Shown: positions 1-64,000 of the stretch, piece by piece
Position numbering within the stretch: the first letter of the stretch is position 1
How the letters are laid out: the number at the start of each line of letters is the position of its first letter
Made by a program: the position numbers and the translations under genes
Notes under the pieces: generated by a model
What the model saw: the letters and a program-made list of their open reading frames with translations, nothing else
Told to the model about the DNA's origin: nothing
Database searches by the model: none
Assembly: GCA_965214675.1 (NCBI GenBank)
Contig: OZ243969.1
Span: 1,797,511-1,861,510 of the forward strand
Reading direction: 5' to 3'
Length of the DNA stretch: 64,000 bases
Source: Gammaproteobacteria bacterium
GTDB taxonomy: Bacteria > Pseudomonadota > Gammaproteobacteria > UBA4575

Positions 1-1470
1 ACTGGATGTTTACTGGGTCATGAGGTCGTTGTCGTTCTGGAGAATTTGAATGAACTCCTGCTTGTACTGAAGCAATCCGAGGAGATGGATGTTCAGCCGG
101 TTCTTGGCATGCGGGTGCGTCTGTCTGCCGTTGCAGAAGGCAAATGGCAAAACACTGGAGGTGAGCATTCAAAGTTTGGCTTGACTGCAGATCAGGTCTT
201 GCAACTTGTCAATGAGTTACAGAGAAAAAAGATGCTTGGCTGTGTGCGGATGTTGCATTTTCACATGGGATCCCAGATTCCTTCATTGCGGCATATACGT
301 GCGGGCATTGAAGAGGCCATGAGTTGTTTTGTGGAGCTGCATCGACTCGGATTACAGATCAGCCAGTTGAACGTAGGTGGCGGTCTTGCCGTAGATTATG
401 AGGGTAGCCTGTCGAATGCGTATTTTTCAAGAGAGTACAGCGTGGATGAATATGCTGACTCCGTTGTACGTACAGTTCATAGGATATGTATGGAAAACGG
501 TGTAGCGGAACCTACAGTATTTACAGAAAGCGGACGAGCCATGACAGCATATCATGCCGTATTGATTACCAATGTGATTGATTCCGAGACCCGGGTGGAG
601 GATCCTACCGATACCGTTGTGGATCATTCCATGAGTCGGGAACATGGAGGCGAAAATCTAGAGGAGCTTGTGGAGCTGTGTCGACATATTCAATCCTGTT
701 CTCAAAAGCAGGGTATTCAGATCGATTTTTCACACAGTTTTACCCGCCTGACTCAAGCTGTAAACCAGGTGAACCATGCGTTCACTCATGCAGGTCTTAC
801 ATTAGTTCAAAAGGCCTATGCAGAAAAAATTGCCAAGGCAGCTTATAGACAACTATCAAAGCACAAGGAAAGCTTGGATGTGCATCAAAGACGCGATCTT
901 GATAAAAAATTGGTTGAAAAATATATCTGCAATTTTTCTTTGTTTCAGTCGGCACCGGATATCTGGGGGCTGAATCAGATTTTTCCAGTCTTGCCATTGC
1001 ATCATTTGAATCAGGCTCCAACACGGCAGGTACGATTATATGACCTTACCTGCGATTCGGACGGTCAGATTGATCGCTATGTCGAAGCAGATTCAATTCA
1101 GCCCTACCTTTCCATGCATGAGTTCAGTCCGGGACAGGACTACCTGGTGGGCATGTTTCTGGTTGGTGCGTATCAGGAAATACTGGGCGACCTGCATAAC
1201 CTGTTTGGAGATACGACTGCGGTAAATATCAAGGTGAATTCTGACGGGAGTTACCAGGTATGTGAGTGGCGAGGAGGAGATACTACTGAGGAAGTACTGT
1301 CCCATGTTCACATCGATGCAGCAAAAATGCGCAAGACCTGGCATGCGCACCTTGCTGAAATGAATACACCGGAACCGATCACCGAACGGGTTTTATACAC
1401 GCTAGAAACTGCTTTGCAGGCCAACAACTACTTGGTATCGCCCTCGAGACAATCTTTGCATTCATCGTGA
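1..1470 (+). CDS. speA: biosynthetic arginine decarboxylase, 5'-truncated by window edge
   Basis: Frame is open from base 1. Motifs GGEHSKFGL, LHFHMGSQI, VGGGLAVDY, ESGRAMTAYH, NFSLFQS, DLTCDSDG, GAYQEILGDLHNLFG. Confidence 0.93.
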   Translation, partial: TGCLLGHEVVVVLENLNELLLVLKQSEEMDVQPVLGMRVRLSAVAEGKWQNTGGEHSKFGLTADQVLQLVNELQRKKMLGCVRMLHFHMGSQIPSLRHIRAGIEEAMSCFVELHRLGLQISQLNVGGGLAVDYEGSLSNAYFSREYSVDEYADSVVRTVHRICMENGVAEPTVFTESGRAMTAYHAVLITNVIDSETRVEDPTDTVVDHSMSREHGGENLEELVELCRHIQSCSQKQGIQIDFSHSFTRLTQAVNQVNHAFTHAGLTLVQKAYAEKIAKAAYRQLSKHKESLDVHQRRDLDKKLVEKYICNFSLFQSAPDIWGLNQIFPVLPLHHLNQAPTRQVRLYDLTCDSDGQIDRYVEADSIQPYLSMHEFSPGQDYLVGMFLVGAYQEILGDLHNLFGDTTAVNIKVNSDGSYQVCEWRGGDTTEEVLSHVHIDAAKMRKTWHAHLAEMNTPEPITERVLYTLETALQANNYLVSPSRQSLHSS

Positions 1471-1719
1471 AATGCTGTTTACAAAAGCTTGAAAAGAGCA
1501 GATACATTCCTTTACTTGAGCGAGAAAGATCGTTTCGATCTTCTTCCGGATGGACTATTGGCACATTTTGGCAAGCCCGTCTTTGTTTTGGAATTTGAGC
1601 TAAGGGAAGATCGAACACTTGCACAAGCGGACACTAGACAGGTCTTGGGTGACCTGGATGAACAAGGGTACTATTTACAAATTCCGCCACAAGCTCACAA
1701 ACCATCTTGTGCCCGGTGA
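1467..1719 (+). CDS. ycgL: YcgL domain protein; start region may be frameshifted
   Basis: (A)VYKSLKRADTFLYL...LLAHFGKP...LDEQGYYLQIPP. The ORF track starts at TTG 1489; a GTG at 1467 is out of frame. Confidence 0.75.
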
Positions 1720-1881
1720 CGGTATCTGTATTTTCAGTTTGTCCGGCCTATTCCAGGCACAAGTTCTTCCCAAACCGGAGTATGCGGATATACAGCTTTA
1801 ACAGAGGTACTGTCACCGAAGCGGGATCTTGCTTGAAGGGTCGGCATGCGGGTTCCGCATGACATGAGTTTCTATTGGATT

Positions 1882-2931
1882 TTAATGGGCAACAAAATCC
1901 AGCATTCTGTGGGTTGAACGGTATGCTTTTCTTCGAATTTCTTCAGGTACCTGAATCTCATTTTCGCCAGATTCCAGCACAGCTTCAAGATTATGCAGGC
2001 CATTCATAGCCATCCACGGACAGTGCGCACAACTTTTGCAGGTAGCCCCTTCCCCGGCAGTAGGCGCTTCGATAAATAGCTTGTCAGGTGCAGCTTTTTT
2101 CATTTTGTAAAATATGCGATTGTCAGTTGCTACGATGAATGACTGGTGTGGTAATTCCTGGGCCGCCCTGATGAGAGCGGTGGTCGAACCAACGACATCT
2201 GCTGCTTCAATAACTGCTTCCGGGGACTCTGGATGCACCAAGATGCCGGCATCCGGATGTTTAGCAATCAGGTCTCCTAGGGCACGTGCCTTAAACTCCT
2301 CATGTACGATACAGGCACCTTGCCATGAGATCATGTCTGCACCCGTGACCTTTTCAATGTAGCGTCCCAGATGTCGGTCGGGTGCCCAAAGGATCTTTTT
2401 GTCTTGGTCCATTAGATGGGACACCACTTTCAGGGCGATGCTTGAAGTGACGACCCAGTCAGCCCGTGCCTTGACCTCGGCACTTGTGTTGGCATAAACG
2501 ACGACTTCATGATCGGGGTACATATCACAAAACGTACTGAACTCTTTGGCGGGGCATCCAAGGTCGAGCGAGCAGGTGGCCTGGAGTGTCGGCATCAGCA
2601 CTCGTTTCTCGGGATTTAATATCTTTGCAGTTTCACCCATGAAGCGAACACCGGCCACGATCAAGGTAGTTGCATCATGACGGCTGCCAAACCGGGCCAT
2701 TTCCAATGAGTCAGATACGTAGCCCCCCGTATCTTCTGCGATCTTTTGCAGGGTCTCATGGGTGTAATAATGTGCAATCAGTACTGCATTTTTTTTCTGG
2801 AGCAGATGTTTAATGTGGTCAATTTTTTCTTCTCTCTGCTTGGCAGAATATACCGGCAAGCTCGATTGGATCGCTGCTGTTTCAGGAAATTCCTGCAAAG
2901 GGACGTTAGCTTCAAACGACATGTTCGGCAT
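1882..2931 (-). CDS. nadA: quinolinate synthase A
   Basis: [54 protein letters not shown]. Start is approximate. Confidence 0.95.
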
Positions 2932-3105
2932 TCTAAAAATGAGAATTCGTGTTGACCTATATATAAAGAGGTCGACAGGGTAAATCAAGCCGGAGCATTA
3001 CCAGCGAATTAGGTTTGTGGGGTGTAAGATGGTCGTCATAAGAAAAAGTAATCACATCGCTGCTTTCATGTATAGCGTAGGTACAGGTACGAGGATGACT
3101 CATCC

Positions 3106-4920
3106 ATGAACAAAACTGATTACATCTCTCCAGAAGTTGCCCAGACCCTGCCGGGATTATTTCATAAACGTGTGGTGCGTGCGCCTCACACACAGGCCTA
3201 TGGATTTTATGATGATGAGAAAAACACCTGGGAAAGTCTGACTTGGCAGCAGGTAGCCTGCCAGGCGGCAAAGGTACAAACAGGGTTACAGAACAAAGGG
3301 CTGGGCAAAGGGGATCGTGTCGCTATTCTGTTGCGCAACTGTCCAGAATGGATCGTATTCGATGTGGCTGCACTGGGTTTGGGTTTGGTTACCGTCCCTC
3401 TATACACAAATGATCGCGCTGAGAATGTAGCCTACATCATTCAAGATGCCGGCATAAAAGCGATATTGATACAGAACTTGCGCCAGTGGAGGCAACTGTC
3501 GCAAATTGAAAGTGTCCGAAATGCATTGCAGTGCGTAATCAGTGTCGCACCGGTGATGGATATGGCCCATCGCGACTCCCGTCTGGTACATATGCAGCAC
3601 TGGATCAACGATGATACACGTGACGGATATAAAGCGGTTGTCCTGGACCGTAATGCCTTAGCCACAATTATCTATACTTCCGGTACAACAGGACGTCCCA
3701 AAGGAGTGATGCTCAGTCACTGGAACATACTTTTGAATGCCTATGCCGCTTTGCAGTGTGCAGATTTATTCGAAAAGGATGTATTTCTATCTTTTCTTCC
3801 TTTATCTCATTCGATGGAGCGTACGGCAGGCTGTTTCATGCCCATGATGGCTAACTCGAAAGTATATTTCGCCCGCTCTATACAGCAACTCGGGGAAGAT
3901 CTTGAAAAGGTTCGCCCAACCATATTTATATCGGTACCACGCATTTACGAGATCATTTACGCAAAAATCTCAAGCCAAGTGGAGGAACAGCCCTGTTACA
4001 GGAAAATGATGTTTGCTTGGGCACAGCGTATTGGTTGGCGAAGTCTTCGGTTCAGGTCCGGCAAGGCAAGATGGCACTGGAGCCTGCTTCTTTGGCCATT
4101 GATGGATCGACTTGTGGCAGCAAAGATCAGACAAAAGCTGGGTGGCCGATTGCGCTATGCAATAGTTGGTGGCGCCGCACTGGATAAAATCATCACTAAG
4201 TTTTTTGTCAGTCTAGGAGTTCCTATTTACCAGGGCTACGGCATGACAGAGTGCAGTCCGGTCATCAGCGTAGCCCGACCGGGAGGCAATGACCCATTTA
4301 GTATTGGCAAGCCATTGCCGGGCATCGAGGTGAATCTAGCAGAAGGAGGCGAGCTGTGTACGCGAAGTGACTGCGTGATGCTCGGGTATTACGGCAATAA
4401 ACAGGCGACTGAGCAAATGATTGATACTGAAGGCTGGCTGCATACTGGTGATATTGCGCATATTACAGATGAGGGTTATCTGTATATCACAGGAAGGATC
4501 AAGGACATTATCGTTTTGGCAAATGCCGAGAAGGTGTCGCCCCAAGACATGGAGACTGCAATTTGTGCCGACCAGTTGTTTGACCAGGTCATGATACTTG
4601 GTGAAGGCCAGCCTTTTCTTTCTGCGCTTCTCGTGCTGAACCAGGCGGAATGGGAAGTCCTCGCTAAAGACATGAAGCTCAATGCCAAGGCGCCGGAAAC
4701 ATTGCAGGATGCCTCCCTGCATCGATATATCATGCAGCGCTTGGCAGGTTGCTTGAAAGAATTTCCAGGTTATGCACAGGTACGCAGGGTGAACGTGTAC
4801 CTGGAGCCCTGGACGATTGAGAATAATTTGCTTACCCCAACCCTGAAAATCAGAAGGACCCAGCTTGCGGAGCTGTTTGCTGAAGACATATCTGCCATGT
4901 ACAAATCCATGAAAACCTAA
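3106..4920 (+). CDS. long-chain fatty acid-CoA ligase (AMP-dependent synthetase)
   Basis: YTSGTTGRPKG, QGYGMTE, WLHTGD, LTPTLKIRR. Confidence 0.9.
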   Translation: MNKTDYISPEVAQTLPGLFHKRVVRAPHTQAYGFYDDEKNTWESLTWQQVACQAAKVQTGLQNKGLGKGDRVAILLRNCPEWIVFDVAALGLGLVTVPLYTNDRAENVAYIIQDAGIKAILIQNLRQWRQLSQIESVRNALQCVISVAPVMDMAHRDSRLVHMQHWINDDTRDGYKAVVLDRNALATIIYTSGTTGRPKGVMLSHWNILLNAYAALQCADLFEKDVFLSFLPLSHSMERTAGCFMPMMANSKVYFARSIQQLGEDLEKVRPTIFISVPRIYEIIYAKISSQVEEQPCYRKMMFAWAQRIGWRSLRFRSGKARWHWSLLLWPLMDRLVAAKIRQKLGGRLRYAIVGGAALDKIITKFFVSLGVPIYQGYGMTECSPVISVARPGGNDPFSIGKPLPGIEVNLAEGGELCTRSDCVMLGYYGNKQATEQMIDTEGWLHTGDIAHITDEGYLYITGRIKDIIVLANAEKVSPQDMETAICADQLFDQVMILGEGQPFLSALLVLNQAEWEVLAKDMKLNAKAPETLQDASLHRYIMQRLAGCLKEFPGYAQVRRVNVYLEPWTIENNLLTPTLKIRRTQLAELFAEDISAMYKSMKT

Positions 4921-4966
4921 CAGCATCGTGCAATAGTTGTCTTCATCGCCCGAATCTCACACGGTC

Positions 4967-5506
4967 CTACTGTTTAGCCTGCATCAAAATTGTATCGATC
5001 TGGTGGCTACGAAGACGTGCTCTGATTTGTTCCAGTGCCTGTCGGTCGTTTAAAGGTCCAACACGAACCCGATGCCACTTGGTGTCATTCACATCCACAG
5101 ACTGAACATTGGCCTCTATGCCCAATAATGCCAGCCGTGCCTTCAGACTGTCCGCATCACCAAAGCTGTTGAACGAACCTGCCTGCAGTAAATAGCCGCC
5201 CTTGTGTGTAGAGGGAGTAACCTTTTGGGCAGGTTGTTCGTTGGACAGACTTGTTTCCTCTTGCGGAATGACAATTTCCAATTCAGGTAGCAGTGTGTAG
5301 AAGTCAAAACTTCGTTTTGCAGGTGGTTCTGGAGTGCTTGCTGTATCCCGCTTCACAGACTGTGTTTGTTCCTTGTCCACATACCACCCATCAATGTCTA
5401 TCAGCATTGCAATGCCTATACCGGTGACAACTCCAAGTGCCAGCCAGGCCCAAGCTGGCATCAGGCTGGACGGCTGGGTTGATTTTCTATGCTTTCTGGT
5501 CGCCAC
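4967..5506 (-). CDS. SPOR-domain cell division protein (FtsN-like)
   Basis: N-terminal TM helix, FDFYTLLPE, C-terminal LQAGSF...WHRVRVGP; lies downstream of argS. Confidence 0.85.
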   Translation of the reverse strand: MATRKHRKSTQPSSLMPAWAWLALGVVTGIGIAMLIDIDGWYVDKEQTQSVKRDTASTPEPPAKRSFDFYTLLPELEIVIPQEETSLSNEQPAQKVTPSTHKGGYLLQAGSFNSFGDADSLKARLALLGIEANVQSVDVNDTKWHRVRVGPLNDRQALEQIRARLRSHQIDTILMQAKQ

Positions 5507-5514
5507 GGTTACCT

Positions 5515-7266
5515 CTACATTTGTTCAGGTGCACTTACATCAAGCAGATTCAGGCCCGTACTGAGCACAATTTGTGTGGCTCGGATTAACTTGAGACGTG
5601 CATATCGCAATTCCTTTTCAGGTACCAGCACTTGATGAGTGTTATAAAAACGATGAAAGGAACTGGCCAAATCACGCAAATAATTGACTACGATATGTGG
5701 AGCCAGATGATTTGCCGCCGCCCGCACATTTTCTGGGAATTGGGCAAGTTGCCTTAGCAAGTTTTCTTCCTGTTCTGCAGTCAACACTTCCTCATCGACC
5801 TTGAGCAACTCTTCATCCTGTAAAGGGGAATCGTTTTGTTTCAGAATGCTACAAATTCGGGCATGTGCATATTGCACATAATAGACGGGATTATCCTGGG
5901 TTTTTGCGGTTGCCAGATCCAGATCAAAATCCAGATGTTGTTCGCATTTTCGCATCACGTAGAAAAACCGTGCAGCATCTTTGCCGATCCGTTTACGCAA
6001 TTGTCGTAAAGTGACGAACTCTCCAGCACGTGTGGACATGGGAAGTTTTTTTCCATTTTCGTATAGATTGGCAAACTGTACGAGCTGGATGTGCAAACAG
6101 TTTTTATCTTTGCCAAGTGCCTGCATGGCGGCTTGCATCCGTGCCATATAACCATGGTGATCAGCGCCCCATATGTTGATCAGTTGATCGAAGCCACGAT
6201 CATACTTGTCTAGGTGGTAAGCAATGTCTGAGGCAAAGTAAGTAACCTTACCGTTTTTGCGAACCAGCACACGGTCTTTCTCGTCACCAAAGACAGTGCT
6301 GCGGAACATCAGCGCTCCGTCCTTTTGAAAAGTATGTCCATTTTCTGTCAGGGTATCGATAATGGCCTGTATTCTTGCTTGCCCCAATGAGCGCTCGGAG
6401 TACCACTGATCGAAGGTGACAGCAAATAATTCCAGATCGTCCCTGATGTCTCGCAACAGGGTATCGAGTGCGTGGCGAAGCAATGTATTGTACCCGTCTT
6501 CTGAAAGCAGATTTTCTGCCTTTTTGATTACTGCATCAATACGGGCTTCTTCATCTGCCTTTTCGTGGCTGCCTGCACCAGGCTCTAGGCCCAAGGCCTC
6601 GACGGGAGGAAGAAATTTATGCTGGTGCTGCCGGTGTATGGACGCTGCAATATCCCAAATATAGTCACCCTGATACGCATTACTGGGGAAAGGAAGGGTC
6701 TGCCCACACAGCTCCAGGTATCTAAGCCACACGGAAACCGCCAGGATATCCATCTGGCGCCCTGTATCATTTACATAGTACTCACGCTTTACTTCATGCC
6801 CTGTTGCCTCCAGAAGATGGGCAACGGATGCGCCGTGAGCAGCCCCGCGTCCATGGCCGACATGCAGGGGTCCGGTAGGATTAGCAGAGACAAATTCTAT
6901 CAGAATCTTCTTGCCCGGAGATGCATTGCTATATCCAAAAGAATTCTTGCTCTGGATGATGTGAGACAGTAGTCGGGGTGGATGGCCGGTGTGCAAATAA
7001 AAATTAATAAATCCGGGACCTGCAACTTCGATTTTTTCAATCTCAGGGTCTTCTGGCATATTTGCTACAAGCTTCTCAGCCAGCATGCGTGCAGATACTC
7101 CGGCAGTTTTGGATAACTGGAGCGCCAGGTTAGAAGCGAAATCACCATGTGCGCTATCTCGACTACGAATAACCTGAATCGGAGTATCCGTATCTGAAGG
7201 TAAATCCCCTGCGTCTTGCAAGCTGGCTACTGCAGCAGCCAGCAGTTTCGAGATGTGTGCTTGCAT
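5515..7266 (-). CDS. argS: arginine--tRNA ligase
   Basis: HGDFASNLA, AGPGFINF, EFVSANPTGPLHVGH, WGADHHGY, NPVYYVQYAHAR. Start is approximate. Confidence 0.97.
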   Translation of the reverse strand: MQAHISKLLAAAVASLQDAGDLPSDTDTPIQVIRSRDSAHGDFASNLALQLSKTAGVSARMLAEKLVANMPEDPEIEKIEVAGPGFINFYLHTGHPPRLLSHIIQSKNSFGYSNASPGKKILIEFVSANPTGPLHVGHGRGAAHGASVAHLLEATGHEVKREYYVNDTGRQMDILAVSVWLRYLELCGQTLPFPSNAYQGDYIWDIAASIHRQHQHKFLPPVEALGLEPGAGSHEKADEEARIDAVIKKAENLLSEDGYNTLLRHALDTLLRDIRDDLELFAVTFDQWYSERSLGQARIQAIIDTLTENGHTFQKDGALMFRSTVFGDEKDRVLVRKNGKVTYFASDIAYHLDKYDRGFDQLINIWGADHHGYMARMQAAMQALGKDKNCLHIQLVQFANLYENGKKLPMSTRAGEFVTLRQLRKRIGKDAARFFYVMRKCEQHLDFDLDLATAKTQDNPVYYVQYAHARICSILKQNDSPLQDEELLKVDEEVLTAEQEENLLRQLAQFPENVRAAANHLAPHIVVNYLRDLASSFHRFYNTHQVLVPEKELRYARLKLIRATQIVLSTGLNLLDVSAPEQM

Positions 7267-7533
7267 GAAGAAAGGATAATCCTGTAGGGCAGGATGCATT
7301 GTACCCAAATGTAATTATCCTGCACTAAATTTACAAAGGCTATGCCTTGGCAACAGGTTAGATTCATGACTGATCAGCCCCTGCGCTTTTTGCAGACATT
7401 CATTCAATTCGTATGCCTTGCCATACAATGAAGCCTCAGGTTCCAAGGTCCGGCCCGAGCAACAGAAAGCAGAATGGGAGTGCGGTCTGGAACATCAGCG
7501 GTGTTGCACGTGGGCTTGGTTATTGCTTGCTGA

Positions 7534-9738
7534 TCAGCTAGTTTCAAGGGGATCCACTTCGATGTTCCAGCGCACACGATTGGTGAGTGGATGTTGCTGA
7601 ATCACCTTGGCCCATTGAGGCAACAGCTCCTGTATCGTCTTTCTGTTAGGGGCAATGACAACCAGCTGACTCTGGTATAGGCCGGCCTTGCGCTCCAGGC
7701 TGGCAGGAATAGGTCCGAACAGGTTCAGCCTCGATGAGCCTGAAGCCGGCATTGAGGATTTGACTTCCTGCAAGAATTGATGGGCCAACATCTGCTGATG
7801 AGCACGGGCACGAACCAGCAGCATGAAGGAATAGGGTGGTAATGCATACAGTTCACGCTGTCGAAGGACTTCCATTGAAAAATCCTGATAGCCGTGCGTC
7901 AACAAGCGGTTAAGCAAGGGGTGTTCGGGTTGGTAGGTTTGTAGCAATACCCTTCCCCTGTTCGCAGAACGTCCTGCCCTGCCTGATACCTGCACGATCA
8001 GCTGTGCCAGGCGCTCGGTGGCGCGAAAGTCGCTGCTTAACAATCCGTGATCAACATTCAGGATGCCTACCAGGGTTACATTAGGAAAGTCATGTCCTTT
8101 GGCAAGCATCTGCGTACCGATGATGATCTGGAATTTGCCCTTGCGGATATCGCCCAGTTTATCCCGCAGTGTGTTTTTCTTGCGCGTACTGTCACGGTCA
8201 ATGCGTACCATGGCGATGTCAGGAAAAATTTCCTTGAGCCTGCCTTCGATACGTTGTGTTCCTTCTCCCAAGAATATGATGTTTTCAGACTCACATTGTG
8301 GGCAGGCGACAGGCGCTTTTTCCTGTTTCTGGCAATGGTGACACTTGATAATGTCTTGCTCTTTATAAAAAACCATGTGTGAATCGCAACGGCTACACTC
8401 GGCGGTCCAGCCACAGTCATGGCAAAGCAAGACGGGTGCAAATCCCCGCCGATTCAAAAAGAGCAGGACTTGGTGTTTCTGTTTGATTTCGGTGTCGATG
8501 GCTTGCAACAATTCGTTTGACAGGCCGTCGATGGCCCGTTTGGATCGCAGATCAATCAACTTCACTTGAGGAATTTTTGCAAGTTTTGCACGCTTGCTCA
8601 GTGTGATGCCGTGATAGTTGCCCAGCGTAACGTTATGCTGGCTTTCCAGTGATGGCGTCGCACTGCCCAAAACGACGGGTATGGAAAGCTGTTTTGCCCG
8701 ATAGATTGCGACGTCACGCGCATTGTATAGGATCCCTTCCTGTTGTTTGAATGACAGGTCATGCTCCTCATCAACCACGATTAGACCCAGGTTCCTGAAA
8801 GACAAAAAAATGGCTGACCGGGTGCCAACTACGATACTCGCCTTGCCCGTACTCGCCTGCAGCCATGTCCGGGCGCTTTCGCTTGCACTCAAATCAGAAT
8901 GCATCAGTGCAACCGGCAGGTTCAGCCTGGCTTCAATTCGCTGTACTAACTGTGGTGTCAGTCCGATCTCCGGAACCAGCATCAGTACCTGTTTGCCACA
9001 ACCAACGACATCTTTTGCCAAGGCGAGATAGACCTCGGTCTTGCCACTGCCGGTCACACCTGCAAGCAGATTGACCCTGAATTCATGGAGGTTTCTGTGA
9101 ATCTGTTCATAGGCGTGCCGTTGTTCCTGATTAAGAGCTAAAGACTCGGCAGCGGAGTGCGGCGTCATGGTAAGGGTCTTGTCATCCATCGTTTCCCGGA
9201 CAAGATTTTTTTCCATCAAGACTCGAACGAATGGGCGCCAGTGGCTGATGTGTGCAGCAATTTCATCTGCAGTGAGGCCTCCGGGATGTGCCTTTATGAG
9301 CTTGAATATCTGGTGTTGCTTAGGTGCCTTTTGTAGCAGTTGATCCACGTCCTCATTTGTACAGGCGTGATAGATTATGCTGGACATCGTGGGGAGGTGT
9401 TTATGTGTCCGCAATACTTTGGGCAGTGCAGCATTGAGTACTTCACCCAGGGGCTGTTGGTAGTATCGCGCCACCCAAAACAGCAGCTTTTGCAATGCAG
9501 GGTCAAACACAGGCTCGGTGTCCAGAATTTCCAGAACCGTTTTGAGCTTATCCTGTGTTACAGAGGGGTCAGAGGAATTCTCGACCACGATACCTGTCAG
9601 TGTTCGAGTGCCGAATGGCACACGCACACGTACACCAAGCTTGACGGCGCTGAAGGAAGCACCTTCGGGAAGGCTGTAATCAAAACATTGATACAGAGGT
9701 ACAGGCAGGGCAATTTTTAAAACGGGAGATGTTGGCAT
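7534..9738 (-). CDS. priA: primosomal protein N'
   Basis: GVTGSGKTEVY, DEEH, two Zn-ribbon Cys clusters, GTQMLAKGHDF, QVSGRAGR. Start placed at MPTSPVLKIAL. Confidence 0.97.
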   Translation of the reverse strand: MPTSPVLKIALPVPLYQCFDYSLPEGASFSAVKLGVRVRVPFGTRTLTGIVVENSSDPSVTQDKLKTVLEILDTEPVFDPALQKLLFWVARYYQQPLGEVLNAALPKVLRTHKHLPTMSSIIYHACTNEDVDQLLQKAPKQHQIFKLIKAHPGGLTADEIAAHISHWRPFVRVLMEKNLVRETMDDKTLTMTPHSAAESLALNQEQRHAYEQIHRNLHEFRVNLLAGVTGSGKTEVYLALAKDVVGCGKQVLMLVPEIGLTPQLVQRIEARLNLPVALMHSDLSASESARTWLQASTGKASIVVGTRSAIFLSFRNLGLIVVDEEHDLSFKQQEGILYNARDVAIYRAKQLSIPVVLGSATPSLESQHNVTLGNYHGITLSKRAKLAKIPQVKLIDLRSKRAIDGLSNELLQAIDTEIKQKHQVLLFLNRRGFAPVLLCHDCGWTAECSRCDSHMVFYKEQDIIKCHHCQKQEKAPVACPQCESENIIFLGEGTQRIEGRLKEIFPDIAMVRIDRDSTRKKNTLRDKLGDIRKGKFQIIIGTQMLAKGHDFPNVTLVGILNVDHGLLSSDFRATERLAQLIVQVSGRAGRSANRGRVLLQTYQPEHPLLNRLLTHGYQDFSMEVLRQRELYALPPYSFMLLVRARAHQQMLAHQFLQEVKSSMPASGSSRLNLFGPIPASLERKAGLYQSQLVVIAPNRKTIQELLPQWAKVIQQHPLTNRVRWNIEVDPLETS

Positions 9739-9812
9739 GGTGAACGTATAGTCTACCAAGGCACTCAGTCTGTAGCCCGCGTCTGGATTCGCTGAGGATG
9801 AGGCTACACCTG

Positions 9813-9848
9813 TAGCCAACAGTTTGCTGTGGATAATTCTGTGGATAA
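9813..9848. promoter_or_regulatory. DnaA-box cluster (DARS-like core)
   Basis: Two perfect TGTGGATAA at 9828-9836 and 9840-9848, 3 nt apart, preceded by a very degenerate opposite box TAGCCAACA at 9813-9821. Confidence 0.6.
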
Positions 9849-10265
9849 AATATCGAATTTGGAGTGAATTTGTCTCAAACCGTCTGTGAGGTTGGCAACC
9901 TTTTAAAATTTTAGAATAAAACCCATTGAAATGAAGGACATAGATCGACAATGGATTTAAACAAATCAGCCAGCCACAGAACAGTGCTCAGCCCCTAATG
10001 TGAATAAAGTGCATCAATATTGAGGGATATTCCTTTCATGACCCATGCATGAGGGCATTCCTTTCGTGTGTTTGGCTGGGACGGGATTTTGTTTGTCATA
10101 CAGGAAGAACCGATGCGAAAAAGCCGGGTATGGTCTGTCATTCAATTCCACAAGACATCATTTGCTGCCTCCGGCACTGTTGTAATAGTGTAGTATTCAC
10201 ATGCTCTAATCGTACATGTGCAGCAGATTATGCTTCGTCTAAGTTGGAAGTAATGCGGTGAATCA

Positions 10266-10856
10266 GTGAACAACTTCAACCTACAAATACTGCGCACGGA
10301 TGTGTCGGGCATGCCCATGGAATGGGTAAATTATCAGGATGCTGTGCGCCTGTACCACATTGAGCAGGTAGCCTATACATGTGGTGAACGACTGTATGTA
10401 GTTCGTGGTGGGGTCAATGCACGTAGTGGTCTTCGCAGTCAAATCGAGGTTCATTCGATTATTGCCACACAAGGCAGCAACCGTTCAGTACATGACAGCT
10501 ATATTCCTCCACTGAACAACCGCGCACTGTTCAAGCGTGATGCCAACATGTGCCTGTATTGCGGACAACGATTCAATCGGCGCGACTTGTCGCGGGATCA
10601 TGTGCGGCCTCTGAGTCGGGGCGGTTGTGATGACTGGAACAATGTCGTCACGGCTTGTAAACGCTGCAATAACCACAAGGCTGGACAAACTCCTGAGCAG
10701 GCGAACATGCAGTTGCTGGCCATTCCTTTTACTCCTACTCATGCTGAATATATTTATTTGCAGGGACACCGTGTACTTGCCGATCAGATGAAATTCCTAC
10801 TGGCGCATTTCCCGCGCACAAGCCCCCTGCACAAGCGTTTCAATAAGCTGGCATAA
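10266..10856 (+). CDS. HNH endonuclease family protein
   Basis: LFKRD..CLYCG...SRDHVRPLSRGG.D.WNNVVTACKRCNNHK. Confidence 0.88.
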   Translation: MNNFNLQILRTDVSGMPMEWVNYQDAVRLYHIEQVAYTCGERLYVVRGGVNARSGLRSQIEVHSIIATQGSNRSVHDSYIPPLNNRALFKRDANMCLYCGQRFNRRDLSRDHVRPLSRGGCDDWNNVVTACKRCNNHKAGQTPEQANMQLLAIPFTPTHAEYIYLQGHRVLADQMKFLLAHFPRTSPLHKRFNKLA

Positions 10857-10969
10857 TTGACAGAATCCTGTAAAGAACAGAAGGCTGTGCTGGTCCTGCG
10901 TTAAGCTTCGTGTTCTTTCTCACCGTATGGCAGGGATACTCCGCAGATAAGGTTGTACAGTTCACAACG

Positions 10970-12073
10970 ATGTTGAAATACAAAGGCCAAAAGGATTATG
11001 TGCACGGAGACGATACCTGCCTTGGCGTAATGATTGTAAATCTGGGAACACCCGATGCGCCGACAATCCGAGCAATTCGAAAATTTCTTGCAGAGTTTTT
11101 GTGGGATCCAAGGGTTGTCGAATTGCCAAGGGCCTTGTGGTGGTTGATCTTGCATTTGGCGGTACTGCAGTTGCGGCCTCGCAAAAAAGTCGAGTCTTAT
11201 GCCAAAATCTGGACCGAAGAAGGTTCGCCGCTTCTGGTAATTGGCAAAAAACAGGAATCCGCATTACAGGCCGCCTTGGAAGGGACTTGTGTGGGCAGGG
11301 TAAGGGTTGTTCTCGCGATGCGATATGGGGAGCCCTCGATAACATCTGCATTGCGGGTTCTGCAGGAAAACAATGCACGTCGAATCCTGGTGCTTCCCAT
11401 GTACCCGCAGTATTCTGCCAGTACGACAGCTTCTACATTTGATGGGTTGGCAAAGGAACTGGAAGGATTAAGATGGATTCCGGAAATACGCATGGTCAAC
11501 TGTTATGGCGCAGAACCTGAGTACATTGATGCCTGTGCTGATCGCATTCGTTCGTATTGGGAGCATCATCCGCGCAGCCAGAAGCTGTTGTTTTCTTTTC
11601 ACGGACTGCCGAAGCGGAGCCTTGTGCAGGGGGACCCATATCACTGTGAATGTCAGCAAACCGCACGGTTGATCGCAGAACAACTTGATTTAAAACCCGA
11701 AGAATGGGTACTTACCTTCCAATCACGATTCGGTATGGCCGAATGGCTGCAACCCTATACTGATAAAACCCTTAAAACGCTACCTTCTAAAGGAATCGAG
11801 TCAGTCGATGTGTTTTGCCCGGGATTTTCAGCGGACTGTATCGAGACCCTCGAAGAAATCGATATTCAGAATCATGAGATATTTTTGCAAAGTGGAGGAA
11901 AGTCATTCAATTACATCCCAGCCCTGAATGACACACCTGCTCACATCCAGGCCCTTACACAGATTATCTCCAGGCATATACAGGGATGGCCGGAATGTAC
12001 ACGGAGCCCTAGAACCCCCGAAGAGCGGGAAACCATTCGGCAACGTGCACAGCAGTTAGGCGCTAAACACTAG
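10970..12073 (+). CDS. hemH: ferrochelatase
   Basis: VNLGTP, LAMRYGEP, PMYPQYSAST, FSFHGLP, FQSRFG..EWLQPYT, ADCIETLEEI. Confidence 0.96.
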   Translation: MLKYKGQKDYVHGDDTCLGVMIVNLGTPDAPTIRAIRKFLAEFLWDPRVVELPRALWWLILHLAVLQLRPRKKVESYAKIWTEEGSPLLVIGKKQESALQAALEGTCVGRVRVVLAMRYGEPSITSALRVLQENNARRILVLPMYPQYSASTTASTFDGLAKELEGLRWIPEIRMVNCYGAEPEYIDACADRIRSYWEHHPRSQKLLFSFHGLPKRSLVQGDPYHCECQQTARLIAEQLDLKPEEWVLTFQSRFGMAEWLQPYTDKTLKTLPSKGIESVDVFCPGFSADCIETLEEIDIQNHEIFLQSGGKSFNYIPALNDTPAHIQALTQIISRHIQGWPECTRSPRTPEERETIRQRAQQLGAKH

Positions 12074-12093
12074 AGATATGCGCTGATAGATCA

Positions 12094-12975
12094 TCACTTG
12101 AGTTCACTGAGCACTTGCCGGCAAATGTTCTCAGCCTGCCGGGCATAATTGCCTCCAAACAAATTAAAGTGGTTCAGGACGTGATAAAGATTGTAGAAAT
12201 CCTTGCGCACCTGGTAGCCGTTGTCCAGCGGATAGGACTCTGCATAGGCACTATAAAATTCCCGGCTGAACCCTCCGAATAGCTCGGTCATGGCGAGATC
12301 GGTTTCCCGGTCTCCGTAGTAGCATGCCGGATCAAATACTACTGGGCGTGCATTCTTATCAAAGCTGAAATTTCCTGACCAGAGATCACCATGCAGCAAG
12401 CTGGGTCTGGGCAAGTGGCTTTCAAACAGCCTATCCATATCTCCTAAAAGACAATCACCTTGTTCAAGTAATTCGCGGGGTGCACAGTTGTGTTTTGCCA
12501 GGTTCAGTTGATAGGCAAGGCGTCCATGGCGCCAGAATGAAACCCAGTCGGTGTTCTTCGTGTTTGGCTGTGGGGTTGTACCGATCCAGTTATCCTCAAA
12601 CCAGCCATAGTAGCTTTCTGTATGCTGATGCAGCTGGGCGAGCAACCTGCCCAATGTTTCATCTGACCCAGCAGGTTGGAGTTCCAGAAATTCAAGCAGC
12701 AGATAACAGTACGTGCCGGTTTGTCCATGGGCAACGGGTAATGGGACACGCAAGGTTCTTGTCTCAGCCAGCGCCCTCAGGTTCTGCGCTTCACCTTGCA
12801 GCATGGCGTGCATGCCCGGATGATGGACTTTCAGAAAATAGGTCTTTGTTTTGCACTCAACCTTGAAGGTCTCGCAAATGTCACCGCCAGCAACCGAAGT
12901 GATACTTTCGATGTGCAGGGGTTCTGCAAGCTTGTGGTTCAGTTGATCTTCTAGTACCTGGACATTGATGCGCAT
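12094..12975 (-). CDS. fructosamine kinase family protein
   Basis: VAGGDI, YFLK, DNWIGTTPQPN, LLHGDLWSGN, FDPACYYGDRETDLAMTELFGGF. Confidence 0.9.
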   Translation of the reverse strand: MRINVQVLEDQLNHKLAEPLHIESITSVAGGDICETFKVECKTKTYFLKVHHPGMHAMLQGEAQNLRALAETRTLRVPLPVAHGQTGTYCYLLLEFLELQPAGSDETLGRLLAQLHQHTESYYGWFEDNWIGTTPQPNTKNTDWVSFWRHGRLAYQLNLAKHNCAPRELLEQGDCLLGDMDRLFESHLPRPSLLHGDLWSGNFSFDKNARPVVFDPACYYGDRETDLAMTELFGGFSREFYSAYAESYPLDNGYQVRKDFYNLYHVLNHFNLFGGNYARQAENICRQVLSELK

Positions 12976-12987
12976 GGCCGTATCGTT

Positions 12988-13890
12988 TCAGGCTTCAAGT
13001 ACACTTAACCAGCGCTCCCGTCGATATTTGCTGAACCCGAATTTATCGAACAACTTGTCGAGAGCCGGGAAATCGGGAGGGGTTCGTTCCAGGCTGATAT
13101 CTTCAGAAAAATCGATATCACAATATATGGTCGTCAACTTTTTGTATAAAAGAAGTTGTTCCTGATGACGCTCAATCAATCCCTGGATACGCTTGGCGCC
13201 ACGGATGTTCATTGAGCTGATTTTTGCGCAGTTGCTGAGGAGTTCTTCGAGGCTGGAAAACTGATTCAACAGCTTTGCTGCCGTGGCCATACCAATGCCA
13301 GGGGCGCCTTCAATGTTGTCCGTCTTATCCCCTGCGATAGCAAGCTGATCTGCGATTTGGCTGGGATAGACGCCGAACTGTTTTTTGATTTGGGGGATAG
13401 AGTTGCGCAGGCCCTTGGCAAAATTCCACAGAATATCGTTTTCAAAAATAAGCTGTGCCAAGTCCTTGTCCGAGGTCAAGATGGTAATCGGGTGTCCGCG
13501 CTCACGCATTCGCCGGGCCAGTGTGCCTATGATGTCGTCCGCTTCATATTGAGGTTGTGCAGTTTCAAACAGGCCCGATGCCTGTAATAATTCACGACAG
13601 TAGGCAAACTGCCGCTTGAGTTCTTTGGGTGCAGGTTCGCGGTTCGCCTTGTATTCAGGATACAGCCGATTGCGAAAGGAGGTGCTGAGACTCTCATCAA
13701 AAGCGAAGGCAACATGTCTGGCTTGTGTTTGTCTTAGAAACTGGTAAACGAAGTCGGCGAAGCCATATACGGCGTTGACCGGTTCATTATCCGGATTCAC
13801 GACATGGTCTGGTACGGTAAACCAGGCGCGAAACACGTAGATACTCGAGTCAATCAAGTAGACCTTGTCATGTGTCATTTGAGGTGCCAA
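12988..13890 (-). CDS. stand-alone 5'-3' exonuclease / flap endonuclease (ExoIX-like)
   Basis: LIDSS.Y.FRA, AFD, YPEYKANR, EADDIIGT, SDKDL, GDKTDNIEGAPGIG. Confidence 0.88.
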   Translation of the reverse strand: MAPQMTHDKVYLIDSSIYVFRAWFTVPDHVVNPDNEPVNAVYGFADFVYQFLRQTQARHVAFAFDESLSTSFRNRLYPEYKANREPAPKELKRQFAYCRELLQASGLFETAQPQYEADDIIGTLARRMRERGHPITILTSDKDLAQLIFENDILWNFAKGLRNSIPQIKKQFGVYPSQIADQLAIAGDKTDNIEGAPGIGMATAAKLLNQFSSLEELLSNCAKISSMNIRGAKRIQGLIERHQEQLLLYKKLTTIYCDIDFSEDISLERTPPDFPALDKLFDKFGFSKYRRERWLSVLEA

Positions 13891-13928
13891 AAAAATTCAG
13901 CCGGTGTGGACCAGTATATACAACGTAT

Positions 13929-15380
13929 TCAGCGGACTAATTTGATCCATTGGCTAGGTTCGGGTTCACCCTCTGGAAACATGCCATTCAGCAAACGCAA
14001 TTGTTCCACGGGGTGATTCGTAAGGGTTGATTGATCTGCCAGGGACGCAAATGTATCTCCTGGCTTTGCGCGAACAAGCCGGATTCGCTGAGGTTCGGCA
14101 AGCTTTCTTTCTGAACCTTTGAGGTTTCGCATGCTGTTGACAGTACGTAACACTGCACTATCGTGGCGGTCCAGGGCACTTTGGTTTTTGCCTATGGCTG
14201 CAATTGTGTAGATGCGTGTATCCTGAAAAAGAACTGCAACACGTCCTGGTCGGGCGGTGCCTTTCACGTTTAAAGAAGTACGTCCGGTATAGCCTGTAAA
14301 GTCCGCGGTCTGTATGTCTTTACCTTGCCTGAGCCGCCCCTGAGTTCGCTGCACCAGATATTCCCTTGGCGTCAGGTATCTGTTCAGGTCCTCAACTGTG
14401 ATTTGCAACTGCAGTTCCCGGTTTGCCGGTCCTGCCGCCAGGCGGTCTGGCCGGTTGTCTACTTTCCAGCCTTCGGGAAACACGATTACGAGGTCCAGGT
14501 CGCCATGATAGAACTTGTGACCACGCAACACACCATCGCTGGCTGAGGGACCTACTGGGAGCCCATCGATGAAGCCTAAGAATTCATCACGATTGACCTT
14601 GCGAGCGACCGGTGACTTGAATTTGTTTGCAGCCTGTACCACTTCCTTGAAACGCGTGTCGTTATCAGGATGTGTTGAAAATACACCATGATAGATGTTG
14701 GGCTCACGCCCCTCCTGTTTTGCCAGCTTCCTTTCAAACTCTTCTTGAGATTTCAGGATACCGACAACACTGAGCATCTCTTTGGGATCATAGCCAACTC
14801 GGGCAAGATACTCAGCGCCAAGCCGATCGGCTTCCAACTCGTGCTTGCGTCCATAGCCACGGATCAATGCCATGCTACCGATGCCTGCAGCCTGTGAGGC
14901 CACCTGACTTCCTGTCAAGACTTCAATACCTTTGCCCAGCAAATCAGCCACAGCCCCCGTACTTTGTTGCTGAACACCATGGCGTGCCGTGACATGTCCT
15001 ATCTCATGACCGAGAACGCCTGCCAATTCAGCCTCGGTATTCATGTACGCCATGATTCCACGCGTAATGTAGATATAGCCTCCGGGCAGAGCGAATGCAT
15101 TAATCTCGGGGCTGTCTAGAACGGTCACATGGAAAACCAGGTCCTTGCGGTGGCTCTGTTGCGATAAATCCCTAACGATCCCTGCGACATAGTTCTGCAA
15201 TTCAGGATCGTTGTAAGGGCGATACTGGCGCATGAGATCCTGATGCGCCCGCTTGCCCAGGCTGATCTCTTGGTCTTCCGTCATCAGGACCAAGTCCTGC
15301 TTGCCTGTAACGGGGTTGGTAGCGCACCCTGAAAGGAGTAGTCCTCCAGCAAGGATCAGGTACGTTATAAAAGCTTTCAT
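13929..15380 (-). CDS. M48 family metalloprotease lipoprotein with C-terminal LysM-like region
   Basis: Lipobox LSGC, NAFALPGG, HEIGH, E.EAD, STHP; C-terminal GDTFASLA...LRLLNG. Confidence 0.88.
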   Translation of the reverse strand: MKAFITYLILAGGLLLSGCATNPVTGKQDLVLMTEDQEISLGKRAHQDLMRQYRPYNDPELQNYVAGIVRDLSQQSHRKDLVFHVTVLDSPEINAFALPGGYIYITRGIMAYMNTEAELAGVLGHEIGHVTARHGVQQQSTGAVADLLGKGIEVLTGSQVASQAAGIGSMALIRGYGRKHELEADRLGAEYLARVGYDPKEMLSVVGILKSQEEFERKLAKQEGREPNIYHGVFSTHPDNDTRFKEVVQAANKFKSPVARKVNRDEFLGFIDGLPVGPSASDGVLRGHKFYHGDLDLVIVFPEGWKVDNRPDRLAAGPANRELQLQITVEDLNRYLTPREYLVQRTQGRLRQGKDIQTADFTGYTGRTSLNVKGTARPGRVAVLFQDTRIYTIAAIGKNQSALDRHDSAVLRTVNSMRNLKGSERKLAEPQRIRLVRAKPGDTFASLADQSTLTNHPVEQLRLLNGMFPEGEPEPSQWIKLVR

Positions 15381-15602
15381 GCACCGAATCACGGGCTCTT
15401 TGGGATGACGGTCGACCCGGAGAAGGGTTTCGCAAATTTCAGGCATCGATGTTACTTACCTGGTCCTGGGCAGGTGAGAGGAGAAGGAAGACTGTGCGCA
15501 CTCTGACGGATTTGAAGAGCAGAGGGTTGTGTGCGCTCGAATTAATTGCGAAAAATCCTTGAGATTTTCAAAAGTTGCATCGTACTGATACTTTGGGGAG
15601 CT

Positions 15603-15812
15603 TCAGCTTTTTTGACCATAACGCTTTCTGAACTTATCCACCTGGCCAGCCGTGTCAACAATTTTCTGCTTGCCTGTGAAAAAGGGATGGCATACCGAGC
15701 ATACGTCAATATGGAGGGACTCGGCACCATAGGTTGAGCGCGTAGTAAAGCGGTTTCCACAACTGCAAATTACCTCGACTTCTTGATAATCAGGATGGAT
15801 ATTGGCTTTCAT
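15603..15812 (-). CDS. rpmE: 50S ribosomal protein L31 (Zn-binding form)
   Basis: [26 protein letters not shown]. Confidence 0.97.
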
Positions 15813-15964
15813 GATCTTGACGTCTCCTGCAAAGTGGCATGGAGCATACTGAACCCCAACCTGCAACTCAAGTGCTGTATCCGGGGAATTCAAGTTAGCT
15901 GATTCCCTTAAAGTACTTTTAACCATTTTTACTTAACTGATTGTCCATATGAGGGTTTACCGCG

Positions 15965-16175
15965 TAATCCACAAATTTTGTGGATAAGACTGTGGACAAT
16001 TCTCAAACATGGCCACAAATCCCGAGGAATATGACAATTTTGTTAGACTGACTAAATAACGTACTATATTTTAACTGAATGATTTTATTGAATAATTTAT
16101 GAACTGGCTGATGAATGAAAGAAACTTTAACGTGAAAGTCGACAGAATTCAGCATTAAATTACAGTTGTGTATAA
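15965..16175. promoter_or_regulatory. DnaA-box cluster with IHF-like site (DARS2-like)
   Basis: TAATCCACA-5nt-TGTGGATAA-3nt-TGTGGACAA at 15965-15999; IHF-like TAACTGAATGATT at 16072-16084; TGTGTATAA at 16167-16175. Confidence 0.65.
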
Positions 16176-16377
16176 CTTTGTGCCTGAAGCCGCACAAATA
16201 CAGTAATTTACGACCCGCCTGCACTGCCTGGAGGATTGGCAGGTCTGATCCTGTATCTACCGATTTCAGAGGATTTTCCAAGAAAGAACCCCCAGGAACG
16301 AAATCCTTGTCCAGGGATGCCGTACCGAGTGAACCCGTCACGTTTGGGCGCAAAATTAGGCAAATTCATCGCAGGAG

Positions 16378-17559
16378 TCAGTGTCTTGCCGATGCCTCAG
16401 GAAGCAGACGTACCAGAATATTGTCCAGATACCGGTACCCCGTACTGCTGCAGTGCAGGCCATGGTCCAGCCTGACCAGCAGGCCCTCTTCGATCAGGCC
16501 CTGCAGTTTCGGCATCAGCATGGTGTAGGTGAGGCCTGTAGTATGTTCAAACTGTTGCCAAGTGAAACCGGCCTTCAGGCGCAGGGCATTCAACAAAAAC
16601 TCGAAAACCAACTCATCGTGACTCAGATGATTGCTGATGGGTCTGGCTGAGGGGCTATTGAGCATCTGTTCCATGTACTGTATCGGGTTTTTTGGTTTCT
16701 CACTGCGGAAAATGCCGGTTTTTTCAAAACTGATTTTTTGATGTGCACCGGCACCGATGCCGAGATAGTCACCAAATTCCCAGTAATTCATGTTGTGTAT
16801 GCACCTGAACCGATCTTTCGCATACGCGGAGACCTCGTATTGTTGCCAGCCATGCCGGTCAAGCAAGTCCATCCCCTGTTGCTGGATGGCCCATCCAAGT
16901 TCGCTGTCCGGTAACTCTGGAGGGTGGCGGTAAAAGCGGGTGTTCGGTTCCAGGGTAAGTTGATAATAGGAAATATGGGAAGGTTCCAGGTCAATCGCCT
17001 GCTCAACATCCGCACAGGCCTGTGTCTGGGTTTGGCCAGGCAAGGCATACATCAAGTCAATATTGATATTTTCGAAGTCTGCCAGTTTTGCAGCTAGCAC
17101 TGCCTGTTTCGCTGCGCTTGCATCGTGAATACGCCCGAGTGCATGAAGCAGGGCGTCATCAAAGCTTTGAACACCAATCGAGATACGGTTGACTCCAGCG
17201 CTTCGGAAACCGGCGAAATTTTGCTGATCTAAGGTGCCCGGGTTTGCTTCAATAGTAATTTCTGCATCATTTTCGAGGATTGTTTCACGCGCAACGCACT
17301 CGAGTAATCGTCCAATGCTGCTGGCCGAGAACAGACTCGGTGTGCCTCCGCCTATATACACACTGCTAATTTTCCGCCCGCTAACGGCATCTGCATGTTG
17401 TTTTAAGTCGGCGATCAGTGCATCGACATAGCGGATTTCAGGCAGGGAGGAACGTGTTTCATGCGAATTGAAATCACAGTATGGACACTTCCTTGTACAC
17501 CAGGGGATATGGATGTAGAGGGACAGCGGTATTTCAATTGCGGGCATGTTGATGGGCAT
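16378..17559 (-). CDS. hemW: radical SAM haem chaperone
   Basis: LYIHIPWCTRKCPYCDFN, GGGTPS, EANPG, YLGIGAGAH; follows rdgB. Start is approximate. Confidence 0.93.
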   Translation of the reverse strand: MPINMPAIEIPLSLYIHIPWCTRKCPYCDFNSHETRSSLPEIRYVDALIADLKQHADAVSGRKISSVYIGGGTPSLFSASSIGRLLECVARETILENDAEITIEANPGTLDQQNFAGFRSAGVNRISIGVQSFDDALLHALGRIHDASAAKQAVLAAKLADFENINIDLMYALPGQTQTQACADVEQAIDLEPSHISYYQLTLEPNTRFYRHPPELPDSELGWAIQQQGMDLLDRHGWQQYEVSAYAKDRFRCIHNMNYWEFGDYLGIGAGAHQKISFEKTGIFRSEKPKNPIQYMEQMLNSPSARPISNHLSHDELVFEFLLNALRLKAGFTWQQFEHTTGLTYTMLMPKLQGLIEEGLLVRLDHGLHCSSTGYRYLDNILVRLLPEASARH

Positions 17560-17575
17560 GGATACCACAGCTAAT

Positions 17576-18166
17576 TCAGCTTAGCGCACGCATCAGTTTC
17601 TGCAGGGCCTGGGCGCGATGGCTGATACGATTTTTTTCGGCAGGATCCAGTTGTGCAGAAGAGCAACCGTGGGTCGGAATATAAAACAGGGGGTCATAAC
17701 CAAACCCGTTATCTCCCGTGAGATCGTGCAAAATTCGACCTTCCCATGTGCCTTGGCACAGGATGGGCATGGGGTCTTGTGCGTGACGCATATATACAAT
17801 GACACAATGAAAGCGGGCAGTACGCTTAGGTTCTGGTACTTCTTGAAGTGCGCTTAGCAGTTTCTCGTTGTTTGCTGCAGCGCAGGCCTGTTCGCCGGCA
17901 TAACGCGCACTGTAGATACCTGGTGCACCTTGCAAAGCATCAACTTCAATGCCTGAATCATCTGCCAATGCGCTAAGCCCGCTGTGTAGCGCGGCATGGC
18001 GCGCCTTGATCAGCGCATTTTCCACAAAGGTCGTGCCGGTTTCGGCGACTTCCCCGATTTGCAGCTCAGACTGTGCGATGAGGTGGTATCGCTGCTTGTC
18101 CACAACGGCCTGAATTTCTCTCAGCTTGCCGGCATTGTTGCTGGCCAGTACAATTTTTTTAGCCAT
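17576..18166 (-). CDS. rdgB: non-canonical purine NTP pyrophosphatase
   Basis: LASNNAGK, ADDSG, PGIYSARY, GFGYDP, KNRISHR. Confidence 0.96.
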   Translation of the reverse strand: MAKKIVLASNNAGKLREIQAVVDKQRYHLIAQSELQIGEVAETGTTFVENALIKARHAALHSGLSALADDSGIEVDALQGAPGIYSARYAGEQACAAANNEKLLSALQEVPEPKRTARFHCVIVYMRHAQDPMPILCQGTWEGRILHDLTGDNGFGYDPLFYIPTHGCSSAQLDPAEKNRISHRAQALQKLMRALS

Positions 18167-18895
18167 CTACATTCCCAGGCAGTTTTTTTGGTATTGAATG
18201 ATTTCCTGGATGCCCTGGCCGGCAAGATCCAGTAGTGTTTCCAGTTCCTCCCGGGTAAAGGTATGTGCTTCAGCGGTACCCTGTATTTCTATGAATGATT
18301 GTGCATCGGTCATCACAATGTTCATGTCGGAATGTGCAGCACTGTCTTCTGCATAATCGAGATCAAGTACAGGGACATGATTGGAAATACCGACCGATAC
18401 AGCGGCCACGAAATGGCGTACCGGAATTTCAGGAATCTTGCCTGCATCGGCCAGTTGCATGAGAGCCATGAACAAGGCAACAAATCCACCCGAGATCGAG
18501 GCAGTACGTGTGCCTCCATCAGCTTGAATGACGTCACAGTCGACGGTGATGGTGTAGCCATCCAATCCGTGCAGGTCAACACCTGCTCTCAAGGAGCGCC
18601 CAATCAGCCGCTGGATTTCCAGGGTGCGCCCGCCTTGCCTGCCACGCGCAGCTTCTCTAGGCATGCGACTGGTGGTGGAGCGCGGCAACATGCCATATTC
18701 TGCTGTTATCCAGCCTTGGGCTTTGCCTTTTAGGAATTTTGGTACTTGGTCTGTAGTCGTTGCCGTGCAAATAACCCGGGTATCTCCAAATTCTGCCAAT
18801 ACGGAACCTTCAGCATGTCGGGTATAGTTGCGTGTGAACCGAATTTCACGCAGTTGAGAGGGATTACGGCCGCTGGGTCTGTTTGCTGGAGTCAT
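18167..18895 (-). CDS. rph: ribonuclease PH
   Basis: [45 protein letters not shown]. Confidence 0.97.
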
Positions 18896-18993
18896 AAGTC
18901 AACCTAGGAAGGGGAAAAAATGCGTATTATACGGGAAAAGTATGCCTGCTCAGGTGCAGGTACTGGCTGAACCAGGAGAAAAAGGATCCACCC

Positions 18994-19860
18994 ATGCTCT
19001 GCAGTATGACAGGATTTGCACGCGTAGAGGATACCTGTGAACAGGGTAATTTGTGCTGGGAAGCGCGCTCAGTCAATCACCGGTATCTTGACATCAGTTT
19101 CCGTATGCCAGAAGAGGTCCGCAGTCTGGAGGTACAACTGCGCAACCATCTCAAGAGTCGGCTTGCACGGGGGAAAATTGACTGTGCATTTCGTTACCGG
19201 ATGACAGAAACGCAAACAGCGGAACTGGAGTTGAATGAGCCTTTACTGGGTAGTCTTCTACAACAAATTCGCAGCGTGAATGAAAGGTTGCCTGTATCCG
19301 CACCTGTGGCACCCACAGATATTCTGGCCTGGCCCGGTATGATACAGGCGGTTGAGAGGGATCGGGAAAGTTTTCATGCCGCCTGTTTCAACTTGTTTGA
19401 GAAGGCGGTCGAGCAGCTTTCCGATATGCGTGCGGCTGAAGGACAACGCATTGAAAAGGTATTGCGAGATAAATGTGGTGATGTGAGAGCCATTGTCAGA
19501 AGTGTACGTACGCGGCATCCGCAGGTAGTGACTGCGATACGGGAAAAGCTTCAGCAACGCATTGAGGAGTTGATGGAGGCTGTAGACCAGACACGTTTCG
19601 AGCAGGAACTTGTCTATCTTGTACAGAAGATGGATATTATGGAGGAGCTGGATCGCCTGGACAGCCATCTGGACGAAATGGCTTCAGTTCTTGCAGGCGC
19701 AGAGGCTAGCGGACGTCGCCTGGACTTTCTAATGCAGGAATTTCATCGTGAGGCAAATACATTGGGAGCAAAATCTGCAGATGTGGAAACCTCCCAAGCT
19801 TCTATCGACCTGAAGGTCTTGATCGAGCAGATGCGTGAACAGGTTCAAAATGTGGAATAA
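18994..19860 (+). CDS. yicC: YicC/YloC family endoribonuclease
   Basis: SMTGFAR, SVNHRYLD, EELDRL.SH, GRRLDFL.QE..REANT, EQMREQVQNVE; divergent from rph. Confidence 0.95.
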   Translation: MLCSMTGFARVEDTCEQGNLCWEARSVNHRYLDISFRMPEEVRSLEVQLRNHLKSRLARGKIDCAFRYRMTETQTAELELNEPLLGSLLQQIRSVNERLPVSAPVAPTDILAWPGMIQAVERDRESFHAACFNLFEKAVEQLSDMRAAEGQRIEKVLRDKCGDVRAIVRSVRTRHPQVVTAIREKLQQRIEELMEAVDQTRFEQELVYLVQKMDIMEELDRLDSHLDEMASVLAGAEASGRRLDFLMQEFHREANTLGAKSADVETSQASIDLKVLIEQMREQVQNVE

Positions 19861-19879
19861 ACTGTGAGTATCCCAGCCG

Positions 19880-20401
19880 ATGACAAATGACGTTCACTCC
19901 AATAGGCATCAGGTAAAGATTTTCTGCACTGGCGGAACCCTGGACAAAGTGTATTTCGATGCCCTGAGCGAGTACCAGATTGGCGATCCCGTAGTATGCG
20001 ATATTCTCAAAGAAGCTCGGGCGAGATTCCCACACGAGGTACGGTCCATCCTGAGAAAGGACAGCCTGGAGATTACTGCAGAAGACCGACAGCAGATTGT
20101 AGAGCATGTCAAAGCGGAAGACTGTACACGCATCTTGATTACCCATGGTACGGATACCATGGTAGAAACCGCACAATGCCTGCAGCAAGTCCCTGGCAAA
20201 ACGATTGTACTGACTGGAGCCATGCAACCTGCGCGGTTTCGCAATACAGATGCCATTTTTAATATTGGCTACGCGATTGCCGCAGCCCAGCACCTTCCTC
20301 ACGGTGTTTATCTGGCGATGAACGGGCAGCTTTTCACCCCCGAATCAGTACAGAAGAACCGCGAGGCAGGGCAATTCGAGCAGATACAGGACTTCAAATA
20401 A
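19880..20401 (+). CDS. short asparaginase-domain protein
   Basis: TGGTLDK, ITHGTDTM, LTGAMQPA, AMNG. Confidence 0.88.
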   Translation: MTNDVHSNRHQVKIFCTGGTLDKVYFDALSEYQIGDPVVCDILKEARARFPHEVRSILRKDSLEITAEDRQQIVEHVKAEDCTRILITHGTDTMVETAQCLQQVPGKTIVLTGAMQPARFRNTDAIFNIGYAIAAAQHLPHGVYLAMNGQLFTPESVQKNREAGQFEQIQDFK

Positions 20402-20403
20402 AC

Positions 20404-20882
20404 GTCGTTTCCAGGGTTTGAAAAAATATGTTCGCTTGCAAAATGGGCGTAATCTAGATTTGAAACTTCCTCCAGGAGTCACTTCGGGGGCAACGGATAC
20501 GGCTTGCAGATCAGGGTGGGACAAGAAGCCGGGGAGGCCACAGAGGAGACCTATATTTTGAGGTCGCGATTCAACCGCACAGGCTATACAAGTTGGATGG
20601 CCGGGATATCTTGCTGGATTTGCCCATTTGCCCATGGGAGCTGCATCAGATGCGCACGTGCGGGTGTCTGCGCTTGGTGGGCGTGTACAAAGACGTATAC
20701 CCATCGGCTCCAAGTCAGGTAACAGGTTGCGGCTGCATAAACGCGGCTTGCCCGGGTCTCCTGTAGGTAATCATATTGTCACGTTGCAAATTGTCACACC
20801 TGAACCCAAATCCGAGCCGGACCGGGAATATTAGTGCGAGATGGCAAGGTATTTTAAATTCAGGCCCCGAGAATACTTTTGA
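20404..20882 (+). pseudogene. DnaJ C-terminal domain (cbpA-like) remnant
   Basis: Joining frames gives LKLPPGVTSG/QRIRL..QG...GDLYFEV..QPHRLY.LDGRD..LDLPICPWE/AAS.A.V.VSALGG.V...IP.GS.SG.RLRL..RGLP...FRPR. Two frameshifts (about 20485 and 20638), premature TAG at 20832, no J domain. Confidence 0.8.
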
Positions 20883-20942
20883 CCACGTTTGCTCGTATAA
20901 TCGTGGTCGGTCGAAATTCTAAGACAAAATAGTTCAATTATT

Positions 20943-22295
20943 ATGCTGAAAACCATGTTTCAAGCAGCTGTAATGGCAGTTCTGTTGGCATCCATCTCTT
21001 TTATTTCCGGAGCCGCAGCCCCAGGTACAGACAGCCAAATTTTGCCTACGCTAGCACCGATGCTGGAGAAGACAACTCCAGCAGTTGTCAACATTTCCAC
21101 TACGGGCAAGGTAGTAGTGCGCGACCCGTTTTTTAATGACCCTTTCTTTCGAAGATTTTTTGACGTACCGCAACAACGACGGGAGCGACGTATCGCCGGC
21201 TTAGGGTCTGGCGTTATATTCGATGCTGATGATGGCTATATAGTGACAAACTCACACGTCATTGATAAGGCCGAGGACATTGTAGTCACTCTTGAGAATG
21301 GGCAACGCTTTAATGCCACGGTAATTGGGAAGGACCCGGGTGCCGACATTGCAGTGATTCAGGTTGAAGCAGACAACCTCACTGAGATTCCTCTGGGGGA
21401 CTCGGATAGCCTGCGACAAGGGGACTTTGTGGTAGCGATAGGTAATCCCTTCGGGCTGGGACAAACGGTGACTTCTGGAATTGTCAGCGCACTCGGCCGC
21501 AGTGGGCTCGGGATAGAGTCGTATGAAGATTTTATTCAGACAGACGCATCCATCAATCCCGGGAATTCGGGCGGGCCGCTGGTTAATTTGCATGGAGAAT
21601 TGATTGGAATCAACACCGCCATCTACGGATCGGGAGGCAATATCGGGATCGGGTTTGCCATTCCTGTCAACATGGCAAGACAGATTACGGCCCAGTTGAT
21701 TGAACATGGCGAAGTCAGGCGAGGTCGACTTGGATTTGTAGTGCAGGATTTGACTCCGGAACTGGCGGAGGCGTTCGGGGTAACCCGTAAAAAGGGTGTG
21801 GTGGTTGCACGTGTGGAAGCAAAGTCTCCTGCGCATAAAGCAGGTGTCAAAGTGGGGGACGTTATTGTAAAGGTGAATAGTCGTGAAGTAGAAAGTTCTG
21901 CCCAAGTGCGAAACGAAATTGGGTTGCTGCGTGTGGGCTCACAGGTCGAGATTGAAGTATTGCGTGATGGCAAGAAACGTCAGCTCAAGGCATCGGTTGG
22001 CAAACAACTGAAACAGACGGTCAGCGGGAAATCACTAAGCAACAAACTGGCAGGAGCCAAGCTTAGTGAGGCTTCAGAAGATCCTTCACGCGGAACTGCT
22101 GCGGGAATTGAGGTGGTTGATGCTGATGGCAGAGCGGCAGCTTCCGGCATTCGGAAAGGCGATATCATCATCAGTGTGAACAAAAAGCGGGTGAAGACGA
22201 TGCGGGATATGCGAGCTGCCATCAAGAAAAACCCCAAAACACTGTTGCTGAATATTCAGCGTGAAACGCGAGGGCTGTTTATCCTCATCCGATAG
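20943..22295 (+). CDS. degQ: DegQ/DegP-family periplasmic serine protease
   Basis: Signal peptide, TNSHV, IGNPFGL, QTDASINPGNSGG, two PDZ domains. Confidence 0.92.
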   Translation: MLKTMFQAAVMAVLLASISFISGAAAPGTDSQILPTLAPMLEKTTPAVVNISTTGKVVVRDPFFNDPFFRRFFDVPQQRRERRIAGLGSGVIFDADDGYIVTNSHVIDKAEDIVVTLENGQRFNATVIGKDPGADIAVIQVEADNLTEIPLGDSDSLRQGDFVVAIGNPFGLGQTVTSGIVSALGRSGLGIESYEDFIQTDASINPGNSGGPLVNLHGELIGINTAIYGSGGNIGIGFAIPVNMARQITAQLIEHGEVRRGRLGFVVQDLTPELAEAFGVTRKKGVVVARVEAKSPAHKAGVKVGDVIVKVNSREVESSAQVRNEIGLLRVGSQVEIEVLRDGKKRQLKASVGKQLKQTVSGKSLSNKLAGAKLSEASEDPSRGTAAGIEVVDADGRAAASGIRKGDIIISVNKKRVKTMRDMRAAIKKNPKTLLLNIQRETRGLFILIR

Positions 22296-22324
22296 TCGCT
22301 TGAACATGCATGTTTTTGGACAGT

Positions 22325-22558
22325 TCATCCCCCAGTGACTGGCGGAAAGAAAGCCACCTCGTCACCGTCTTCGACGATATGTGCAAAATCTGCGTATTCC
22401 TGATTGATAGCCACTAACACCCGCTCAGGCCGCTGCATGCCGCTTGTTGTCTGATGCCAAATTTCTTCTACAGTGGCCCGTCCCGTTATCGAGATTTCAT
22501 CACTCGAACGCCCAATCGTTTCTCGCAGACTCGCAAAATACTTTACATGGACGGACAT
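22325..22558 (-). CDS. moaD: molybdopterin synthase sulfur carrier subunit
   Basis: [28 protein letters not shown]. Confidence 0.95.
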
Positions 22559-22643
22559 TGCTGTACCTCAGTATTTGATCGACAATGTGAAAGGTTTGCA
22601 TCGAATAGTACCATTACTATTTTGGAAATATGGAGTCAATGAC

Positions 22644-23126
22644 GTGACTAGATTTACGCATTTCAATCCTGCAGGAGAAGCGCACATGGTCGATATTGGC
22701 GGAAAGCCGGTTACCCGCCGTGTTGCTGTTGCAGATGGAAGAATATGCATGCATACAGAAACATTGCATAGCATACAAAAGGGCAGTCATAAAAAGGGTG
22801 ACGTGCTGGGTATTGCGCGGATTGCCGGCATAGCAGGTGCAAAAAAAACCTCGGATCTGGTTCCTTTGTGTCATTCGATACCCCTGACATCGGTGCAGGT
22901 CGAGTTTGCGTTCGAAGATACCGTGCCAGCTGTGTATTGCAAGGCTACCGTGGAAACACTCGGCCAGACAGGTGCGGAAATGGAAGCACTGACTGCCGTG
23001 CAGATCGCTTTATTGACAATCTATGATATGTGCAAGGCAAAAGATCGAGGCATGACCATGCAAGCAATTGGCTTGGTACGGAAGTCTGGCGGCAAGTCTG
23101 GTGAGTGGGAGCGTGATGGACAGTAA
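22644..23126 (+). CDS. moaC: cyclic pyranopterin monophosphate synthase
   Basis: [43 protein letters not shown]. Confidence 0.96.
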
Positions 23127-23198
23127 CTTCAGGGCAGGAAAATCCGGGCTTGTTCATCTGCAGTATATGACGCATTCAAGCAGCCTCACCATGCAGTC

Positions 23199-24239
23199 AT
23201 GAGCCCTGCATTCAGTGAGCAACTACTGGTCTGGTTTGATCGGCATGGCCGTAAAGATCTCCCATGGCAACGCGATCGTGACCCCTACCGAATCTGGATT
23301 TCGGAAATCATGCTGCAGCAGACACGCGTGGATACTGTGATTCCTTACTATGAAAGATTTATACATCGCTTTTCGGACATAGAAAAGCTGGCCGTTGCAG
23401 ACATTGATGAGGTGTTGCACTACTGGACAGGGCTGGGGTATTACGCACGTGCACGTAATATGCATAAAGCTGCGCGAGAACTTTGCAGACGGTCTCAAGG
23501 GAAGTTTCCTGAAGATATAGACGCAATGACTGCTCTGCCTGGTATAGGGCGCTCCACAGCTGCAGCTGTACTGGCACTTAGCTTTGGCCAGCGTCATGCC
23601 ATTTTGGATGGCAATGTAAAGCGTGTATTGACGAGATATTTCGAAGTAGAGGGATGGCCTGGTAAAGCCAAGGTGGAGAAGCAGCTCTGGGCAAGTGCAG
23701 AGTCTCTGCTGCCTGATTATCGCATGGCAGACTACACGCAGGCTTTGATGGATCTCGGGGCAACGCTATGCACGCGGGTACGACCGGCCTGCAGGCAGTG
23801 TCCGGTTCAGGGTAATTGCATCGCGTTCAAAAAATGTCGACAACATGAACTGCCTGCACCCCGACCTACTCGCGATTTACCCCGCCGGAATGTCCATGTA
23901 GCACTGATTCGAAACAAGGAAAATGCGGTGTGGTTGGAGAGGCGACCTTCAACTGGAATTTGGGGCGGGCTCTACAGCTTCCCTGAATTCGAGAAGGAAG
24001 CTGACTTACAGAAGTGGCTGACAGATACGTGTAAAATGGACAACCTGACAGTGAGGATGTTGCCCGTAATTACGCATACTTTCTCACATTTTCGGCTTCA
24101 CATGCACCCGAAGGTGGTGTTGATGGAAAACAACCCCATTGGTGTGATGGAAGATGATGACGGGGTTTGGTATAAAGCCATCGGTGAAAAGATTGGCCTA
24201 GCAGCCCCTGTTCGCAAGGCCTTACAGCAAGTAATTTGA
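23199..24239 (+). CDS. mutY: A/G-specific adenine glycosylase
   Basis: [34 protein letters not shown], 4Fe-4S Cys motif. Confidence 0.97.
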
Positions 24240-24258
24240 TGTACAAGGGAAAACATTC

Positions 24259-24537
24259 ATGGCACGTATGGTTCAATGTGTAAAGCTTCATAAGGAAGCG
24301 GAAGGACTTGAATACATGCCGTATCCGGGAGAACTCGGACAGAAAATTTACGATAATGTTTCCAAAGAGGGGTGGCAACAGTGGGTAGGTCATCAGACCA
24401 TGCTGATGAACGAATACAGATTGACGCCTGTTGACCCCAAAGCACGAAAGTTTCTAGAAGAGGAAATGGAGAAATTCTTTTTTGGCGAAGGGTCGGAAAA
24501 ACCCAAGGAATTTGTGGACCCCGACAGCAGGCAATAG
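24259..24537 (+). CDS. yggX: Fe(II)-trafficking / oxidative damage protection protein
   Basis: [26 protein letters not shown]; follows mutY. Confidence 0.96.
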
Positions 24538-24615
24538 TCAACTCGGAGTTCAAGTCGATCCCTTCATAATTGGAAGTCTCCGTTAAATTACAGCCTTAAC
24601 AAGACCTTCAGCTCT

Positions 24616-24691
24616 GGCCAGGTAGCTCAGTCGGTAGAGCAGTGGACTGAAAATCCTCGTGTCGGTGGTTCGATTCCGCCCCTGGCCACCA
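24616..24691 (+). tRNA. tRNA-Phe (GAA)
   Basis: 76 nt GGCCAGG...CCTGGCC-ACCA, D loop AGTCGGTA, anticodon loop CTGAAAA, T loop TTCGATT. Confidence 0.97.
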
Positions 24692-24692
24692 T
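24647..24692 (+). repeat. att direct repeat copy 1 (46 bp, tRNA-Phe 3' half)
   Basis: Identical to 34489-34534. Confidence 0.93.
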
Positions 24693-24933
24693 TAAATCAG
24701 TTAGTTATAAAAATTTTGTTTCTAATAGAGTCGATAGTTTTGATTTTCCACCATTCTTCCACCAACTAAATTTATTATTCGGGTTCAATGGTACATTGAA
24801 CCGCGGACTCACATTATTGATTGTTTATAAACTTTCCCACATGGCTACGGCCAACAAGGATGTAAAATTGCGGGCATGCGCTAACCTAAAAAACTGTGGT
24901 TGGATCTCTAACAAGACAATGTAATATTTCATT

Positions 24934-25338
24934 TTAATAAGCTCCAGATTTCATCACATCTGCCACTGTTGTGTATGTGATAGTCCATGCTTCTCTAGTT
25001 TCAGGTGTGAATTCATCTTTTAAACCCTTTTCTAGGGTCCAAAGTAATGCTTCACCAACTTTGTCATAATCTTCAGCTTTAACGCCATACGAGACATGTT
25101 TGTTACCTAATTCTTTGATTGGATCTAATAAAGGTTCTAAATCATCAAGGCTATTTACTGCAAGTGTGATCATTTGCATGAGTTTTTTCCCTTGTTCTTT
25201 CATATCGCCTTTGAAATAGGGTTTAACTTCTGGGTAAATTTCAAATAAACGGGTGTAGAACATATCAGCAGCCACTTCGCTTATAGGGGTTACTTTTGAC
25301 CAAGAATTTTTAACAAGCTCTTTTTGTTCTGGTGTCAT
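24934..25338 (-). CDS. single-domain globin
   Basis: FYTRLF (B10 Tyr), PYF (CD1), EQGKKL (E7 Gln), LGNKH (F8 His), YDKVGEALLWTL. Confidence 0.92.
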   Translation of the reverse strand: MTPEQKELVKNSWSKVTPISEVAADMFYTRLFEIYPEVKPYFKGDMKEQGKKLMQMITLAVNSLDDLEPLLDPIKELGNKHVSYGVKAEDYDKVGEALLWTLEKGLKDEFTPETREAWTITYTTVADVMKSGAY

Positions 25339-25730
25339 TATTTTTCCTTTTTTATGTTGATATAGTGTTGAGCAAGTTCAGTCATATAGTCTACAGCTGC
25401 TTTTACTTCTTCATCGGTTAATGATTCGTTACCGCCTTTCGCTGGCATCATAGAATCATCTGGACCAAAAAATCCTTCTATAGCATGCGTATAGAGTATT
25501 TCAGTTTCTTGCTCTAAACGTTTTTCCCAATCTCCTGGAATTAATGGGTTTGGGGAATCCGCTATTCCGTATGCATGGCAGTTTTCACATGTATCTAGCC
25601 AAATTGAGCGTCCATGCTCCAAGTGAGTTCCTTCAAACTTGATGTATTCAGTCTTTTCAGCATGCAATACATTGTTTAAAAGTACGCATGCTGTAAATAT
25701 AAGGATTGTTGTTGGTTTAAGCTTAGCCAC
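25338..25730 (-). CDS. cytochrome c5-type monohaem cytochrome
   Basis: Signal peptide, CENCH, HAIEGF...MMPAKGG...LTDEEVKAAVDYM. Confidence 0.9.
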   Translation of the reverse strand: MAKLKPTTILIFTACVLLNNVLHAEKTEYIKFEGTHLEHGRSIWLDTCENCHAYGIADSPNPLIPGDWEKRLEQETEILYTHAIEGFFGPDDSMMPAKGGNESLTDEEVKAAVDYMTELAQHYINIKKEK

Positions 25731-26331
25731 TAACTGGAATACGTATTACTACGCCACCCATTACGTCGCCGACTTTGAAATCATCTTTAGGTGTATCTTT
25801 ATGTCCGTTATGACAGCTTGCGCAAACAGGTGCTACTGCGGTGTCAGCATAAACAGCAGTAAAGTACGTAACTCCACCCAACTCTTCTGTGGTGTAGTAA
25901 TTTTGTCCTTTGTTTTCAGCTACAAACTTTAAACCTTCTTTTTCTGCATTGGTTTCGGGTGCATTTTGCTTATTAATTGGCCATAGCGATTGCAATGAGT
26001 AGCTGAAATTAATGTCTGGATTCTTTTCAGCTTTCTCTGCAACCATTTCCGCACCAAATCGAAACATTTGGGCAGGTAAGACTAATGCTTTATCGTCATC
26101 AAAATGTTCACTGGCTTTAATTACTTTTTCTTTCTTCACTAGCCGGTTCACAATTTTCTTTGTATAAACCGCTCGATCAGAATCCATTACCATATGTAAT
26201 GCATCGGCCATGGTTCTTGGTGTGATGGATGGAATATCACCTGCATCTGATGCCCAGACAATGCTTGCACCTAATGCAGTGACACATACAAAGGATAATA
26301 ATATCCATGACTCCCTTAGTTTACTTTTCAT
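25723..26331 (-). CDS. Tll0287-like (DUF3365-type) periplasmic haem c protein
   Basis: Signal peptide, LPAQMFR, YSLQSLWPINKQNAP, CASCH, FKVGDVMGGVVIRIP. Confidence 0.8.
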   Translation of the reverse strand: MKSKLRESWILLSFVCVTALGASIVWASDAGDIPSITPRTMADALHMVMDSDRAVYTKKIVNRLVKKEKVIKASEHFDDDKALVLPAQMFRFGAEMVAEKAEKNPDINFSYSLQSLWPINKQNAPETNAEKEGLKFVAENKGQNYYTTEELGGVTYFTAVYADTAVAPVCASCHNGHKDTPKDDFKVGDVMGGVVIRIPVSG

Positions 26332-26409
26332 AATTTCCTCTTAGTTTTTAGGTTGGGGGAAGTTAAATTAAAATAGCAATATGTTTTTTCATTTGAGAAT
26401 TTATTTCTT

Positions 26410-27810
26410 TTATTCATTATTCTTTTTATTTAAGTGCTGCTCGTTATCTTTACGCGCAAGATCTGTACTTTCTATATGCACAGTAGGTTGACCATTGAAG
26501 TTGTTGTTTATTAACTTTTGATCAGCTAATGCATTAATCGAAAAGCCCAAGCCATGACAATGCAGGCAGGATGAACGAATCATTTTGCTGTTGGGTGAAA
26601 GGTTTCCGCTTTGGTTATGATCAACCATTACGCGTGTTAACCATTCATTTACATCGTATTCCACTCTTGGCATATGACAGCTGGCGCATGAAACACCTGT
26701 AATAGAGTCATCGTTACTCTTAACTTGTTGTTGCCATAATTCATAATGGGGCGAATCTTTGTAAGCAAGAGTGTGATCATCTGCATGACAATCTAAACAG
26801 CTTTCAACTGCAGCCAAAGTTGTATCGAATCGATGTGCTCCATGGCAACTTACACATGCAAGTTCGTTATGTGCAGCACTTTTATTCATCGGCAGCTGAG
26901 CATCTTTGGGGGTCATGGGAGAAAGCCCGACTGCCAAACGCATTCCATGTTTACCTAATTTAAATCTCTCAACCTCAGTACCATGACAAGTTTGGCAGCT
27001 TTCTATACCTGGGTGGTCATTCCATGCAGAAAGTTCGTTTTGCTCGTTGCGAATTTGATGGCAGCCACTACAATTCACTCCTGCTTTGGAATGTGCGGTT
27101 TCCAACCAGTCACGATGAATGACATTGTCATTGTTAGAGGTTTCAGGTGCATCTACATCGGTTGATTGCAATGTTTGAACAGGATATAAGTCGCGTGGAT
27201 ACCCGAGAATTTCATCCAGTACATTTAAAAATTCGCTTTCAGGTAAATGTGGATTAGGCATGTGCATGGGGGCATCCATATGTTTAACAAGAAAGTCGGT
27301 ATACAAGGCGCGGTTGTTATGAAAGTTATGGCATCCGGAATCTTTACATGTGGTGAACTCCATATCGATGTGTGATGGCCTTTCTTCACCAACATCTTCA
27401 TGACAATGAAAGCAAAAATCTATGGGTTGGGTAAAACCATCTTTTTGTGTGATCTCAGGCTTATGTTCAACATGACAACTTGTACACATGAGTGCATTTA
27501 TTTTTTCTAGTCTATTTGCATTCCTTGGGTCTTTAAATTTTGAGCGAGGGTGTGAATCAAACGGTTTTACGCGTTGATCTCCATGGCAATTGATGCAGGC
27601 TTCTTGTAGCACTTCACCACCTCCAAATGCATTTGTATGGCAACTCTCGCAAGCGTTCTCCAATTGATGGTGACCCGCACTTAAATCCCCAGGCATAAAA
27701 ATAGCTTTGCTTACACCATCTCCTAATAACTGATAAACAAAAATCAGTACCAGTAAAGCACTTGCAATAAACCAAATGGTCCAAATTTTTAAAGTACTTT
27801 TTTTGGTCAT
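26410..27810 (-). CDS. membrane-anchored multihaem cytochrome c (10 CxxCH + 1 CX4CH), C-terminal half HAO-like
   Basis: N-terminal TM; CESCH, CINCH, CTSCH, CFHCH, CKDSGCH, CSGCH, CQTCH, CVSCH, CLDCH, CASCH, CLHCH. Confidence 0.88.
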   Translation of the reverse strand: MTKKSTLKIWTIWFIASALLVLIFVYQLLGDGVSKAIFMPGDLSAGHHQLENACESCHTNAFGGGEVLQEACINCHGDQRVKPFDSHPRSKFKDPRNANRLEKINALMCTSCHVEHKPEITQKDGFTQPIDFCFHCHEDVGEERPSHIDMEFTTCKDSGCHNFHNNRALYTDFLVKHMDAPMHMPNPHLPESEFLNVLDEILGYPRDLYPVQTLQSTDVDAPETSNNDNVIHRDWLETAHSKAGVNCSGCHQIRNEQNELSAWNDHPGIESCQTCHGTEVERFKLGKHGMRLAVGLSPMTPKDAQLPMNKSAAHNELACVSCHGAHRFDTTLAAVESCLDCHADDHTLAYKDSPHYELWQQQVKSNDDSITGVSCASCHMPRVEYDVNEWLTRVMVDHNQSGNLSPNSKMIRSSCLHCHGLGFSINALADQKLINNNFNGQPTVHIESTDLARKDNEQHLNKKNNE

Positions 27811-27822
27811 ATAAATTCACTT

Positions 27823-29841
27823 TTAATACCAGTAGCTTTTTAAAATATGCCAAGCCAGTAAAACTGGTACAGGCCAAAAAAGAAAAATATGCCAAAGTAC
27901 TGATAGCCGTCTCACGCGTGTACTAGATGCATTACTAATACGATGTTCAATACCAATTAAGCCAGTAGAGATAGCGCCAATAAATAACATGCCAGTAAAA
28001 CTGAGCATTAAAAGAAAACTTAACCCGTTTCCTAAGCGGAACCCCGTATGCGCAATCAAACCAAGAATAACAAGCACACCGAGTGCAATATGAAACATGC
28101 GCCAGAACTCAAACTTTCCTAGTTTGTCAAAAGCTCGAATTCGTTTGCGTAATGAAACTAACAGTCCAACCGTGAATAGACCTAAAATTGTAAAACCAGA
28201 AACTTGCTTATTAAATTGTTCTCTCCATAACATATCCCAATGCCATTCGTGTTGAACAGATGTTGCATAAGGAATTGCTGGGGCAAAGAAAAACAATAAT
28301 GTAGCCAGCAAGGCAAAGCTGGAAAATCCAATTAATGTTTTATGCATTGATGTAGGTTCGGATATGCTTTGGTTACCTAATAGGTCTTGCACAAGTGGTT
28401 TGCATGAGCCACATACTGTGCTTGCACCTGTTTTTTTAGAAACTTCTTCAAGTTTGCAAGTGCCTGCTGAGATGGCACTTTCAATGGATCCTTTTGTTAC
28501 CCCCATGCACTGACAGACCAATGCATGAGATGGCCATGCGCTTACACCTTGGCTAACTTCTTCTGACCAAACATTTCCTGTGTTTATAAATCGAATGATT
28601 TGCCAAGGGAAAATATATTCATTTTTACCTATTAGGGTTTGTAGTCGAACGGTTTCTCCCCAATTGCCAAGTCCAATTGCGCCTTTTAGGCGATAGCGGT
28701 GGACTAATATTTTTCTGTAAACGCCTTTTTTGTCATCAAAGTATTTATACGTTTTTCCATAGTGTGATATTTCATTGACCCCTATCGGGCCCATGCTAAA
28801 CACTTGTGTACCTACAATTTTTAAGCGCGATGCAGCGATTGAGCCTGCATAGTTATTTACAACTTTAAAAATATTTGCGGCTGCTACTGATGCTTGTTCT
28901 AATCCAGGTGTAACTAACCCATAAACTTTGTTTTGATGTTCTGCACATTCGCCAATTGCATATATATTTCTATTCGATGTTTGCATTGCATTGTTCACGG
29001 TTATGCCGCGAGAAAATGCAAGTCCAGCATTTTTAGCTAGACTAATATTTGGACGAATTCCTGTTGCAACAATTAGTGTATCGCACGTAAGTTCCTTTCC
29101 GGAACGAAGTCGAATCCCTTTTAATCTTTCGTTAACTAATACTTCAACAACTCCGTCACCAATAATGACGTTAATCCCTAGTGATTCAATTTCATTTTGT
29201 AATAGCTCTGATGCGTCCTCATCTAATTGTTGGCCTAATAAATGATCTGTGTTTTCTACTAGTGTGACTTTGGTGTTGCCCATTTGCATTGCGCGTGCAG
29301 ATTCAATACCTAATAAGCCACCTCCCAAAACTATGGTGTGATGGCTTCTCGCGCGTCTTGCTAATAATGCATTTGCATCTTTTAAATTTCGAAAGGTATA
29401 TACGCCTGTTGCATGAATACCTTTGATATCAGGCAGGTGTGGGTTAGATCCTGTAGCAAGAACTAACTTAAAGTATGGTTGGGTTTTCCCAGTATTGTCG
29501 GTGACTGTTTGCTTATCAGTATCGATAGATTCAATTTTGTAACCAATTTTTTCAGTTACATTGTGTAATGCATTTTTTTCAAGTGGCTGTAGTAATGTTT
29601 CCCAATTAATTTCACCCGCAAGCCAAGAAGATAATTGAACGCGATTATATGTCTCATACTGTTCTTCTCCGTAAATGACGATTGGGGTACTTGATTTGTG
29701 CTCCAACAGCTCGCGAACTACTCGCATGCCGACTGGACCGTTACCAATTATTACAATTGGCAACGGTTCAATCTCAGCATTGTCGCAGTACTGAGGGCCT
29801 ATTATATTTTCAGCTTGTTTATGAAAATTATTTTTTTTCAT
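27823..29841 (-). CDS. NirB/NasB-like FAD/NAD(P)H oxidoreductase + BFD [2Fe-2S] + C-terminal membrane domain
   Basis: IIGNGPVG, LGGGLLGIE, YAIGECAEH, CQC...CGSC; five hydrophobic helices with two Hx13H pairs; no sirohaem domain. Confidence 0.85.
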   Translation of the reverse strand: MKKNNFHKQAENIIGPQYCDNAEIEPLPIVIIGNGPVGMRVVRELLEHKSSTPIVIYGEEQYETYNRVQLSSWLAGEINWETLLQPLEKNALHNVTEKIGYKIESIDTDKQTVTDNTGKTQPYFKLVLATGSNPHLPDIKGIHATGVYTFRNLKDANALLARRARSHHTIVLGGGLLGIESARAMQMGNTKVTLVENTDHLLGQQLDEDASELLQNEIESLGINVIIGDGVVEVLVNERLKGIRLRSGKELTCDTLIVATGIRPNISLAKNAGLAFSRGITVNNAMQTSNRNIYAIGECAEHQNKVYGLVTPGLEQASVAAANIFKVVNNYAGSIAASRLKIVGTQVFSMGPIGVNEISHYGKTYKYFDDKKGVYRKILVHRYRLKGAIGLGNWGETVRLQTLIGKNEYIFPWQIIRFINTGNVWSEEVSQGVSAWPSHALVCQCMGVTKGSIESAISAGTCKLEEVSKKTGASTVCGSCKPLVQDLLGNQSISEPTSMHKTLIGFSSFALLATLLFFFAPAIPYATSVQHEWHWDMLWREQFNKQVSGFTILGLFTVGLLVSLRKRIRAFDKLGKFEFWRMFHIALGVLVILGLIAHTGFRLGNGLSFLLMLSFTGMLFIGAISTGLIGIEHRISNASSTRVRRLSVLWHIFLFWPVPVLLAWHILKSYWY

Positions 29842-29914
29842 GTAAAAAAATTCACACCTACATTTCTGTATAGGTATGACTTTGTTGTCTAAATAATTTG
29901 TTTGAATTTAATAA

Positions 29915-29931
29915 AGCAAGATCGATGCCAA
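29915..29931 (-). promoter_or_regulatory. sigma54 promoter of the oxidoreductase-cytochrome operon
   Basis: Minus strand TTGGCATCGATCTTGCT fits TGGCA-N6-TTGC; NtrC-like site TGAATCAGTTTGGTGCA at 30045-30061. Confidence 0.8.
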
Positions 29932-30189
29932 TTTTTTATTATCAAGATAAATATATGAAATTATTTATGTTAATTCCGCTTTTGCTTTATTAATTAAAAA
30001 ATTTCAAATATTAAAATGATTACGCTCTATTTGAGCACGCTGGATGAATCAGTTTGGTGCAAAAATTGCATCTCTCTTACTGAATGCCGGGTGCATTCTT
30101 TTGTAAAAATCCTGGGTTTGAAAAGCATGCGCGTGAAACTGGGCTTGCAGAACGTACACAAGCTGGCGTATTAGCAAATATTCACTAAA

Positions 30190-30615
30190 GGGCATTCGGG
30201 CGGCTGTAGGTAAAGACCCATAGACACGGAAGTTCTCCTGTCACACCCGTTGGATCTCACCCTGTAGCCACGCATATCGATGCCGATACGCATCGATATA
30301 CCGGACCATTACTTCAGTTTGCAGTCGAGCTCCGCCTGCGCGAAAAAAGCCGAAGCGGTCCCCAGAATTTCATTCGCACGACGCAACTCCCGAACCTCCT
30401 TCTCCAGGGCCTGCAAGCGACTGGATCCGTCCGGTACCACCACTCCTTGTACACCTTCTCGCCCTTGCGCACCTAGTCCGCAACGTCTTCGGACTGCAGC
30501 CCAGCGTCGCAGCTACCGACAGTATCCCTGACCACTCCGATGGATGCTCCTCGCGACCCGTGCTCACCAGGCGCACCACTCTCTCTTTGAACTCCGATAA
30601 ACCCGGTACAGTTCA
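30190..30615 (-). mobile_element. degenerate IS3-family (IS51/IS629-like) fragment
   Basis: Terminal TGAACTGTACCGGGTTTATCGGAG read from 30615; OrfA remnant VRLV...[20 protein letters not shown] and [23 protein letters not shown]; GC-rich relative to the island. Inner end is approximate. Confidence 0.8.
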
Positions 30616-30617
30616 CC

Positions 30618-30720
30618 CGCACTAAAATCGAACACGAGTGCTTATTTTGAGTGCAAATATATTTGCAAGTACCCGAAATCATTAATAAATGAACTAAAAA
30701 AAGTTGGCAAGAAAATTGCT
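30618..30720 (+). promoter_or_regulatory. NtrC-like sites and sigma54 promoter of nrt operon
   Basis: CGCACTAAAATCGAACA (30618-30634), TGCTTATTTTGAGTGCA (30639-30655), TTGGCAAGAAAATTGCT (30704-30720). Confidence 0.8.
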
Positions 30721-30776
30721 ATTAATATTTAACGATTGGAAAAAAATTAAGTTGTGAGCTGTAAGGCTTGGCAAAA

Positions 30777-30830
30777 GACAAAGGTGTCAAATTATGTTCG
30801 TGAATACGCGTCGCATAAGACACCTTTTTT
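30777..30830 (+). terminator. leader terminator overlapped by ANTAR-type hairpin (NasR/NasT antitermination element)
   Basis: GAC-AAAGGT-GTC hexaloop hairpin whose AAAGGTGTC also pairs with GACACCTTTTTT at 30819-30830. Confidence 0.7.
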
Positions 30831-30875
30831 ATCGCAGGAAACTGAACAAACTTTATATAACATCAGGAGATTAAA

Positions 30876-32258
30876 GTGCTGGATAGCAGACTAGGAAAAA
30901 TCAAACAGTTTGGTGTGGCATGTCTATTAATAGGATTTGCTCTTTTCAATAGTGTTGCCTATGCAGAACTAGGTGAGCCAGAGAAAGAAGATTTAAAGTT
31001 TGGTTTCATCAAACTGACCGACATGGCCCCCATTGCAATTGCATATGAGAATGGTTATTTCGAAGATGAAGGTTTATATGTAACGATTGAAGCTCAAGCA
31101 AATTGGAAAGTGCTTCTTGATGGTGTGATTGATGGTCAATTGGATGGCGCCCACATGCTTGCAGGTCAACCGCTTGCAGCAACAATTGGTTTTGGAACAA
31201 AAGCTCATCTCATTACTCCATTTTCAATGGATTTGAATGGTAACGGGATTACAGTATCGAATGATATTTGGGCACAAATGAAGCCTAATATTCCAAGAAT
31301 GGAAGATGGTCGACCCGTTCACCCGATCAAAGCAGATTATTTAAAACCTGTAGTAGAGAAATATAAAGAAGAAGGTAAGCCATTTAATATGGGAATGGTA
31401 TTCCCGGTGTCTACGCATAACTATGAACTACGTTATTGGTTAGCTGCTGGAGGTATACACCCAGGATACTATGCGCCACATAAAGGTGATATCACAGGTC
31501 AAATTGATGCTGATGCATTGCTTTCTGTAACTCCACCACCACAAATGCCTGCAACATTAGAGGCGGGAACAATTTATGGATATTGTGTGGGTGAACCGTG
31601 GAATCAACAAGCTGTTTTCAAAGGTATCGGTGTTCCTGTAATTACAGATTACGAAATATGGAAAAACAATCCTGAAAAGGTTTTTGGTATTACAGCAGCG
31701 TTTGCGGAAAAGTATCCTAACACTACTATTCGTTTAACACGCGCATTAATACGTGCTGCTATATGGCTAGACGAAAATGATAATGCAAATCGTCCTGCTG
31801 CAGTAAAAATTCTTTCACAGTCAAATTATGTTGGTGCAGACTACGATGTAATTGCAAACAGCATGACTGGTACATTTGAATATGAAAAGGGCGACAAAAG
31901 AGAAATTCCTGATTTCAATGTTTTCTTTCGTTATAACGCAACTTATCCTTATTACTCTGATGCAATTTGGTATTTAAGTCAGATGCGTCGTTGGGGGCAG
32001 ATTGCTGAAGATAAATCAGATGATTGGTATAAGGTAATTGCGGCAAAAGTATATCGACCTGATATTTATAGTAAAGCCGCAATGTCGCTTATCGATGAAG
32101 GTTTAGCGGATGCAGAAGGGTTCCCAGATTTTGAATCAGAGACAGGTTTTAAACCACCACAGCCAGAATTTATTGATGAGATTACTTTTGATGGTTCAAA
32201 ACCAAATGAATACTTAGAAAAGTTTTCAATTGGTTTAAAAGCAGGCGATAAAGTTTAA
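30876..32258 (+). CDS. nrtA: CmpA/NrtA-family nitrate/nitrite ABC substrate-binding protein
   Basis: [59 protein letters not shown]. Confidence 0.9.
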
Positions 32259-32311
32259 GTCGATTGGGGAAAAAGGTTTAACTTTTCACAAACTTATTGA
32301 GCTATAGAGAC

Positions 32312-33307
32312 ATGTCTAACAGTGCATTAATACATAAAATAAGTGCTAATTCTGAACTTTCGCTTGGTTTGGTGTCGTTTTTTTTAAACGCATTTCATCA
32401 AATCGTAATACCAATACTTGGGATATCAATTTTCTTATTGCTGTGGTCATTTGCTGCAAAAAATGTTGAGACATCATTAGGAAATTTTCCTGGTCCTGGA
32501 GAGGTTTGGAAGCAATTTGGCGGTCTTTATAGTGAGTATAAAACTGAACGAGGTAAGGAAGATGCGTTCTATCAAAGGTTAGAAGAGCGCAATGCAAAAA
32601 AATTGGCTAAGAACCCTGATTATGTACCTAAGAAACGTAAATATACAGGTAAAGAAACCTTTCTTGACCAGATCTTTACTAGTTTAAAAACCGTAATGTG
32701 TGGATTCTTGCTTGCAGCTATTATTGCAATTCCACTTGGCATCGCGATTGGATTAAGTAAAACGTTAAATACTTCAGTGAATCCAATCATTCAGATATTT
32801 AAACCTGTATCACCTTTAGCTTGGCTGCCGTTAGTTACCATGGTGGTTAGTGCATTATATGTTTCTGACAATCCAATTGTTCCAAAGTCGTTTATTAATT
32901 CGATGATTACTGTAACGCTTTGTTGTCTATGGCCAATGGCAATCAACACCTCAGTGGGAGTTGCGTCAATTAATAAAGATTTAGTAAATGTAAGTCGAGT
33001 ATTAAAACTACCTCCGCTTAGTCATGTAAGAAAAATCGTAATACCAGCATCGGTACCCAGCATTTTCACAGGTATGCGTTTATCTCTAGGAATCGCATGG
33101 ATGGTGCTTATCGCGGCAGAGATGTTGGCTCAGAATCCCGGATTAGGAAAATTTGTATGGGACGAATTCCAAAATGGAAGCTCCAACTCATTAGGAAGAA
33201 TAATGGCTGCAGTAGTTGTTATTGGATTTATTGGGTTTTTGTTAGATCGTGCAATGCTCCAGATTCAGCGTTTTGTATCTTGGGATAAAGCCTCTGCAAC
33301 ACGCTAA
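32312..33307 (+). CDS. nrtB: nitrate ABC transporter permease
   Basis: KPVSPLAWLP, FTGMRLSLGIAWMVLIAAEML, GLGKFVWDEF. Confidence 0.9.
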   Translation: MSNSALIHKISANSELSLGLVSFFLNAFHQIVIPILGISIFLLLWSFAAKNVETSLGNFPGPGEVWKQFGGLYSEYKTERGKEDAFYQRLEERNAKKLAKNPDYVPKKRKYTGKETFLDQIFTSLKTVMCGFLLAAIIAIPLGIAIGLSKTLNTSVNPIIQIFKPVSPLAWLPLVTMVVSALYVSDNPIVPKSFINSMITVTLCCLWPMAINTSVGVASINKDLVNVSRVLKLPPLSHVRKIVIPASVPSIFTGMRLSLGIAWMVLIAAEMLAQNPGLGKFVWDEFQNGSSNSLGRIMAAVVVIGFIGFLLDRAMLQIQRFVSWDKASATR

Positions 33308-33348
33308 TTATTTTTAAATTGTTAATTTCGGTAACTAGAGCCCTAGTT

Positions 33349-34203
33349 ATGAATAATGTAATTCTTGATATCAGCGATATCGATATGGAGTTTCCAACGC
33401 CTAAGGGGCCATTTACTGCGCTTAAAAAAATCGATTTAAAAGTTTCAAAAGGTGAGTTTGTGTCACTTATTGGGCATTCCGGTTGCGGTAAGTCCACAGT
33501 GTTAAACATTGTAGCTGGTCTTTATCAAGCAACACGTGGTGGTGTAGTGCTAAGTGGTAAAGAGGTCACATCACCGGGCCCTGAACGTGCAGTGGTATTT
33601 CAAAATCATTCATTGTTACCTTGGTTGACGGCCTATCAGAATGTTGAATTGGCAGTTAAACAAGTATTCAAGAAAACAAAATCAAAAATAGAGTTAAAAG
33701 AATGGATCGAGCATAACTTGAGTTTGGTGCATATGGACCATGCAATGCACAAACGTCCGGATGAGTTATCTGGTGGGATGAAACAAAGGGTGGGAATTGC
33801 AAGAGCGCTATCGATGCAGCCGGAAGTTCTGCTCATGGATGAGCCATTTGGCGCATTGGATGCACTTACGCGTGCATATATGCAAGAGACGTTAATGGAA
33901 ATTCAAAACGAACTTAAGAATACCGTAATTATGATAACGCATGATGTAGATGAGGCTGTATTGTTGTCAGATAGAATTGTAATGATGACTAATGGTCCAT
34001 CTGCAAAAATTGGTGAGATTCTTGAAGTTAACCTTGAACGCCCAAGAGATCGAATTTCTTTGGCAGAAACACCAGAGTATTCTAAGTTGCGTCACGCAGT
34101 ACTCAGTTTCTTATATGAAAAACAAAGAAAAGTAGAAAATATATCGGGCCAACAACGTAAGACACCAGCCCAAGCTACATTAAAAAATAGCGCAGTTGCC
34201 TAG
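33349..34203 (+). CDS. nrtD: nitrate ABC transporter ATP-binding protein (NrtC/D type)
   Basis: GHSGCGKST, VFQNHSLLPW, LSGGMKQR, MDEPFGALDALTR, MMTNGP. Confidence 0.88.
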   Translation: MNNVILDISDIDMEFPTPKGPFTALKKIDLKVSKGEFVSLIGHSGCGKSTVLNIVAGLYQATRGGVVLSGKEVTSPGPERAVVFQNHSLLPWLTAYQNVELAVKQVFKKTKSKIELKEWIEHNLSLVHMDHAMHKRPDELSGGMKQRVGIARALSMQPEVLLMDEPFGALDALTRAYMQETLMEIQNELKNTVIMITHDVDEAVLLSDRIVMMTNGPSAKIGEILEVNLERPRDRISLAETPEYSKLRHAVLSFLYEKQRKVENISGQQRKTPAQATLKNSAVA

Positions 34204-34488
34204 AAATCATTACTATTCAAGTCCAATAAGAACTTAATCGATATTAACAGGAGACAATATCTATCATTTACAAGAAGAGGATAAGGTTTCTCATATCTTT
34301 GTAATGTCGTTTTGGAAAGTAAAAGTTTTTCGTTTACGGTGCAATGGGCCGCAAACTCCTCGTCCCGCTTTCTGTCGACCGCCTGATCCACCACTTTTGC
34401 ACTCATTTTCAAACACCTTTGGCACTACGATGCCGTGTCTTCGTTTAAGGGTATTTATACGACGTTCAAAAGTAGGTAGGGCATGTTT

Positions 34489-34534
34489 CTGAAAATCCTC
34501 GTGTCGGTGGTTCGATTCCGCCCCTGGCCACCAT
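34489..34534 (+). repeat. att direct repeat copy 2 (partial tRNA-Phe)
   Basis: CTGAAAATCCTCGTGTCGGTGGTTCGATTCCGCCCCTGGCCACCAT, identical to 24647-24692. Confidence 0.93.
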
Positions 34535-34578
34535 ATTCAACTCAAGCGGTGTGAAATTTCTGGTTTCAGTCGTGTTCC

Positions 34579-35520
34579 ATGCGTTACACTTTTGCTATCT
34601 CCATGACGGGATGGCCCATGGCGACCAGTACTAACTCCTCCTCGGACACTTGTAAGGTGGTCACCTGCAAACAAAGCCGTACAGGCCAAAAAATTCCTCC
34701 GGCACGAGACCCGCATCGTTATATCAACGACCTTGACCCGGACGCCATCAACCGTTTGATAGAGCGACTTGAGAGTCGTGGCAAGGAACGGGCGTTTATC
34801 CGCTTATTTGAAAAATATCTATCCAGACTTCATTTGTCTGAAAATGCAAGGGTACTCGAAATTGGCTCGGGGACAGGTGTCATCACGCGTCTGCTAGCCC
34901 GCAAGACGGATAAGAGTATTCATGTGACGGGCATAGATCACAGTTCAGCTTTGGTAGAGACTGCAAGTCAGCTCACACTGCAGGAGAAGTTTGAAGAAAG
35001 AATTACATACAACGTTGAGGATGCCCATGCACTTCAATCTGGGTCTGAATATTTTGATGCAGTAATTGTGCATACAGTCATCAGTCATGTTGCTGATCCA
35101 GCTACTGTACTGAAGGAAGCCTACCGGGTATTAAAACCGAATGGAACCCTGGCTGTTTTTGATGGTGACTATGCTTCGCTCACTTATGCATTTGACAATG
35201 CTGAAGCAGGACGGAAAATGGATTGGGCACTGGCTCAGACAGTATTCAGTAATCCAGTAGTCATGCGGCACATGCCCCAGTTACTTGCGGGTGCTGGCTT
35301 TGAACTGACTGAAACCCTGGCCGACCTGGTTTCCGAAATTGGCCAGGGTAGCTATTTTCGCAGCATGGCCGATACCTATGCCCCTTTGATCGTTGTTGCA
35401 GGACTTGCATCAAAGGCCGATACTGATAAATGGCTCAAAGCACAGCACGAAGCGATCGATCAACAACGATTTTTTGCCTCGTGCAATTATTACAGTTTCA
35501 TTGCCCACCGACCGGGCTGA
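34579..35520 (+). CDS. class I SAM-dependent methyltransferase
   Basis: VLEIGSGTG, TGIDHS, EDAHAL, FDAV, RVLKPNG. Start is uncertain. Confidence 0.85.
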   Translation: MRYTFAISMTGWPMATSTNSSSDTCKVVTCKQSRTGQKIPPARDPHRYINDLDPDAINRLIERLESRGKERAFIRLFEKYLSRLHLSENARVLEIGSGTGVITRLLARKTDKSIHVTGIDHSSALVETASQLTLQEKFEERITYNVEDAHALQSGSEYFDAVIVHTVISHVADPATVLKEAYRVLKPNGTLAVFDGDYASLTYAFDNAEAGRKMDWALAQTVFSNPVVMRHMPQLLAGAGFELTETLADLVSEIGQGSYFRSMADTYAPLIVVAGLASKADTDKWLKAQHEAIDQQRFFASCNYYSFIAHRPG

Positions 35521-35593
35521 AAAGTTCATTGCTTGAAATCACAGAGATAACCCAGCGGACTCGTTCGCGTGCACTGCTTGTTGATACCACATT

Positions 35594-36340
35594 ATGAATA
35601 TCCACATCCTGAATGATCTGCATATCGAATTTGAAGATTTCAAGCCGCCGGAAACCAGTGCTGACGTCGTGGTATTGGCCGGTGATATTGGAGTTGGGGT
35701 GCAAGGCTTGTACTGGGCACAAAGGCTGTTCCCAGATAAACCAGTGATATACGTACTAGGTAACCACGAGTTCTACAATAACCATACAGGCTTGGTTGAT
35801 GATCTTAAAGCCGGGGCGCGGGACAACATTCATGTCCTGAATGATGATCAGGTGATTATCAATGGGGTACGTTTTCTGGGCAGTACGCTGTGGACCGATT
35901 TTGCTCTGATGGGGGAGGGGAGCAAGTTCTTTGCCATCCAGGAGGCGCAACGATGCATGACAGATTTTACAGTCATCCAGTACGATAACCGATGTTTCAC
36001 ACCCCGAGATGCAATTGAGATGCACAGGGCCAGCCGAGATTGGCTGACTTCAATGCTGGCACAACCCTTCAACGGCAAAACGGTCGTGGTCACCCACCAT
36101 GCACCCTCTTCGCGATCAATTGCACCACGTTATGCGGGTGGCCTGTTATCCTCCGCATTTGCCAGCAACCTGGAAAGCCTGATGATGGGTAACCACCGTG
36201 CAGACCTCTGGGTCCACGGTCATGTCCATGATTCCTTTGATTACGAAATTTGTGCAACGCGCGTGGTTTGTAACCCTCGGGGGTATGCGCCCAGTGCCCT
36301 GAACCCTGATTTCGTTTCAGACAAGGTAGTTGTGATCTGA
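35594..36340 (+). CDS. calcineurin-like metallophosphoesterase
   Basis: DLH, LAGD, GNHE, THHAP, HGHVH, CNPRGY. Confidence 0.9.
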   Translation: MNIHILNDLHIEFEDFKPPETSADVVVLAGDIGVGVQGLYWAQRLFPDKPVIYVLGNHEFYNNHTGLVDDLKAGARDNIHVLNDDQVIINGVRFLGSTLWTDFALMGEGSKFFAIQEAQRCMTDFTVIQYDNRCFTPRDAIEMHRASRDWLTSMLAQPFNGKTVVVTHHAPSSRSIAPRYAGGLLSSAFASNLESLMMGNHRADLWVHGHVHDSFDYEICATRVVCNPRGYAPSALNPDFVSDKVVVI

Positions 36341-36427
36341 GGTGCAACCAAGCTGAGCAATCATGATGATCGGCAAGCAAATCGCCGATGTGGATGCCAT
36401 TTGACTTATGGGTGAACACCTACCAAT

Positions 36428-36934
36428 TTACGGTCTGTGCCAATTGCAGTGCATCGCCGTGTTCACCAGCCAGTTATCTTCCAAATACTCGACTCTGTAA
36501 TCACAGGTACCGGAAACATCTAAATACTTCCCGGTTCCTCCCAAGAGCTTCCAGACACCAGAACCACCACCACCAGATTCAGTGTCACCTTTGTGCCTTC
36601 TTCCCCCCATGTGCAATTTATCATTCGAAGCATCAGTCATAGTGCAATGTGCCTCAAGGTTATAGCTATCTTCAGATTTCTTCGCATAGACCAGGCAATT
36701 CGAGAGGCTGTGATTACCTGCAACAAAGGGATCGCGGCTGCTTTCAAGAATCGTATTGACTCCTTCGAGCGTACCAATAGTGACAGCCTTCCCGGGTCGC
36801 TCGAGCACACTGTAATCGTGTTTCCATATGGTGAGCATGCTGAAGCTTCCACTTTCATCGGCAAGGATGCCCTGGGCTGTACATAACAGGCCAATTGAAA
36901 TCAGTAGCGTATTGATTTTTCTACCAAGGTGCAT
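36428..36934 (-). CDS. hypothetical exported protein, probably beta-rich
   Basis: Signal-peptide-like N-terminus, four Cys in the mature part, LLGGTGKY motif. Confidence 0.6.
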   Translation of the reverse strand: MHLGRKINTLLISIGLLCTAQGILADESGSFSMLTIWKHDYSVLERPGKAVTIGTLEGVNTILESSRDPFVAGNHSLSNCLVYAKKSEDSYNLEAHCTMTDASNDKLHMGGRRHKGDTESGGGGSGVWKLLGGTGKYLDVSGTCDYRVEYLEDNWLVNTAMHCNWHRP

Positions 36935-37147
36935 TTTTCCCTCAATTTTTTGAACATTTTCGTGATAAATAATATATGCATGCTGCAAAGTCTGTCGCAC
37001 AAATTCAATTCAGGCATGGGCATCAGGTTCTCTTAAAGTCGTTGATCATCAGGACCTGAAAGCAGGTCTGTACAACTTCCCGGTCGTCAGGAATGCGATG
37101 TGGTCAGGCGTTACAGGTTTGATGCTGATCACAAAGACTCTGTGGGT

Positions 37148-37843
37148 CTACGCAAGGGCAGGGTCTTCAGTGGTTTCTGTAAAATGTCTGTAAAACAGCG
37201 CGCAAAATACACCGAGTACAACCCAGAAAACTGCATTTGTCATCAGCGTTGCCGTAATGTACGCATGCCTCAGTTCATCAGGAGCTAAGCCCGTGTGCAC
37301 CTCTGGTTGTGGAGCACCAAATAGATGGGGTAATGCCAGCAACCCAACTCCAAATAACTTCAGATAACGTTTAGGTTGAAAGGCTATGATCCAAAAGCCT
37401 GTCGCAGTCACTACAACGGTCAATACCCACCATACCTGCCGTTGCTCAAGTCCAGCGGCCACATCTCCCGGAAGTTCTGGTGGAAGGCCCAGTGCAGGTG
37501 CTATGTTGAATGCAGCAAAACCTGCAAGTCCCCAAAGTATCCCACCCTTCCAGGTTACTTTTCCTCGCAACGCATAGCATGCGGTCAAGAGCATGCCAAA
37601 TCCTATGCCTACGAGCACGCTGTTAAGTACTGTCCAGAATGTCCTTTCAATTCCGTCTTCGGGAGCCCATTCTTCTGCCTCATGACCATGGGTAGCTTCA
37701 TGCTCTTCGCCACCGGCGGTTTCATATGTCTCAGCCTCAAGGATCATGGGGACTACTGTAAATTGCTGTACGCCCCCAAGGACTAAACCAGCCAGTCCGC
37801 CCGCCAAAAGAGCCGTCAATAAAATCGAATTAAATGCCTTCAT
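37148..37843 (-). CDS. cbtA: cobalt transporter subunit CbtA
   Basis: P.ILEAETYE, EEWAPEDGIERT, PALGLPPELPG, RQVWW, LPHLFGAP. Confidence 0.92.
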   Translation of the reverse strand: MKAFNSILLTALLAGGLAGLVLGGVQQFTVVPMILEAETYETAGGEEHEATHGHEAEEWAPEDGIERTFWTVLNSVLVGIGFGMLLTACYALRGKVTWKGGILWGLAGFAAFNIAPALGLPPELPGDVAAGLEQRQVWWVLTVVVTATGFWIIAFQPKRYLKLFGVGLLALPHLFGAPQPEVHTGLAPDELRHAYITATLMTNAVFWVVLGVFCALFYRHFTETTEDPALA

Positions 37844-37855
37844 GCATGAAATTTG

Positions 37856-38053
37856 TCAATGGCATGGGAACGCAAGGCTGTGACGCAGATCATGAGCAGC
37901 ATTGTGAACCACCTCTGGTCCTGCAAATCCAACGGCTGCAACAATCAATGTACCAATTAGAATTGCCGCTGTGACAGCCACAACCATTTCCAATGAAATG
38001 ATCCCAGCATGAGCAGATGTTGACATGTATTTGGTATTTTGACTTCTATCCAT
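37856..38053 (-). CDS. cbtB: cobalt transporter subunit CbtB
   Basis: One TM helix followed by VHNAAHDLRHSLAFPCH. Confidence 0.92.
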   Translation of the reverse strand: MDRSQNTKYMSTSAHAGIISLEMVVAVTAAILIGTLIVAAVGFAGPEVVHNAAHDLRHSLAFPCH

Positions 38054-38272
38054 TTCATTCCTCCAAGTGTTGCGCACCAATCACATCAATAGTTATATTA
38101 TAACATAACCATATTAAGGGCAACTGACACGCCGGTGCCGGTCGTTGCCTGCAGCAATGTGCTGATGCCTATATCACGGGATTTCGGGTTTCCCACAGGT
38201 TGGGCGAGTTCAGATTCGCCATCATTCTTTTAGTTATCCAGCAACAGGTTTTAATCACCAGTCAAGGCACTA

Positions 38273-38336
38273 AGTCTAAAGTAACCCGAATATCCTGCCA
38301 ACATAGACATTGCAAAATATCATAGGTAATAGTTAT
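38273..38336 (-). promoter_or_regulatory. LysR-type operator and sigma70 promoter upstream of cbtBA
   Basis: Minus strand ATAA-N7-CTAT, then 20 nt, then TTGGCA-N17-TAGACT; same layout as the scn promoter. Confidence 0.6.
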
Positions 38337-38409
38337 TAATTTTGTGGATAACATAGTTATCGAAAATACTGCCCCATAGTCTGGGAGAGTCAAGATTCTC
38401 CCTGGAGCC

Positions 38410-39156
38410 TTACTCGAGGTAATGAATTTTCGTATCAATCTGACCATGAGTCGTCATTTCAACGAACCGGTAGGCTGGTGGAAGTCGATCAGTGCGATAG
38501 GTGTGAGTATTCGGTTTGAACTGGTGACAGGTCGAAGGGGTGGATAAGAAACGTAGCTTTTCCAGTTGTTGATCTACCGTTTGATGTACGTGCCCGAACA
38601 TTACCAGCAGTTCATCAGGATAACTGCCCAGGACCTGGAGGAAGTCATTTTTGTTTTGCAGCCCAATCTCATCTAGCCACTTGCTGTTTACAGGCACCGG
38701 AGGGTGATGCAAGACAATCACATTGAACTGGTCTTCACAGGTTTGTAGGTGAGCCTGTAGTTGTCCTAGACATCGCTGGGATATTTTCCCGTAGTGTTCA
38801 TCTGCCACCCAGGTGCTGATCAGCACGAGCGAAAACTTGCCTAGTGGAATGATCCGGATCGCATCAATTGGACATTCAGGGGCAACATTTTGTAGAAGTT
38901 TCGGTGTGTCATGGTTGCCCGGCACACAGTAAACAGGCACATCATAATTGCAAATCACAGAGTCAAACTGGGAATAGCTTTCTTTTGTACCTGTCTGTGA
39001 GACATCACCTGTGAATAGCCAGAAGTCAACGTCCCGATAGTGGCTTGAACAGTGGGCAAGGACTGCCTGCAAATTTTTTTTGGTATTGATTTGGTGGAAA
39101 GTCTCATTTGCCGTGTTGAGCAAATGAGTGTCAGTGATATGGATGAATCTCAACAT
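38410..39156 (-). CDS. CpdA/Icc-like metallophosphoesterase
   Basis: ITDTH, FTGDVS, PGNHD, LHHPP, GHVHQ, STPSTC.QF. Confidence 0.85.
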   Translation of the reverse strand: MLRFIHITDTHLLNTANETFHQINTKKNLQAVLAHCSSHYRDVDFWLFTGDVSQTGTKESYSQFDSVICNYDVPVYCVPGNHDTPKLLQNVAPECPIDAIRIIPLGKFSLVLISTWVADEHYGKISQRCLGQLQAHLQTCEDQFNVIVLHHPPVPVNSKWLDEIGLQNKNDFLQVLGSYPDELLVMFGHVHQTVDQQLEKLRFLSTPSTCHQFKPNTHTYRTDRLPPAYRFVEMTTHGQIDTKIHYLE

Positions 39157-39396
39157 ATCCTGTCGATGGCTGGTTAATTCGTTGTCCATGGGCTAAGGGG
39201 AATGAAAAAAAGTGCCAGGATGCGTTGTGAGAAATTGAATTCATCACAACCTGCCGAAGATTGTTACGGCAAACAGATCGGCATACGGTTTACTTCTACG
39301 CTCGTCTTATATAGTTGCCCGCTTTGCTCGCAGCATCGTTGGATTCGAGCCCTGCTTTTATATACCCGTAGTATAGTAGAAAATGCGCAGTTACCT

Positions 39397-40398
39397 ATGA
39401 AACATGTTCGTTTCCAGCCCGGTGGACAAGAGATTACCTGCAGGGATGGAGAGACTGTTTTGTCAGCAGCGCTTCGAGAAGGCCTTGTCTTTCCTTACAG
39501 CTGCCGTAAAGGAAATTGCGGCGTATGTCAGGCCCGCCTCATATCCGGCAAAATTACCCCAAGTCCTGCACCTGATGAGGACATGGGTGCATATTCTGAC
39601 ACAGGTGAAGGGGTACTGTTGTGTCAGGCGATCCCGCTTACTGACCTGGTTATCAAGGCTCATGAACTCGAAGCACTTGCAGGTATACGAGTGCGCACAC
39701 TGTCATGCCGGGTCCAGAATCTGGAGCCGCTCACTCATAATGTCACTGCATTGACGTTAGGCCTGACGAAAGGTCGAGGTCATCTGGAATTCTGCGCAGG
39801 CCAGTATGTGGATCTCTTGCTGTGGGACAATCGTCGCCGCAGCTATTCAATTGCAAGCGCACCCCAAGAAGCTGATGTGATTGAAGTACATGTACACAGG
39901 ATCCCGGGCGGGCGATTCAGCGAGCAGGAATTTGGCACGATGAAAGCACAGGACCTGCTAGCTATCATCGGTCCTCTGGGAACTTTTTTCCTGCGCGATG
40001 ACCCACGTCCTACGATATTAATCGCTGCCGGCACGGGTTTTGCTCCCATTTCCGCTATGCTGGAAGACCTGCGAAAGCGGGGTATACAAAGGCGGATACA
40101 GTTCTACTGGGAGGTGGTCTCTCGAAAAGACCTGTACCGGCATGAGCAAATTTGCACGTGGGAACGGGAAATGGGCATCAAGTTTATACCCGTGTTGTCT
40201 GCACCTGATTCGGACTGGGAAGGGCGGTGTGGCAAGGTGCATGAAGCCGTGCTGGCTGACCATCCGGACCTGTCAGATATGCAGGTATATGCCAGTGGGT
40301 TGCCGGAAATGATTGCAGCCGTTCGCAAAACATTTCCCCAGCATGGGTTGCGCGCCGATGCACTGTACTGTGAGTCATTTGAATGCGCAGTGGATTAA
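39397..40398 (+). CDS. [2Fe-2S] ferredoxin-FAD/NAD(P)H reductase (CDP-glucoseen reductase-like)
   Basis: YSCRKGNCGVC...LLC, AGQY, RRSYSIAS, AAGTGFAP, YASG.PEMI. Confidence 0.85.
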   Translation: MKHVRFQPGGQEITCRDGETVLSAALREGLVFPYSCRKGNCGVCQARLISGKITPSPAPDEDMGAYSDTGEGVLLCQAIPLTDLVIKAHELEALAGIRVRTLSCRVQNLEPLTHNVTALTLGLTKGRGHLEFCAGQYVDLLLWDNRRRSYSIASAPQEADVIEVHVHRIPGGRFSEQEFGTMKAQDLLAIIGPLGTFFLRDDPRPTILIAAGTGFAPISAMLEDLRKRGIQRRIQFYWEVVSRKDLYRHEQICTWEREMGIKFIPVLSAPDSDWEGRCGKVHEAVLADHPDLSDMQVYASGLPEMIAAVRKTFPQHGLRADALYCESFECAVD

Positions 40399-40507
40399 CC
40401 CTGACCCGGTCTACGGTTAAAGTCGTTTTCCCATGCTGCAGTGGTATAAGAAGTCAGGCTGCTATAACCGTTCTATAATAAAAGAAATGCCAATGAGCGC
40501 GTAATAG

Positions 40508-40783
40508 ATGAACAACGTAGCACAAAAGCTGGTGGATGGATTTGTTGACGTAATCACGTCTGGCAACAGGCCATTTCGCATTTTATTGTTTGGCGGCATA
40601 TTCCTCGCGTTGCTGATCATGAATATCTTGGCGAGGCTTTTTGGAGTAAGCACAAAAATTGGCGGGGACATCGACTTGGCAAATTTTGCCCTGATTGTGA
40701 TATCGCTATTTTTGGGCTTTGGAATCTCCTACTGCATCGTACACTTTGCGCATGCCAGCAAACAAAATCGTACCGGAAGATAA
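40508..40783 (+). CDS. hypothetical two-TM membrane protein
   Basis: ORF with two hydrophobic segments; no family recognised. Confidence 0.5.
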   Translation: MNNVAQKLVDGFVDVITSGNRPFRILLFGGIFLALLIMNILARLFGVSTKIGGDIDLANFALIVISLFLGFGISYCIVHFAHASKQNRTGR

Positions 40784-40835
40784 CTGCATGAAATTGATCA
40801 GGAACCACAAAGGAAGTTCTTGGTAGATAGAAAGA

Positions 40836-41165
40836 TTAGGTAGGCAAATCCTGCCAAATCAAGGCGTACCTTGATTGGTCAACTTTGCCTCGATTGTAGT
40901 GCAAAGTGATTTCGGCTCCATGGGCCTTCAGGGTCTGGTTAATCGCACTACGGAAAATCAATTGACGAAACTGGCTATATTCGACACGGTGGAAGGCCGT
41001 GCCATGACTCTGAAGGAAGGAGTGCAATACAGGTAATGTAAAACACCAGCATTCCTGGTCCAGTTCGAAGCCAGGCTCTCTTGCCAGCTTGGGCAGCAAA
41101 TCCTGATCTTTTTGAGCGACCTGTTCAAAAAATGAAAGCAGTTCCTCTTGCAGGTCAGGCATCAA
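40836..41165 (-). CDS. hypothetical protein
   Basis: 109-aa ORF with protein-like composition filling the gap downstream of cynS. Confidence 0.55.
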   Translation of the reverse strand: MMPDLQEELLSFFEQVAQKDQDLLPKLAREPGFELDQECWCFTLPVLHSFLQSHGTAFHRVEYSQFRQLIFRSAINQTLKAHGAEITLHYNRGKVDQSRYALIWQDLPT

Positions 41166-41327
41166 GGCATACTACAGTCGATTGTCGTACCGGCACGGTC
41201 CTATCCCTTGTATCACCCCACACTCCTCATGCGCCTCCTGCATTCCCTTTGCGACGACGCATTTTCTTGTACCGGATCCGGGACACAAGGCTCGTCGGGC
41301 ATCAGGCTGTGTTTGAATACTGTACGA

Positions 41328-41768
41328 CTACCATGAACTGTATTTCAGGAATTTACCATTCATCGTGATCACGACACGATCTCCTTTCGGGTTCTCTTCC
41401 TTATCAATGTCCATGGAAAAATCGATGGCACTCATGATGCCATCGCCAAACTTCTCACCAATAATCTGTTTGATGGTGTAGCCATAGACACCGACAATTT
41501 CGTAAAACCTGTAGATGACAGGGTCTTGCGGCACAATTTTATCCCAGGCCTTGTTAGGAAATTCCTGCAAAGTGGCACACACATCATCGTCTAGTTCAAG
41601 CACCTCGCATAAGCTTTTGGCAGCATCTTCAGGCATGCTGTTCAGCCCATAACTTGCAGAAGCCACCCAGACCTCACCCATACCCATCTTGCTGGCAATT
41701 GCTTCCCAGGTGAGTCCTTTTGCCTTTTTCGAGGCCATAATTTGATCGGTCATTTCTTCTTTTGTCAT
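41328..41768 (-). CDS. cynS: cyanase
   Basis: DPVIYRFYEI, EKFGDGIMSAIDF, GDRVVITMNGKFL.Y..W. Confidence 0.96.
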   Translation of the reverse strand: MTKEEMTDQIMASKKAKGLTWEAIASKMGMGEVWVASASYGLNSMPEDAAKSLCEVLELDDDVCATLQEFPNKAWDKIVPQDPVIYRFYEIVGVYGYTIKQIIGEKFGDGIMSAIDFSMDIDKEENPKGDRVVITMNGKFLKYSSW

Positions 41769-41805
41769 TATTATTTACTCCGTATACGCTACATAGTTAT
41801 ATTTC

Positions 41806-41934
41806 AGCAAAAAACGGGCCAACTCTGCGAACCAAGAGAGTTCATTGAAATTTTGTCATATCTGGGTCATTAAAGAAGACGTCGTGACTGCATTATTGCA
41901 CTGAAATGGTGCATTTTTGCACTAAAATCTTGCG
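41806..41934 (-). promoter_or_regulatory. sigma54 promoter and NtrC sites for cynS
   Basis: Minus strand TTGGCCCGTTTTTTGCT (41806-41822); TGCAC-N7-GTGCA at 41897-41913; second site TGCACTAAAATCTTGCG at 41918-41934. Confidence 0.8.
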
Positions 41935-42003
41935 GCTGGCTGTTTATAAGGACTCGTGAATATGAAACTTACAGACACGCGTTATTTCGCACCCAATCCG
42001 GAA

Positions 42004-42936
42004 TTACTGCATGCTTTTCGTCTGAAGCATCGCTGAAGACCATTCCGAGGCAAGCTCCAGGAAGGCGAGGCATGCGGGACTTTTGTACCCGCTTTTGTGC
42101 CAGATCATGCTGACCGTGTGATGAGGAAGTTCTGGCATGACTTCAATAGGATGGAGTCCCCTTTGTGTGTTGATGATGGTACTGGGCAGGACTGTGGCCA
42201 GTGAACCCAGTTCAACCATCTCAATGATCACCGTCAGTGAATTGGTCTCAATCACATTTCGTGGTTCAATACCGTAGTCATGGCAATAGCGATCAATATG
42301 ATGTCGAAGGGCAAAGTCGGTATTCAGCTGTACCAGGGACTCCTTGCCAAAGTCCTGGGCATTGAGATGTTTTTTTCGTTTGGCGCGGGGATGCGCATCG
42401 CCGACGGCAAGATAAAGGGCCTCCTCGAACAAGGTAAAAGTTTCCGTATTACTGGAGGCTTCCTCGGAATCGGAGGGCTTGCTGAATGCGATTCCGATGT
42501 CAATTCGGGCCTCTGATATTGCAGGCTCAATATCATCTTGGGGCATATCCAGTGTGCTCAGCGTGATGCCAGGATACAGATGGTGATAGCGGGCCAGTAA
42601 GGAGCACGTCAGGTAGTCTGTTATTGGCGTCCACCCCAGTCGCAGTGAGCCACGACTGAGATCTTGAACATCCTGGATCGCCCGGGTACCGATGTTCAAT
42701 TCTCCCCATGCACGGCGTGCATGCTGCAGAAAGATTTTCCCGGCATCGGTCAGTTGTACAGAGCGGCCCGACCGGTCCAGCAGGGGTGACTGCAGGTAAT
42801 CTTCCAGTTGTTTGATTTGCTGGGATAACGTGGGCTGTGAAACATGCAAGGCCTCTGCCGCACGCGTATAGCTGCCATATTCTGCTATGGCAATCAGGTA
42901 CTGGAGAGAACGTGGGAAGATGTCCCGTCGGTCCAT
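42004..42936 (-). CDS. cynR: CynR-like LysR transcriptional regulator
   Basis: HTH TRAAEALHVSQPTLSQQIKQLE, DLSRGSLRLG.TP, DIGIAF, FALR..ID.Y. Confidence 0.85.
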   Translation of the reverse strand: MDRRDIFPRSLQYLIAIAEYGSYTRAAEALHVSQPTLSQQIKQLEDYLQSPLLDRSGRSVQLTDAGKIFLQHARRAWGELNIGTRAIQDVQDLSRGSLRLGWTPITDYLTCSLLARYHHLYPGITLSTLDMPQDDIEPAISEARIDIGIAFSKPSDSEEASSNTETFTLFEEALYLAVGDAHPRAKRKKHLNAQDFGKESLVQLNTDFALRHHIDRYCHDYGIEPRNVIETNSLTVIIEMVELGSLATVLPSTIINTQRGLHPIEVMPELPHHTVSMIWHKSGYKSPACLAFLELASEWSSAMLQTKSMQ

Positions 42937-42999
42937 AGTTAAACCCTATAAGTTTGATAAATATAAAGTCTTGGATTAATAACATAACTCCATTAGACT
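42935..42999 (+). promoter_or_regulatory. LysR operator (T-N11-A) and sigma70 promoter of scn operon
   Basis: ATAG-TTAAACC-CTAT (42935-42949) overlapping the cynR start codon, then 21 nt, then TTGGAT-N17-TAGACT. Confidence 0.72.
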
Positions 43000-43129
43000 T
43001 GTCATTACCTCACATTAAGGCCCTATAAAATTAGTATATAAGCGAATTCTAAAGTACACCGAATCACCCAACATGCAAGGCAACTTGTTTGACATCCGGA
43101 TATGCGAAAAATAAGAGGAGTTCAAAACT

Positions 43130-43561
43130 ATGCCATCTGATACCAGACAGAAAGTAATGCGGCACATTGACATAGTCGGTCAATTGCAACCAGCTTTACA
43201 TCAGCCGCAGCATGCCCCCCTTCCCACTGCTATTGATAACGCTCATTTCAGAGCCTACATGCGTACTTCACACGATGTAGGTGGAGAGCCCGATGTGTCA
43301 ATTGAGTGGCATGAAAAAGAAGAAGAACAGTGGGAATTAAACACCTACGTGACGTGCGAGTGTTTGGCATGGCGCGGTGTATGGAATGCCGAGGAAAGAC
43401 GACGTCGGCAGAATGTCGACTTGGGTCAAACACAATACCTGGGTTTGCCTTATTACGGGCGTTGGCTGCTATCTGCTGCAAGGATCATGGTGGATAAGCA
43501 GCATATTACTCTCACAGAATTAATGAATAAGATCGATGAGGTGAAAAAGCGACATGAGTAG
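43130..43561 (+). CDS. scnB: thiocyanate hydrolase beta subunit
   Basis: QPALHQ, HDVGGE, HEKEEE.WELNT..TCECLAWRGVW.AEERRR.QN.D.GQT.YLG.PYYGRWLL, as in Thiobacillus thioparus ScnB (recalled). Confidence 0.93.
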   Translation: MPSDTRQKVMRHIDIVGQLQPALHQPQHAPLPTAIDNAHFRAYMRTSHDVGGEPDVSIEWHEKEEEQWELNTYVTCECLAWRGVWNAEERRRRQNVDLGQTQYLGLPYYGRWLLSAARIMVDKQHITLTELMNKIDEVKKRHE

Positions 43562-43907
43562 AGGTCATCATGCTGAAAAAGCGACCGGCAAGGGCGATCC
43601 ACAATGCTTTGTAGGGGAAGCTCCGCCGCCAAAGTTTAAAGTCGGGGATCGCGTAAGGATCCGGGATTTGCCAGACATTTTCTATACCCGATGCCAAGTG
43701 TATACGCGGGGTGCCGAAGGGGTGGTCGCGGTTGTCACACATGAAAGTCCTGCCCCTGAGGATGAGGCCTGGGATAATGTGGATGCACCCGAGTGGTTCT
43801 ACATTGTGCGCTTCAAGCAGAAGGAGCTTTGGTCGGAATATCCTGATGTTTACGCGAATGACACTTTGCAGACAGAATTTTCAGAACGTTGGCTAGAGCC
43901 TGTTTAA
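43554..43907 (+). CDS. scnA: thiocyanate hydrolase alpha subunit
   Basis: ATG.GDPQCF, KF.VGDRVRI.DLPD.FYTR, YTRGA, ESPA.EDEA, ANDTL.TE. Confidence 0.93.
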   Translation: MSRGHHAEKATGKGDPQCFVGEAPPPKFKVGDRVRIRDLPDIFYTRCQVYTRGAEGVVAVVTHESPAPEDEAWDNVDAPEWFYIVRFKQKELWSEYPDVYANDTLQTEFSERWLEPV

Positions 43908-43954
43908 GCTTGGCTGACTGTATCGATAAAAAGAATTGAATAGAGAGGAACGAA

Positions 43955-44647
43955 ATGGCAGAGAAACATAAGCCCGCACCTATGGTGGATGAAGTAAGTG
44001 ACTTTGAGGTTCTGGAAGTTGCCGTTCGAGAGTTGGCTATTGAAAAGGGTCTTTTTAGCGCTGAAGATCATCGGCGTTTTGCAGAATTTGCACATAGCAT
44101 AGGCCCTTTACCTGCAGCGCGACTCGTGGCGAAGTCCTGGCTGGACCCTGAGTTTAAAAAACTGGCTCTGGAAGACGGGTTTACCGCTAGCAAGGAAGTT
44201 GGAATCGACTGGCTGAATCCGACAGGATTTGGGACACCCAGTGATTATTGTGACCTGCGTGTCCTTGAAAACACGCCGTCGGTGCATCATGTGGTCGTGT
44301 GCACATTATGTTCATGCTATCCCAGACCGATCCTGGGCCATTCTCCTGAGTGGTACAGGACTCCAAATTATCGTCGCAGACTGGTTCGCTGGCCACGCCA
44401 GGTGTTGTCAGAGTTTGGTTTGCAAATTCCAGCAGATGTTGAGGTCAGGGTTGAGGACTCGAATCAGAAATGCCGTTTCATGGTCATGCCTATGCGGCCT
44501 GAGGGCACTGAGGACTGGAGTGAAGATCAGCTGGCTGAAATTGTTACACGTGATTGCATGCTGGGAGTTGCATTACCACATCCGGAGCGCAAGGCTGATG
44601 ACAAGCGGCCCGTACATAAGGCAGCCAACCCGGTTCACGGGCATTGA
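43955..44647 (+). CDS. scnC: thiocyanate hydrolase gamma subunit (Co-binding)
   Basis: HKPAPMV, FGTPSDYC, VVCTLCSCYPRPILG (Co-type metal motif), NYRRRLVRWPRQVL. Confidence 0.95.
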   Translation: MAEKHKPAPMVDEVSDFEVLEVAVRELAIEKGLFSAEDHRRFAEFAHSIGPLPAARLVAKSWLDPEFKKLALEDGFTASKEVGIDWLNPTGFGTPSDYCDLRVLENTPSVHHVVVCTLCSCYPRPILGHSPEWYRTPNYRRRLVRWPRQVLSEFGLQIPADVEVRVEDSNQKCRFMVMPMRPEGTEDWSEDQLAEIVTRDCMLGVALPHPERKADDKRPVHKAANPVHGH

Positions 44648-44653
44648 TGCAGC

Positions 44654-45049
44654 GTGATGGACGACGCCACAGAAAAAAATGCCCCAGGAGCTGATCCGGC
44701 GAGCAATATGCCGGAATTTTCTTCTGTGTCTTTGCTGGAGAAGATTCGCACGCAGGGAAAAGCCTGGAAGGACCTGGCAAATCAATACGGTGTGGACAAC
44801 CCGGATCCTCCATGGAAGATAAATTTGGATTCAACCTGTGAGGCACTTTCTGCTGAGCAGTGTGCGCTCCCGGTACTGGAGCGCAGAAATGAAGAGGATA
44901 CGCTCTCCGAGAGCATGTACAAAGACGTTCCTTATCCGGAACGACAACTGCTCGCCCTGGCTCATTCCATGATTCAGCGCGGCTTGATAGATGAGGATGA
45001 ACTTGCGCTTCGCATGAAGTATGTCAGCAAGCGACTAAACAGCGTCTGA
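44654..45049 (+). CDS. thiocyanate hydrolase activator (P15K-like)
   Basis: Immediately after scnC; PPWK..LD..C, RR..ED.L...Y...PYPE.QLLALAHS...RGLIDE.EL..RM, similar to NHase beta-N-like accessory proteins. Confidence 0.75.
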   Translation: MMDDATEKNAPGADPASNMPEFSSVSLLEKIRTQGKAWKDLANQYGVDNPDPPWKINLDSTCEALSAEQCALPVLERRNEEDTLSESMYKDVPYPERQLLALAHSMIQRGLIDEDELALRMKYVSKRLNSV

Positions 45050-45125
45050 CGGGGCAATCACAGGTAGCAGGGCATCAGGTAGAGAGCATGACTGAAAGTC
45101 AACGATAACAAGGACAACATACTCT

Positions 45126-45488
45126 ATGGCAAATATATTCATGAAGTCTTCATGGGGGAGTGATGATCCCACACGGGCAGCTATGGTGTTTGGGCATGCA
45201 AATGCCTTGGCAAGTGCGGGACATGAGGTACGGATATTCCTACTCGGGGAAGCAGTCTGCCTGGCCCGGCCGGTAGTGCGGGAAAATATGATTCCCGTGG
45301 GGTGGCCGTCTGTTGCGACTCAATGGGATGAGGCAATTGGGAATGGGGTCAGGATTGAATGCTGTGGTGCATGCTCCAGAGCCAGAGGACTAAGTGAAGA
45401 CGACATGGCAAAAGCCGGTGCACAACCCGGCAATCCTGATACCTTTGTGGAAAGCGTAGAATGGTCCGATAAGATCATTGCCGAATGA
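45126..45488 (+). CDS. DsrE-family protein
   Basis: GSDDPTRA, GHEVRIFLLGEAV, CCGAC..ARG, WSDKII. Confidence 0.82.
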   Translation: MANIFMKSSWGSDDPTRAAMVFGHANALASAGHEVRIFLLGEAVCLARPVVRENMIPVGWPSVATQWDEAIGNGVRIECCGACSRARGLSEDDMAKAGAQPGNPDTFVESVEWSDKIIAE

Positions 45489-45613
45489 ACATGAGACAGG
45501 ATCGAACAAGTTTGGCTTGGTTCTTGCTTGGGACACTATGCAGGGAATGCATGTAGAGAGATGAAGCAGCTCGTAATATTAGGTATAGACCGACACAGAG
45601 GTAGGAAGCATAT

Positions 45614-46444
45614 ATGGAAAAACGCAAAGGCGTACACATTAATATCAAGGATCTTACCCACCGCTATACCTCTAAGAGCCCCATTACCTTTGAGAAAGTC
45701 AACATTGAGGCCGACCCGGGAGAGGCACTGGTCATCATTGGAAGGTCCGGTTGCGGCAAGTCAACCCTTTTGCATATTTTGGCAGGCTTGCTGGAAAAAT
45801 CGAGCGGGATTGTCCGTCTCGACGAGAAAGATGTTACGGAGCCTTCATCCCATTGGATAATGATGTTTCAGGCGCCTCATCTTTTCCCGTGGATGACGGT
45901 GGAACAGAATGTAGGTACTGGCTTGCGGTTTGCCCATTGGCCAGAAAAAAAAATGAAAAAACGCATTGCCGAGGTGATTAATCTGGTGAGTCTTGACGAG
46001 TACGCAAAAAACAATACGCAAGATCTGTCGGGTGGTCAGCAGCAGCGTGTTGCGCTCGCACGCTCCCTGGTAATGGAGCCTGACCTGCTCCTGCTTGACG
46101 AGCCTTTTTCTGCACTAGATGCTTTTACTCGCGCGACGCTGCAAAAAGATGTCAGGGCCATTTCAAAGCAACTGGGGTTCAACTTGGTAATGGTGACTCA
46201 CGATATAGATGAAGCGGTGATCATGGCTGATCGCGCTCTGGTTATGGCAGGTTCGCCTGGCAAAATTGTCCATGACTTCAAGGTGGATCTTGATGATCCG
46301 CGTGAAAGACAGGATCCAAAGGTACAGGCGATGCGTGTGAGCTTAATGGAAATTTTCCATCATGCTGCAGGCGTTTCTGTGAACGATTCCAACATGGAAG
46401 GAGATGATGCTAACCAATCGGACATAGAGTTGGTTGGTAACTAA
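45614..46444 (+). CDS. NitT/TauT-type ABC ATP-binding protein
   Basis: GRSGCGKST, LFPWMTV, LSGGQQQR, LDEPFSALD. Confidence 0.92.
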   Translation: MEKRKGVHINIKDLTHRYTSKSPITFEKVNIEADPGEALVIIGRSGCGKSTLLHILAGLLEKSSGIVRLDEKDVTEPSSHWIMMFQAPHLFPWMTVEQNVGTGLRFAHWPEKKMKKRIAEVINLVSLDEYAKNNTQDLSGGQQQRVALARSLVMEPDLLLLDEPFSALDAFTRATLQKDVRAISKQLGFNLVMVTHDIDEAVIMADRALVMAGSPGKIVHDFKVDLDDPRERQDPKVQAMRVSLMEIFHHAAGVSVNDSNMEGDDANQSDIELVGN

Positions 46445-46510
46445 AAGAATGTCTGAAAGTGCACTTCAGACCCTATTAACTACGAGAGTAACGATTTGAG
46501 GAATTCCGAC

Positions 46511-47803
46511 ATGAAGAAAATTTACGAGAAACATGGCGATGGGGTACAGATTGATGATCCCAAACTCGCCATAGAGTATGACCCGCTGTTTAAGGGGGCG
46601 TTAGGTACCGGTATCAACCGGCGCGAATTGCTGCAGGTAGGAGGACTTGCTGCATTGGGTGGCGGGGCAGGGGCCTTGCCCATGCCAAGCTTTGCCAAGA
46701 AAAAATGGGACCCGGTAATCAAGATCGGCTACATCCCCATCACGGATGCGGCAGCTCTGCTGATTGCGCATGATCAGGGCTATTTCAAGGACGAAGGCAT
46801 TGATTCTGTGAAGCCAACACTGATCCGTGGTTGGTCGCCCTTGGTAGAAGCCTTTGCAGCTCATCGCTTCAACCTGACCCATATGCTGATCCCGATTCCA
46901 GTGTGGATGCGTTATAACAACAAGTATCCGATCAAGATCACTGCTTGGGACCACACCAACGGTTCGGCGGTATTGGTAGGTAAGAAGAGCGGTATCAATG
47001 AACCCAAGGACTTTGGCGGTAAACAGTTTGCTGTGCCGTACTGGTACTCGATCCACAACATTGTTTCGCAAAGAATCATGAAAGCGGCTGGTATCAAGCC
47101 AGTGATCAGACCACAGTCTGCGAAGCTGGCAGATGATGAGTGCAACTTCCTGGTGTTGGCACCGCCGTCCATGCCGCCTGCACTGGCTGCGGGAACGATT
47201 GATGGCTACTGTGTGGCTGAGCCGTTTAACGCCCTGGGCGAGCTTAAAGCGGGTGGAAAGGTACTACGCTTTACAGGTGATGCATGGAAAGGACACCCTT
47301 GCTGCGTTGTAGTCATGCATGAAGAGGATGCTATGGACCCCGATCGTGCTGCATGGGCACAGGGAGTACATAATGCGGTAGTCAGAGCCCAGATTCATCT
47401 GGCTGAAAACAGGGAAGCCATGTCGGAACTGCTCTCGCGTGACGGTAAAGGCTATTTGCCTGTCCCGAAAGAGGTTGTGAAGCGAGCAATGATGTTTTAT
47501 GACCCTGCGTACTACAAAAATCCTCAGGCAATCAAGCATCCTGAATGGGATCAGAACCGTATTGATTTTCAGGCATGGCCATACCGGTCAGCGACAGAGC
47601 TCGTCGTTAGCGATCTGAAAGAAACGGTAGTTACGGGGGATGCGCGGTTCCTGGACACGCTCACGCCTCAGCATGTAGCCAATGACCTTGTCAATTATGA
47701 CTACGTGAAGAACGCATTGGAGTCACATCCCAAGTGGAGAAACGATGCGAGCGTGCCGCAAGAAGGTGATCCGTATATCCGTTCGGAGGTGTTTGTACTT
47801 TGA
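46511..47803 (+). CDS. CmpA/NrtA-like ABC substrate-binding protein, Tat signal
   Basis: NRRELL twin-Arg, KIGYIPITDA, HTNGSA, AVPYWYSIHN, VAEPFNA, HPCCV. Confidence 0.88.
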   Translation: MKKIYEKHGDGVQIDDPKLAIEYDPLFKGALGTGINRRELLQVGGLAALGGGAGALPMPSFAKKKWDPVIKIGYIPITDAAALLIAHDQGYFKDEGIDSVKPTLIRGWSPLVEAFAAHRFNLTHMLIPIPVWMRYNNKYPIKITAWDHTNGSAVLVGKKSGINEPKDFGGKQFAVPYWYSIHNIVSQRIMKAAGIKPVIRPQSAKLADDECNFLVLAPPSMPPALAAGTIDGYCVAEPFNALGELKAGGKVLRFTGDAWKGHPCCVVVMHEEDAMDPDRAAWAQGVHNAVVRAQIHLAENREAMSELLSRDGKGYLPVPKEVVKRAMMFYDPAYYKNPQAIKHPEWDQNRIDFQAWPYRSATELVVSDLKETVVTGDARFLDTLTPQHVANDLVNYDYVKNALESHPKWRNDASVPQEGDPYIRSEVFVL

Positions 47804-48657
47804 GTAACGGAAAAGTAGATGTAGCTGATGTAGATGCAGGCACAAGTACGGCTGCATCTTCAAAAGCTAGGTCAAATACTTCGACTGCAAAGTCGATGGG
47901 TAAGAGCCTGTTCAATTGGGCAGCTGGCTTGGGGATCCTGTTTGTATTTTGGTGGTTTGGAGGCTATCTCATTGAGATCAATCCTGACACCACGAACTTC
48001 AAGGACTTTGGGCCAATTCCAACGTTCAAGGCATTCCCGGAGCTTTTTGCGATCGGCAAGATACAGGCAGCAGTCACAACAAGTGGTTATCGCTTGGGTG
48101 CCGGTCTGCTTATAGCCATTGTCGCGGGTGTACCCATTGGGATTTTGTTGGGTCGTAGTACGATTTTCCGTGAACTCAGTAATTCGCCGTTTCAGTTGAT
48201 CCGTATGATTAGCCCGCTTTCATGGGAGCCAATCGCGGTCATCGTATTTGCCACCTGGAATGGAGCAATCGTATTTCTGATTGCTGTAGCCGCCATCTGG
48301 CCAGTCGTGTTTGCTACGGCAGCAGGCTTGGCCAAGGTGGACCCGGCCTGGTTCAAGGTTGCCCGCAACCTAGGGGCAAAGCCATGGCATATGGTGACGG
48401 AAATTATCCTGCCCGCAATTTTGTTTGATATCCTGACCGGTGTTCGACTGGCATTGGGTGTCGGATGGATTGTACTGGTGCCGGCAGAATTTCTTGGAGT
48501 CACTTCAGGGCTTGGCTACTCCATAGCAGATGCCAGGGAAACACTCTCCTATGACCAACTGACTGCGATGGTGCTCACTATTGGTGTAATGGGCTACATA
48601 CTTGACAGCTCCCTTGCGATGCTGATCAAACGCTACAGTTGGCACCATGCAAGGTGA
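47800..48657 (+). CDS. NitT/TauT-type ABC permease
   Basis: RMISPLSW.P, VARNLGA, VPAEFLGVTSGLGY. Confidence 0.9.
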   Translation: MSNGKVDVADVDAGTSTAASSKARSNTSTAKSMGKSLFNWAAGLGILFVFWWFGGYLIEINPDTTNFKDFGPIPTFKAFPELFAIGKIQAAVTTSGYRLGAGLLIAIVAGVPIGILLGRSTIFRELSNSPFQLIRMISPLSWEPIAVIVFATWNGAIVFLIAVAAIWPVVFATAAGLAKVDPAWFKVARNLGAKPWHMVTEIILPAILFDILTGVRLALGVGWIVLVPAEFLGVTSGLGYSIADARETLSYDQLTAMVLTIGVMGYILDSSLAMLIKRYSWHHAR

Positions 48658-48720
48658 GCGAATACTGGATAAATGAAAATTAATTAGTGCTTTAAACTAA
48701 ATCGAGGACAAGAGATAACT

Positions 48721-48915
48721 ATGCAAAATCAGATAGCAACCAGTTCAAAACTGCGTGATGTAACGATATCAAAGGCTACGTGGCGGCCACTACAGATTGC
48801 CGCCGCCTTTTTGTTGGGGGCCGTAATCTTGTATGGTGTGGGATTTGCAAATTCAGCTGCAGTGCACAATGCAGCCCATGATGTGCGCCACACCCAAGTA
48901 TTCCCTTGCCACTAG
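48721..48915 (+). CDS. cbtB: second CbtB-family cobalt transporter subunit
   Basis: One TM followed by VHNAAHDVRHTQVFPCH. Confidence 0.9.
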   Translation: MQNQIATSSKLRDVTISKATWRPLQIAAAFLLGAVILYGVGFANSAAVHNAAHDVRHTQVFPCH

Positions 48916-48960
48916 GCATTTGGGAAACATTACAGGAAACTACTGAGAATTCCTCTCGAT

Positions 48961-49007
48961 GGCTTGGCTAATGGTCAGGATGACCATTGGCCAAGCCTGT
49001 ATTTTTG
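48961..49007 (+). terminator. probable terminator of scn operon
   Basis: GGCTTGGCTAATGGTCA-GGA-TGACCATTGGCCAAGCC 17-bp stem followed by TGTATTTTT. Confidence 0.7.
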
Positions 49008-49220
49008 GCTGGCTTGTAATTTTGAATTCAGGCTGCCCTCTCAGGCGCTATAACTTGCCTTACCTGTAGAGCATACCTGTCTACACGGCTAAAATTTATC
49101 CTCCTCTGGAGAATTACTGACTCAATTAGGTAGAGATCATCCCGCCAATCATGAACGGTGCAGGTTAGCTTACTCGAGTTGAACTGGATTCGACGAGTAG
49201 AGAGAGTAGTAGTTGTGCCC

Positions 49221-49250
49221 AAAAAAAGAGGGGTGCAATCTGCACCCCTC
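49221..49250 (-). terminator. rho-independent terminator of porin gene
   Basis: Minus strand GAGGGGTGCA-GAT-TGCACCCCTC-TTTTTT. Confidence 0.85.
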
Positions 49251-49293
49251 GGGTTTTGTGATATGACTTGCCTTTTGGCTAAAAGAGCCCAGG

Positions 49294-50889
49294 TTATTTG
49301 AAGCGGTACTGAAGCAATGTCCAGAACTTCTTGGTATCCGAGGAAAATCCGTCCTCACTTTCGAAGTCTGTATATTTAATTGCAAACAGGAATTTACCCA
49401 TGAAGGGCTTGCCCCACAGTACGCCCCATTCATCTCCATAATCAGAAATGCGATTGCTTCCTGACATGTACGATCTGTCTGTACTGTAGTCGTGATAATT
49501 AATGACGAGTTTGTTTTTGCCAATTTTGTGACCTAAAAGGCCCAGAACTGTCAGGGTCACGCTGGTGTCTTCAATGCCACCAAGAGGGGTTGCTGAACCA
49601 CCAGGGGCGGCAACAAACTTATCAGCCCAGCCGTTGAAGGCGTGCACTGTAGCTAGAGGGGTTTGAATAGCGTTGTTACCGTTACTCTCCAAGACCTCGT
49701 AACCTACTCTTATCTGATAGGTAGGTTCACCAATGGGCATGAAGCCGAGGTTGTCGACCCGTGTGCCGCCAAACCTGATTCCGAACTCAATGTTGTAATA
49801 GTCATTATCATCCAGTTTCTGTCCAGTCTGCAGATTCATACCTGCATCGTCAGTTGGGTCTTGGTTCGCCCACTCTAATTCACTCTGAATATCCAATGAA
49901 TCACTAACCTCGTGTCTACCTTTGAAACGAACACCGTAGGTCTCCGAGTCGAAACTCACTGGGCCTATAAAAGGAGGTGCCATTCCTGTGCCTTCGGGGA
50001 AAGGCGTACGGGAATTATCATCAAAATCTAGCAAGTAACCATAAGCAACCAGTTTGCCATTGAACTGCGGGAGCTTGTAAGAGATGTTGATCAGGTGAGA
50101 GTCATCCATTTCCCATTCATCGAAAATGGAATCTTCACCAAAGAGCCGCTTCACCTTGTCAATATAGGTATAAGAGATCCCAAGTTTTCCAAGCGTCTTG
50201 TCGACTCTGATCGCATCAAACGAAACGTTGTTTCCTCGCCAGATTACATCTCCAACCCATCGATGGTTGTCATAGATAACAGTTTGACGCCCTAATTTGA
50301 ATGAAAGAGGACCATCACAAGGTCCAGGTGCACTGGGGCAGCCACCCGTTGGGGCGCGCCATCCAATATAGGCTTCATTGATTTCTTCAAAATCATTGTC
50401 AGGAATAATAGCATGGCCCTCAATATAACGATTCATTGCTGGCAGATTACCCCGTATAGGAGCCGGCAATGCCATCGGCCCACCTGGAGGGAAGTTTGGG
50501 GGTACGCTAAAATCTCCATCAAGGTTTAGCGCTCTGTCCGAGTTCAGGACTTCGTTCATCTCCCCTTCAATACGGGCATAAAAACCATGGAAGCGACCTG
50601 TGGTAAAGCCCAGCGCATTCCGTAAGACAACTGCATCAGCCTTGTCAGCATTTTCCATAGGGTGACCACTTGGAAAATCATCCTCCACATCTTCAAATCG
50701 TATGCGGGACCAGAAATCAAATCGGCCATTGACCAATGCTTCACCGAGATTCGTATGGTCCGGTGTCATTTTGTGATGAGGGGTATGATGGGTGTTGGGG
50801 ACATCAGGTAAGCCCACCGCTCCGACACCCTGCGCCAGTACCAGAATGGCTGCAGCCATAAGGCATGGCAGAGGTTTAAAGTTGACCAT
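49294..50889 (-). CDS. alginate-export (AlgE-like) outer-membrane porin
   Basis: RBS AGGAG, signal peptide, R.RFE.V, KLGRQ....DNHRWVG...WR.N..SFDA, TPLAT.HAFNGWADKF, C-terminal QYRFK. Confidence 0.8.
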   Translation of the reverse strand: MVNFKPLPCLMAAAILVLAQGVGAVGLPDVPNTHHTPHHKMTPDHTNLGEALVNGRFDFWSRIRFEDVEDDFPSGHPMENADKADAVVLRNALGFTTGRFHGFYARIEGEMNEVLNSDRALNLDGDFSVPPNFPPGGPMALPAPIRGNLPAMNRYIEGHAIIPDNDFEEINEAYIGWRAPTGGCPSAPGPCDGPLSFKLGRQTVIYDNHRWVGDVIWRGNNVSFDAIRVDKTLGKLGISYTYIDKVKRLFGEDSIFDEWEMDDSHLINISYKLPQFNGKLVAYGYLLDFDDNSRTPFPEGTGMAPPFIGPVSFDSETYGVRFKGRHEVSDSLDIQSELEWANQDPTDDAGMNLQTGQKLDDNDYYNIEFGIRFGGTRVDNLGFMPIGEPTYQIRVGYEVLESNGNNAIQTPLATVHAFNGWADKFVAAPGGSATPLGGIEDTSVTLTVLGLLGHKIGKNKLVINYHDYSTDRSYMSGSNRISDYGDEWGVLWGKPFMGKFLFAIKYTDFESEDGFSSDTKKFWTLLQYRFK

Positions 50890-51041
50890 GGTTTTCTCCT
50901 CCCTTGCAAGGGTTTTAGCCAGATTGTCCTTGAGTAACCTAGCCATAAACAGATCCAGAATTCTGTGTTAGATGCTTATTTTAGACTTACACCGGTAACA
51001 TAAGCTTAATAATCTATCTATAGTAAATAATTGCTCTCCCG

Positions 51042-51089
51042 TCCAAGACTTTCTCATTATTGAAGCCATAGACTATAACTATGGACCGA
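51042..51089 (-). promoter_or_regulatory. LysR operator/promoter of porin gene, paralogous to scn promoter
   Basis: ATAG-N7-CTAT at 51068-51082; 37/48 nt ungapped identity, counted by hand, to 42928-42975. Confidence 0.75.
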
Positions 51090-51184
51090 TTAATACTTAT
51101 TACATTATAAGGCTGTGGTCAATAAATACAATTGTCTGCCCTGTTCAGGCAGGGAGTCAATCTGAAGGATTCATGCCTGAAACC

Positions 51185-51198
51185 TTGACACTCATCAA
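51185..51198. promoter_or_regulatory. FNR/Dnr-like box
   Basis: TTGAC-ACTC-ATCAA, one mismatch from TTGAT-N4-ATCAA, in intergenic DNA. Confidence 0.4.
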
Positions 51199-51248
51199 GT
51201 GTACTACAGGTCGGGACTAGGCCTGCAGAACTTCCTTTCAGCAACAAG

Positions 51249-52541
51249 CTAGTCAGAAGGGGTTTCTGGTGCCGTGAGCCACTCCGGGCCAGCTGTAATG
51301 GGTCCTGTCAGCGTATGTAAAAAGGCTTCCACCTGTTTCTTCTCTTTTCTTCCCAGGGACAGCTCTCTCGCTTCGTTGTGCCCGACCATGGCAGCAGGTG
51401 CGCGATTGTAATGATCAATGACTTCTTCTAACGCTGCCAGTTGCCCGGCATGCATATAGGGAGCAGTTTCCGCGATATTCCTGAGTGACGGGGTTTTGTG
51501 TGCACCTACCAAATTTTCGGCGGTTCTGATAAAGCGCAACTCGGTACATTCCCTCGGATTGATGTCAGAAAAATCCCCCAGGCAGTTAAACGGGTCGCCC
51601 AATACGCTCTGCACTGCATTTATCCGGCCCTTGCTTGGAAGCGACTCTGGGCTGGACAGCACCGCAGTGTTGTGAAACTCGTGGTTGGTGAATAGTGGGC
51701 CGTTATGACAATTGATGCACTGTGCTTTCCCAATGAACAGCCTCAATCCGGCACGCTCATCCTGGCTTAGTATTACCCCGGTCTCCTGGTTCCCGGTGAC
51801 CAGTGCCTCAACATAGTGATCAAAGCGTGCGGCTGCCGGCAGGAGCATGCGTTCATAGGCGGCGAGGGCCTTGCCAATATTTGTAAAAACTTCTGTAACT
51901 GCTGCCTGATCGTCCGAGGACATGGACTGCCAGCTTTCGTTCAGGCTCTTGTTGTCGACTGGGCCTGCAGCTGCAGGAAAACGCGAAGGATCGGAAAAGC
52001 TGTCCATGGACCCAAACAGATTTTCATATTGTTCACGGTAGATTTTGTCTAGTGCCACCAGGTGGACGAGTTGCATGCGTGAGCTTCCATGCTCCAGCGG
52101 GTTTTCCAGTGGAGACAATGCCTGAGCCCAAAGACTGTCTTTTCTTCCATCCCAGAATAGCCAGGGACTGTACGCCATCCCAACTATACTCATGGTGTTG
52201 CGAGTGCCGGTACCCAGTCCTTCAGCAACTTTCAGACCGTCTGTGAAATAGTGTGAGGGTTGATGGCAACTTGCACAGGAGATTTGTCCGTTCGCACTCA
52301 GGCGCGTATCGAAAAAAAGACGGTGACCCAGTTTGGCAGCCAGGGGATTGTCGGCCACAGGATTCCCTGTGGTTGTCGGCAAAGACGGGAGGTTGGCAAT
52401 CCAGAGTGAGCGAAGCAAGGTAATTTCTGATGGAGTCCAGGCCACGCCCTTGCCGGACTGGGTATACCAAATGGCACTGGTCAGAATGATCAGAATGATC
52501 AGAATGACCATTACAAGTGTACCTTGGACAGCTTTTGACAC
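51249..52541 (-). CDS. dihaem cytochrome c peroxidase / MauG family protein
   Basis: LFFDTRLS, CASCH, RNT, FWDGR.DSLW.QA, CINCHNGP, KTPSLRNI..TAPYMH. Confidence 0.9.
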   Translation of the reverse strand: MSKAVQGTLVMVILIILIILTSAIWYTQSGKGVAWTPSEITLLRSLWIANLPSLPTTTGNPVADNPLAAKLGHRLFFDTRLSANGQISCASCHQPSHYFTDGLKVAEGLGTGTRNTMSIVGMAYSPWLFWDGRKDSLWAQALSPLENPLEHGSSRMQLVHLVALDKIYREQYENLFGSMDSFSDPSRFPAAAGPVDNKSLNESWQSMSSDDQAAVTEVFTNIGKALAAYERMLLPAAARFDHYVEALVTGNQETGVILSQDERAGLRLFIGKAQCINCHNGPLFTNHEFHNTAVLSSPESLPSKGRINAVQSVLGDPFNCLGDFSDINPRECTELRFIRTAENLVGAHKTPSLRNIAETAPYMHAGQLAALEEVIDHYNRAPAAMVGHNEARELSLGRKEKKQVEAFLHTLTGPITAGPEWLTAPETPSD

Positions 52542-52551
52542 GATGGGATGC

Positions 52552-52959
52552 TTACAGGTTGAGATCGAATGTCACGCGGTCCAAAATTTTATCCTGCTGT
52601 ATCGATAGCGTGACTTGCCACTGTCCTCCCATATGGAATTTGATCCCCTCCAGAAGGTACCCACCGTTACCAAGGTTTTGGGTAATCCTGGGTCGGGTAG
52701 GTAGTCCATGGTCATGCTCTGGCATGCCTCCCTCGATTCGGACAATGGCATCGGTGACTGGCTCACCCGAGCGGTGTTGGATGTGAAGGGTCCAGGCGTG
52801 CATGGTGTTGATCACGATTGGATCAAGATGACTGGTGAACCGGACCTCAAAGTGTTGCTTCTCTGTAAGGCGTGACTTCTCAACTCTGGACTGTACAGAA
52901 TGATCTTCAGCCCATACCAGTGTAGAAAACAGGAAAAGTGCGACAAGGACTGTTTTCAT
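52552..52959 (-). CDS. YtkA/FixH-like periplasmic protein
   Basis: Signal peptide, GGMPEHDHGLPT.P, G.Y..EG.KFHMGG.W. Alternative start at 53004. Confidence 0.75.
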   Translation of the reverse strand: MKTVLVALFLFSTLVWAEDHSVQSRVEKSRLTEKQHFEVRFTSHLDPIVINTMHAWTLHIQHRSGEPVTDAIVRIEGGMPEHDHGLPTRPRITQNLGNGGYLLEGIKFHMGGQWQVTLSIQQDKILDRVTFDLNL

Positions 52960-52972
52960 CAAGTTCAGGGAT

Positions 52973-53605
52973 TTAGTCAATGCGATGAGGTCGGTTGATG
53001 CCATTCAGAAATCTGCGCATACGGGCGTAACCACCACTCATTAGCCAGTAGTTCAGCTGCAGGAATGCGGCGAGGCCTATAAACCATGGAATCAGGCCCC
53101 AGTCTGCACCGCCGACCCGAAATGGAAAGATGGCAGTATAGGTATTTCTGCCTGTAGGACTCTTGGCGGTGACAATACCAATAAAATTTCCCTCCTCAGT
53201 AAACTCGTGCAATGCCAGGAACACACCATCTTGCTGGACCTGTGGAGGTTGGTAGAAAACGGTATTACGAGGCAGGTCTTGTTTTATATCGTTCCAGTTT
53301 ACGAACCGCCCGTAATTATTTACATCCTTGATGATACGGAATTCAACCGGAACTTCTCTAAGACTGTTATGCAGGTATTCCAGAACAAACACGCTCTCAT
53401 CCGCGTGGGGTATGTCCTCGCATAATTCCTCATGTCGGCTTATTTGGGGCTGATAGATTTTGAAATGAGCCTTGTAAAAACCTATCTGGATGACACAAAG
53501 GTCATCCTCCAGAAATACACCCCCATGGGCATGAGCGTTCTGCCATGGCCCTACAGCTAGGAATACCAGAAGAAGTGTTAAGCGTGCCGGGGAGAAAAGT
53601 ATCAA
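52973..53605 (-). CDS. PmoD/AmoD-like periplasmic copper-protein homologue
   Basis: Signal AHA|HGG, D.C.I.IG....HF..YQP.....E.CEDIP, LREVPVEFRII.D, FPF.VG, C-terminal TM. Confidence 0.7.
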   Translation of the reverse strand: MILFSPARLTLLLVFLAVGPWQNAHAHGGVFLEDDLCVIQIGFYKAHFKIYQPQISRHEELCEDIPHADESVFVLEYLHNSLREVPVEFRIIKDVNNYGRFVNWNDIKQDLPRNTVFYQPPQVQQDGVFLALHEFTEEGNFIGIVTAKSPTGRNTYTAIFPFRVGGADWGLIPWFIGLAAFLQLNYWLMSGGYARMRRFLNGINRPHRID

Positions 53606-53772
53606 AAGTCAGGCAGCGTTTTCGCGCGATGTACAGGTGCGGCCAGCATAGCAAACACGCCCGTACTTTTGTGGTCGCTGGATTAGGGTTTGACTGTACC
53701 GACGTCGACTACCCGGCTGGTCTGCATGTCAGAAGGTAATGCATGAGCCTCAGGCTGGCGATACGGGAAAAA

Positions 53773-54138
53773 CTAGTGCCCGGATGCGTGGTGATGCTCA
53801 ACAATGGGGGCTTCATCCACCCCGAAAAACTCAGCACGCGACAGATAGGTGTAGTCCCCTTCGATTGACATCATGCCAATGAGAACCAGCAATGCCAGGG
53901 GCGGCAATAAAATCGCCGTGATCAAAGCAAGCCGTTCCCAGGCCATGTGCATGAAAATCGCGACAATGAACCCTGCCTTCAGCATCATGAAGATCAGAAT
54001 CAGGTTCCATCTCAGGTACCCCTGCAACTGTAAATAATCCACGAAGTAGGAAGCCGCACTGAATACGAATAACAGCAACCAAATTCCAATGTAAATGCTG
54101 AGTGGATGTTGTTGACCTTCTTCTGTTGCAGCCGCCAT
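53773..54138 (-). CDS. cytochrome c oxidase subunit IV family protein
   Basis: QHPL..Y..IW.LLF, M.LKAG.IVA.FMHM.WER. Confidence 0.88.
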   Translation of the reverse strand: MAAATEEGQQHPLSIYIGIWLLLFVFSAASYFVDYLQLQGYLRWNLILIFMMLKAGFIVAIFMHMAWERLALITAILLPPLALLVLIGMMSIEGDYTYLSRAEFFGVDEAPIVEHHHASGH

Positions 54139-54150
54139 GATTGTTGTCTC

Positions 54151-54831
54151 CTACCAAAGATAAAAGAATGCGAAAATAAATACCCAGACCAGGTCTACGA
54201 AGTGCCAGTACAGGCCCGCGATCTCAACGATGTCGTAACCCTTTTTCTCATAGCGCCCGTTCAGGACGCCAACGGCCACGTACGTCAGATAGATCACACC
54301 GCCGCTTACGTGTAATCCGTGAAATCCGGTGATCATGAAAAATGAAGCACCGAACTGGGCAGCACCAAACGGATTCCCCCACGGGCGAACTCCTTCATCA
54401 ACAATGAGCTTGGTCCACTCGAAGGCTTGCATGCCAACAAACATCAGGCCAAAGCCGGCCGTGACAAGGAGCAGGACAGCAGCTTTCATACGATCTTTGC
54501 GGTACCCGTAGTTCACGGCCAATGCCATGGTGCCGCTGCTTGTGATCAAGACAAAGGTCATGATCGCAATCAGGATCAGCGGAATTGGATCCCCGCCAAA
54601 GCTCAGGGCAAAGATCTCGCTGGAATTCGGCCAAGGCACGGTGGAGCTGATGCGCACCTTCATATAGCCCGTCAGGAAAGACGTGAAGATAAAGGTGTCA
54701 CTCAGGAGGAAGATCCACATCATGGCCTTGCCCCAGTGGACCTTGAATACCTCTTTTTCAGCGCTCCAGTCTGATACGAGATCCGTAACGACGTCGTTTG
54801 CTGCAACTACATCCGCTGTGCTTTGTGCCAT
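54151..54831 (-). CDS. haem-copper oxidase subunit III (CoxP-like)
   Basis: GKAMMWIFLLSDTF, TGFHGLHV, GLYWHFVDLVW. Confidence 0.9.
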   Translation of the reverse strand: MAQSTADVVAANDVVTDLVSDWSAEKEVFKVHWGKAMMWIFLLSDTFIFTSFLTGYMKVRISSTVPWPNSSEIFALSFGGDPIPLILIAIMTFVLITSSGTMALAVNYGYRKDRMKAAVLLLVTAGFGLMFVGMQAFEWTKLIVDEGVRPWGNPFGAAQFGASFFMITGFHGLHVSGGVIYLTYVAVGVLNGRYEKKGYDIVEIAGLYWHFVDLVWVFIFAFFYLW

Positions 54832-54847
54832 GTTCTCCTTGTCCTCT

Positions 54848-55513
54848 TTAAGTAGATAGCAGTAACGCAAACAGGCCTAACCAAACCAGCAGCAGAAAAT
54901 GCCAGTAAATGGTACAGAGCTCAACGCTCATTCGAACCTGATAAATTTCTGTTTTGTTCTGTATCCTGAAAACTGTTTTACTCCAGACCCAAAGTCCGCC
55001 CAGTATGTGCAATGCATGTATTGCCGTTAACACATAGAAGAAGGAATTGGCAGGATTTGCAGAAAGGAAGTAACCGTGTTCTTGCAATCCTTGCCAGGCC
55101 CACAGTTGTCCTGCAATGAAGGCAAAGGTTAACAGTCCTGCAATCAGCAAATTGTTTCGTACACCATCGACCTGACTTCCCACTGCCGCATTTCGTGCGC
55201 GTTGAAAGAACAGGCTTCCCAGGATTAAAAAGGCAGTGTTAAGCCACAGGATCTCCGGCTCAGCCAGCGGGCGCCAGTCACTGAAGTCCATGCGCTGAAA
55301 ATAGGCGCTGACAAACAGCGAAAACAGTGAAGCCGCGACACAAAGGAACACGACGAGACCAATTTTTGCTGCAGGGATGGAGTGCGCTCCACCGGCATGG
55401 TGTTGGCCGATGGGGCCTTCTTCCGCCCAGGGGTGGACATTGATGGTCTGGTAGATGAGCCAGAACACTACGCCCCCCATGATCAGGGCCAATACTATCA
55501 GTGTCGCAGTCAT
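54848..55513 (-). CDS. haem-copper oxidase subunit III (CoxO-like)
   Basis: LWLNT, NPANSFFY.LT.IHALH.LGG, YWHFLLLVW. Confidence 0.9.
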   Translation of the reverse strand: MTATLIVLALIMGGVVFWLIYQTINVHPWAEEGPIGQHHAGGAHSIPAAKIGLVVFLCVAASLFSLFVSAYFQRMDFSDWRPLAEPEILWLNTAFLILGSLFFQRARNAAVGSQVDGVRNNLLIAGLLTFAFIAGQLWAWQGLQEHGYFLSANPANSFFYVLTAIHALHILGGLWVWSKTVFRIQNKTEIYQVRMSVELCTIYWHFLLLVWLGLFALLLST

Positions 55514-55516
55514 GAT

Positions 55517-57265
55517 CTAAACGTCGCCTTCACCTTTTGTGTACCGGCTGGGGATTTCGGTTTGCGGAATGAAATCTTCCTTGGCGCCAGGGACACTGTA
55601 GGAGTATGCCCAGCGATATACCACAGGCAGCTCCTTGCCCCAGTTTCCGTGCTTTGGAGGGTAATCCGCAGTTTGCCATTCAATCGTGGTCGCACGCCAT
55701 GGGTTGCGTGATGACTTTCTGCCTTTGAAAATACTCCAGAAGATATTGATCAGGAACAGGAACTGGGCTGCTGCAACAACCAATGCAGCTATGGTAATAC
55801 TGACGTTCGCTGACTGTACGCTATCCGGCAGGAATTCCGTGGTACCGTTGGCGTAATACCTGCGGGGCACACCCAGTATGCCGATGTAGTGCATGGGCAG
55901 GTAAATCGCATAGGTGCCCAGGAAGGTCAGCCAGAAATGGATTTTCCCCATCGTGTCATTGAGCATCCGCCCGGTGAGCAGGGGGAACCAGTGATAGATT
56001 CCTCCAAATACGACCAGGAAGGGGGACACACCCATCACCATGTGGAAATGGCCGACTACGAAGTAGGTGTCAGAAAGTGGTACATCCACAACTACATTTC
56101 CCAAGAACAGTCCCGTTATTCCCCCATGGATGAATGTAAAGATAAAACCGATCGAAAACAGCATGGGCACCGTAAGATGTATATTCCCACGCCATAGGGT
56201 AAGTACCCAGTTGTAAACCTTGATCGCCGTCGGAACTGCAATGATCAGTGTTGTAGTGGCAAAGAAAAAGCCGAAGTACGGGTTCATTCCACTGACGTAC
56301 ATGTGGTGCGCCCATACGATGAAGCTCAGGCCTCCGATGGCAACAATCGCCCAGACCATCATGCGGTAGCCAAAGATGTTTTTACGGGCGTGTGTACTGA
56401 TCAGGTCGGAAACGATCCCGAATGCGGGTAGCGCCACGATGTAAACCTCCGGATGGCCAAAGAACCAGAAGAGGTGCTGAAACAGTATCGGACTTCCTCC
56501 TTCATGTGACAGGTTCTCGCCCAGCGAAGAGATTGCCGGCATGAAAAAGCTGGTCTCCAGAGTCTTGTCGAGCGTCATCATGATGACGCTGACGAGCAGT
56601 GCCGGGAAGGCCAGCAAACCCAGGATTGTAGCCATGATGATGCCCCAGACAGACAAGGGCATACGCATCAGGGTCATGCCCCGTGTACGTGCCTGGAATG
56701 CAGTTGTGACATAGTTCAGCCCACCCATGGTGAACGCCACAACAAACAAGCCGAGCGATACGGTCATGCAGATGATGCCCCAGTCAGCACCCGGCGTACC
56801 TTCAGTAATTGCCTGTGGAGGGTACAAGGTCCAGCCTGCACCGGTAGGTCCTTCAGGAACAAAGAAACTCGCACATACCACGATGACTGACAACAGGTAC
56901 ACCCAGTAGCTCAGCATATTCATGTATGGAAAGGCCATATCGCGCGCTCCACACATCAGCGGCACAAGGACATTGCCGAATCCACCCAGGAAAAATGCGG
57001 TCAGCATGAAGACAATCATGATCATGCCGTGCATGGTCACCGCCTGGTAGTATTCGTCAGGCTGTATAAAGTCAAATACGCCCGGATAACCCAGTTGTAA
57101 TCGCATCAGGCCAGACAGGATCAGGGCAATCACTCCGACAGCAGTAGCAGTTATGATGTACTGGATACCAATGATCTTGTGATCTTGGCTCCAGACATAC
57201 ATACCAATCCATGTCTTCGGATGGGCAAGTTCTTGCTCTTTATCAGCTAATGCAACGTGTGCCAT
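55517..57265 (-). CDS. haem-copper oxidase subunit I, A1 type (CoxN-like)
   Basis: SQDHK, HGMIM, GWTLYPP, WFFGHPEVY, WAHHM, PTAIKV, GHFHMV, PRRY. Confidence 0.95.
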   Translation of the reverse strand: MAHVALADKEQELAHPKTWIGMYVWSQDHKIIGIQYIITATAVGVIALILSGLMRLQLGYPGVFDFIQPDEYYQAVTMHGMIMIVFMLTAFFLGGFGNVLVPLMCGARDMAFPYMNMLSYWVYLLSVIVVCASFFVPEGPTGAGWTLYPPQAITEGTPGADWGIICMTVSLGLFVVAFTMGGLNYVTTAFQARTRGMTLMRMPLSVWGIIMATILGLLAFPALLVSVIMMTLDKTLETSFFMPAISSLGENLSHEGGSPILFQHLFWFFGHPEVYIVALPAFGIVSDLISTHARKNIFGYRMMVWAIVAIGGLSFIVWAHHMYVSGMNPYFGFFFATTTLIIAVPTAIKVYNWVLTLWRGNIHLTVPMLFSIGFIFTFIHGGITGLFLGNVVVDVPLSDTYFVVGHFHMVMGVSPFLVVFGGIYHWFPLLTGRMLNDTMGKIHFWLTFLGTYAIYLPMHYIGILGVPRRYYANGTTEFLPDSVQSANVSITIAALVVAAAQFLFLINIFWSIFKGRKSSRNPWRATTIEWQTADYPPKHGNWGKELPVVYRWAYSYSVPGAKEDFIPQTEIPSRYTKGEGDV

Positions 57266-57352
57266 TCTGGCTTCTCCTCATCGGTATGCTACCGGGTACT
57301 GTATTCGTTTCGTGTCTTGTCTTCAAATAGGGTTGTGGAATTGGTCGCCCGG

Positions 57353-58708
57353 TTAAAACGTGTTGATATATGCAACCAGGTCATTGATTTTCTTATCATT
57401 CAGACTGAGCACCATGGACTCCATTTGTCGTCCGGTAGCATCCTGCGGGTGCTGTGCGCCACGTACCCCGTGTTTGAAATTCTTGAGCTGGGTTACCATG
57501 TACCAGTCACTCATGCCGGCAAGACGCGGTGCATTCACAGCCCAGCGGCCTTCACCCTGCTTGCCATGACACTTTCCACATGTAGTGTACAAGTCGCGAC
57601 CATTTTTCACATCGCCCTGGACAGTCTGGGCCGCCGGCTCATCGGGCAAGGTCTGAATGTATGCAGCGATATCTCGAATCAAGGTCTCATTAACCAGCCC
57701 TGCTGCCATCGGTGCCATCTGTTGACCCAGGAGGTCTTCGGGGTTTGAGCCTCGGATGCCGTCCCTGAAATAGGTCAACTGGCGTTCCAAATACCAGTCT
57801 TCCTGACCACTCAGCTTGGGTGCATTAAGTGCTTGAATACCCTCACCCTGTATGCCGTGGCACGCCGCACAAACCTGGTAATGGGCCTTGCCTGCCTCAG
57901 CATGCCCCGGCTTCTGCGCAACCAACATCGCATAGGTAGGTTGATGGGCGAGCCATTCATTAAATTGTTCCTCTTCGACTACGGTGACCTTGCCACGCAT
58001 GGTGTGATGACCGATACCACAAAGTTCTTCACAAAGAATCTCAAAGGTACCGAGACGCGTGGGGGTTAGCCATATCCAGGGAACCATGCCAGGGACCAGG
58101 TCCATCTTCACTCGAAACTGCGGTACTGTGAAATTGTGCAACACATCCTTGGAACGCAGCAGGAACTTGATCGGCAGACCTATCGGAATATGGACTTCGT
58201 TACCTTCGATGAGGACATCATCCTGTCCGTACGGATCTTCTTCGTTCATCCCGAAGGGGTTGTCAATACTGATCTTTCGGTTGTCTGAGGTGCCAAGCTG
58301 CCCGTCCTTGCCGGGGAAACGAAAGCTCCATTGCCACTGTTGCCCGACGACCTCTACAATTGCAGCGTTCTCCGGAGGGGAAACAAATTTGCCCCATACA
58401 ATAAGTCCGGGAGCAAGCATGGCCACCACTCCTACGGTGGTAATTGCAGTTAGCCAGCCTTCCAGTTTTTTGTTTTCAGGTTCGTAGCTGGCACGTTGAT
58501 TCTTGCCTTTGTTACGGTATTTGATAATGCAGTACGCCATGAACAGGTTGGCTGCGACAAAAACCACACCACACACAATGAAGGTGATCGTAACTGTCGT
58601 ATCGATGGCTCCCCAGTTCGAAGCGATTTCCGTGAAGTACCACGGGCTCATGAAATGGAATACAACGGAACCAACTACCAAAAAGATTAATATGATGGCC
58701 ATAGCCAT
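57353..58708 (-). CDS. cytochrome c oxidase subunit II (CoxM-like) fused to two cytochrome c domains
   Basis: CuA motif DVLH...CEELCGIGHHTM; CAACH and CGKCH. Confidence 0.92.
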   Translation of the reverse strand: MAMAIILIFLVVGSVVFHFMSPWYFTEIASNWGAIDTTVTITFIVCGVVFVAANLFMAYCIIKYRNKGKNQRASYEPENKKLEGWLTAITTVGVVAMLAPGLIVWGKFVSPPENAAIVEVVGQQWQWSFRFPGKDGQLGTSDNRKISIDNPFGMNEEDPYGQDDVLIEGNEVHIPIGLPIKFLLRSKDVLHNFTVPQFRVKMDLVPGMVPWIWLTPTRLGTFEILCEELCGIGHHTMRGKVTVVEEEQFNEWLAHQPTYAMLVAQKPGHAEAGKAHYQVCAACHGIQGEGIQALNAPKLSGQEDWYLERQLTYFRDGIRGSNPEDLLGQQMAPMAAGLVNETLIRDIAAYIQTLPDEPAAQTVQGDVKNGRDLYTTCGKCHGKQGEGRWAVNAPRLAGMSDWYMVTQLKNFKHGVRGAQHPQDATGRQMESMVLSLNDKKINDLVAYINTF

Positions 58709-58773
58709 GTTCAAGACTCCTTAGTCATTACAATACGGCGGCTACACTGGATTCAGCAGTGTGCGCATCCGGA

Positions 58774-59676
58774 TTACCAAATAATTCCACCACTGCATCT
58801 ACAGTCCACAAATATCAGGGTGAACAGTCCCAGCAAGTAAAAAATAGAGAAACCGAATAATCTGCGCGTGCTTTGATGCGTAATTGGTTTGCGCGCAAAG
58901 TCTATTGTCAAAAGTAAATACGCCAGTCCTAGTACAACACTGAGCACAAGATAAGTGGGGCCAACCACTTGTAGCCAGTACATGGTGGTACTTACGGGAA
59001 TTAGGACTATCGTGTACAGCAGCATTCGAATCTTCGTGGCCTGTTGCCCATTGGTCACAGGCAGCATGGGGAGCCCTGCCTGGCGGTACTCATCAGCTCG
59101 CAAGAGAGCCAGTGCCCAAAAATGTGGAGGCTGCCAAATGAACATGATCAGAAACATGGCCAATGCTGGCAAGCCCACGTCGTTTGTAACCGCTACCCAG
59201 CCAATGACGGGCGGCAGTGCACCGGCCACACCACCAATTTCAGTGCACAGGGGTGATGAGCGTTTCAGCCATACGGTGTAGATCATCACGTAAAAATAGG
59301 TCGTCGCAGCTGCAAGATATGCTGTCAGGGGGTTCACCAGATAAAAAAGAATTGCAAATGACCACAGACTGAGCATTACGCCCAGCCACAAGGCCTGCTG
59401 CGGATGCAGGCGGTAACAGGGTAATGCGCGCATGCGGGTTCTCGCCATACGCTTATCCACTTCCCTATCTACATAATTGTTGAGTGCACCACTTGCGGAG
59501 GATGCAAGACCCGTTCCCAACAAGGTGAAGATGATCAGATCCAAAGTTACAGCACCATTCCCAGCCAGCCACATCCCTGTAAATGTGGTGACCAGCACAA
59601 GTATGGTGATCCGTGGCTTGCACAACTCAACAAAGTCACTTGCCTGGTCACGTACGGCTGTAATGGTGGCATTCAC
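58774..59676 (-). CDS. cyoE: protohaem IX farnesyltransferase
   Basis: KPRI, NNYVDR.VD..M.RT..R, YT.WLKR, GALPPVIGW, WQPPHF, YRQAGLPMLP. Confidence 0.94.
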   Translation of the reverse strand: MNATITAVRDQASDFVELCKPRITILVLVTTFTGMWLAGNGAVTLDLIIFTLLGTGLASSASGALNNYVDREVDKRMARTRMRALPCYRLHPQQALWLGVMLSLWSFAILFYLVNPLTAYLAAATTYFYVMIYTVWLKRSSPLCTEIGGVAGALPPVIGWVAVTNDVGLPALAMFLIMFIWQPPHFWALALLRADEYRQAGLPMLPVTNGQQATKIRMLLYTIVLIPVSTTMYWLQVVGPTYLVLSVVLGLAYLLLTIDFARKPITHQSTRRLFGFSIFYLLGLFTLIFVDCRCSGGIIW

Positions 59677-60304
59677 TGTTTAAGACACTCCCTTGTGAAC
59701 CGTATGGCACATGAATAAATTTCTCATTGTGAGTTGGCTAGATTGAGATCGTGACTGACCCGTCAGTATGTACAAGGATATTGTGCGGCGATCGTGTTGC
59801 TACTCTGTGTGCTTACGAATTGAACCAAAAATTGTATTGCTGGGGTATTCCCCACTCTCATGTTTGAATCTCAAGGGACTGCTGCCCAATCCCATCAACA
59901 ACAACTGCAAATTGGCATCTTGATGGCCAGTAACAGCCACGGTTGCCCTGGTCGTGCTACCCAACAGAATGGGCATACTACACTATGTAAAATCCAATCG
60001 ACCGCCAAGATACCAAAGTGATCGGGAAAAGGTACCTGCCTGTTATGGATAACCTCTAATTCTACCATATCTTCAGAAAGGGAGATGAAGCGCAGTGCGG
60101 GCCAAAACAGGCAAGTTCCTGGCTCAACCATTGCCGTAGTTCTAGCCAATTTATGTTGACAGATTTCCCCGGAATGTTATTGGTAATAGGAACCATTTAC
60201 AACAATATGCTGATCCCCTGCTGGCAGCAGGGAACCTCAAGATGCATTCGCCGTCACGATCACGGTGACCGGCTATCTCAGTCTGTGCATGACTCATCCT
60301 TTGA

Positions 60305-60610
60305 ATGCCAAAAGTGAAGGAAATTGACCTGCCTCAGTACCTTTGGGAATTCTATCTTGCGTCCGGACCTTCACTGCCCTCAGGTTATGCGCCTAGTGTT
60401 TCTTCGACTGACATGGTGTTTGCCTATCAGGCGGGTGCAGGAGTCAGCTATCAGTTCCGGGACAACCTCGTGTTGTGCCTGGGGTATCGCTACCCGGTCT
60501 CCGACGACCTGAAATTCAAGGGCAGGAGTAATCCTTTTGGCACTACGGTGCACACGAAAACCGACTTCGATGTCCAGTGCATAGAAATTGGTTTCCGATA
60601 CCATTTCTGA
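60305..60610 (+). pseudogene. C-terminal fragment of an outer-membrane beta-barrel protein
   Basis: FAYQAGAGVSY...LGYRY...IEIGFRYHF with terminal Phe, but no signal peptide or N-terminal strands. Confidence 0.6.
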
Positions 60611-60654
60611 GGGCCACAGGGTCTAACAGTTTACCCAACAAGGAGCGTGCTCTT

Positions 60655-61518
60655 TTACTGGATGGCTGGTTGACTTGAGAAGGGTTGGCTGTCACTTGTC
60701 CGCGTTCTCAGTTTCAGGCGCTGCAGGATGGCCGTTGCAATTTCTTCGATCGAGATGGAGGTGCTGTCCAGGAAGGGTGTATTGGCAGCCCTGAAAATAG
60801 CTTCTGCGCGGCGTATTTCGAACTCACATTGCTCCAATGAGGAATACCGGCTGTTTGGTCTCCTTTCCTGGCGGATTTTGTGCAATTCACCGGGTGACAA
60901 GGTGAGTCCGAACAGATGGTCCTGAACGCCCGCGATTGCTCCGGGAAGTGAGCTGCTTTCAAAGTCGGCATCTGCCAGTGGATAATTCGCAGCCTTGAGG
61001 TTGAAATGCATGGCCAGATAGAGGCAGGTTGGCGTTTTCCCGCTTCTCGACACTCCGGTGAGCACGATATCTGCATTCTCCAAATCAGAAATTTTTGTTC
61101 CATCATCGTGGTTGAGCGTAAAATCCAGTGCTTCGATGCGCTGCACATATTTCAGCGGGCTGCCCACTCCGTGGGTTTCGCCCACCATATGCGAAGCATT
61201 CATGCCCAGACGCGATTCCAGTAGCGGGATGAACGTAGAAAAAATATCCAGCACCGGAATGTCATGAGATAAGAAGAGGTGGGTAAGGGACTTGTCCGCA
61301 AGGCTGGTGAACACGATGGGTGGTGTAGGTTCTGAATCCATGATGGTTTTGATATGCGCAATAACGCGCCGCGCCTCCTGTTCACTAGAGACAAATGGAT
61401 AGACCGTTTTGATGAATTCAGTGCCCGGAAACTGCGCAAACAGGGACTGGCCCAGCGATTCGATGGTGATCCCCGTGCTGTCTGAAATAAAAAACACATT
61501 TTGTTTTTTTGTGAGCAT
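60655..61518 (-). CDS. ppsR: PEP synthase regulatory protein (kinase/pyrophosphorylase)
   Basis: FFISDSTGIT, RIEALDFTL.HDDG, GVSRSGKTPT.LYLA, SIEEIA. Confidence 0.94.
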   Translation of the reverse strand: MLTKKQNVFFISDSTGITIESLGQSLFAQFPGTEFIKTVYPFVSSEQEARRVIAHIKTIMDSEPTPPIVFTSLADKSLTHLFLSHDIPVLDIFSTFIPLLESRLGMNASHMVGETHGVGSPLKYVQRIEALDFTLNHDDGTKISDLENADIVLTGVSRSGKTPTCLYLAMHFNLKAANYPLADADFESSSLPGAIAGVQDHLFGLTLSPGELHKIRQERRPNSRYSSLEQCEFEIRRAEAIFRAANTPFLDSTSISIEEIATAILQRLKLRTRTSDSQPFSSQPAIQ

Positions 61519-61536
61519 GTTGTAAATATACCTGAT

Positions 61537-63897
61537 ATGAACCGTTATACGATCAATCTTAGTGAAGTCGGTGCTGAGGATGGGCCTTTGGTGGGAGGCA
61601 AGAATGCCTCTTTGGGTGAGATGATTCAGAACCTGGACACGTTGGGTGTGCAAGTACCCGGTGGATTCGCAACGACATCGGAAGCATTTCACATGTACCT
61701 GGCTGCCAACGGCTTGACCCGGAAAATTGCAGACCAGCTAGAGGCCACGGATGTGGAAGATATTTCCGAGCTGGCCCAGGCGGGGATGAATATACGCGCA
61801 TGGATACTTGATGCTGAGATGCCTGATGAGCTGCATGCCGGGATTACCGAGGCTTATCTGGAGCTCGAGGCTAGTACCCAGCCGGATGTCGCTGTAGCAG
61901 TCCGCTCTTCTGCCACGGCCGAAGATCTGCCGGAAGCCTCTTTTGCAGGTCAGCAGGAGAGCTATCTGAATGTGCGTGGAATCTCAGATGTGCTGGCCGC
62001 GGTCAAGCAGGTGTTCGCATCCCTGTTCAGCGACCGTGCGATCGCATACCGCGAAGAAAAGGGATTCGGGCATGATGGGCTTGCACTTTCGGCCGGTATT
62101 CAGCAGATGGTCCGCAGCGATTTGGCCGCCAGCGGAGTGATGTTTACCTTGGATACAGAATCGGGTTTCAGGGAGGTGGTGTTTATTACCGCCGGTTATG
62201 GGCTTGGGGAAACCATTGTTCAAGGTCAGGTAAACCCTGACGAGTTTTATGTTGCAAAGGCTGCCCTTGCCCGTAAGCACCCTGCCATCATCCGGCGCAC
62301 CTGTGGCAGCAAGTTGCAGAAGATGATCTACAGGAATTCAGGCAGTGGTACGGAAACCGTAGACGTACCGGAATCCCAGCAAAACCTTTTTTGTATCACC
62401 GATGCAGAGATCGAGGCTCTTGCACGGACGGCAGTACTGATCGAGCAGCATTACCAGCGGCCCATGGATATCGAATGGGCCAAGGATGGAGTTAACCAGA
62501 AACTGTACATCGTGCAGGCTCGCCCTGAAACTGTACAGAGCATAGAACGAAAAGTGATCGAGAAATACCTGCTTAAAGAAACGTCACAGGTGCTGGTGAG
62601 TGGCCGAAGCATCGGACAGCGCATCGGTGCAGGCACGGCCAGAGTCATACCTTCGTTGCAGGAAATTGGGCAGTTGCAGGCAGGTGAGGTACTGGTCACG
62701 GACATGACGGACCCTCACTGGGAGCCTGTGATGAAACGCGCAGCAGCCATCGTGACCAATCGTGGCGGGCGTACTTGCCATGCAGCGATCATTGCACGTG
62801 AACTGGGTGTGCCAGCCATCGTCGGGTGCGAGGAGGCCACACGCGCCCTGCAGGCTGCACAGGAGATAACCGTATCTTGTGCACAGGGGGATACAGGCTA
62901 TGTGTATGAGGGCAGGCTTGAATTTGAGATCAGTAAAACCCGACTGGACAGCATGCCTGACATTCCATGCAGGATCATGCTCAATGTCGGCGATCCCGGG
63001 CAGGCCTTTCTTTTTTCACAGACCCCCAATGCCGGTGTCGGTCTTGCCCGCCTGGAATTCATGATCAACAAGACGATCGGTGTGCATCCACGTGCACTGA
63101 TTGATTTTGACCTGCTTCCAGGTGAACTCAAGGCGGCTATTGGTGAACGATGTACTGCTTATGAGGATCCAGAGTCTTTCTATGTGGAAAAGCTGACGGA
63201 GGGCATTGCGACCTTGGCGACTGCATTTGAAGACAAACCTGTCCTCGTCCGCTTGTCGGATTTCAAGTCCAATGAGTATGCAAATCTGCTGGGTGGAAAT
63301 CTGTATGAGCCTTCGGAAGAAAATCCAATGCTCGGGTACCGTGGGTCTTCAAGGTACCTTTCGGAGCAGTTTGCACCTTGTTTTGAACTGGAGTGCCGTG
63401 CCTTGCGCATCGTCCACAATGAGATGGGATTTTCGAACATCCAGATCATGGTGCCCTTTGTACGTACTCTCAAGGAGGCTGAGCGAGTGACTGCGTTGCT
63501 GGCTGAACATGGATTGAAGCGCTCGGAAAACGGGCTCAAGGTGGTGATGATGTGCGAGGTCCCTTCAAACGCGATACTGGCCGAAGAATTTCTGCGCCAT
63601 TTCGACGGATTTTCAATCGGTTCAAATGATCTTACGCAAATGACGCTGGGACTCGATCGGGACTCGGAGCTTGTAGCCGGGCAGTTCGACGAAAGGGATG
63701 CGGCTGTCAGGTCCTTGATTGGCAAGGTAATCCGAACATGCCGGAAAGAAGAGAAGTATGTGGGCATCTGTGGACAGGGGCCCTCGGATTACCCGGATTT
63801 TGCGTATTGGCTGGTTGAGCAGGGCATTGACAGCATCTCGTTGAACCCGGACTCTGTGATTGGTACCTGGATGCACCTTTCAAAATACAGCGGTTGA
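61537..63897 (+). CDS. ppsA: phosphoenolpyruvate synthase
   Basis: VGGKNASLGEM, AVRSSATAEDLP, GGRTCHAAI, EENPMLGYRG, GSNDLTQ, GICGQGPSD. Confidence 0.97.
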   Translation: MNRYTINLSEVGAEDGPLVGGKNASLGEMIQNLDTLGVQVPGGFATTSEAFHMYLAANGLTRKIADQLEATDVEDISELAQAGMNIRAWILDAEMPDELHAGITEAYLELEASTQPDVAVAVRSSATAEDLPEASFAGQQESYLNVRGISDVLAAVKQVFASLFSDRAIAYREEKGFGHDGLALSAGIQQMVRSDLAASGVMFTLDTESGFREVVFITAGYGLGETIVQGQVNPDEFYVAKAALARKHPAIIRRTCGSKLQKMIYRNSGSGTETVDVPESQQNLFCITDAEIEALARTAVLIEQHYQRPMDIEWAKDGVNQKLYIVQARPETVQSIERKVIEKYLLKETSQVLVSGRSIGQRIGAGTARVIPSLQEIGQLQAGEVLVTDMTDPHWEPVMKRAAAIVTNRGGRTCHAAIIARELGVPAIVGCEEATRALQAAQEITVSCAQGDTGYVYEGRLEFEISKTRLDSMPDIPCRIMLNVGDPGQAFLFSQTPNAGVGLARLEFMINKTIGVHPRALIDFDLLPGELKAAIGERCTAYEDPESFYVEKLTEGIATLATAFEDKPVLVRLSDFKSNEYANLLGGNLYEPSEENPMLGYRGSSRYLSEQFAPCFELECRALRIVHNEMGFSNIQIMVPFVRTLKEAERVTALLAEHGLKRSENGLKVVMMCEVPSNAILAEEFLRHFDGFSIGSNDLTQMTLGLDRDSELVAGQFDERDAAVRSLIGKVIRTCRKEEKYVGICGQGPSDYPDFAYWLVEQGIDSISLNPDSVIGTWMHLSKYSG

Positions 63898-64000
63898 ATC
63901 GCAGTTCCCGCAGGGACCTGGGCGTTGCAGATCAGGTCCTTCAATTGGGGGTCCGGCAGTTAACAGATGATTTTGACGCGGCCCGATCTTGAAGCATGAT

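Follow-up and report, generated by a model that had tools for sequence, protein, structure and literature searches.

Five closely spaced genes, called as ORFs on the minus strand at 24934-29841, form an operon that seems to take electrons from NAD(P)H in the cytoplasm through the membrane, delivering them to an 11-haem cytochrome and a haem-Cache protein. The coordinates are those of the window, the whole 64,000-nt stretch from contig OZ243969.1 (GCA_965214675.1, Gammaproteobacteria bacterium, UBA4575) that was analyzed. The operon accompanies the sirohaem nitrite reductase and is not a substitute for it. We tentatively suggest, at slightly less than an even chance, that it is an accessory of the nitrate regulon which exports electrons from NAD(P)H into the periplasm against NO, hydroxylamine or nitrite, with the globin acting in the cytoplasm. 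A literature search found no published description of this operon. A first-pass annotation of this DNA had recognized a five-gene redox operon, and ORF coordinates, domain matches and conserved motifs confirm that observation, including the overlap of the final three genes (8 nt and 1 nt; the other gaps are 12 and 78 nt). Its gene assignments, namely an NAD(P)H/FAD/[2Fe-2S] protein with a bis-His membrane tail, an 11-haem cytochrome, a Tll0287-like haem c protein and a globin, are all borne out by the data given below. Of its interpretation, the electron-path architecture and the nitrogen link stand, the hint of an HAO fold survives weakly, and the proposed sirohaem-free route does not hold.

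The flavoprotein (27823-29841, minus strand, 672 aa) was characterized through Pfam/NCBIfam matches, alignments and fold prediction as the N-terminal module of NirB, with its FAD/NAD(P)H and BFD-type [2Fe-2S] domains, fused to a tail of five TM helices carrying four invariant His. Pfam recognizes Pyr_redox_2 (1e-52), Rubredoxin_C and Fer2_BFD (7e-13), and the NirB model TIGR02374 is matched at its positions 1-485 of 794 only (1e-120, 404 bits), so that the whole-protein score stays under the cut-off of 578. The Pfam search gave no NIR_SIR (4Fe-4S/sirohaem) match. Compared with NirB, the protein lacks the 4Fe-4S/sirohaem half and NirD, and the tail occupies the place of the former. The FAD, NAD and [2Fe-2S] elements of the head, including the four BFD Cys, are invariant across 50 sequences, and the tail residues H584, H598, H651 and H665 are invariant in alignments of 50 and of 20 sequences; these ligands back the electron path that had been proposed.

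The tail (residues 495-672) is covered by no Pfam family. It is predicted as a confident helical bundle (mean pLDDT 85), its basic loops RKR and RVRR falling on the predicted cytoplasmic side, and the His of each pair are spaced i/i+14 on a single helix. Like members of the two-haem cytochrome b families, the tail carries a His pair on each of two TM helices (H584/H598 and H651/H665), and it may bind two b haems. Matches of the tails to di-haem b families lie below the cut-offs (DUF4405 in 13 of 20, Ferric_reduct in 4 of 20 and Ni_hydr_CYTB in 4 of 20), and the tail reaches no Pfam threshold for such a family, the best E-value being 5e-4. Foldseek returned no match at E<=0.001 for the tail (the top one was a talin bundle, 0.17), and SpNOX, cytochrome b561 and FdnI were matched weakly (TMq 0.38-0.46, E>1). 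The proposed layout, in which cytoplasmic NAD(P)H feeds a flavin and then two b haems bound by His pairs within the membrane, is that of NADPH oxidases, ferric reductases and MsrQ. However, the head is here of the NirB/BFD type and not FNR-like, the acceptor would be a multihaem cytochrome, and the tail, as noted, stays below the Pfam thresholds and has weak fold matches.

The next gene (26410-27810, minus strand) encodes a membrane-anchored cytochrome c of 466 aa with an N-terminal TM helix, identified by motif count, alignments and profile and Foldseek matches. Its translation contains 10 CXXCH motifs and one CX4CH; all 11 are invariant in 50 sequences, and each ends in His. CXXCK, the motif of the catalytic haem in NrfA and octahaem nitrite reductase, is absent from the sequence, and neither this search nor the His count gave a sign of an open catalytic haem. 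With 12 invariant His outside the motifs to serve 11 haems, and with CXXCK lacking, the protein may be a pure wire. The N-terminal part resembles the tetrahaem domain of Fcc3. Profile matches to NrfA (5e-8) and octahaem nitrite reductase (4e-7; overall E 5e-8 to 4e-6) are local di-haem motifs of 50-70 residues with inconsistent mapping, and whole-protein similarity to NF008339 fails (25 bits, cut-off 595). HAO, HDH and reducing HAO-like proteins make up the best ten Foldseek matches of the model (best E 4.9e-4, probability 0.89-1.00), a weak hint of the HAO fold suggested earlier; their TM scores are only 0.26-0.31 with rmsd of 13-20 Å, for a model that contains no haems and is of low confidence at residues 80-167, and E<=0.001 was reached by 1 of 67 matches. 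The likeness to NrfA, octahaem nitrite reductase, HAO and HDH lies in local di-haem packing and in these fold matches, and the differences are the 11 haems, the membrane anchor, the lack of CXXCK and the low TM scores.

The tail fusion and the 11-haem cytochrome occur together. The former was found in 23 of 400 scored genomes of the class (G000 and a further 22; E<1e-20), the latter in 23 of 401 (E<=1e-30), and the two sets are the identical 23 genomes, although these counts, like all those from relatives, include kin and hence are not independent. The co-folding of flavoprotein and cytochrome that had been proposed as a check was run on tail residues 495-672, cytochrome residues 1-230 and two haems, and binding was predicted with a score of 0.70, compared with 0.00 for the best of three controls. 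In the calibration set, 58 of 80 solved complexes attain such a score, as do 2 of 110 mismatched pairs; these counts apply only roughly here because our own alignments were used and haem was included. The runs share at least 92% of contacts, and the partner pLDDT is at least 68. In the predicted complex, the TM helix of the cytochrome packs against the final helix of the tail (residues 652-672), and the periplasmic tail loops touch cytochrome residues 36-41, C54 and H58 of haem 1, so that the cytochrome anchor and first haem are predicted to sit at the periplasmic face of the tail. Electrons would pass from NAD(P)H through FAD to the BFD-type [2Fe-2S] in the cytoplasmic head, then to two b haems in the tail, putatively held by His584/His651 on the inner side and His598/His665 on the outer side, and from there to haem 1 of the cytochrome and its STC-like and NrfA/HAO-like haem modules.

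From these modules, electrons may pass on to the haem-Cache protein in the periplasm and, in loci that encode one, to a class I cytochrome c. The former (25723-26331, minus strand) is a stand-alone c-type haem protein of the Tll0287-like/sCache_heme family with 202 aa and a signal peptide (PF11845, 68.6 bits, cut-off 24.1). Its gene is found in 19 of 21 related loci, and no other protein of the operon is as well conserved (51-88% identity). The CXXCH is conserved in 21 sequences, and the mature protein has no Cys outside this motif, nor is one conserved, so the Cys/His axial ligation of Tll0287 does not apply; Tll0287 and the Pseudomonas putida protein both have a distal Cys that is lacking here. 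It has been reported, in the accessible part of a preprint, that the sCache_heme member lacking the distal Cys is the one that binds NO, and that the stand-alone P. putida protein was a weak NO binder and behaved as a cytochrome of +123 mV (10.64898/2026.02.01.703092). The present gene differs from such members in belonging to a conserved operon that also encodes a putative flavo-cytochrome b and an 11-haem protein, and on this setting the accessible text of that preprint is silent (no occurrence of nitrate, nitrite, multiheme or operon). Since signalling sCache_heme members sense NO, the operon might be imagined as a sensory device, in which the haem-Cache protein senses periplasmic NO or the redox state and the chain relays the signal inward. 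We consider this extremely unlikely, as the operon contains no signalling output domain, eleven haems and a flavoprotein would be an unusual cost for a sensor, and stand-alone members are found to lack signalling partners in the accessible part of the same preprint (10.64898/2026.02.01.703092). The class I mono-haem cytochrome c (25338-25730, minus strand, 130 aa, signal peptide; PF13442, Cytochrome_CBB3, at 1e-9, and PF00034, Cytochrom_C) is less widespread in the related loci, its gene being found in 9 of 21.

The last gene (24934-25338, minus strand) encodes a single-domain globin of 134 aa without a signal peptide (PF00042, 1e-20, 74.7 bits). Its Tyr28, Gln49 and His81 align with known-globin residues that we take to be positions B10, E7 and F8, and among solved chains it is nearest to 3wfw (1e-30) and 3s1i, followed by neuroglobins, Hmp and VHb. 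Identity with the flavohaemoglobin Hmp was ruled out, since no FNR-like reductase is fused to it and the model NF009805 matches at positions 4-134 only (78.5 bits, cut-off 432). Globins of one class or the other occur in 17 of 21 related loci (Hmp type in 13, truncated globins of PF01152 without the Hmp type in 4), and none was seen in the other 4. In the reading that we favor, the cytoplasmic globin would deal with NO or O2 inside the cell, possibly reduced by the flavoprotein head. A comparable pairing is known from the NasT-controlled narK-bjgb-flp-nasC locus of Bradyrhizobium japonicum, in which, according to the portion of the report available, a single-domain globin and an NAD(P)H flavoprotein clear NO arising from nitrate assimilation (PMC4724949). 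In that portion, the flavoprotein Flp is soluble, and no membrane tail, multihaem cytochrome or haem-Cache protein accompanies it (PMC4724949).

It might accordingly be proposed that the head is mainly a diaphorase for the globin, as in a split flavohaemoglobin, and/or for a NasA-type nitrate reductase, the membrane and periplasmic haems being only an anchor or an overflow sink. NirB-N-like flavoproteins do serve nitrate reductases, and Flp serves both NasC and Bjgb in the accessible part of the B. japonicum work (PMC4724949). The frequency of globins in the related loci and the fact that full-length flavohaemoglobin was found above the cut-off in none of the 23 carriers also speak for this proposal, as they do for the accessory reading, although the latter is not significant, because the base rate of 22 in 400 leads to an expectation of about 1.3 among 23. 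However, the exact co-occurrence of tail and cytochrome (23 of 23), the invariant tail His and the high conservation of the haem-Cache gene indicate that the periplasmic arm is the core, and the four loci showing no globin count against it as well; we regard this diaphorase role as unlikely.

Our preferred reading, an electron-exporting accessory of nitrate assimilation, would have the periplasmic end reduce reactive N-oxides (NO, hydroxylamine, nitrite) that arise or leak in this process. The first-pass annotation had instead suggested a possible sirohaem-free route for reducing nitrite, NO or hydroxylamine, taken here as an assimilatory reductase that makes periplasmic ammonium and replaces NirBD or NirA. 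A NirB head deprived of its sirohaem half, a cytochrome resembling NrfA and HAO, and the nitrate context of the operon are what such an enzyme would lead one to expect, and full-length NirB was not found in two carriers, G068 (100% complete) and G397 (72% complete). It had also been correctly noted that the window has no sirohaem domain or nitrate reductase: domain searches within the 64 kb turned up neither the C-terminal domain of NirB nor any Mo-bisMGD enzyme. However, nirB-nirD-nasA lie about 114 kb upstream of the window in the same genome, nirD being seen only there, beside nirB. The suggested check that carriers lack nirBD or nirA fails, because full-length NirB occurs in 21 of 23 carriers, compared with 133 of the 378 non-carriers sampled alongside them. 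In G193 and G282, NirB is even found on the same contig, a few kb from the cluster. Considering also that the cytochrome has neither CXXCK nor an evident open haem, replacement of the sirohaem enzyme is very improbable. The reverse-HURM pathway of Nautilia profundicola is reportedly quinol-linked and is said to replace sirohaem or NrfA enzymes, whereas the present operon has an NAD(P)H flavoprotein as its donor head and its genome also encodes NirBD. In that pathway, as far as the available sections of the reports go, a periplasmic HAO-family multihaem enzyme is run reductively in nitrate ammonification or assimilation (PMC3701875, PMC2628731).

A paralogous triad in the same genome carries the same tail fused to a GPP34 domain, without a redox head, and shares the four tail His and the downstream cytochrome and haem-Cache genes. 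A copy of this triad with 75% identity lies on a metagenome contig, and at E<=1e-10 the family of GPP34-tail fusions comprises 741 members. Because such triads exist, the core needs no fused NAD(P)H dehydrogenase to work and perhaps draws on quinol, and this weakens an NADH-only reading. The di-haem tail could then exchange electrons with the quinone pool, as NrfH, CymA and cM552 do, with the head being regulatory or feeding or draining the haems; with a NirB-type head, the module might serve as an NADH:quinone or NADH:cytochrome c bypass. The class I cytochrome c with its cbb3-type signature, present in 9 of 21 loci, also speaks for the quinol-linked reading. However, a quinone-site motif was not identified, the NirB-type head has retained every cofactor element, and control by the nitrate regulon is hard to square with a general bypass. 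We therefore see the quinol-linked core as a rather unlikely, if serious, competitor of the NAD(P)H-driven accessory.

The latter would be controlled by nitrogen limitation via sigma54 and, in relatives, also by nitrate or nitrite via a NasT-type antiterminator. As had been claimed, a sigma54-type -24/-12 motif, TGGCATCGATCTTGCT, is present at 29915-29930 (minus strand), 74-89 nt upstream of the flavoprotein ATG; it is the sole match in 64 kb, and 32 of 100 shuffles also give at least one. For the NtrC-like site that had also been claimed, our motif scan gave one weak dyad with two mismatches at a fitting position (30045-30061), and the 33 matches in the window are not above the 36 in shuffles. 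A terminator-like scan revealed a leader hairpin of 11 pairs with a hexaloop followed by a T7 run (29852-29879, minus strand); the run stops 2 nt short of the ATG, and the probable ribosome-binding site lies within this element. The neighborhoods of relatives sustain the nitrogen link that was to be checked there: of 21 related loci, 19 carry the core triad, 9 show a sigma54-type motif ahead of the cluster on the same strand, 10 have a NasT-type ANTAR response regulator immediately upstream, 7 include complete nrtABD, and two (L009 and L055) have NIR_SIR or NirB genes adjoining the cluster.

The operon and the putative nitrate transporter lie on a horizontally acquired, low-GC, 9.8-kb tRNA-Phe island. 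Its left, attL-like border is the tRNA-Phe (GAA) at 24616-24691 (plus strand, ARAGORN), the 3' 64 nt of which recur at 34471-34534 (plus strand, repeat family D1) as a partial, attR-like copy with 89% identity over 64 nt, the 3' part agreeing throughout; border tRNA, direct repeat of the tRNA 3' end and deviant composition are those of a tRNA-inserted island. Among the ORFs of 100 aa or more that the repeats enclose, Pfam and NCBIfam detected no integrase. The transporter genes, on the plus strand, encode an NrtA-like substrate-binding protein (30876-32258; PF13379, NMT1_2, 1.6e-96), an NrtB-like permease (32297-33307; TIGR01183, 165 bits, under the cut-off of 209) and an NrtD-like ATPase (33319-34203; TIGR01184, 356 bits, cut-off 291.8), the last being the only TIGR01184 match in the genome. 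The operon is indeed divergent from nrtABD, as stated previously, though 1,034 bp separate them. This spacer holds a decayed, frameshifted remnant (30240-30640, minus strand, GC 53-61%) consisting of an OrfA end and an OrfB start, which was recognized by eye from typical OrfA wording and is presumably of the IS3 family; it is the only mobile-element trace seen in the island.

The window (G000:C1:1797511-1861510) comes from a complete genome of 1.87 Mb on one contig, and the five-gene operon described in the first-pass annotation was confirmed in it: the genes run head to tail on the minus strand at 24934-29841, with gaps of 12 and 78 nt and then overlaps of 8 and 1 nt among the last three genes. 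They encode a fusion protein (27823-29841, 672 aa) with Pyr_redox_2, Rubredoxin_C and BFD-like [2Fe-2S] domains; an 11-haem cytochrome (26410-27810, 466 aa) with an N-terminal hydrophobic helix, ten CXXCH motifs and one CX4CH motif; a Tll0287-like (PF11845) haem-Cache protein (25723-26331, 202 aa); a class I cytochrome c (25338-25730, 130 aa); and a globin (24934-25338, 134 aa). In family searches, the fusion protein aligned with only the first 485 of the 794 positions of the NirB model, scoring 404 bits against a cut-off of 578, and no family matched residues 495-672, which we call the tail.

The tail was predicted to form five helices, both from a hydropathy reading and in a structure model (mean pLDDT 85). 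His584 and His598 lie on one helix and His651 and His665 on another, both pairs being spaced i/i+14, and all four are invariant in 50 full-length relatives and in 20 tails, one of them from a paralogue. Basic loops (RKR and RVRR) are found on the [2Fe-2S]-domain side. In its residues, the tail is arranged as in proteins that stack two b haems across a membrane, cytochrome b and the NADPH oxidases being the comparison. Its family matches were weak and all under the cut-offs: DUF4405 for 13 of the 20 tails (best 5e-4) and Ferric_reduct and Ni_hydr_CYTB for four each. A PDB sequence search returned no match to the tail, and Foldseek found no significant PDB fold match, the best being a talin bundle (E 0.17), while FdnI, cytochrome b561 and SpNOX gave TMq values of 0.38-0.46 with E>1. 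The protein Atlas has no entry for the tail.

To model the complex, residues 495-672 of the fusion protein were folded with cytochrome residues 1-230 and two haems. The pair scored 0.70, compared with 0.00 for the best of three controls; the mark for this score, passed by 58 of 80 solved complexes and by 2 of 110 mismatched pairs, is a rough guide here, as own alignments and a ligand were used. The runs agreed in at least 92% of contacts, with a partner pLDDT of at least 68. In the predicted interface, the transmembrane helix of the cytochrome (residues 9-28, with W10 and W13 near-invariant) packs on the last helix of the tail (652-672), and the periplasmic loops 522-530 and 604-608 of the tail, together with its C-terminus, contact cytochrome residues 36-41 and C54 and H58 of the first haem motif. 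Binding of the tail to the cytochrome is thereby predicted. The architecture proposed in the first-pass annotation was upheld by the NirB-type head, the four invariant His of the tail and this predicted contact.

All 11 haem motifs of the cytochrome are invariant, as are 11 His outside the motifs (47, 87, 116, 147, 164, 240, 288, 326, 346, 355 and 398), and His177 is nearly so. The protein contains no CXXCK motif, and on this residue pattern all 11 haems could be bis-His. Towards its N-terminus it resembles the four-haem domain of a flavocytochrome c fumarate reductase (alignment E 0.011). A search with a 50-sequence profile matched NrfA at 5e-8, octahaem nitrite reductase at 4e-7 and the E. 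coli NrfA at 1e-6, with only 50-70 residues covered each time; a mapping of the haems onto NrfA haems 1-5 was rejected, since the local alignments pair differing haem couples inconsistently. In the AlphaFold2 model (mean pLDDT 77.7, pTM 0.78), residues 80-167 are poor. The ten best Foldseek matches in the PDB are all hydroxylamine oxidoreductase (HAO), hydrazine dehydrogenase or the Kuenenia reducing HAO-like protein (probability 0.89-1.00, E 4.9e-4 to 2.3e-2, TM 0.26-0.31), and 1 of the 67 fold matches reached E<=0.001. In its haem packing, we read the cytochrome as distantly belonging to the NrfA/HAO superfamily; it may or may not be catalytic. Database labels call it 'cytochrome c3 family' or, wrongly, 'nitrite reductase'; the protein Atlas clusters of the stored homologue P0135 are likewise auto-named 'putative nitrite reductase (cytochrome; ammonia-forming)' or 'cytochrome c3 family', which are labels only.

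Within the operon, conservation is highest for the haem-Cache protein (51-88% identity where the fusion protein has 38-82%). It is stand-alone and has no Cys outside the CXXCH motif, and a PDB sequence search found nothing for it (best E 0.92, a Cas1 chain). The Tll0287-like family has been redefined as sCache_heme in a 2026 preprint whose main text leaves the function of the stand-alone members open and reports no gene-context pattern for them (10.64898/2026.02.01.703092). According to the same text, the stand-alone member from P. putida carries a distal Cys, binds NO weakly and is a cytochrome of +123 mV, and a signalling member without the distal Cys is an NO binder. The protein of the window is stand-alone like that of P. 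putida but, unlike it, is Cys-less. The words nitrate, nitrite, multiheme and operon are absent from the main text of the preprint, and the operon offers a conserved, testable gene context for one stand-alone sCache_heme subfamily.

Among solved chains, 3wfw and 3s1i, both globins of Methylacidiphilum, match the globin of the operon best; next come neuroglobins, flavohaemoglobins and Vitreoscilla haemoglobin. Tyr28, Gln49 and His81 of the operon globin, which align in these structure matches, are presumably B10, E7 and F8, a trio tied to NO dioxygenase chemistry. A full flavohaemoglobin occurs in none of the 23 carriers (genomes with the tail fusion and the cytochrome), which is not significant at a base rate of 22 in 400, and the idea that the module replaces Hmp was rejected on these statistical grounds.

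The operon is widespread and unannotated. Among the best 120 of 5,251 database matches, the fusion protein has at least 120 relatives of about 666 aa with 48-82% identity, including proteins from Thiosocius teredinicola, Thiocapsa, Sedimenticolaceae, Granulosicoccus and Burkholderiaceae; matches beyond these 120 include ordinary NirB. Thiosocius teredinicola is also the named source of the homologues P0017 and P0135. The cytochrome has 2,501 matches at E<=0.001, the best 120 of which are all at least 57% identical, and none on plasmid records at E<=1e-20. When genomes of the class were sampled evenly, 400 were scored for the tail (G248 was unscored), and the source genome and 22 others had it at E<1e-20; the cytochrome occurred at E<=1e-30 in 23 of 401. 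The two sets of genomes are identical and make up about 6% of the sample. We mapped the proteins of the window onto 21 neighbourhoods, 20 from carrier genomes plus L009, the only true relative in a genome_contigs search with the fusion protein alone. The cytochrome gene lies downstream of the fusion gene in 20 of the 21 (it is partial in L046, and L048 stops at the contig edge). Also downstream are the haem-Cache gene (19/21), a class I cytochrome c gene (9/21) and an Hmp-type globin gene (13/21); four loci without the latter have a truncated globin (PF01152), so that a globin of either class is present in 17.

These neighbourhoods bear out the link to nitrogen metabolism: complete nrtABD adjoins in 7 of the 21 loci (L009 has an nrtA-like gene only), an ANTAR response regulator gene lies immediately upstream in 10 by neighbour clustering, and a sigma54-type motif is found upstream on the same strand in 9, with at most two matches to the motif per locus of about 18 kb. 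Read from these elements, the control logic is that of a nas operon, with nitrogen limitation and nitrate/nitrite antitermination. The operon would be a widespread, unannotated addition to the nitrate-assimilation regulon. A NIR_SIR protein is encoded beside the nrtA-like gene of L009, and a NirB-like gene follows nrtD in L055. Four loci have, in or beside the cluster, a gene for an alginate-export-like outer-membrane porin (L009:8627-9988, L055:5516-6793, L056:11463-12674 and L059:4977-6137), which may admit substrate to the periplasm.

Of the regulatory sites claimed for the window itself, the sigma54-type motif is present and the NtrC-like site is weak. The former (TGGCATCGATCTTGCT, 29915-29930, minus strand) is the sole match in the window, at 74-89 nt before the first start codon; at least one match arose somewhere in 32 of 100 shuffled sequences. 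The NtrC-like dyad at 30045-30061 has two mismatches, and such matches number 33 window-wide vs 36 in shuffles. A hairpin of 11 pairs followed by seven T (29852-29879) stands between the sigma54-type motif and the ATG; its loop, CAGAAA, misfits the ANTAR hexaloop rule, which calls for A in the first and G in the fourth position. The window has no ANTAR gene, the single one of the genome being at G000:C1:1471353-1471517. The best NtrC-like dyad of the window (TGCACTGAAATGGTGCA, 41897-41913, one mismatch) lies about 90 nt beyond the stop codon of ORF 42004-42936 (minus strand), on its low-coordinate side, and may mark another nitrogen-regulated gene.

It had been proposed that the operon provides a sirohaem-free route for reducing nitrite, NO or hydroxylamine, with carriers possibly lacking nirBD or nirA. 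This was contradicted by the genome itself, in which a nirB-nirD-nasA-like operon lies about 114 kb upstream of the window (G000:C1:1677019-1683810; L061 5019-11810). It encodes a full NirB (846 aa, 1,074 bits) with NirD beside it, a NasA/NasC-like molybdoenzyme of 757 aa and, last, a 572-aa Fe-S protein that is DmsB-like (4Fe-4S) over residues 55-205 only; the ORFs scanned near this operon showed no transporter gene. Of the 23 carriers, 21 have a full-length NirB that scores over the cut-off (18 of 20 searched, plus the source genome, G249 and G261), the exceptions being G068 (100% complete) and G397 (72% complete). Across the sample, NirB occurs in 154 of 401 genomes and hence in 133 of 378 non-carriers (131 of 376 excluding the unpublished G039 and G141, both NirB-positive); because kin are not independent, we report the direction of these counts and no statistical test. 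The direction is clear: the module occurs alongside the sirohaem nitrite reductase rather than in its place. Of the earlier interpretation as a whole, the architecture and the nitrogen linkage stand, and 'sirohaem-free' falls.

A second triad in the same genome, outside the window at C1:455788-459129 (L062 5788-9129), encodes a GPP34-tail fusion, an 11-haem cytochrome and a haem-Cache protein. The fusion (393 aa) has a GPP34 domain (PF05719, 3e-35) and a tail that is 31% identical and keeps the four His; the cytochrome is 39-49% identical. The triad has host-like GC, and no nitrogen genes adjoin it. At E<=1e-10, the GPP34-tail fusion has 741 relatives; among the best 120, the length is about 392 aa with few exceptions, and coverage is full for most. 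The GPP34-type triad was found in no other genome of the class sample; the metagenome contig L063 carries a whole one (71-75% identity). A metagenome scan with the fusion returned mostly plain GPP34 proteins, 2 of 80 loci matching into the tail and one of them being complete. Since a GPP34-headed triad exists, the core consists of tail, cytochrome and haem-Cache protein, with at least two alternative heads, of which the NAD(P)H type is one. It is mainly for this reason that our confidence in an NADH-to-periplasm reading is held down.

The operon is a variant of transmembrane electron export assembled from known parts. Of the readings considered, the evidence best supports an export of electrons from NAD(P)H to periplasmic c haems, which we infer to serve N-oxide reduction. 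Electrons would pass from NAD(P)H through FAD, the [2Fe-2S] center and two b haems to the periplasmic c haems; the export module would be induced together with the nitrate regulon, and its periplasmic end would reduce reactive N-oxides, with the globin acting inside the cell. Such a path across the inner membrane, bypassing the quinone pool, would be an undescribed route in the literature found, and the gene cluster is undescribed in the literature searched, subscription journals apart. A more specific proposal, which we consider rather unlikely, is an NAD(P)H-driven transmembrane N-oxide reductase, in which a NirB-derived flavo-FeS-cytochrome b feeds the HAO/NrfA-like 11-haem cytochrome and the haem-Cache protein, and NO, hydroxylamine or nitrite is reduced to ammonium in the periplasm. 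If this is true, sulfur-oxidising and other marine Gammaproteobacteria would possess a second way of assimilating nitrogen, by salvage, and stand-alone sCache_heme proteins would have their first physiological role. [quoted passage not shown]

The operon lies on a genomic island together with nrtA, nrtB and nrtD (30876-34203), which are on the opposite strand. The nrtD-like ATPase scored over the cut-off of the nitrate-transporter model (356 bits, cut-off 291.8) and the nrtB-like permease under it (165 bits, cut-off 209). The spacer of 1,034 bp between the operon and nrtA contains, between the divergent promoters, a frameshifted IS3-family remnant (30240-30640, minus strand; OrfA end and OrfB start, GC 53-61%), which was recognized by eye. 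From 24 to 34 kb the GC falls to 0.38-0.43, from about 0.50. The last 64 nt of a tRNA-Phe gene (24616-24691) are repeated at 34471-34534 with 89% identity, the aligned copies being identical throughout the 3' part, and the 9.8 kb between the repeats hold only the five operon genes, the IS remnant and nrtABD. The island gene is the sole match to the nitrate ABC ATPase model in the whole genome, and no NarK-type transporter was found in the genome at E<=1e-10. Since the only recognizable nitrate transporter sits on the island and the assimilation genes lie elsewhere, the island appears to supply uptake for a nitrate pathway encoded elsewhere in the genome, which would make this 1.87-Mb genome an example of nitrate-assimilation capacity completed through horizontal transfer. 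The flanks are housekeeping genes, with mutY, moaC and degP on one side and a methyltransferase gene on the other. A 173-aa ORF at 19880-20401 (plus strand) matches only the first 150 or so of the 337-352 positions in asparaginase models and may be a truncated gene. In the MoaC ORF (22473-23126, plus strand, 217 aa), matches to the MoaC models begin only at residue 59; probably the listed GTG start is too far upstream, or else the protein has an N-terminal extension.

Follow-up and report, generated by a model that had tools for sequence, protein, structure and literature searches.

An eleven-haem cytochrome with a hydroxylamine oxidoreductase-like scaffold that has lost the catalytic haem, and its obligate membrane partner

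The HAO/NrfA group of multihaem cytochromes supplies central enzymes of nitrogen and sulfur cycling. The window analysed here, a stretch of 64,000 nucleotides, encodes at 26410..27810 (minus strand) a cytochrome c of 466 residues with eleven haem motifs and a predicted membrane anchor, which we call MHC11. The original prediction described it as a catalytic module resembling hydroxylamine oxidoreductase (HAO), fused to an electron-wire domain of its own. The locus raises the question of whether MHC11 is an enzyme of this group or a scaffold of the group reused for electron transfer. The evolution of these proteins by haem gain and loss is described as an active question in the accessible text of PMC9250108.

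In the translation, the first four haem motifs are C54xxC57H58, C72xxC75H76, C109xxC112H113 and C133xxC136H137, and the fifth is a CX4CH site (C155-KDSG-C160H161). After approximately 85 residues without haem, a second block contains C247xxC250H251, C272xxC275H276, C319xxC322H323, C338xxC341H342, C375xxC378H379 and C415xxC418H419. The translation therefore confirms the predicted arrangement of ten CxxCH motifs plus CKDSGCH, in blocks of five and six separated by a long linker. All eleven motifs are invariant in alignment A1 (42 members, 31–84% identical to the MHC11 of the window), which argues that they did not arise by chance. Ten CxxCH motifs and one CX4CH motif are found in 146 of 158 full-length-like relatives; another ten have eleven CxxCH motifs, the fifth site then being CxxCH, and two have fewer (7 and 4). 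A CxxCK motif is absent from MHC11 and from all of these relatives (0/158), and the NCBIfam NrfA models reach 25.1 bits where the cut-off is 595, in agreement with the earlier statement that the protein is not NrfA. The protein search returned 2501 relatives, with 153 cluster representatives at E≤1e-30. The family is thus large and well conserved, and it carries no name in the annotations from that search. It is present in about 6% of the sampled gammaproteobacterial species (24/400), as well as in several other phyla. Culturable carriers include Pleionea mediterranea DSM 25350 (locus L009) and Thiosocius teredinicola (P0015).

The six-haem module at the rear of MHC11 (residues 217–441; 26488..27162, minus strand) is a true relative of the HAO/ONR/NrfA superfamily, with HAO as its closest match. 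Comparison of A1 with an HAO alignment (A2) using hhalign gave a probability of 99.2% and an E-value of 2.3e-19 over 190 columns, with haems 6–11 of MHC11 aligned to HAO haems 2, 3, 5, 6, 7 and 8, i.e. six of the eight HAO positions. Searched against PDB sequences, the A1 profile matched NrfA (2j7a, 1.9e-10), IhOCC (2.4e-10), ONR (TvNiR, 1.9e-9) and Kustc0457 (7.8e-9), while the single MHC11 sequence gave only weak NrfA and c3 matches (E ∼0.007). The ten best Foldseek matches of the AF2 model (pLDDT 86.5, pTM 0.86) were all HAO-family proteins, none of which reached E≤0.001 by Foldseek alone; the fold result was supplied by subsequent VIA re-alignment and an unbiased VIA search. HAO-family chains were the best of the 48,161 chains searched (Z 7.7, 7.7 and 7.2, rmsd 3.6–3.9 over 190–202 residues), with 4n4j superimposing on residues 217–440 of the model at Z 7.7 (rmsd 3.6, 190 residues, 24% identity). 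Only 17 of the 48,161 chains scored Z≥2, every one a multihaem cytochrome. Since Z-scores of 7.2–7.7 lie in the middling range of VIA, the case for homology is carried mainly by the profile comparison. The HAO-like C-terminal half that had been noticed by eye is thus supported.

The likeness to the HAO family, which includes HAO, hydrazine dehydrogenase, the reductive HAO-like Kustc0457 and IhOCC, extends to the backbone, to the order and spacing of the six haem motifs, and to flanking features such as W..S.H, CxxCHxxH.F, S-x-H and (D/S)HN. The stretch beginning at CQTCH, quoted in the original prediction for its HAO-like haem spacing, does align with the HAO family, but in a different register, with CQTCH equivalent to haem 3 and not to haem 4. 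A correspondence of CQTCH with haem 4 was ruled out by hhalign and by a profile alignment with ONR. The MHC11–HAO structural alignment, which starts just after HAO haem 1, also places CQTCH at haem 3.

MHC11 differs from the HAO family in lacking haems 1 and 4 together with the C-terminal helical domain and the cross-link Tyr, and in its additional five-haem c3-like domain and predicted anchor. The CxxCH motif of the catalytic haem 4 (P460) of HAO falls in a gap of MHC11 in the hhalign alignment, where a segment without Cys (residues 289–318; 26857..26946, minus strand) takes its place. The interval from haem motif 7 to haem motif 8 contains no Cys in any of 146 relatives and is exactly 42 residues long in 132 of them. 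R291 is kept in 151/157 sequences and M308 in 153/157. The alignment with HAO stops just past the last haem motif, after which a median of 49 residues follow in MHC11 relatives, compared to ∼170 in HAO sequences; the Tyr-bearing domain is therefore absent. Missing with it are the P460 cross-link Tyr of the oxidising family members, which had been proposed as a diagnostic feature, and the helices said to form the HAO homotrimer interface. The Pfam model of the HAO family (PF13447, Multi-haem_cyto) does not match MHC11 at E≤0.01. Given the gap at haem 4, the missing Cys in 146/146 relatives and the lack of a PF13447 match, the prediction of a catalytic HAO-like module is not supported. PF13447 is present in 39 of 400 genomes of the class; in the whole host genome, where seven candidates were scored, it has no match at E≤0.001.

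One element of the HAO active site is probably retained. D344-D345-H346 (26773..26781, minus strand) is the probable counterpart of the HAO Asp/His pair by hhalign and conservation. H346 aligns with the His immediately following the haem-6 motif of HAO, which is the catalytic His, and is invariant (157/157). D344, present in 153/157, lies two residues before it and is not adjacent. A His/Asp pair is reported as conserved in HAO-like proteins in the accessible text of PMC6469936, a study of hydrazine dehydrogenase (HDH) that also names the Tyr. Since haem 4 is missing, the role of H346 and D344 cannot be the same as in HAO.

Comparable losses are known within the superfamily. According to the accessible part of PMC9250108, the position of HAO haem 4 has also been lost in MccA and cytochrome c554, and OTR, like MHC11, is without the C-terminal helices, its haems 1 and 7 drawing their distal ligands from elsewhere in the sequence. 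However, MccA, c554 and OTR retain a different five-coordinate haem, located in the N-terminal module, and function as enzymes or specialised carriers, whereas MHC11 has no evident open haem; the structural likeness is also weak (VIA Z 2.8 for MccA and 2.9 for OTR). NrfA and ONR are closer (VIA Z 5.2–6.0) and share with MHC11 a CHMP(R/K) sequence followed by a hairpin and then by a His ahead of the last haem. In contrast to them, MHC11 has no CxxCK and its catalytic-haem segment is gone; its Pfam C552 match spans only profile positions 226–282 of 438. Two proteins with similar descriptions, the "undecahaem" OmhA and a Tenderia cytochrome, are different from MHC11 (OmhA, 6qvm, only Z 3.6).

The front part of MHC11 begins with a hydrophobic helix (residues 6–29; 27724..27795, minus strand; a DSSP helix in the model), which we read as a putative uncleaved membrane anchor. 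The following domain (residues 43–165; 27316..27684, minus strand) carries four CxxCH motifs and the CX4CH motif, and it is c3-like by both Pfam and VIA. Cytochrom_c3_2 (PF14537) matches residues 47–138 with 62.2 bits (cut-off 25), and the Shewanella tetrahaem cytochrome c3 (STC, 1m1p) aligns with residues 43–160 over 81 of its 87 residues (Z 3.4, 30% identity). The haem domain of fumarate reductase scores Z 2.2 against the N-terminal part, and weak sequence matches were found to 1d4c and 1d4d. The domain thus spans nearly the whole of STC and resembles the haem domain of flavocytochrome c3, with low Z-scores, but differs from both in its fifth haem, the predicted anchor and the fusion to an HAO-like module. 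No NapC/NrfH family, of the quinol dehydrogenases with a membrane-anchored tetrahaem head that also include CymA, appears among the Pfam, NCBIfam or fold-search matches of the whole protein. The earlier suggestion that the HAO-like half is joined to a further haem domain is thus supported. The two domains are connected by a linker without haem motifs (residues 166–216; 27163..27315, minus strand), where the pLDDT drops to 63–70 at residues 191–210.

Five His outside the haem motifs of the front domain, H47, H116, H147 and H164 (157/157) and H87 (156/157), suggest bis-His ligation in the c3-like core. In the whole protein, eleven such His are conserved in 156–157 of 157 sequences, for eleven haems, and all haems are probably bis-His ligated as judged from this conservation. 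H346 would then probably be the distal ligand of a haem that HAO ligates from the C-terminal domain that MHC11 lacks. The same count would fit equally well if H346 were a non-ligating pocket residue and one haem were open, and an Asp/His pair kept after the loss of its partner haem would be odd for a pure wire.

Directly upstream of MHC11 lies the gene of a protein of 672 residues (27823..29841, minus strand), here called NirBTM, that combines an FAD/NAD(P)H reductase, a BFD-like [2Fe-2S] domain and a five-helix membrane domain. Pyr_redox_2 (1.1e-52) and Fer2_BFD (7e-13) match in Pfam, and residues 29–508 match the NirB domain of NCBIfam. This gene order is found in 12/12 loci from four phyla. 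Among 400 sampled genomes of the class, the 24 that encode the NirBTM membrane domain are also the 24 that encode MHC11, and the two are adjacent in 23, so the pairing is obligate in this sample. A second, paralogous trio in the same genome consists of only a membrane domain, MHC11 and a haem-Cache protein; NAD(P)H therefore cannot be the universal donor. Another protein (P0190, 831 residues) was considered as a fusion of the membrane domain with MHC11 and rejected, as visual inspection of the additional N-terminal region suggests a transporter with many helices and not the two-haem domain.

All 13 of 13 sequences keep four His in the membrane domain (H584, H598, H651 and H665, forming two H-x13-H pairs) as well as the four Cys of the cluster. 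A fold search with the membrane domain returned generic helical bundles, such as talin (Z 11.7), a designed two-haem bundle (Z 10.0), HyaC (Z 8.7) and Dcytb (Z 8.4). Since these matches are unspecific, it is the His pattern, and not the fold, that points to the putative binding of b-type haem. In outline, NirBTM is like the ferric-reductase-domain oxidases (NOX, FRE) and other two-haem membrane cytochromes b, with a cytoplasmic NAD(P)H/flavin module, a proposed outward electron flow and two His pairs at 13-residue spacing on two membrane helices. It differs from them by the additional [2Fe-2S] cluster, by a wire of c-type haems as its proposed acceptor and by the missing Pfam domain match, the ferric-reductase model not being among its matches.

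A physical association of the two proteins is supported by modeling. The NirBTM–MHC11 complex model has an ipSAE of 0.74 (0.73–0.74 in three runs), a mark reached by 116 of 157 solved complexes and by 2 of 215 mismatched pairs; the best control gave 0.00. Between runs, 93% or more of the contacts agree, and the partner pLDDT is at least 76; the score expresses model confidence for haem-free chains, with alignments made for this analysis. In the model, C54 and H58 of haem 1 and residues 119–135 of MHC11 face the periplasmic loops 522–530 and 604–608 of NirBTM, whose C-terminus beside H665 is also in the interface. MHC11 residues 13–28 pack on the last membrane helix of NirBTM (656–672). The model thus supports binding of NirBTM to MHC11.

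Three small haem-protein genes lie downstream of MHC11. The first (25723..26331, minus strand) encodes a periplasmic haem-Cache protein (Tll0287/DUF3365) of 202 residues with one CxxCH (Pfam Tll0287-like, 1.1e-18). It directly follows MHC11 in 11 of 12 loci, the twelfth (L006) ending at a contig edge. Its residues C170, C173, H174, H177, M89 and M191 are invariant (13/13), and there is no distal Cys. The accessible text of a preprint (10.64898/2026.02.01.703092) describes weak NO binding and autoxidation to superoxide for a stand-alone haem-Cache protein, calls the function of DUF3365 open and reports no gene-association pattern; the MHC11 operon would provide such proteins with a context. The next genes encode a monohaem cytochrome c of 130 residues (25338..25730, minus strand; Cytochrome_CBB3, 1.1e-9), found in 7/12 loci, and a cytoplasmic single-domain globin of 134 residues (24934..25338, minus strand; Globin, 1.1e-20), found in 5/12. 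The globin is akin to the globin domain of flavohaemoglobin, with residues 3–130 matching the NO-inducible flavohaemoprotein model of NCBIfam.

On the other side, a divergent ABC transporter of the NrtA/NrtB/NrtC type (nitrate/nitrite/cyanate class) is encoded at 30876..34203 (plus strand; NMT1_2, 1.6e-96 for the binding protein). Homologues of all three components lie within 7 kb of MHC11 in 4/12 loci (L002, L003, L008 and L012), and L001 has NrtA alone. Neighbours of the module in other genomes include Nrt transporter genes, globins, hemerythrin-HHE proteins, full NirB and an ANTAR regulator. A related arrangement is described for Bradyrhizobium in the accessible text of PMC4724949, where in narK-bjgb-flp-nasC a single-domain globin (Bjgb) and a flavoprotein resembling the N-terminal part of NirB (Flp) serve NO detoxification during nitrate assimilation. 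The operon of the window likewise has a globin and a NirB-N-terminal-type flavoprotein beside nitrate uptake genes. However, NirBTM carries a [2Fe-2S] and a membrane domain, and it is always paired with MHC11 and the haem-Cache protein, the globin being optional. Elsewhere in the host genome, a full-length NirB-type open reading frame is found together with a NasA-like molybdoenzyme; with these separate genes present, the possibility that the module substitutes for the assimilatory nitrite reductase was rejected for this host.

Despite the loss of haem 4, MHC11 might itself be an enzyme in which one of the remaining haems is five-coordinate. The likeliest candidate would be haem 10 (CASCH-MPR), which corresponds to HAO haem 7, with a pocket formed by D344 and H346, with R291 and M308 nearby, that reduces nitrite, NO or hydroxylamine. 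The alignment of H346 with the catalytic His of HAO and the conservation of D344 are in line with such an enzyme, as are the nitrogen-linked gene neighbourhood and the reduction of nitrite or NO in vitro by superfamily relatives (PMC9250108, accessible text). MHC11 also lacks counterparts of two conserved HAO His (the H182 region and H479, L016 numbering) while only one bis-His haem (haem 1) is gone, so that one retained haem would be without its usual ligand; this count depends on a putative His-to-haem assignment in HAO that draws partly on NrfA structures. OTR, in which the same helices are missing, offers a precedent for displaced distal ligands. On the other hand, the number of conserved His equals that of the haems, as a fully ligated wire predicts, there is no CxxCK, and although R291 is conserved, no Tyr reaches 95%, such that, by eye in A1, a full Arg/Tyr/His set of the NrfA type is not present. 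We therefore regard an enzyme with an open haem as rather unlikely. A more specific proposal, doubtful in our view, is that the module forms an undescribed type of periplasmic nitrogen-oxide reductase system, supplied directly with electrons from cytoplasmic NAD(P)H through NirBTM so as to bypass the quinone pool, with the MHC11 active site rebuilt from the Asp/His pair and a neighbouring haem. MHC11 would in that case be a new catalytic class within the HAO/NrfA superfamily.

Other explanations concern the destination and direction of the electrons. MHC11 might belong to a general outward conduit to an acceptor other than a nitrogen compound, such as ferric iron or another metal, oxygen (with superoxide formed as in NOX) or a periplasmic repair reductase, the link to nitrate being only regulatory. 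Long wires with many haems are characteristic of extracellular electron transfer, genes for outer-membrane porins lie ahead of the module in three loci (L001, L008 and L012), the path from NAD(P)H through flavin to two membrane haems resembles that of ferric-reductase-domain oxidases in its His pattern, and the superoxide formation described for the haem-Cache protein would also fit. Such a conduit is nevertheless improbable: the genes that recur around the module are linked to nitrogen or NO, the 51 of 136 neighbouring open reading frames that were scanned (those not previously identified) included neither an outer-membrane cytochrome nor an MtrB-like partner, and the ferric-reductase model does not match NirBTM. 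Inward flow, from periplasmic donors such as cytochrome c or sulfur oxidation to the cytoplasmic flavoprotein, for example to keep the globin reduced, appears very improbable. The host does have reverse-type Dsr genes and lithotrophic traits (NIR_SIR matches, C1:1266334-1268186), an NAD(P)H domain is missing from the paralogous trio, and Flp of Bradyrhizobium reduces its globin (PMC4724949, accessible text). However, electron transfer from c-type haems to NAD(P)+ would be uphill and no energy-coupling element is present, the globin is found in only 5/12 loci, and the module also occurs in heterotrophs (Pleionea, Glaciecola and Oceanicoccus), Planctomycetota and Verrucomicrobiota.

Overall, MHC11 is probably a periplasmic wire on NirBTM and not an HAO-type enzyme, likely serving the disposal of NO, nitrite or hydroxylamine. 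In the proposed mechanism, electrons would pass from NAD(P)H to FAD, to the [2Fe-2S] cluster and across the membrane through two b-type haems of NirBTM. MHC11, seated on the periplasmic face of NirBTM, would take them up near haem 1. Its rear half, an HAO-family scaffold stripped of haems 1 and 4, of the cross-link Tyr and of the oligomerisation helices, would act as a six-haem chain, and its HAO-like end may deliver electrons to the haem-Cache protein, the monohaem cytochrome c or both. The nitrogen compounds to be disposed of would probably originate from nitrate assimilation.

MHC11 thus appears to be an HAO-type scaffold, minus the catalytic haem, that now serves as a wire. With its obligate partner, MHC11 would form an apparent direct path from NAD(P)H to the periplasm tied to nitrate assimilation and probably to NO stress, a path of which our literature search found no description. 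If NO, nitrite or hydroxylamine is a substrate of the wire or of its terminal haem protein, inventories of nitrogen-cycling genes miss a common pathway.

Within 24–35 kb of the window, Rfam identified a tRNA and, below threshold, an ALIL pseudoknot; neither a riboswitch nor a leader was detected. The sequencing runs listed as containing the sequence were five of the DNA type, from two studies, and none of RNA. A sigma-54-type promoter-like site (29915..29930, minus strand), defined purely as a consensus match, lies upstream of the operon. The consensus TGGCAYN5TTGCW is matched nowhere else in the 64-kb window; the expected number is 0.42, and 32 of 100 shuffles contained at least one match. 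In L006 and L011 a match immediately precedes the NirBTM gene, and further matches lie upstream of a porin gene (L001) and of nrtA (L012).

The open reading frame at 26410..27810 (-) encodes MHC11, an eleven-haem cytochrome c of 466 residues. The haem motifs read by the original prediction were confirmed from the translation: ten CxxCH sites and one CX4CH site (C155-KDSG-C160-H161), with five haem sites within residues 54–161, six within residues 247–419, and no CxxCK. The latter motif is also absent from all 158 full-length-like relatives. The eleven-haem layout, as read from these sequences, is a conserved design rather than chance, because all eleven sites are invariant in an alignment of 42 sequences (31–84% identity to the window protein) and 146 of the 158 relatives share the pattern of 10 CxxCH plus one CX4CH. 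Eleven CxxCH sites are found in 10 relatives; two others, with only 7 and 4 motifs, could be fragmentary or erroneous. A word-indexed protein search gave 2501 matches to the family, and an exhaustive search 153 cluster representatives at E≤1e-30. Where names are given in the databases, they are limited to "cytochrome c3 family protein", "hypothetical" or a generic nitrite-reductase label. One cluster representative (P0190, 831 aa) carries an N-terminal extension of ~430 residues with many hydrophobic helices ahead of a complete MHC11; it looks transporter-like by eye and could be either a genuine fusion or an artefact of gene calling. Another match (G350:C18:42641-44020) has two in-frame stops (one TAG, one TAA), which could reflect a pseudogene or an error in the sequence.

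A single-sequence search of the PDB sequences with MHC11 returned weak matches only, and the Pfam model of hydroxylamine oxidoreductase (HAO; PF13447) did not match MHC11. Against the PDB sequences, the MHC11 family profile matched NrfA at E 1.9e-10 and IhOCC (4qo5), an HAO-like octahaem protein, at 2.4e-10, followed by octahaem nitrite reductases at 1.9e-9 and Kustc0457, a reductive HAO-like protein, at 7.8e-9. When the 42-sequence alignment was compared with an alignment of nine HAO and HAO-like genes, extracted from a 400-genome sample of the host's class, the two profiles matched with a probability of 99.2% (E 2.3e-19, 190 columns). An AlphaFold2 model of MHC11 built on the 42-sequence alignment (pLDDT 86.5, pTM 0.86) has exclusively HAO-family proteins as its ten best PDB matches by Foldseek, with marginal E-values (2e-3 to 1.4e-2). 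Re-alignment with VIA placed model residues 217–440 onto residues 112–446 of Kuenenia HAO (Z 7.7, rmsd 3.6 Å, 190 residues, 24% identity), and gave Z 5.7–6.0 for octahaem nitrite reductases and Z 5.2–5.7 for NrfA. In a VIA search of 48,161 representative chains, independent of Foldseek, the 17 chains reaching Z≥2 are all multihaem cytochromes, headed by HAO entries (Z 7.7, 7.7 and 7.2); a Z under 8 is middling, and the case for HAO kinship is not built on fold alone. Judged by profile and model together, the rear half of MHC11 is a relative of HAO, and the likeness that the original prediction had seen by eye in the C-terminal half reflects true kinship.

The MHC11–HAO profile alignment is colinear, with a clear register. 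MHC11 haem 6 (first Cys C247) pairs with HAO haem 2, haem 7 (C272, the CQTCH site) with haem 3, haem 8 (C319, CxxCHxxH.F) with haem 5, haem 9 (C338) with haem 6, haem 10 (C375, CHMPR) with haem 7, and haem 11 (C415) with haem 8. The ONR profile alignment agrees, pairing MHC11 haems 6 and 7 with haems 2 and 3 of TvNiR. The CxxCH of the catalytic haem 4 of HAO lies opposite a gap, at MHC11 residues 289–318; none of 146 relatives has a cysteine in the equivalent segment, whose length is exactly 42 residues in 132 of these. Structural alignments of MHC11 with HAO begin directly after HAO haem 1, and the MHC11–HAO alignment ends directly after the last haem motif, beyond which ~47 residues follow in MHC11 versus ~170 in HAO. 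This longer tail is where HAO carries a conserved histidine and the P460 cross-link tyrosine, which is absent from MHC11. From the haem-4 gap and the limits of the alignment, the rear module is an HAO-type core without haem 1, catalytic haem 4 and the Tyr-bearing C-terminal domain. The original proposal of a catalytic HAO-like module joined to its own electron-wire domain is thus half right, as the HAO ancestry stands but the HAO-type catalytic module does not. Loss of the same haem position is described for MccA and cytochrome c554, and OTR is described as being without the C-terminal helices (PMC9250108). Our literature search found no description of an HAO-like protein that combines these losses.

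Eleven non-motif histidines are almost invariant in 157 full-length MHC11 sequences (H47, H116, H147, H164, H240, H326, H346, H355 and H398 in all; H87 and H288 in 156). This gives one per haem in both halves, five in the front and six in the rear, the count that a fully bis-His wire would need. The main rival to such a wire would be an open haem with a pocket formed by D344 and H346. H346 aligns with the histidine of the HAO Asp/His pair and D344 is kept in 153 of the 157 sequences; this pair is described as lining the distal haem-4 pocket of HAO-like enzymes (PMC6469936). MHC11 has no counterpart of two other conserved HAO histidines, which lie between haem motifs 2 and 3 and in the C-terminal domain, respectively, but is short of just one bis-His haem, so one retained haem would be without its usual distal ligand. 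By analogy with the distal-ligand assignments of NrfA, this is probably haem 10. In OTR, the distal ligands of haems 1 and 7 are reported to come from different places in the sequence (PMC9250108), and in the economical reading H346 would now ligate the haem that lost its distal ligand. We regard an open haem as unlikely and favor, with moderate confidence, the reading of MHC11 as a wire of eleven haems within an undescribed conduit from NAD(P)H to the periplasm.

The front part of this putative wire (residues 47–138) matches Pfam Cytochrom_c3_2 with 62.2 bits (cut-off 25), and model residues 43–160 align with a Shewanella tetrahaem cytochrome c3 over 81 of 87 residues (30% identity, Z 3.4). 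It is preceded by a single long hydrophobic helix in the AlphaFold2 model (residues 6–29). MHC11 is the second of five genes on the same strand. The first, at 27823..29841 (-), encodes NirBTM (672 aa), in which a NirB-type FAD/NAD(P)H module is joined to a BFD-like [2Fe-2S] domain and, at the C-terminus, a hydrophobic domain; NirBTM has no sirohaem domain. The third, at 25723..26331 (-), encodes a Tll0287/DUF3365 haem-c protein (haem-Cache), the fourth a monohaem cytochrome c and the fifth a single-domain globin. Four [2Fe-2S] cysteines and four membrane histidines of NirBTM are invariant in 13 of 13 sequences. The histidines form two H-x13-H pairs on predicted helices three and five, as in two-haem transmembrane cytochromes b, and haem binding is inferred from this sequence pattern. 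The membrane-domain model (pLDDT 87.5) retrieved generic helical bundles only in a fold search.

NirBTM residues 495–672 and MHC11 residues 1–210 were modelled as a complex, with a separate alignment for each partner and without haems. The complex scored 0.74 (three runs, 0.73–0.74), and the best of three controls 0.00; 116 of 157 solved complexes and 2 of 215 mismatched pairs reach 0.74, counts that apply only roughly here because our own alignments were used for the complex. The runs share at least 93% of contacts, with a partner pLDDT of at least 76. In the model, the MHC11 anchor helix (13–28) packs against the last membrane helix (656–672), while C54/H58 of haem 1 and residues 119–135 face periplasmic loops 522–530 and 604–608 and the C-terminus by H665. 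The model supports binding of MHC11 to the membrane domain of NirBTM. MHC11 and the membrane domain are found in one identical set of 24 among the 400 sampled genomes of the class; the two are adjacent on one contig in 23, and on two contigs in one (G371). Neither was found in two sampled genomes of the host's own family.

A second trio is located elsewhere in the host genome (G000:C1:455788-459126). It consists of a 393-aa protein in which the same membrane domain, with its four histidines intact, is fused to a cytoplasmic GPP34 domain (PF05719, E 2.8e-35), an MHC11 paralogue (495 aa, 36% identity) that keeps all eleven conserved histidines, and a DUF3365 paralogue (189 aa, 54% identity). A NAD(P)H/FAD module is absent from this trio. 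Because this trio keeps all three components, the constant unit is the membrane domain, the wire and the haem-Cache protein, while the cytoplasmic donor module varies. Twelve loci from Pseudomonadota, Verrucomicrobiota, Planctomycetota and Fibrobacterota were compared. The flavoprotein gene is directly upstream of MHC11 in all twelve, and the DUF3365 gene directly downstream in eleven, the twelfth ending at a contig end. The monohaem cytochrome c occurs in seven loci and the globin in five. An Nrt-type ABC transporter is divergent to the MHC11 operon in the window; all three Nrt genes are found in four of the twelve loci, and NrtA alone in one more. The neighbour scan covered the 51 of 136 called ORFs that had no prior identification. 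In three loci (L004:4151-4672, L009:4309-4833 and L010:3046-3573), the flavoprotein gene is directly preceded upstream by one for a hemerythrin-HHE protein of ~175 aa, a family often associated with NO or iron-centre repair. Alginate_exp-type porins neighbour the module in L001, L008 and L012; L001 also has an ANTAR regulator, L008 a full NirB, and L011 a truncated globin together with an FNR-like reductase.

The recurrence of nitrate uptake genes, globins and hemerythrin-type proteins as neighbours points to nitrogen oxides formed during nitrate use as the context of the module; a nitrogen-oxide substrate is a guess. The Bradyrhizobium Bjgb-Flp system, as described, offers a parallel to this nitrate and globin company (PMC4724949). 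At another place in the host genome, a full-length NirB-type ORF lies beside a NasA-like molybdoenzyme gene, and the module is therefore not the host's sole nitrite-to-ammonium route. The haem-Cache protein would be the likely terminal site of the electron path. In its subfamily, CxxCH, H177, M89 and M191 are invariant and a distal Cys is lacking. For a stand-alone haem-Cache from Pseudomonas putida, a preprint reports a potential of +123 mV, weak binding of NO and, after reduction, His/hydroxide ligation; its authors noted no pattern of gene association among stand-alone members (10.64898/2026.02.01.703092).

The sole sigma-54 consensus match in the window lies ~75–90 bases upstream of the operon's first start codon; it is a consensus match only, with 0.42 expected per window by chance and at least one in 32 of 100 shuffles. 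Matches of the same kind, again to the consensus only, occur at comparable positions in four of the twelve related loci. The operon and the Nrt transporter occupy a stretch of 38–43% G+C (about 24000–34300; window ~50%), which starts beside a tRNA-Phe gene at 24616–24691 (+). A G+C-rich patch (30250–30600) between the promoter-like site and nrtA contains a match to the ALIL pseudoknot (an IS3-type frameshift pseudoknot) at 30263–30351 (-), with 45.9 bits, below the gathering score of 50. By eye, the match is the tail of an IS3-family orfA, and thus probably an insertion-sequence remnant. The low G+C, tRNA-Phe border, IS3-like remnant and patchy distribution give the stretch an island-like look and suggest that it was horizontally acquired.

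Other features of the window include a nitrogen/sulfur scavenging cluster at 41328–48654. It comprises cyanase, a CynR-type regulator, the gamma subunit of a thiocyanate hydrolase (TIGR03887, E 2e-119) accompanied by nitrile-hydratase-beta-like proteins, and the second ABC transporter of Nrt/Ssu type. A 196-aa ORF at 10266–10853 (+) matches the HNH region of IscB and Cas9d models at residues 87–146 (E ~1e-11); it is neither, since it is far too short, and is probably a stand-alone HNH nuclease. A 550-aa ORF at 49297–50946 (-), which had no NCBIfam match at E≤1e-10, is followed by a MauG/MbnH-type dihaem peroxidase-like gene at 51252–52541 (-), and both are located upstream of an aa3-type oxidase cluster.

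Follow-up and report, generated by a model that had tools for sequence, protein, structure and literature searches.

The gene at 27823..29841 (minus strand) of the window, i.e. the whole 64,000-nucleotide stretch of DNA analysed here, raises the question of what a NirB-like flavoprotein does when its chain ends in the membrane. The reading frame is open throughout and encodes 672 residues, in which a NirB-type FAD/NAD(P)H module and a BFD [2Fe-2S] domain are followed by a five-helix putative dihaem-b domain (ORF, Pfam, TIGR02374, AlphaFold2; pLDDT of the whole fusion protein 88.5). The product is probably a single-chain flavo-iron-sulfur cytochrome b that takes electrons from NAD(P)H in the cytoplasm and moves them across the inner membrane. 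We infer haem binding, outward flow and the physiological acceptor from conserved ligands, the topology rule, gene order and a predicted complex.

Domain organization and comparison with NirB

The N-terminal part of the protein consists of a Pyr_redox_2 FAD/NAD(P)H domain (residues 29-321; 28879..29757, minus strand; Pfam, E 1.1e-52), a Rubredoxin_C domain (residues 338-407; Pfam) and a BFD-like [2Fe-2S] domain (residues 441-488; 28378..28521, minus strand; Pfam Fer2_BFD). In an alignment with 73 relatives, the four BFD cysteines C443, C445, C477 and C480 are invariant and the GxGxxG glycines show little or no variation.

The model TIGR02374 for NirB, which is the large subunit of assimilatory NADH-nitrite reductase, covers the fusion protein at model positions 1-485 of 794 only (E 1e-120), with a score of 404.4 bits that lies below the cut-off of 578.35. 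The sirohaem/[4Fe-4S] half of the model (positions 486-794) is absent from the protein and no NIR_SIR family was found on it in the Pfam search. The FAD/NAD(P)H, Rubredoxin_C-type and BFD domains are therefore shared with NirB, whereas the membrane domain stands where NirB has its sirohaem/[4Fe-4S] domain; the initial annotation had described precisely such a replacement of the catalytic domain. A complete NirB is encoded elsewhere in the genome (G000:C1:1681387-1683756, 1073.7 bits). True nirB identity was rejected on the grounds of the missing sirohaem half, the sub-cut-off score and this separate full-length protein. The misannotation that had been anticipated does occur, with 6 of the 76 listed relatives labelled 'nitrite reductase (NADH) large subunit' at source. 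Electron-transfer subunits resembling the N-terminal part of NirB are also found in assimilatory nitrate reductases, as in Klebsiella NasC, Bacillus NasB and Bradyrhizobium Flp.

The five-helix membrane domain

The membrane domain comprises residues 497-672 (27826..28353, minus strand) and contains five transmembrane helices according to hydrophobicity, alignments and AlphaFold2. A 19-residue Kyte-Doolittle scan located hydrophobic segments after the BFD domain at approximately 502-522, 546-564, 579-598, 605-628 and 646-666. Modelled alone, the domain folds into five long helices (pLDDT 94, pTM 0.87). The five helices announced in the initial annotation were thus recovered by both approaches, and so were the Hx13H pairs that it had placed on two of them. 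On helix 3, the motif reads exactly H584-IALGVLVILGLIA-H598 (codons 28090-28092 and 28048-28050, minus strand) and on helix 5 it reads H651-IFLFWPVPVLLAW-H665 (codons 27889-27891 and 27847-27849, minus strand). The conservation of these histidines, on which the proposal depended, is complete: all four are invariant in 73/73 relatives of the same architecture (39-82% identity), in the 41 rows of a more diverse alignment (34-49% identity) and in 31 of 31 GPP34-fused relatives. Judged by this invariance in three alignments, the pattern of His pairs is beyond chance.

Loop 565-581 contains seven lysines or arginines and loop 629-645 contains four, compared with two and one for the remaining loops. 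This distribution fits an N-in topology by the positive-inside rule, a topology prediction of the kind proposed in the initial annotation. H584 and H651 would then lie close to the cytoplasm and H598 and H665 close to the periplasm.

The arrangement is reminiscent of the ferric-reductase-domain superfamily (PF01794), which comprises NOX, DUOX, FRE, STEAP and MsrQ. In NOX and ferric-reductase domains, TM3 and TM5 bear two His pairs with a spacing of about 13 residues, and the N-terminus is inside. The membrane domain shows the same pattern, with pairs on helices 3 and 5, a 13-residue spacing and a predicted N-in orientation, so that the likeness first noted for the spacing extends to the helices concerned and to the topology. 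The proposed path is also alike, from cytoplasmic NAD(P)H through a flavin and a transmembrane stack of two bis-His haems b to an acceptor outside. Several features differ, however. Five helices are present here versus six, and the dehydrogenase is N-terminal, of glutathione-reductase fold and followed by an extra [2Fe-2S] domain, whereas that of NOX is C-terminal and FNR-type. In addition, the proposed acceptor is a multihaem cytochrome c rather than O2, Fe(III) or MsrP.

No Pfam family reached its cut-off on the membrane domain. The commonest weak match was DUF4405 (PF14358), found below threshold in 20 of 41 domain relatives (best E 6.3e-5) and scoring 15 bits on the fusion protein against a cut-off of 26.7. 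Sub-threshold matches were also obtained to Ni_hydr_CYTB (PF01292) in 10/41 relatives and to Ferric_reduct (PF01794) in 8/41 (best E 1.5e-4), while PF01794 did not match the fusion protein itself at E <= 10. The recurrent weak matches of the relatives thus appear to be to dihaem-b families only. Profile alignment of the domain by hhalign gave weak results from possibly noisy sets of script-picked ORFs, both with DUF4405 (13 ORFs; 35% probability, E 4e-4) and with MsrQ-like proteins (17 ORFs; 2% probability). Among PDB sequences, the domain profile retrieved no haem protein and a single chance match, to a cystine/glutamate transporter (E 0.24). In the ESM Atlas, the best score of the domain (0.81) was under the level that counts, in a cluster of which 34% carries Fer2_BFD.

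Foldseek, to which the initial annotation had looked for NOX, MsrQ or cytochrome b561 relatives, returned nothing from the PDB at E <= 0.001 with the domain model. In a wide structural search, the best among the membrane-protein matches were Escherichia coli CybB (5oc0_A, Z 10.3, rmsd 3.1, 127 aligned), hydrogenase-1 cytochrome b (4gd3_A, Z 8.6, rmsd 5.4, 126 aligned) and STEAP4 (6hcy_C, Z 8.2, rmsd 4.0, 123 aligned), with talin helical bundles as high (Z 11.1 versus 10.3 for CybB), so that the fold match may mean only a common helix arrangement. The presence of STEAP4 in this group is a further point in common with the NOX/ferric reductases.

For DUF4405, a preprint reports haem b binding by one member and relatives that include flavinylation- and ferrosome-associated cytochromes b (10.1101/2024.03.13.584918). 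Four central histidines are the most conserved residues both there and in the domain studied here. DUF4405 has six helices and is partnered with ApbE and flavinylated proteins, whereas the partners of the fusion protein are NAD(P)H modules and multihaem cytochromes.

The membrane domain is also found behind other heads. In P0089, EF-hand, BFD and FNR-type FAD/NAD domains precede it, and in P0214 three cNMP domains, BFD and FNR do so. The FNR-type reductases of these variants and the EF-hands of P0089 are again features shared with NOX. They soften a contrast drawn in the initial annotation, according to which dihaem domains are usually joined to FNR-type modules and here to a glutathione-reductase fold. 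That a single membrane domain is fused to NAD(P)H flavoproteins of two unrelated folds argues for NAD(P)H as the donor. Stand-alone forms devoid of an NAD(P)H module were identified as well (P0124, P0165, P0220), and the same genome encodes a GPP34-fused copy that has its own cytochrome and Tll0287 partners and no NAD(P)H module. Because of this paralogue, the b domain must be able to use another donor, perhaps quinol.

The operon, its 11-haem cytochrome and the island

The gene that starts 12 nt past the stop codon of the fusion gene (26410..27810, minus strand) encodes a membrane-anchored cytochrome c of 466 residues with 11 haem motifs, i.e. 10 CXXCH and one CX4CH, as identified from motifs and an orthologue alignment. 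It is followed by genes for a Tll0287/DUF3365-type (sCache_haem) periplasmic haem-c protein of 202 residues with a signal peptide (25723..26331), a monohaem cytochrome c of 130 residues with a signal peptide (25338..25730) and a single-domain globin of 134 residues, related to the Hmp globin domain and devoid of a signal peptide (24934..25338), all on the minus strand and assigned by Pfam. A multihaem cytochrome lies directly downstream in 40/40 related loci carrying the membrane domain, and the 10 CXXCH plus one CX4CH pattern is found in 36 of them. The Tll0287-type gene is present in 36/40 loci, the four misses being contig ends, an Hmp-type globin in 27/40 and the cytochrome c in 22/40. A truncated globin (Bac_globin) takes the globin position in the Neptuniibacter and Neiella loci. 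Carriers of the operon that are in culture include Hahella sp. CCB-MM4, Neptuniibacter, Neiella marina and Dinoroseobacter.

The eleven haem motifs are invariant among 30 orthologues of the cytochrome, together with ten non-motif histidines; one more is conserved in at least 90% of the sequences. These eleven residues suffice for bis-His ligation of all 11 haems, so that no catalytic haem is evident. In the ESM Atlas, the cytochrome falls into clusters auto-named 'putative nitrite reductase (cytochrome; ammonia-forming)' (score 0.98). NrfA identity was not adopted, the resemblance to NrfA among PDB sequences being confined to short stretches (best E 0.0067).

A complex between the membrane domain and this cytochrome was predicted with ipSAE values of 0.77, 0.76 and 0.77, the best of three controls reaching 0.00. 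Of 157 solved complexes, 116 attain such a mark, as do 2 of 215 mismatched pairs; since the alignments were our own, these counts apply only approximately. Between runs, at least 96% of contacts coincide, and the partner has a pLDDT of at least 84. In the predicted interface, the transmembrane helix of the cytochrome (residues 9-28) lies against helix 5 of the membrane domain, and the regions of the haem-1 and haem-4 motifs lie against periplasmic loops 525-531 and 604-608 and the C-terminus. On this model, the 11-haem cytochrome is most likely the candidate electron acceptor of the membrane domain.

No published description of the fusion or of the operon was found in a literature search whose scope stopped short of the gene-neighbourhood tables in preprint supplements. 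Passages describing the Tenderiales 'undecahaem' uet cluster mention no flavoprotein fusion. Stand-alone Tll0287/sCache_haem proteins were described as having no gene-association pattern with signalling output proteins and their function was left open (10.64898/2026.02.01.703092).

The operon shares a low-GC island of 9.8 kb with a divergent NrtA/NrtB/NrtC-type ABC transporter (30876..34203, plus strand; genes at 30876-32258, 32297-33307 and 33319-34203; Pfam), and tRNA-Phe repeats flank this island. The left direct repeat (24629-24692) is the 3' part of the tRNA-Phe gene (24616..24691, plus strand), and the right one (34471..34534, plus strand) is a copy of that part with 89% identity over 64 nt. 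A short high-GC stretch contains an ALIL pseudoknot, the frameshift element of IS3-type transposases (30263..30351, minus strand; 45.9 bits, below the gathering score of 50; E 2e-9), and is probably an IS remnant. Upstream of the fusion gene, a sigma-54-type -24/-12 element, TGGCAT-N5-TTGCT, is located 74-89 nt before the ATG (29915..29930, minus strand). It is the single match to the sigma-54 consensus within the window, and rpoN is present in the genome. A similar motif is found upstream in 17 of 39 loci, for a background of 0.06 per 460 nt. A terminator-like hairpin with a T-run occupies the 5' leader just before the start codon (29852..29879, minus strand).

NrtA was detected within the fetched flanks of 12 of the 40 related loci. 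In eight loci devoid of it, the flanking genes vary and show neither a shared theme nor a consistent nitrogen link. The closest parallel is the Bradyrhizobium narK-bjgb-flp-nasC cluster, in which a single-domain globin and an NAD(P)H flavoprotein are encoded among nitrate-assimilation genes. Both systems place such a globin beside a NirB-N-like flavoprotein and are linked to nitrate/nitrite transport genes. They differ in that a putative membrane cytochrome b is here fused to the flavoprotein, which is coupled to three haem-c proteins of the periplasm, and in that the island contains no nitrate reductase gene. Our best guess for the role, made with lower confidence, is that the system removes or reduces nitric oxide, nitrite or a related nitrogen oxide when nitrate or nitrite is used.

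Proposed electron path, alternative readings and significance

In the proposed mechanism, NAD(P)H would reduce the FAD of the glutathione-reductase-fold domain, from which electrons would pass to the BFD [2Fe-2S] cluster and on to a cytoplasm-side haem b ligated by H584 and H651. Transfer to a periplasm-side haem b on H598 and H665 would then bring them to haem 1 of the 11-haem cytochrome, whose transmembrane anchor is predicted to pack on helix 5. The cytochrome may in turn deliver them to the periplasmic Tll0287-type protein and the monohaem cytochrome c. A further product of this unit, the cytoplasmic globin, may be kept reduced by the same flavoprotein.

Quinone may alternatively be the partner of the b domain. 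In that case the domain would be a quinone-reactive cytochrome b of the CybB, NarI or HyaC kind, connecting the periplasmic cytochromes with the quinone pool, and fusion to the flavoprotein would turn the unit into an NADH:quinone or an NADH/quinol dual-input device instead of an exporter that acts purely through the membrane. CybB, a quinone-linked dihaem cytochrome b561, is indeed the best membrane-protein fold match, Ni_hydr_CYTB recurs below threshold in a quarter of the relatives, and the GPP34 paralogue and the three stand-alone forms need a donor other than a fused NAD(P)H module. No quinone site is identifiable from the sequence, however, and the superposition on CybB uses helices 2-5 in a membrane orientation that appears opposite to that of the four CybB helices. 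The constant adjacency of a multihaem cytochrome predicted to dock at the periplasmic face and the fusion of the domain to two unrelated NAD(P)H modules also speak against this alternative, which we consider unlikely.

The absence of haem altogether would turn the five helices into a plain anchor or a metal- or ligand-binding module, and the protein into a membrane-tethered diaphorase serving partners in the cytoplasm, for instance the globin or a nitrate reductase. In favour of this, the globin of the operon is cytoplasmic, the domain matches no Pfam family above cut-off, and the nearest analogue described, the Flp/Bjgb flavoprotein-globin pair of Bradyrhizobium, acts entirely in the cytoplasm. 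A plain anchor would have no need of 170 conserved residues, nor would it account for four histidines that are invariant in three alignments and form two H-x13-H pairs at corresponding depths, for recurrent weak matches restricted to dihaem cytochromes b or for the strict coupling to a periplasmic multihaem cytochrome with which a complex is predicted; a haem-free domain is quite improbable. Scarcely any weight can be given to a functional NirB-type nitrite reductase subunit, or to inward flow from a periplasmic oxidation that would reduce NAD(P)+. The names of six relatives and the match over the first 485 NirB model positions point that way, against the missing sirohaem half, the score below cut-off and the full NirB encoded elsewhere; by established bioenergetics, electrons moving inward through b and c haems to NAD+ would have to travel uphill and against the membrane potential.

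Beyond the single-chain NAD(P)H-oxidizing cytochrome b preferred here, a joint reading can be put forward tentatively, as a possibility that falls somewhat short of an even chance. The five-helix, four-His domain may be a family absent from Pfam and lie at the centre of a new class of modular conduits that carry electrons across bacterial membranes. On the input side, its interchangeable cytoplasmic heads would be NirB-type, FNR-type with EF-hand or cNMP regulators, or GPP34; on the output side, its constant partners would be a Tll0287-type haem-c protein and an 11-haem cytochrome c. With a NirB-type head, it would act as a bacterial counterpart of NOX, sending electrons from NAD(P)H to haems in the periplasm so that nitrogen oxides are detoxified. 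In this genome, that form would travel together with a nitrate/nitrite transporter in a single tRNA-integrated mobile unit.

Periplasmic multihaem cytochromes of bacteria are normally fed from the quinone pool. A direct wire from NAD(P)H to the periplasm would be a different route, spending energy rather than conserving it, and would as such suit detoxification or redox balancing. It would correct the recurrent labels 'nirB' and 'GPP34 family phosphoprotein' and give a working context to the stand-alone Tll0287/sCache_haem proteins. The location of the operon on a mobile island with NrtABC suggests that the trait moves between marine and sulfur-oxidizing Proteobacteria. Overall, if the reading is true, these proteins would offer a bacterial parallel to NOX for the study of electron transfer through the membrane.

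The NirB-type fusion protein and its membrane domain

The open reading frame 27823-29841 on the minus strand encodes a fusion protein of 672 residues in which Pfam recognizes Pyr_redox_2 (residues 29-321), Rubredoxin_C (338-407) and Fer2_BFD (441-488). The NCBIfam NirB model covers it at model positions 1-485 of 794 only (404 bits, cut-off 578), so the sirohaem half is missing, and the initial annotation of a NirB-like flavoprotein deprived of its catalytic half holds. The five hydrophobic helices placed after the BFD motif were recovered by a hydropathy scan (residues ~502-522, 546-564, 579-598, 605-628 and 646-666) and by AlphaFold2, which models five long helices with a pLDDT of 94 and a pTM of 0.87 for the membrane domain alone (41 alignment rows); the full-length protein reached 88.5 and 0.76 (73 rows). 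The two H-x13-H pairs are present as quoted, H584/H598 and H651/H665. Loop lysines and arginines (7 and 4 on one side versus 2 and 1 on the other) fit an N-in topology, in which H584 and H651 would lie close to the cytoplasm and H598 and H665 close to the periplasm.

A word-indexed search seeded with residues 497-672 returned 76 clusters, nearly all of ~660 residues and with an identical Pfam set. Once three short or partial clusters and the window's own entry were omitted, H584, H598, H651 and H665 were invariant across the 73 aligned relatives, as were the BFD cysteines C443, C445, C477 and C480. An exhaustive HMMER search with the membrane domain alone yielded 566 representatives at E ≤ 0.001. 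The same four histidines are invariant in 41 shorter ones, 34-49% identical to the query, among which a fifth histidine, H633, varies. With such invariance in both alignments, the four-histidine pattern is not due to chance.

The family of this domain was less readily assigned. No Pfam family scored above its cut-off on it (DUF4405, 15 bits versus 26.7). When the 41 relatives were scanned singly, sub-threshold matches fell to DUF4405 (20), Ni_hydr_CYTB (10) and Ferric_reduct (8), the sole other recurrent membrane family being Cation_ATPase_C (four matches). A preprint reports that a purified DUF4405 protein binds haem b and has four central histidines (10.1101/2024.03.13.584918). A Foldseek comparison with NOX, MsrQ and cytochrome b561 had been suggested: Foldseek gave no significant match for the membrane-domain model, and a wide structural search found as its top membrane protein the Escherichia coli superoxide oxidase CybB (Z 10.3, rmsd 3.1, 127 aligned residues), followed by hydrogenase-1 cytochrome b (Z 8.6) and STEAP4 (Z 8.2). 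Since talin bundles score as high as CybB, this match may reflect a mere common helix arrangement. Profile-profile tests of the domain against our own alignments were weak, and its sequence profile matched nothing in the PDB. Because these comparisons are weak or empty, the domain is treated as a separate family, with a putative function like that of the dihaem cytochrome b families but without assignment to any of them.

The operon and its haem proteins

The fusion gene is the first of a tight operon on the minus strand, with successive gaps or overlaps of 12, 78, -8 and -1 nt. It is followed by genes for a 466-residue cytochrome c with an N-terminal transmembrane helix, ten CXXCH motifs and one CX4CH (26410-27810), a Tll0287/DUF3365-type (sCache_haem) haem-c protein with a signal peptide (25723-26331), a monohaem cytochrome c with a signal peptide (25338-25730) and an Hmp-type single-domain globin devoid of one (24934-25338). 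Eighty loci from species-representative genomes were compared, 40 with the membrane domain and 40 matching the NirB-like N-terminus only. A multihaem cytochrome lies immediately downstream of the fusion gene in all 40 loci with the membrane domain, of which 36 carry the Tll0287-type gene (the four misses are contig ends), 27 the Hmp-type globin, 22 the monohaem cytochrome and 12 NrtA inside the fetched flanks. In Neptuniibacter and Neiella (loci L027 12288-14107 and L029 12339-13749), a truncated globin (Bac_globin) stands in for the Hmp-type globin at the operon end, so globin function seems to belong to the unit whichever the family; a Fer2/FNR-type reductase gene follows. A Fer2, FAD_binding_6 and NAD_binding_1 reductase gene also lies at 39202-40398 on the plus strand of the window, ~5 kb outside the island described below, and is of the domain type seen in the reductases beside truncated globins at other loci.

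Carriers of the operon are alpha-, beta- and gammaproteobacteria. When 301 Pseudomonadota genomes were sampled, seven gave a match to the membrane-domain profile at E ≤ 1e-8, and in four the match was strong. Weak matches restricted to helices 2-4 (E 1e-10 to 1e-12; loci L129 and L130) concern 275-residue open frames of two related genomes, which may be distant relatives of other architecture.

Across 30 orthologues, none of the 11 haem motifs of the cytochrome varies. Ten other histidines are likewise invariant and H87 is kept in at least 90% of the sequences, which provides enough ligands for 11 bis-His haems, and the protein resembles a wire more than an enzyme. Co-modelling the membrane domain (41-row alignment) with the cytochrome (30-row) gave ipSAE values of 0.77, 0.76 and 0.77, the best of three controls scoring 0.00; solved complexes attain the mark used in 116 of 157 cases and mismatched pairs in 2 of 215, counts that are approximate here since our own alignments were used. 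At least 96% of contacts agreed between runs, and partner pLDDT was at least 84. In the predicted complex, the cytochrome transmembrane helix (residues 9-28) packs against helix 5 of the membrane domain, and the haem-1 (residues 36-41, 54 and 58) and haem-4 (128-138) motif regions contact periplasmic loops 525-531 and 604-608 and the C-terminus of the domain. The model supports binding between the two proteins.

Exchangeable cytoplasmic heads

Domain content was scanned for 27 of the 150 representatives listed from the 566 HMMER matches. P0089 has, in this order, an EF-hand pair, BFD, FAD_binding_6 and NAD_binding_1 ahead of the membrane domain; in P0214 it is preceded by three cNMP-binding domains, then BFD, then the FNR-type pair FAD_binding_6 and NAD_binding_1. 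Both resemble NOX5 in domain content but differ in order. P0124, P0165 and P0220 are membrane domains without any head, and the remainder are NirB-type fusions, either complete or fragmentary.

A second copy is encoded elsewhere in the window's own genome (G000:C1:455788-456969, 393 residues); in it, a GPP34 domain is fused to a membrane domain 31% identical to the first, with both H-x13-H pairs kept. It is followed by genes for an 11-haem cytochrome paralogue (36% identity) and a Tll0287-type protein (54%), the module spanning G000:C1:455788-459129 (L131 3789-7130) with a native GC content of 55.5%. This GPP34-headed family comprises at least 120 clusters, mostly of full length, and in the 31 members aligned all four histidines are invariant; its members are annotated merely 'GPP34 family phosphoprotein'. 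As NirB-type, FNR-type and GPP34 heads all precede one membrane domain, gene content points to a conserved core of b domain, cytochrome and Tll0287-type protein with exchangeable heads. Two of the head types are NAD(P)H flavoproteins of unrelated fold, which argues that NAD(P)H is the donor; the GPP34-headed form shows that the domain must be able to use a different one as well.

Genomic setting and proposed electron path

The genome is a single contig of 1.87 Mb. GC content is 39% in the haem operon and the divergently oriented NrtABC genes (30876-34203), versus 48% in the window. A tRNA-Phe gene (24616-24691) and a 64-nt, 89% identical copy of its 3' part (34471-34534) flank these low-GC genes and mark a 9.8-kb island (24629-34534) integrated at tRNA-Phe. 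Its content is limited to the haem operon, NrtABC and, between them, an IS3-type remnant; no integrase gene was found within it. Between the operon and nrtA, a short high-GC stretch (30263-30680) with overlapping arginine- and proline-rich frames holds a match to the ALIL pseudoknot, an IS3-type frameshift element (45.9 bits, slightly below the gathering score), and is probably a decayed IS3-family transposase. TGGCAY-N5-TTGCW, a sigma-54-type consensus, is matched just once in the 64-kb window, at 74-89 nt before the fusion gene and on the same strand. Of 39 related loci, 17 have a looser form in their upstream region, where the expectation is 0.06 per 460 nt. The genome encodes rpoN and one ANTAR-domain protein, and the leader of the fusion gene has a hairpin and T-run; the operon may be controlled by nitrogen status or antitermination.

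We consider it probable that NAD(P)H electrons would enter at FAD, pass to the [2Fe-2S] cluster and on to two haems b of the membrane domain, which would feed the 11-haem cytochrome and, through it, the small periplasmic haem proteins. A quinone-linked cytochrome b, a reading to be set beside the CybB fold match and the sub-threshold Ni_hydr_CYTB matches on one side and the adjoining multihaem cytochrome on the other, is unlikely. That the five helices are a haem-free anchor on a cytoplasmic diaphorase would sit with the lack of any Pfam family above its cut-off, and is decidedly improbable given histidines invariant beyond chance. Very improbable indeed is a true NirB, whose N-terminal domains the protein shares and of which a complete copy is encoded elsewhere in the genome (1073.7 bits), or an inward electron flow along the same chain of cofactors.

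The outward path from NAD(P)H would add another example of the NAD(P)H-driven transmembrane dihaem conduits known from NOX; no description of the fusion or operon was found in the literature searched. Nitrogen-oxide handling is our best, though weaker, guess at its role. Another preprint reports a potential of +123 mV and weak NO binding for a stand-alone sCache_haem protein of Pseudomonas putida, and finds no association of such genes with signalling output proteins, their function being left open (10.64898/2026.02.01.703092). The fusion operon gives stand-alone sCache_haem members a gene context.
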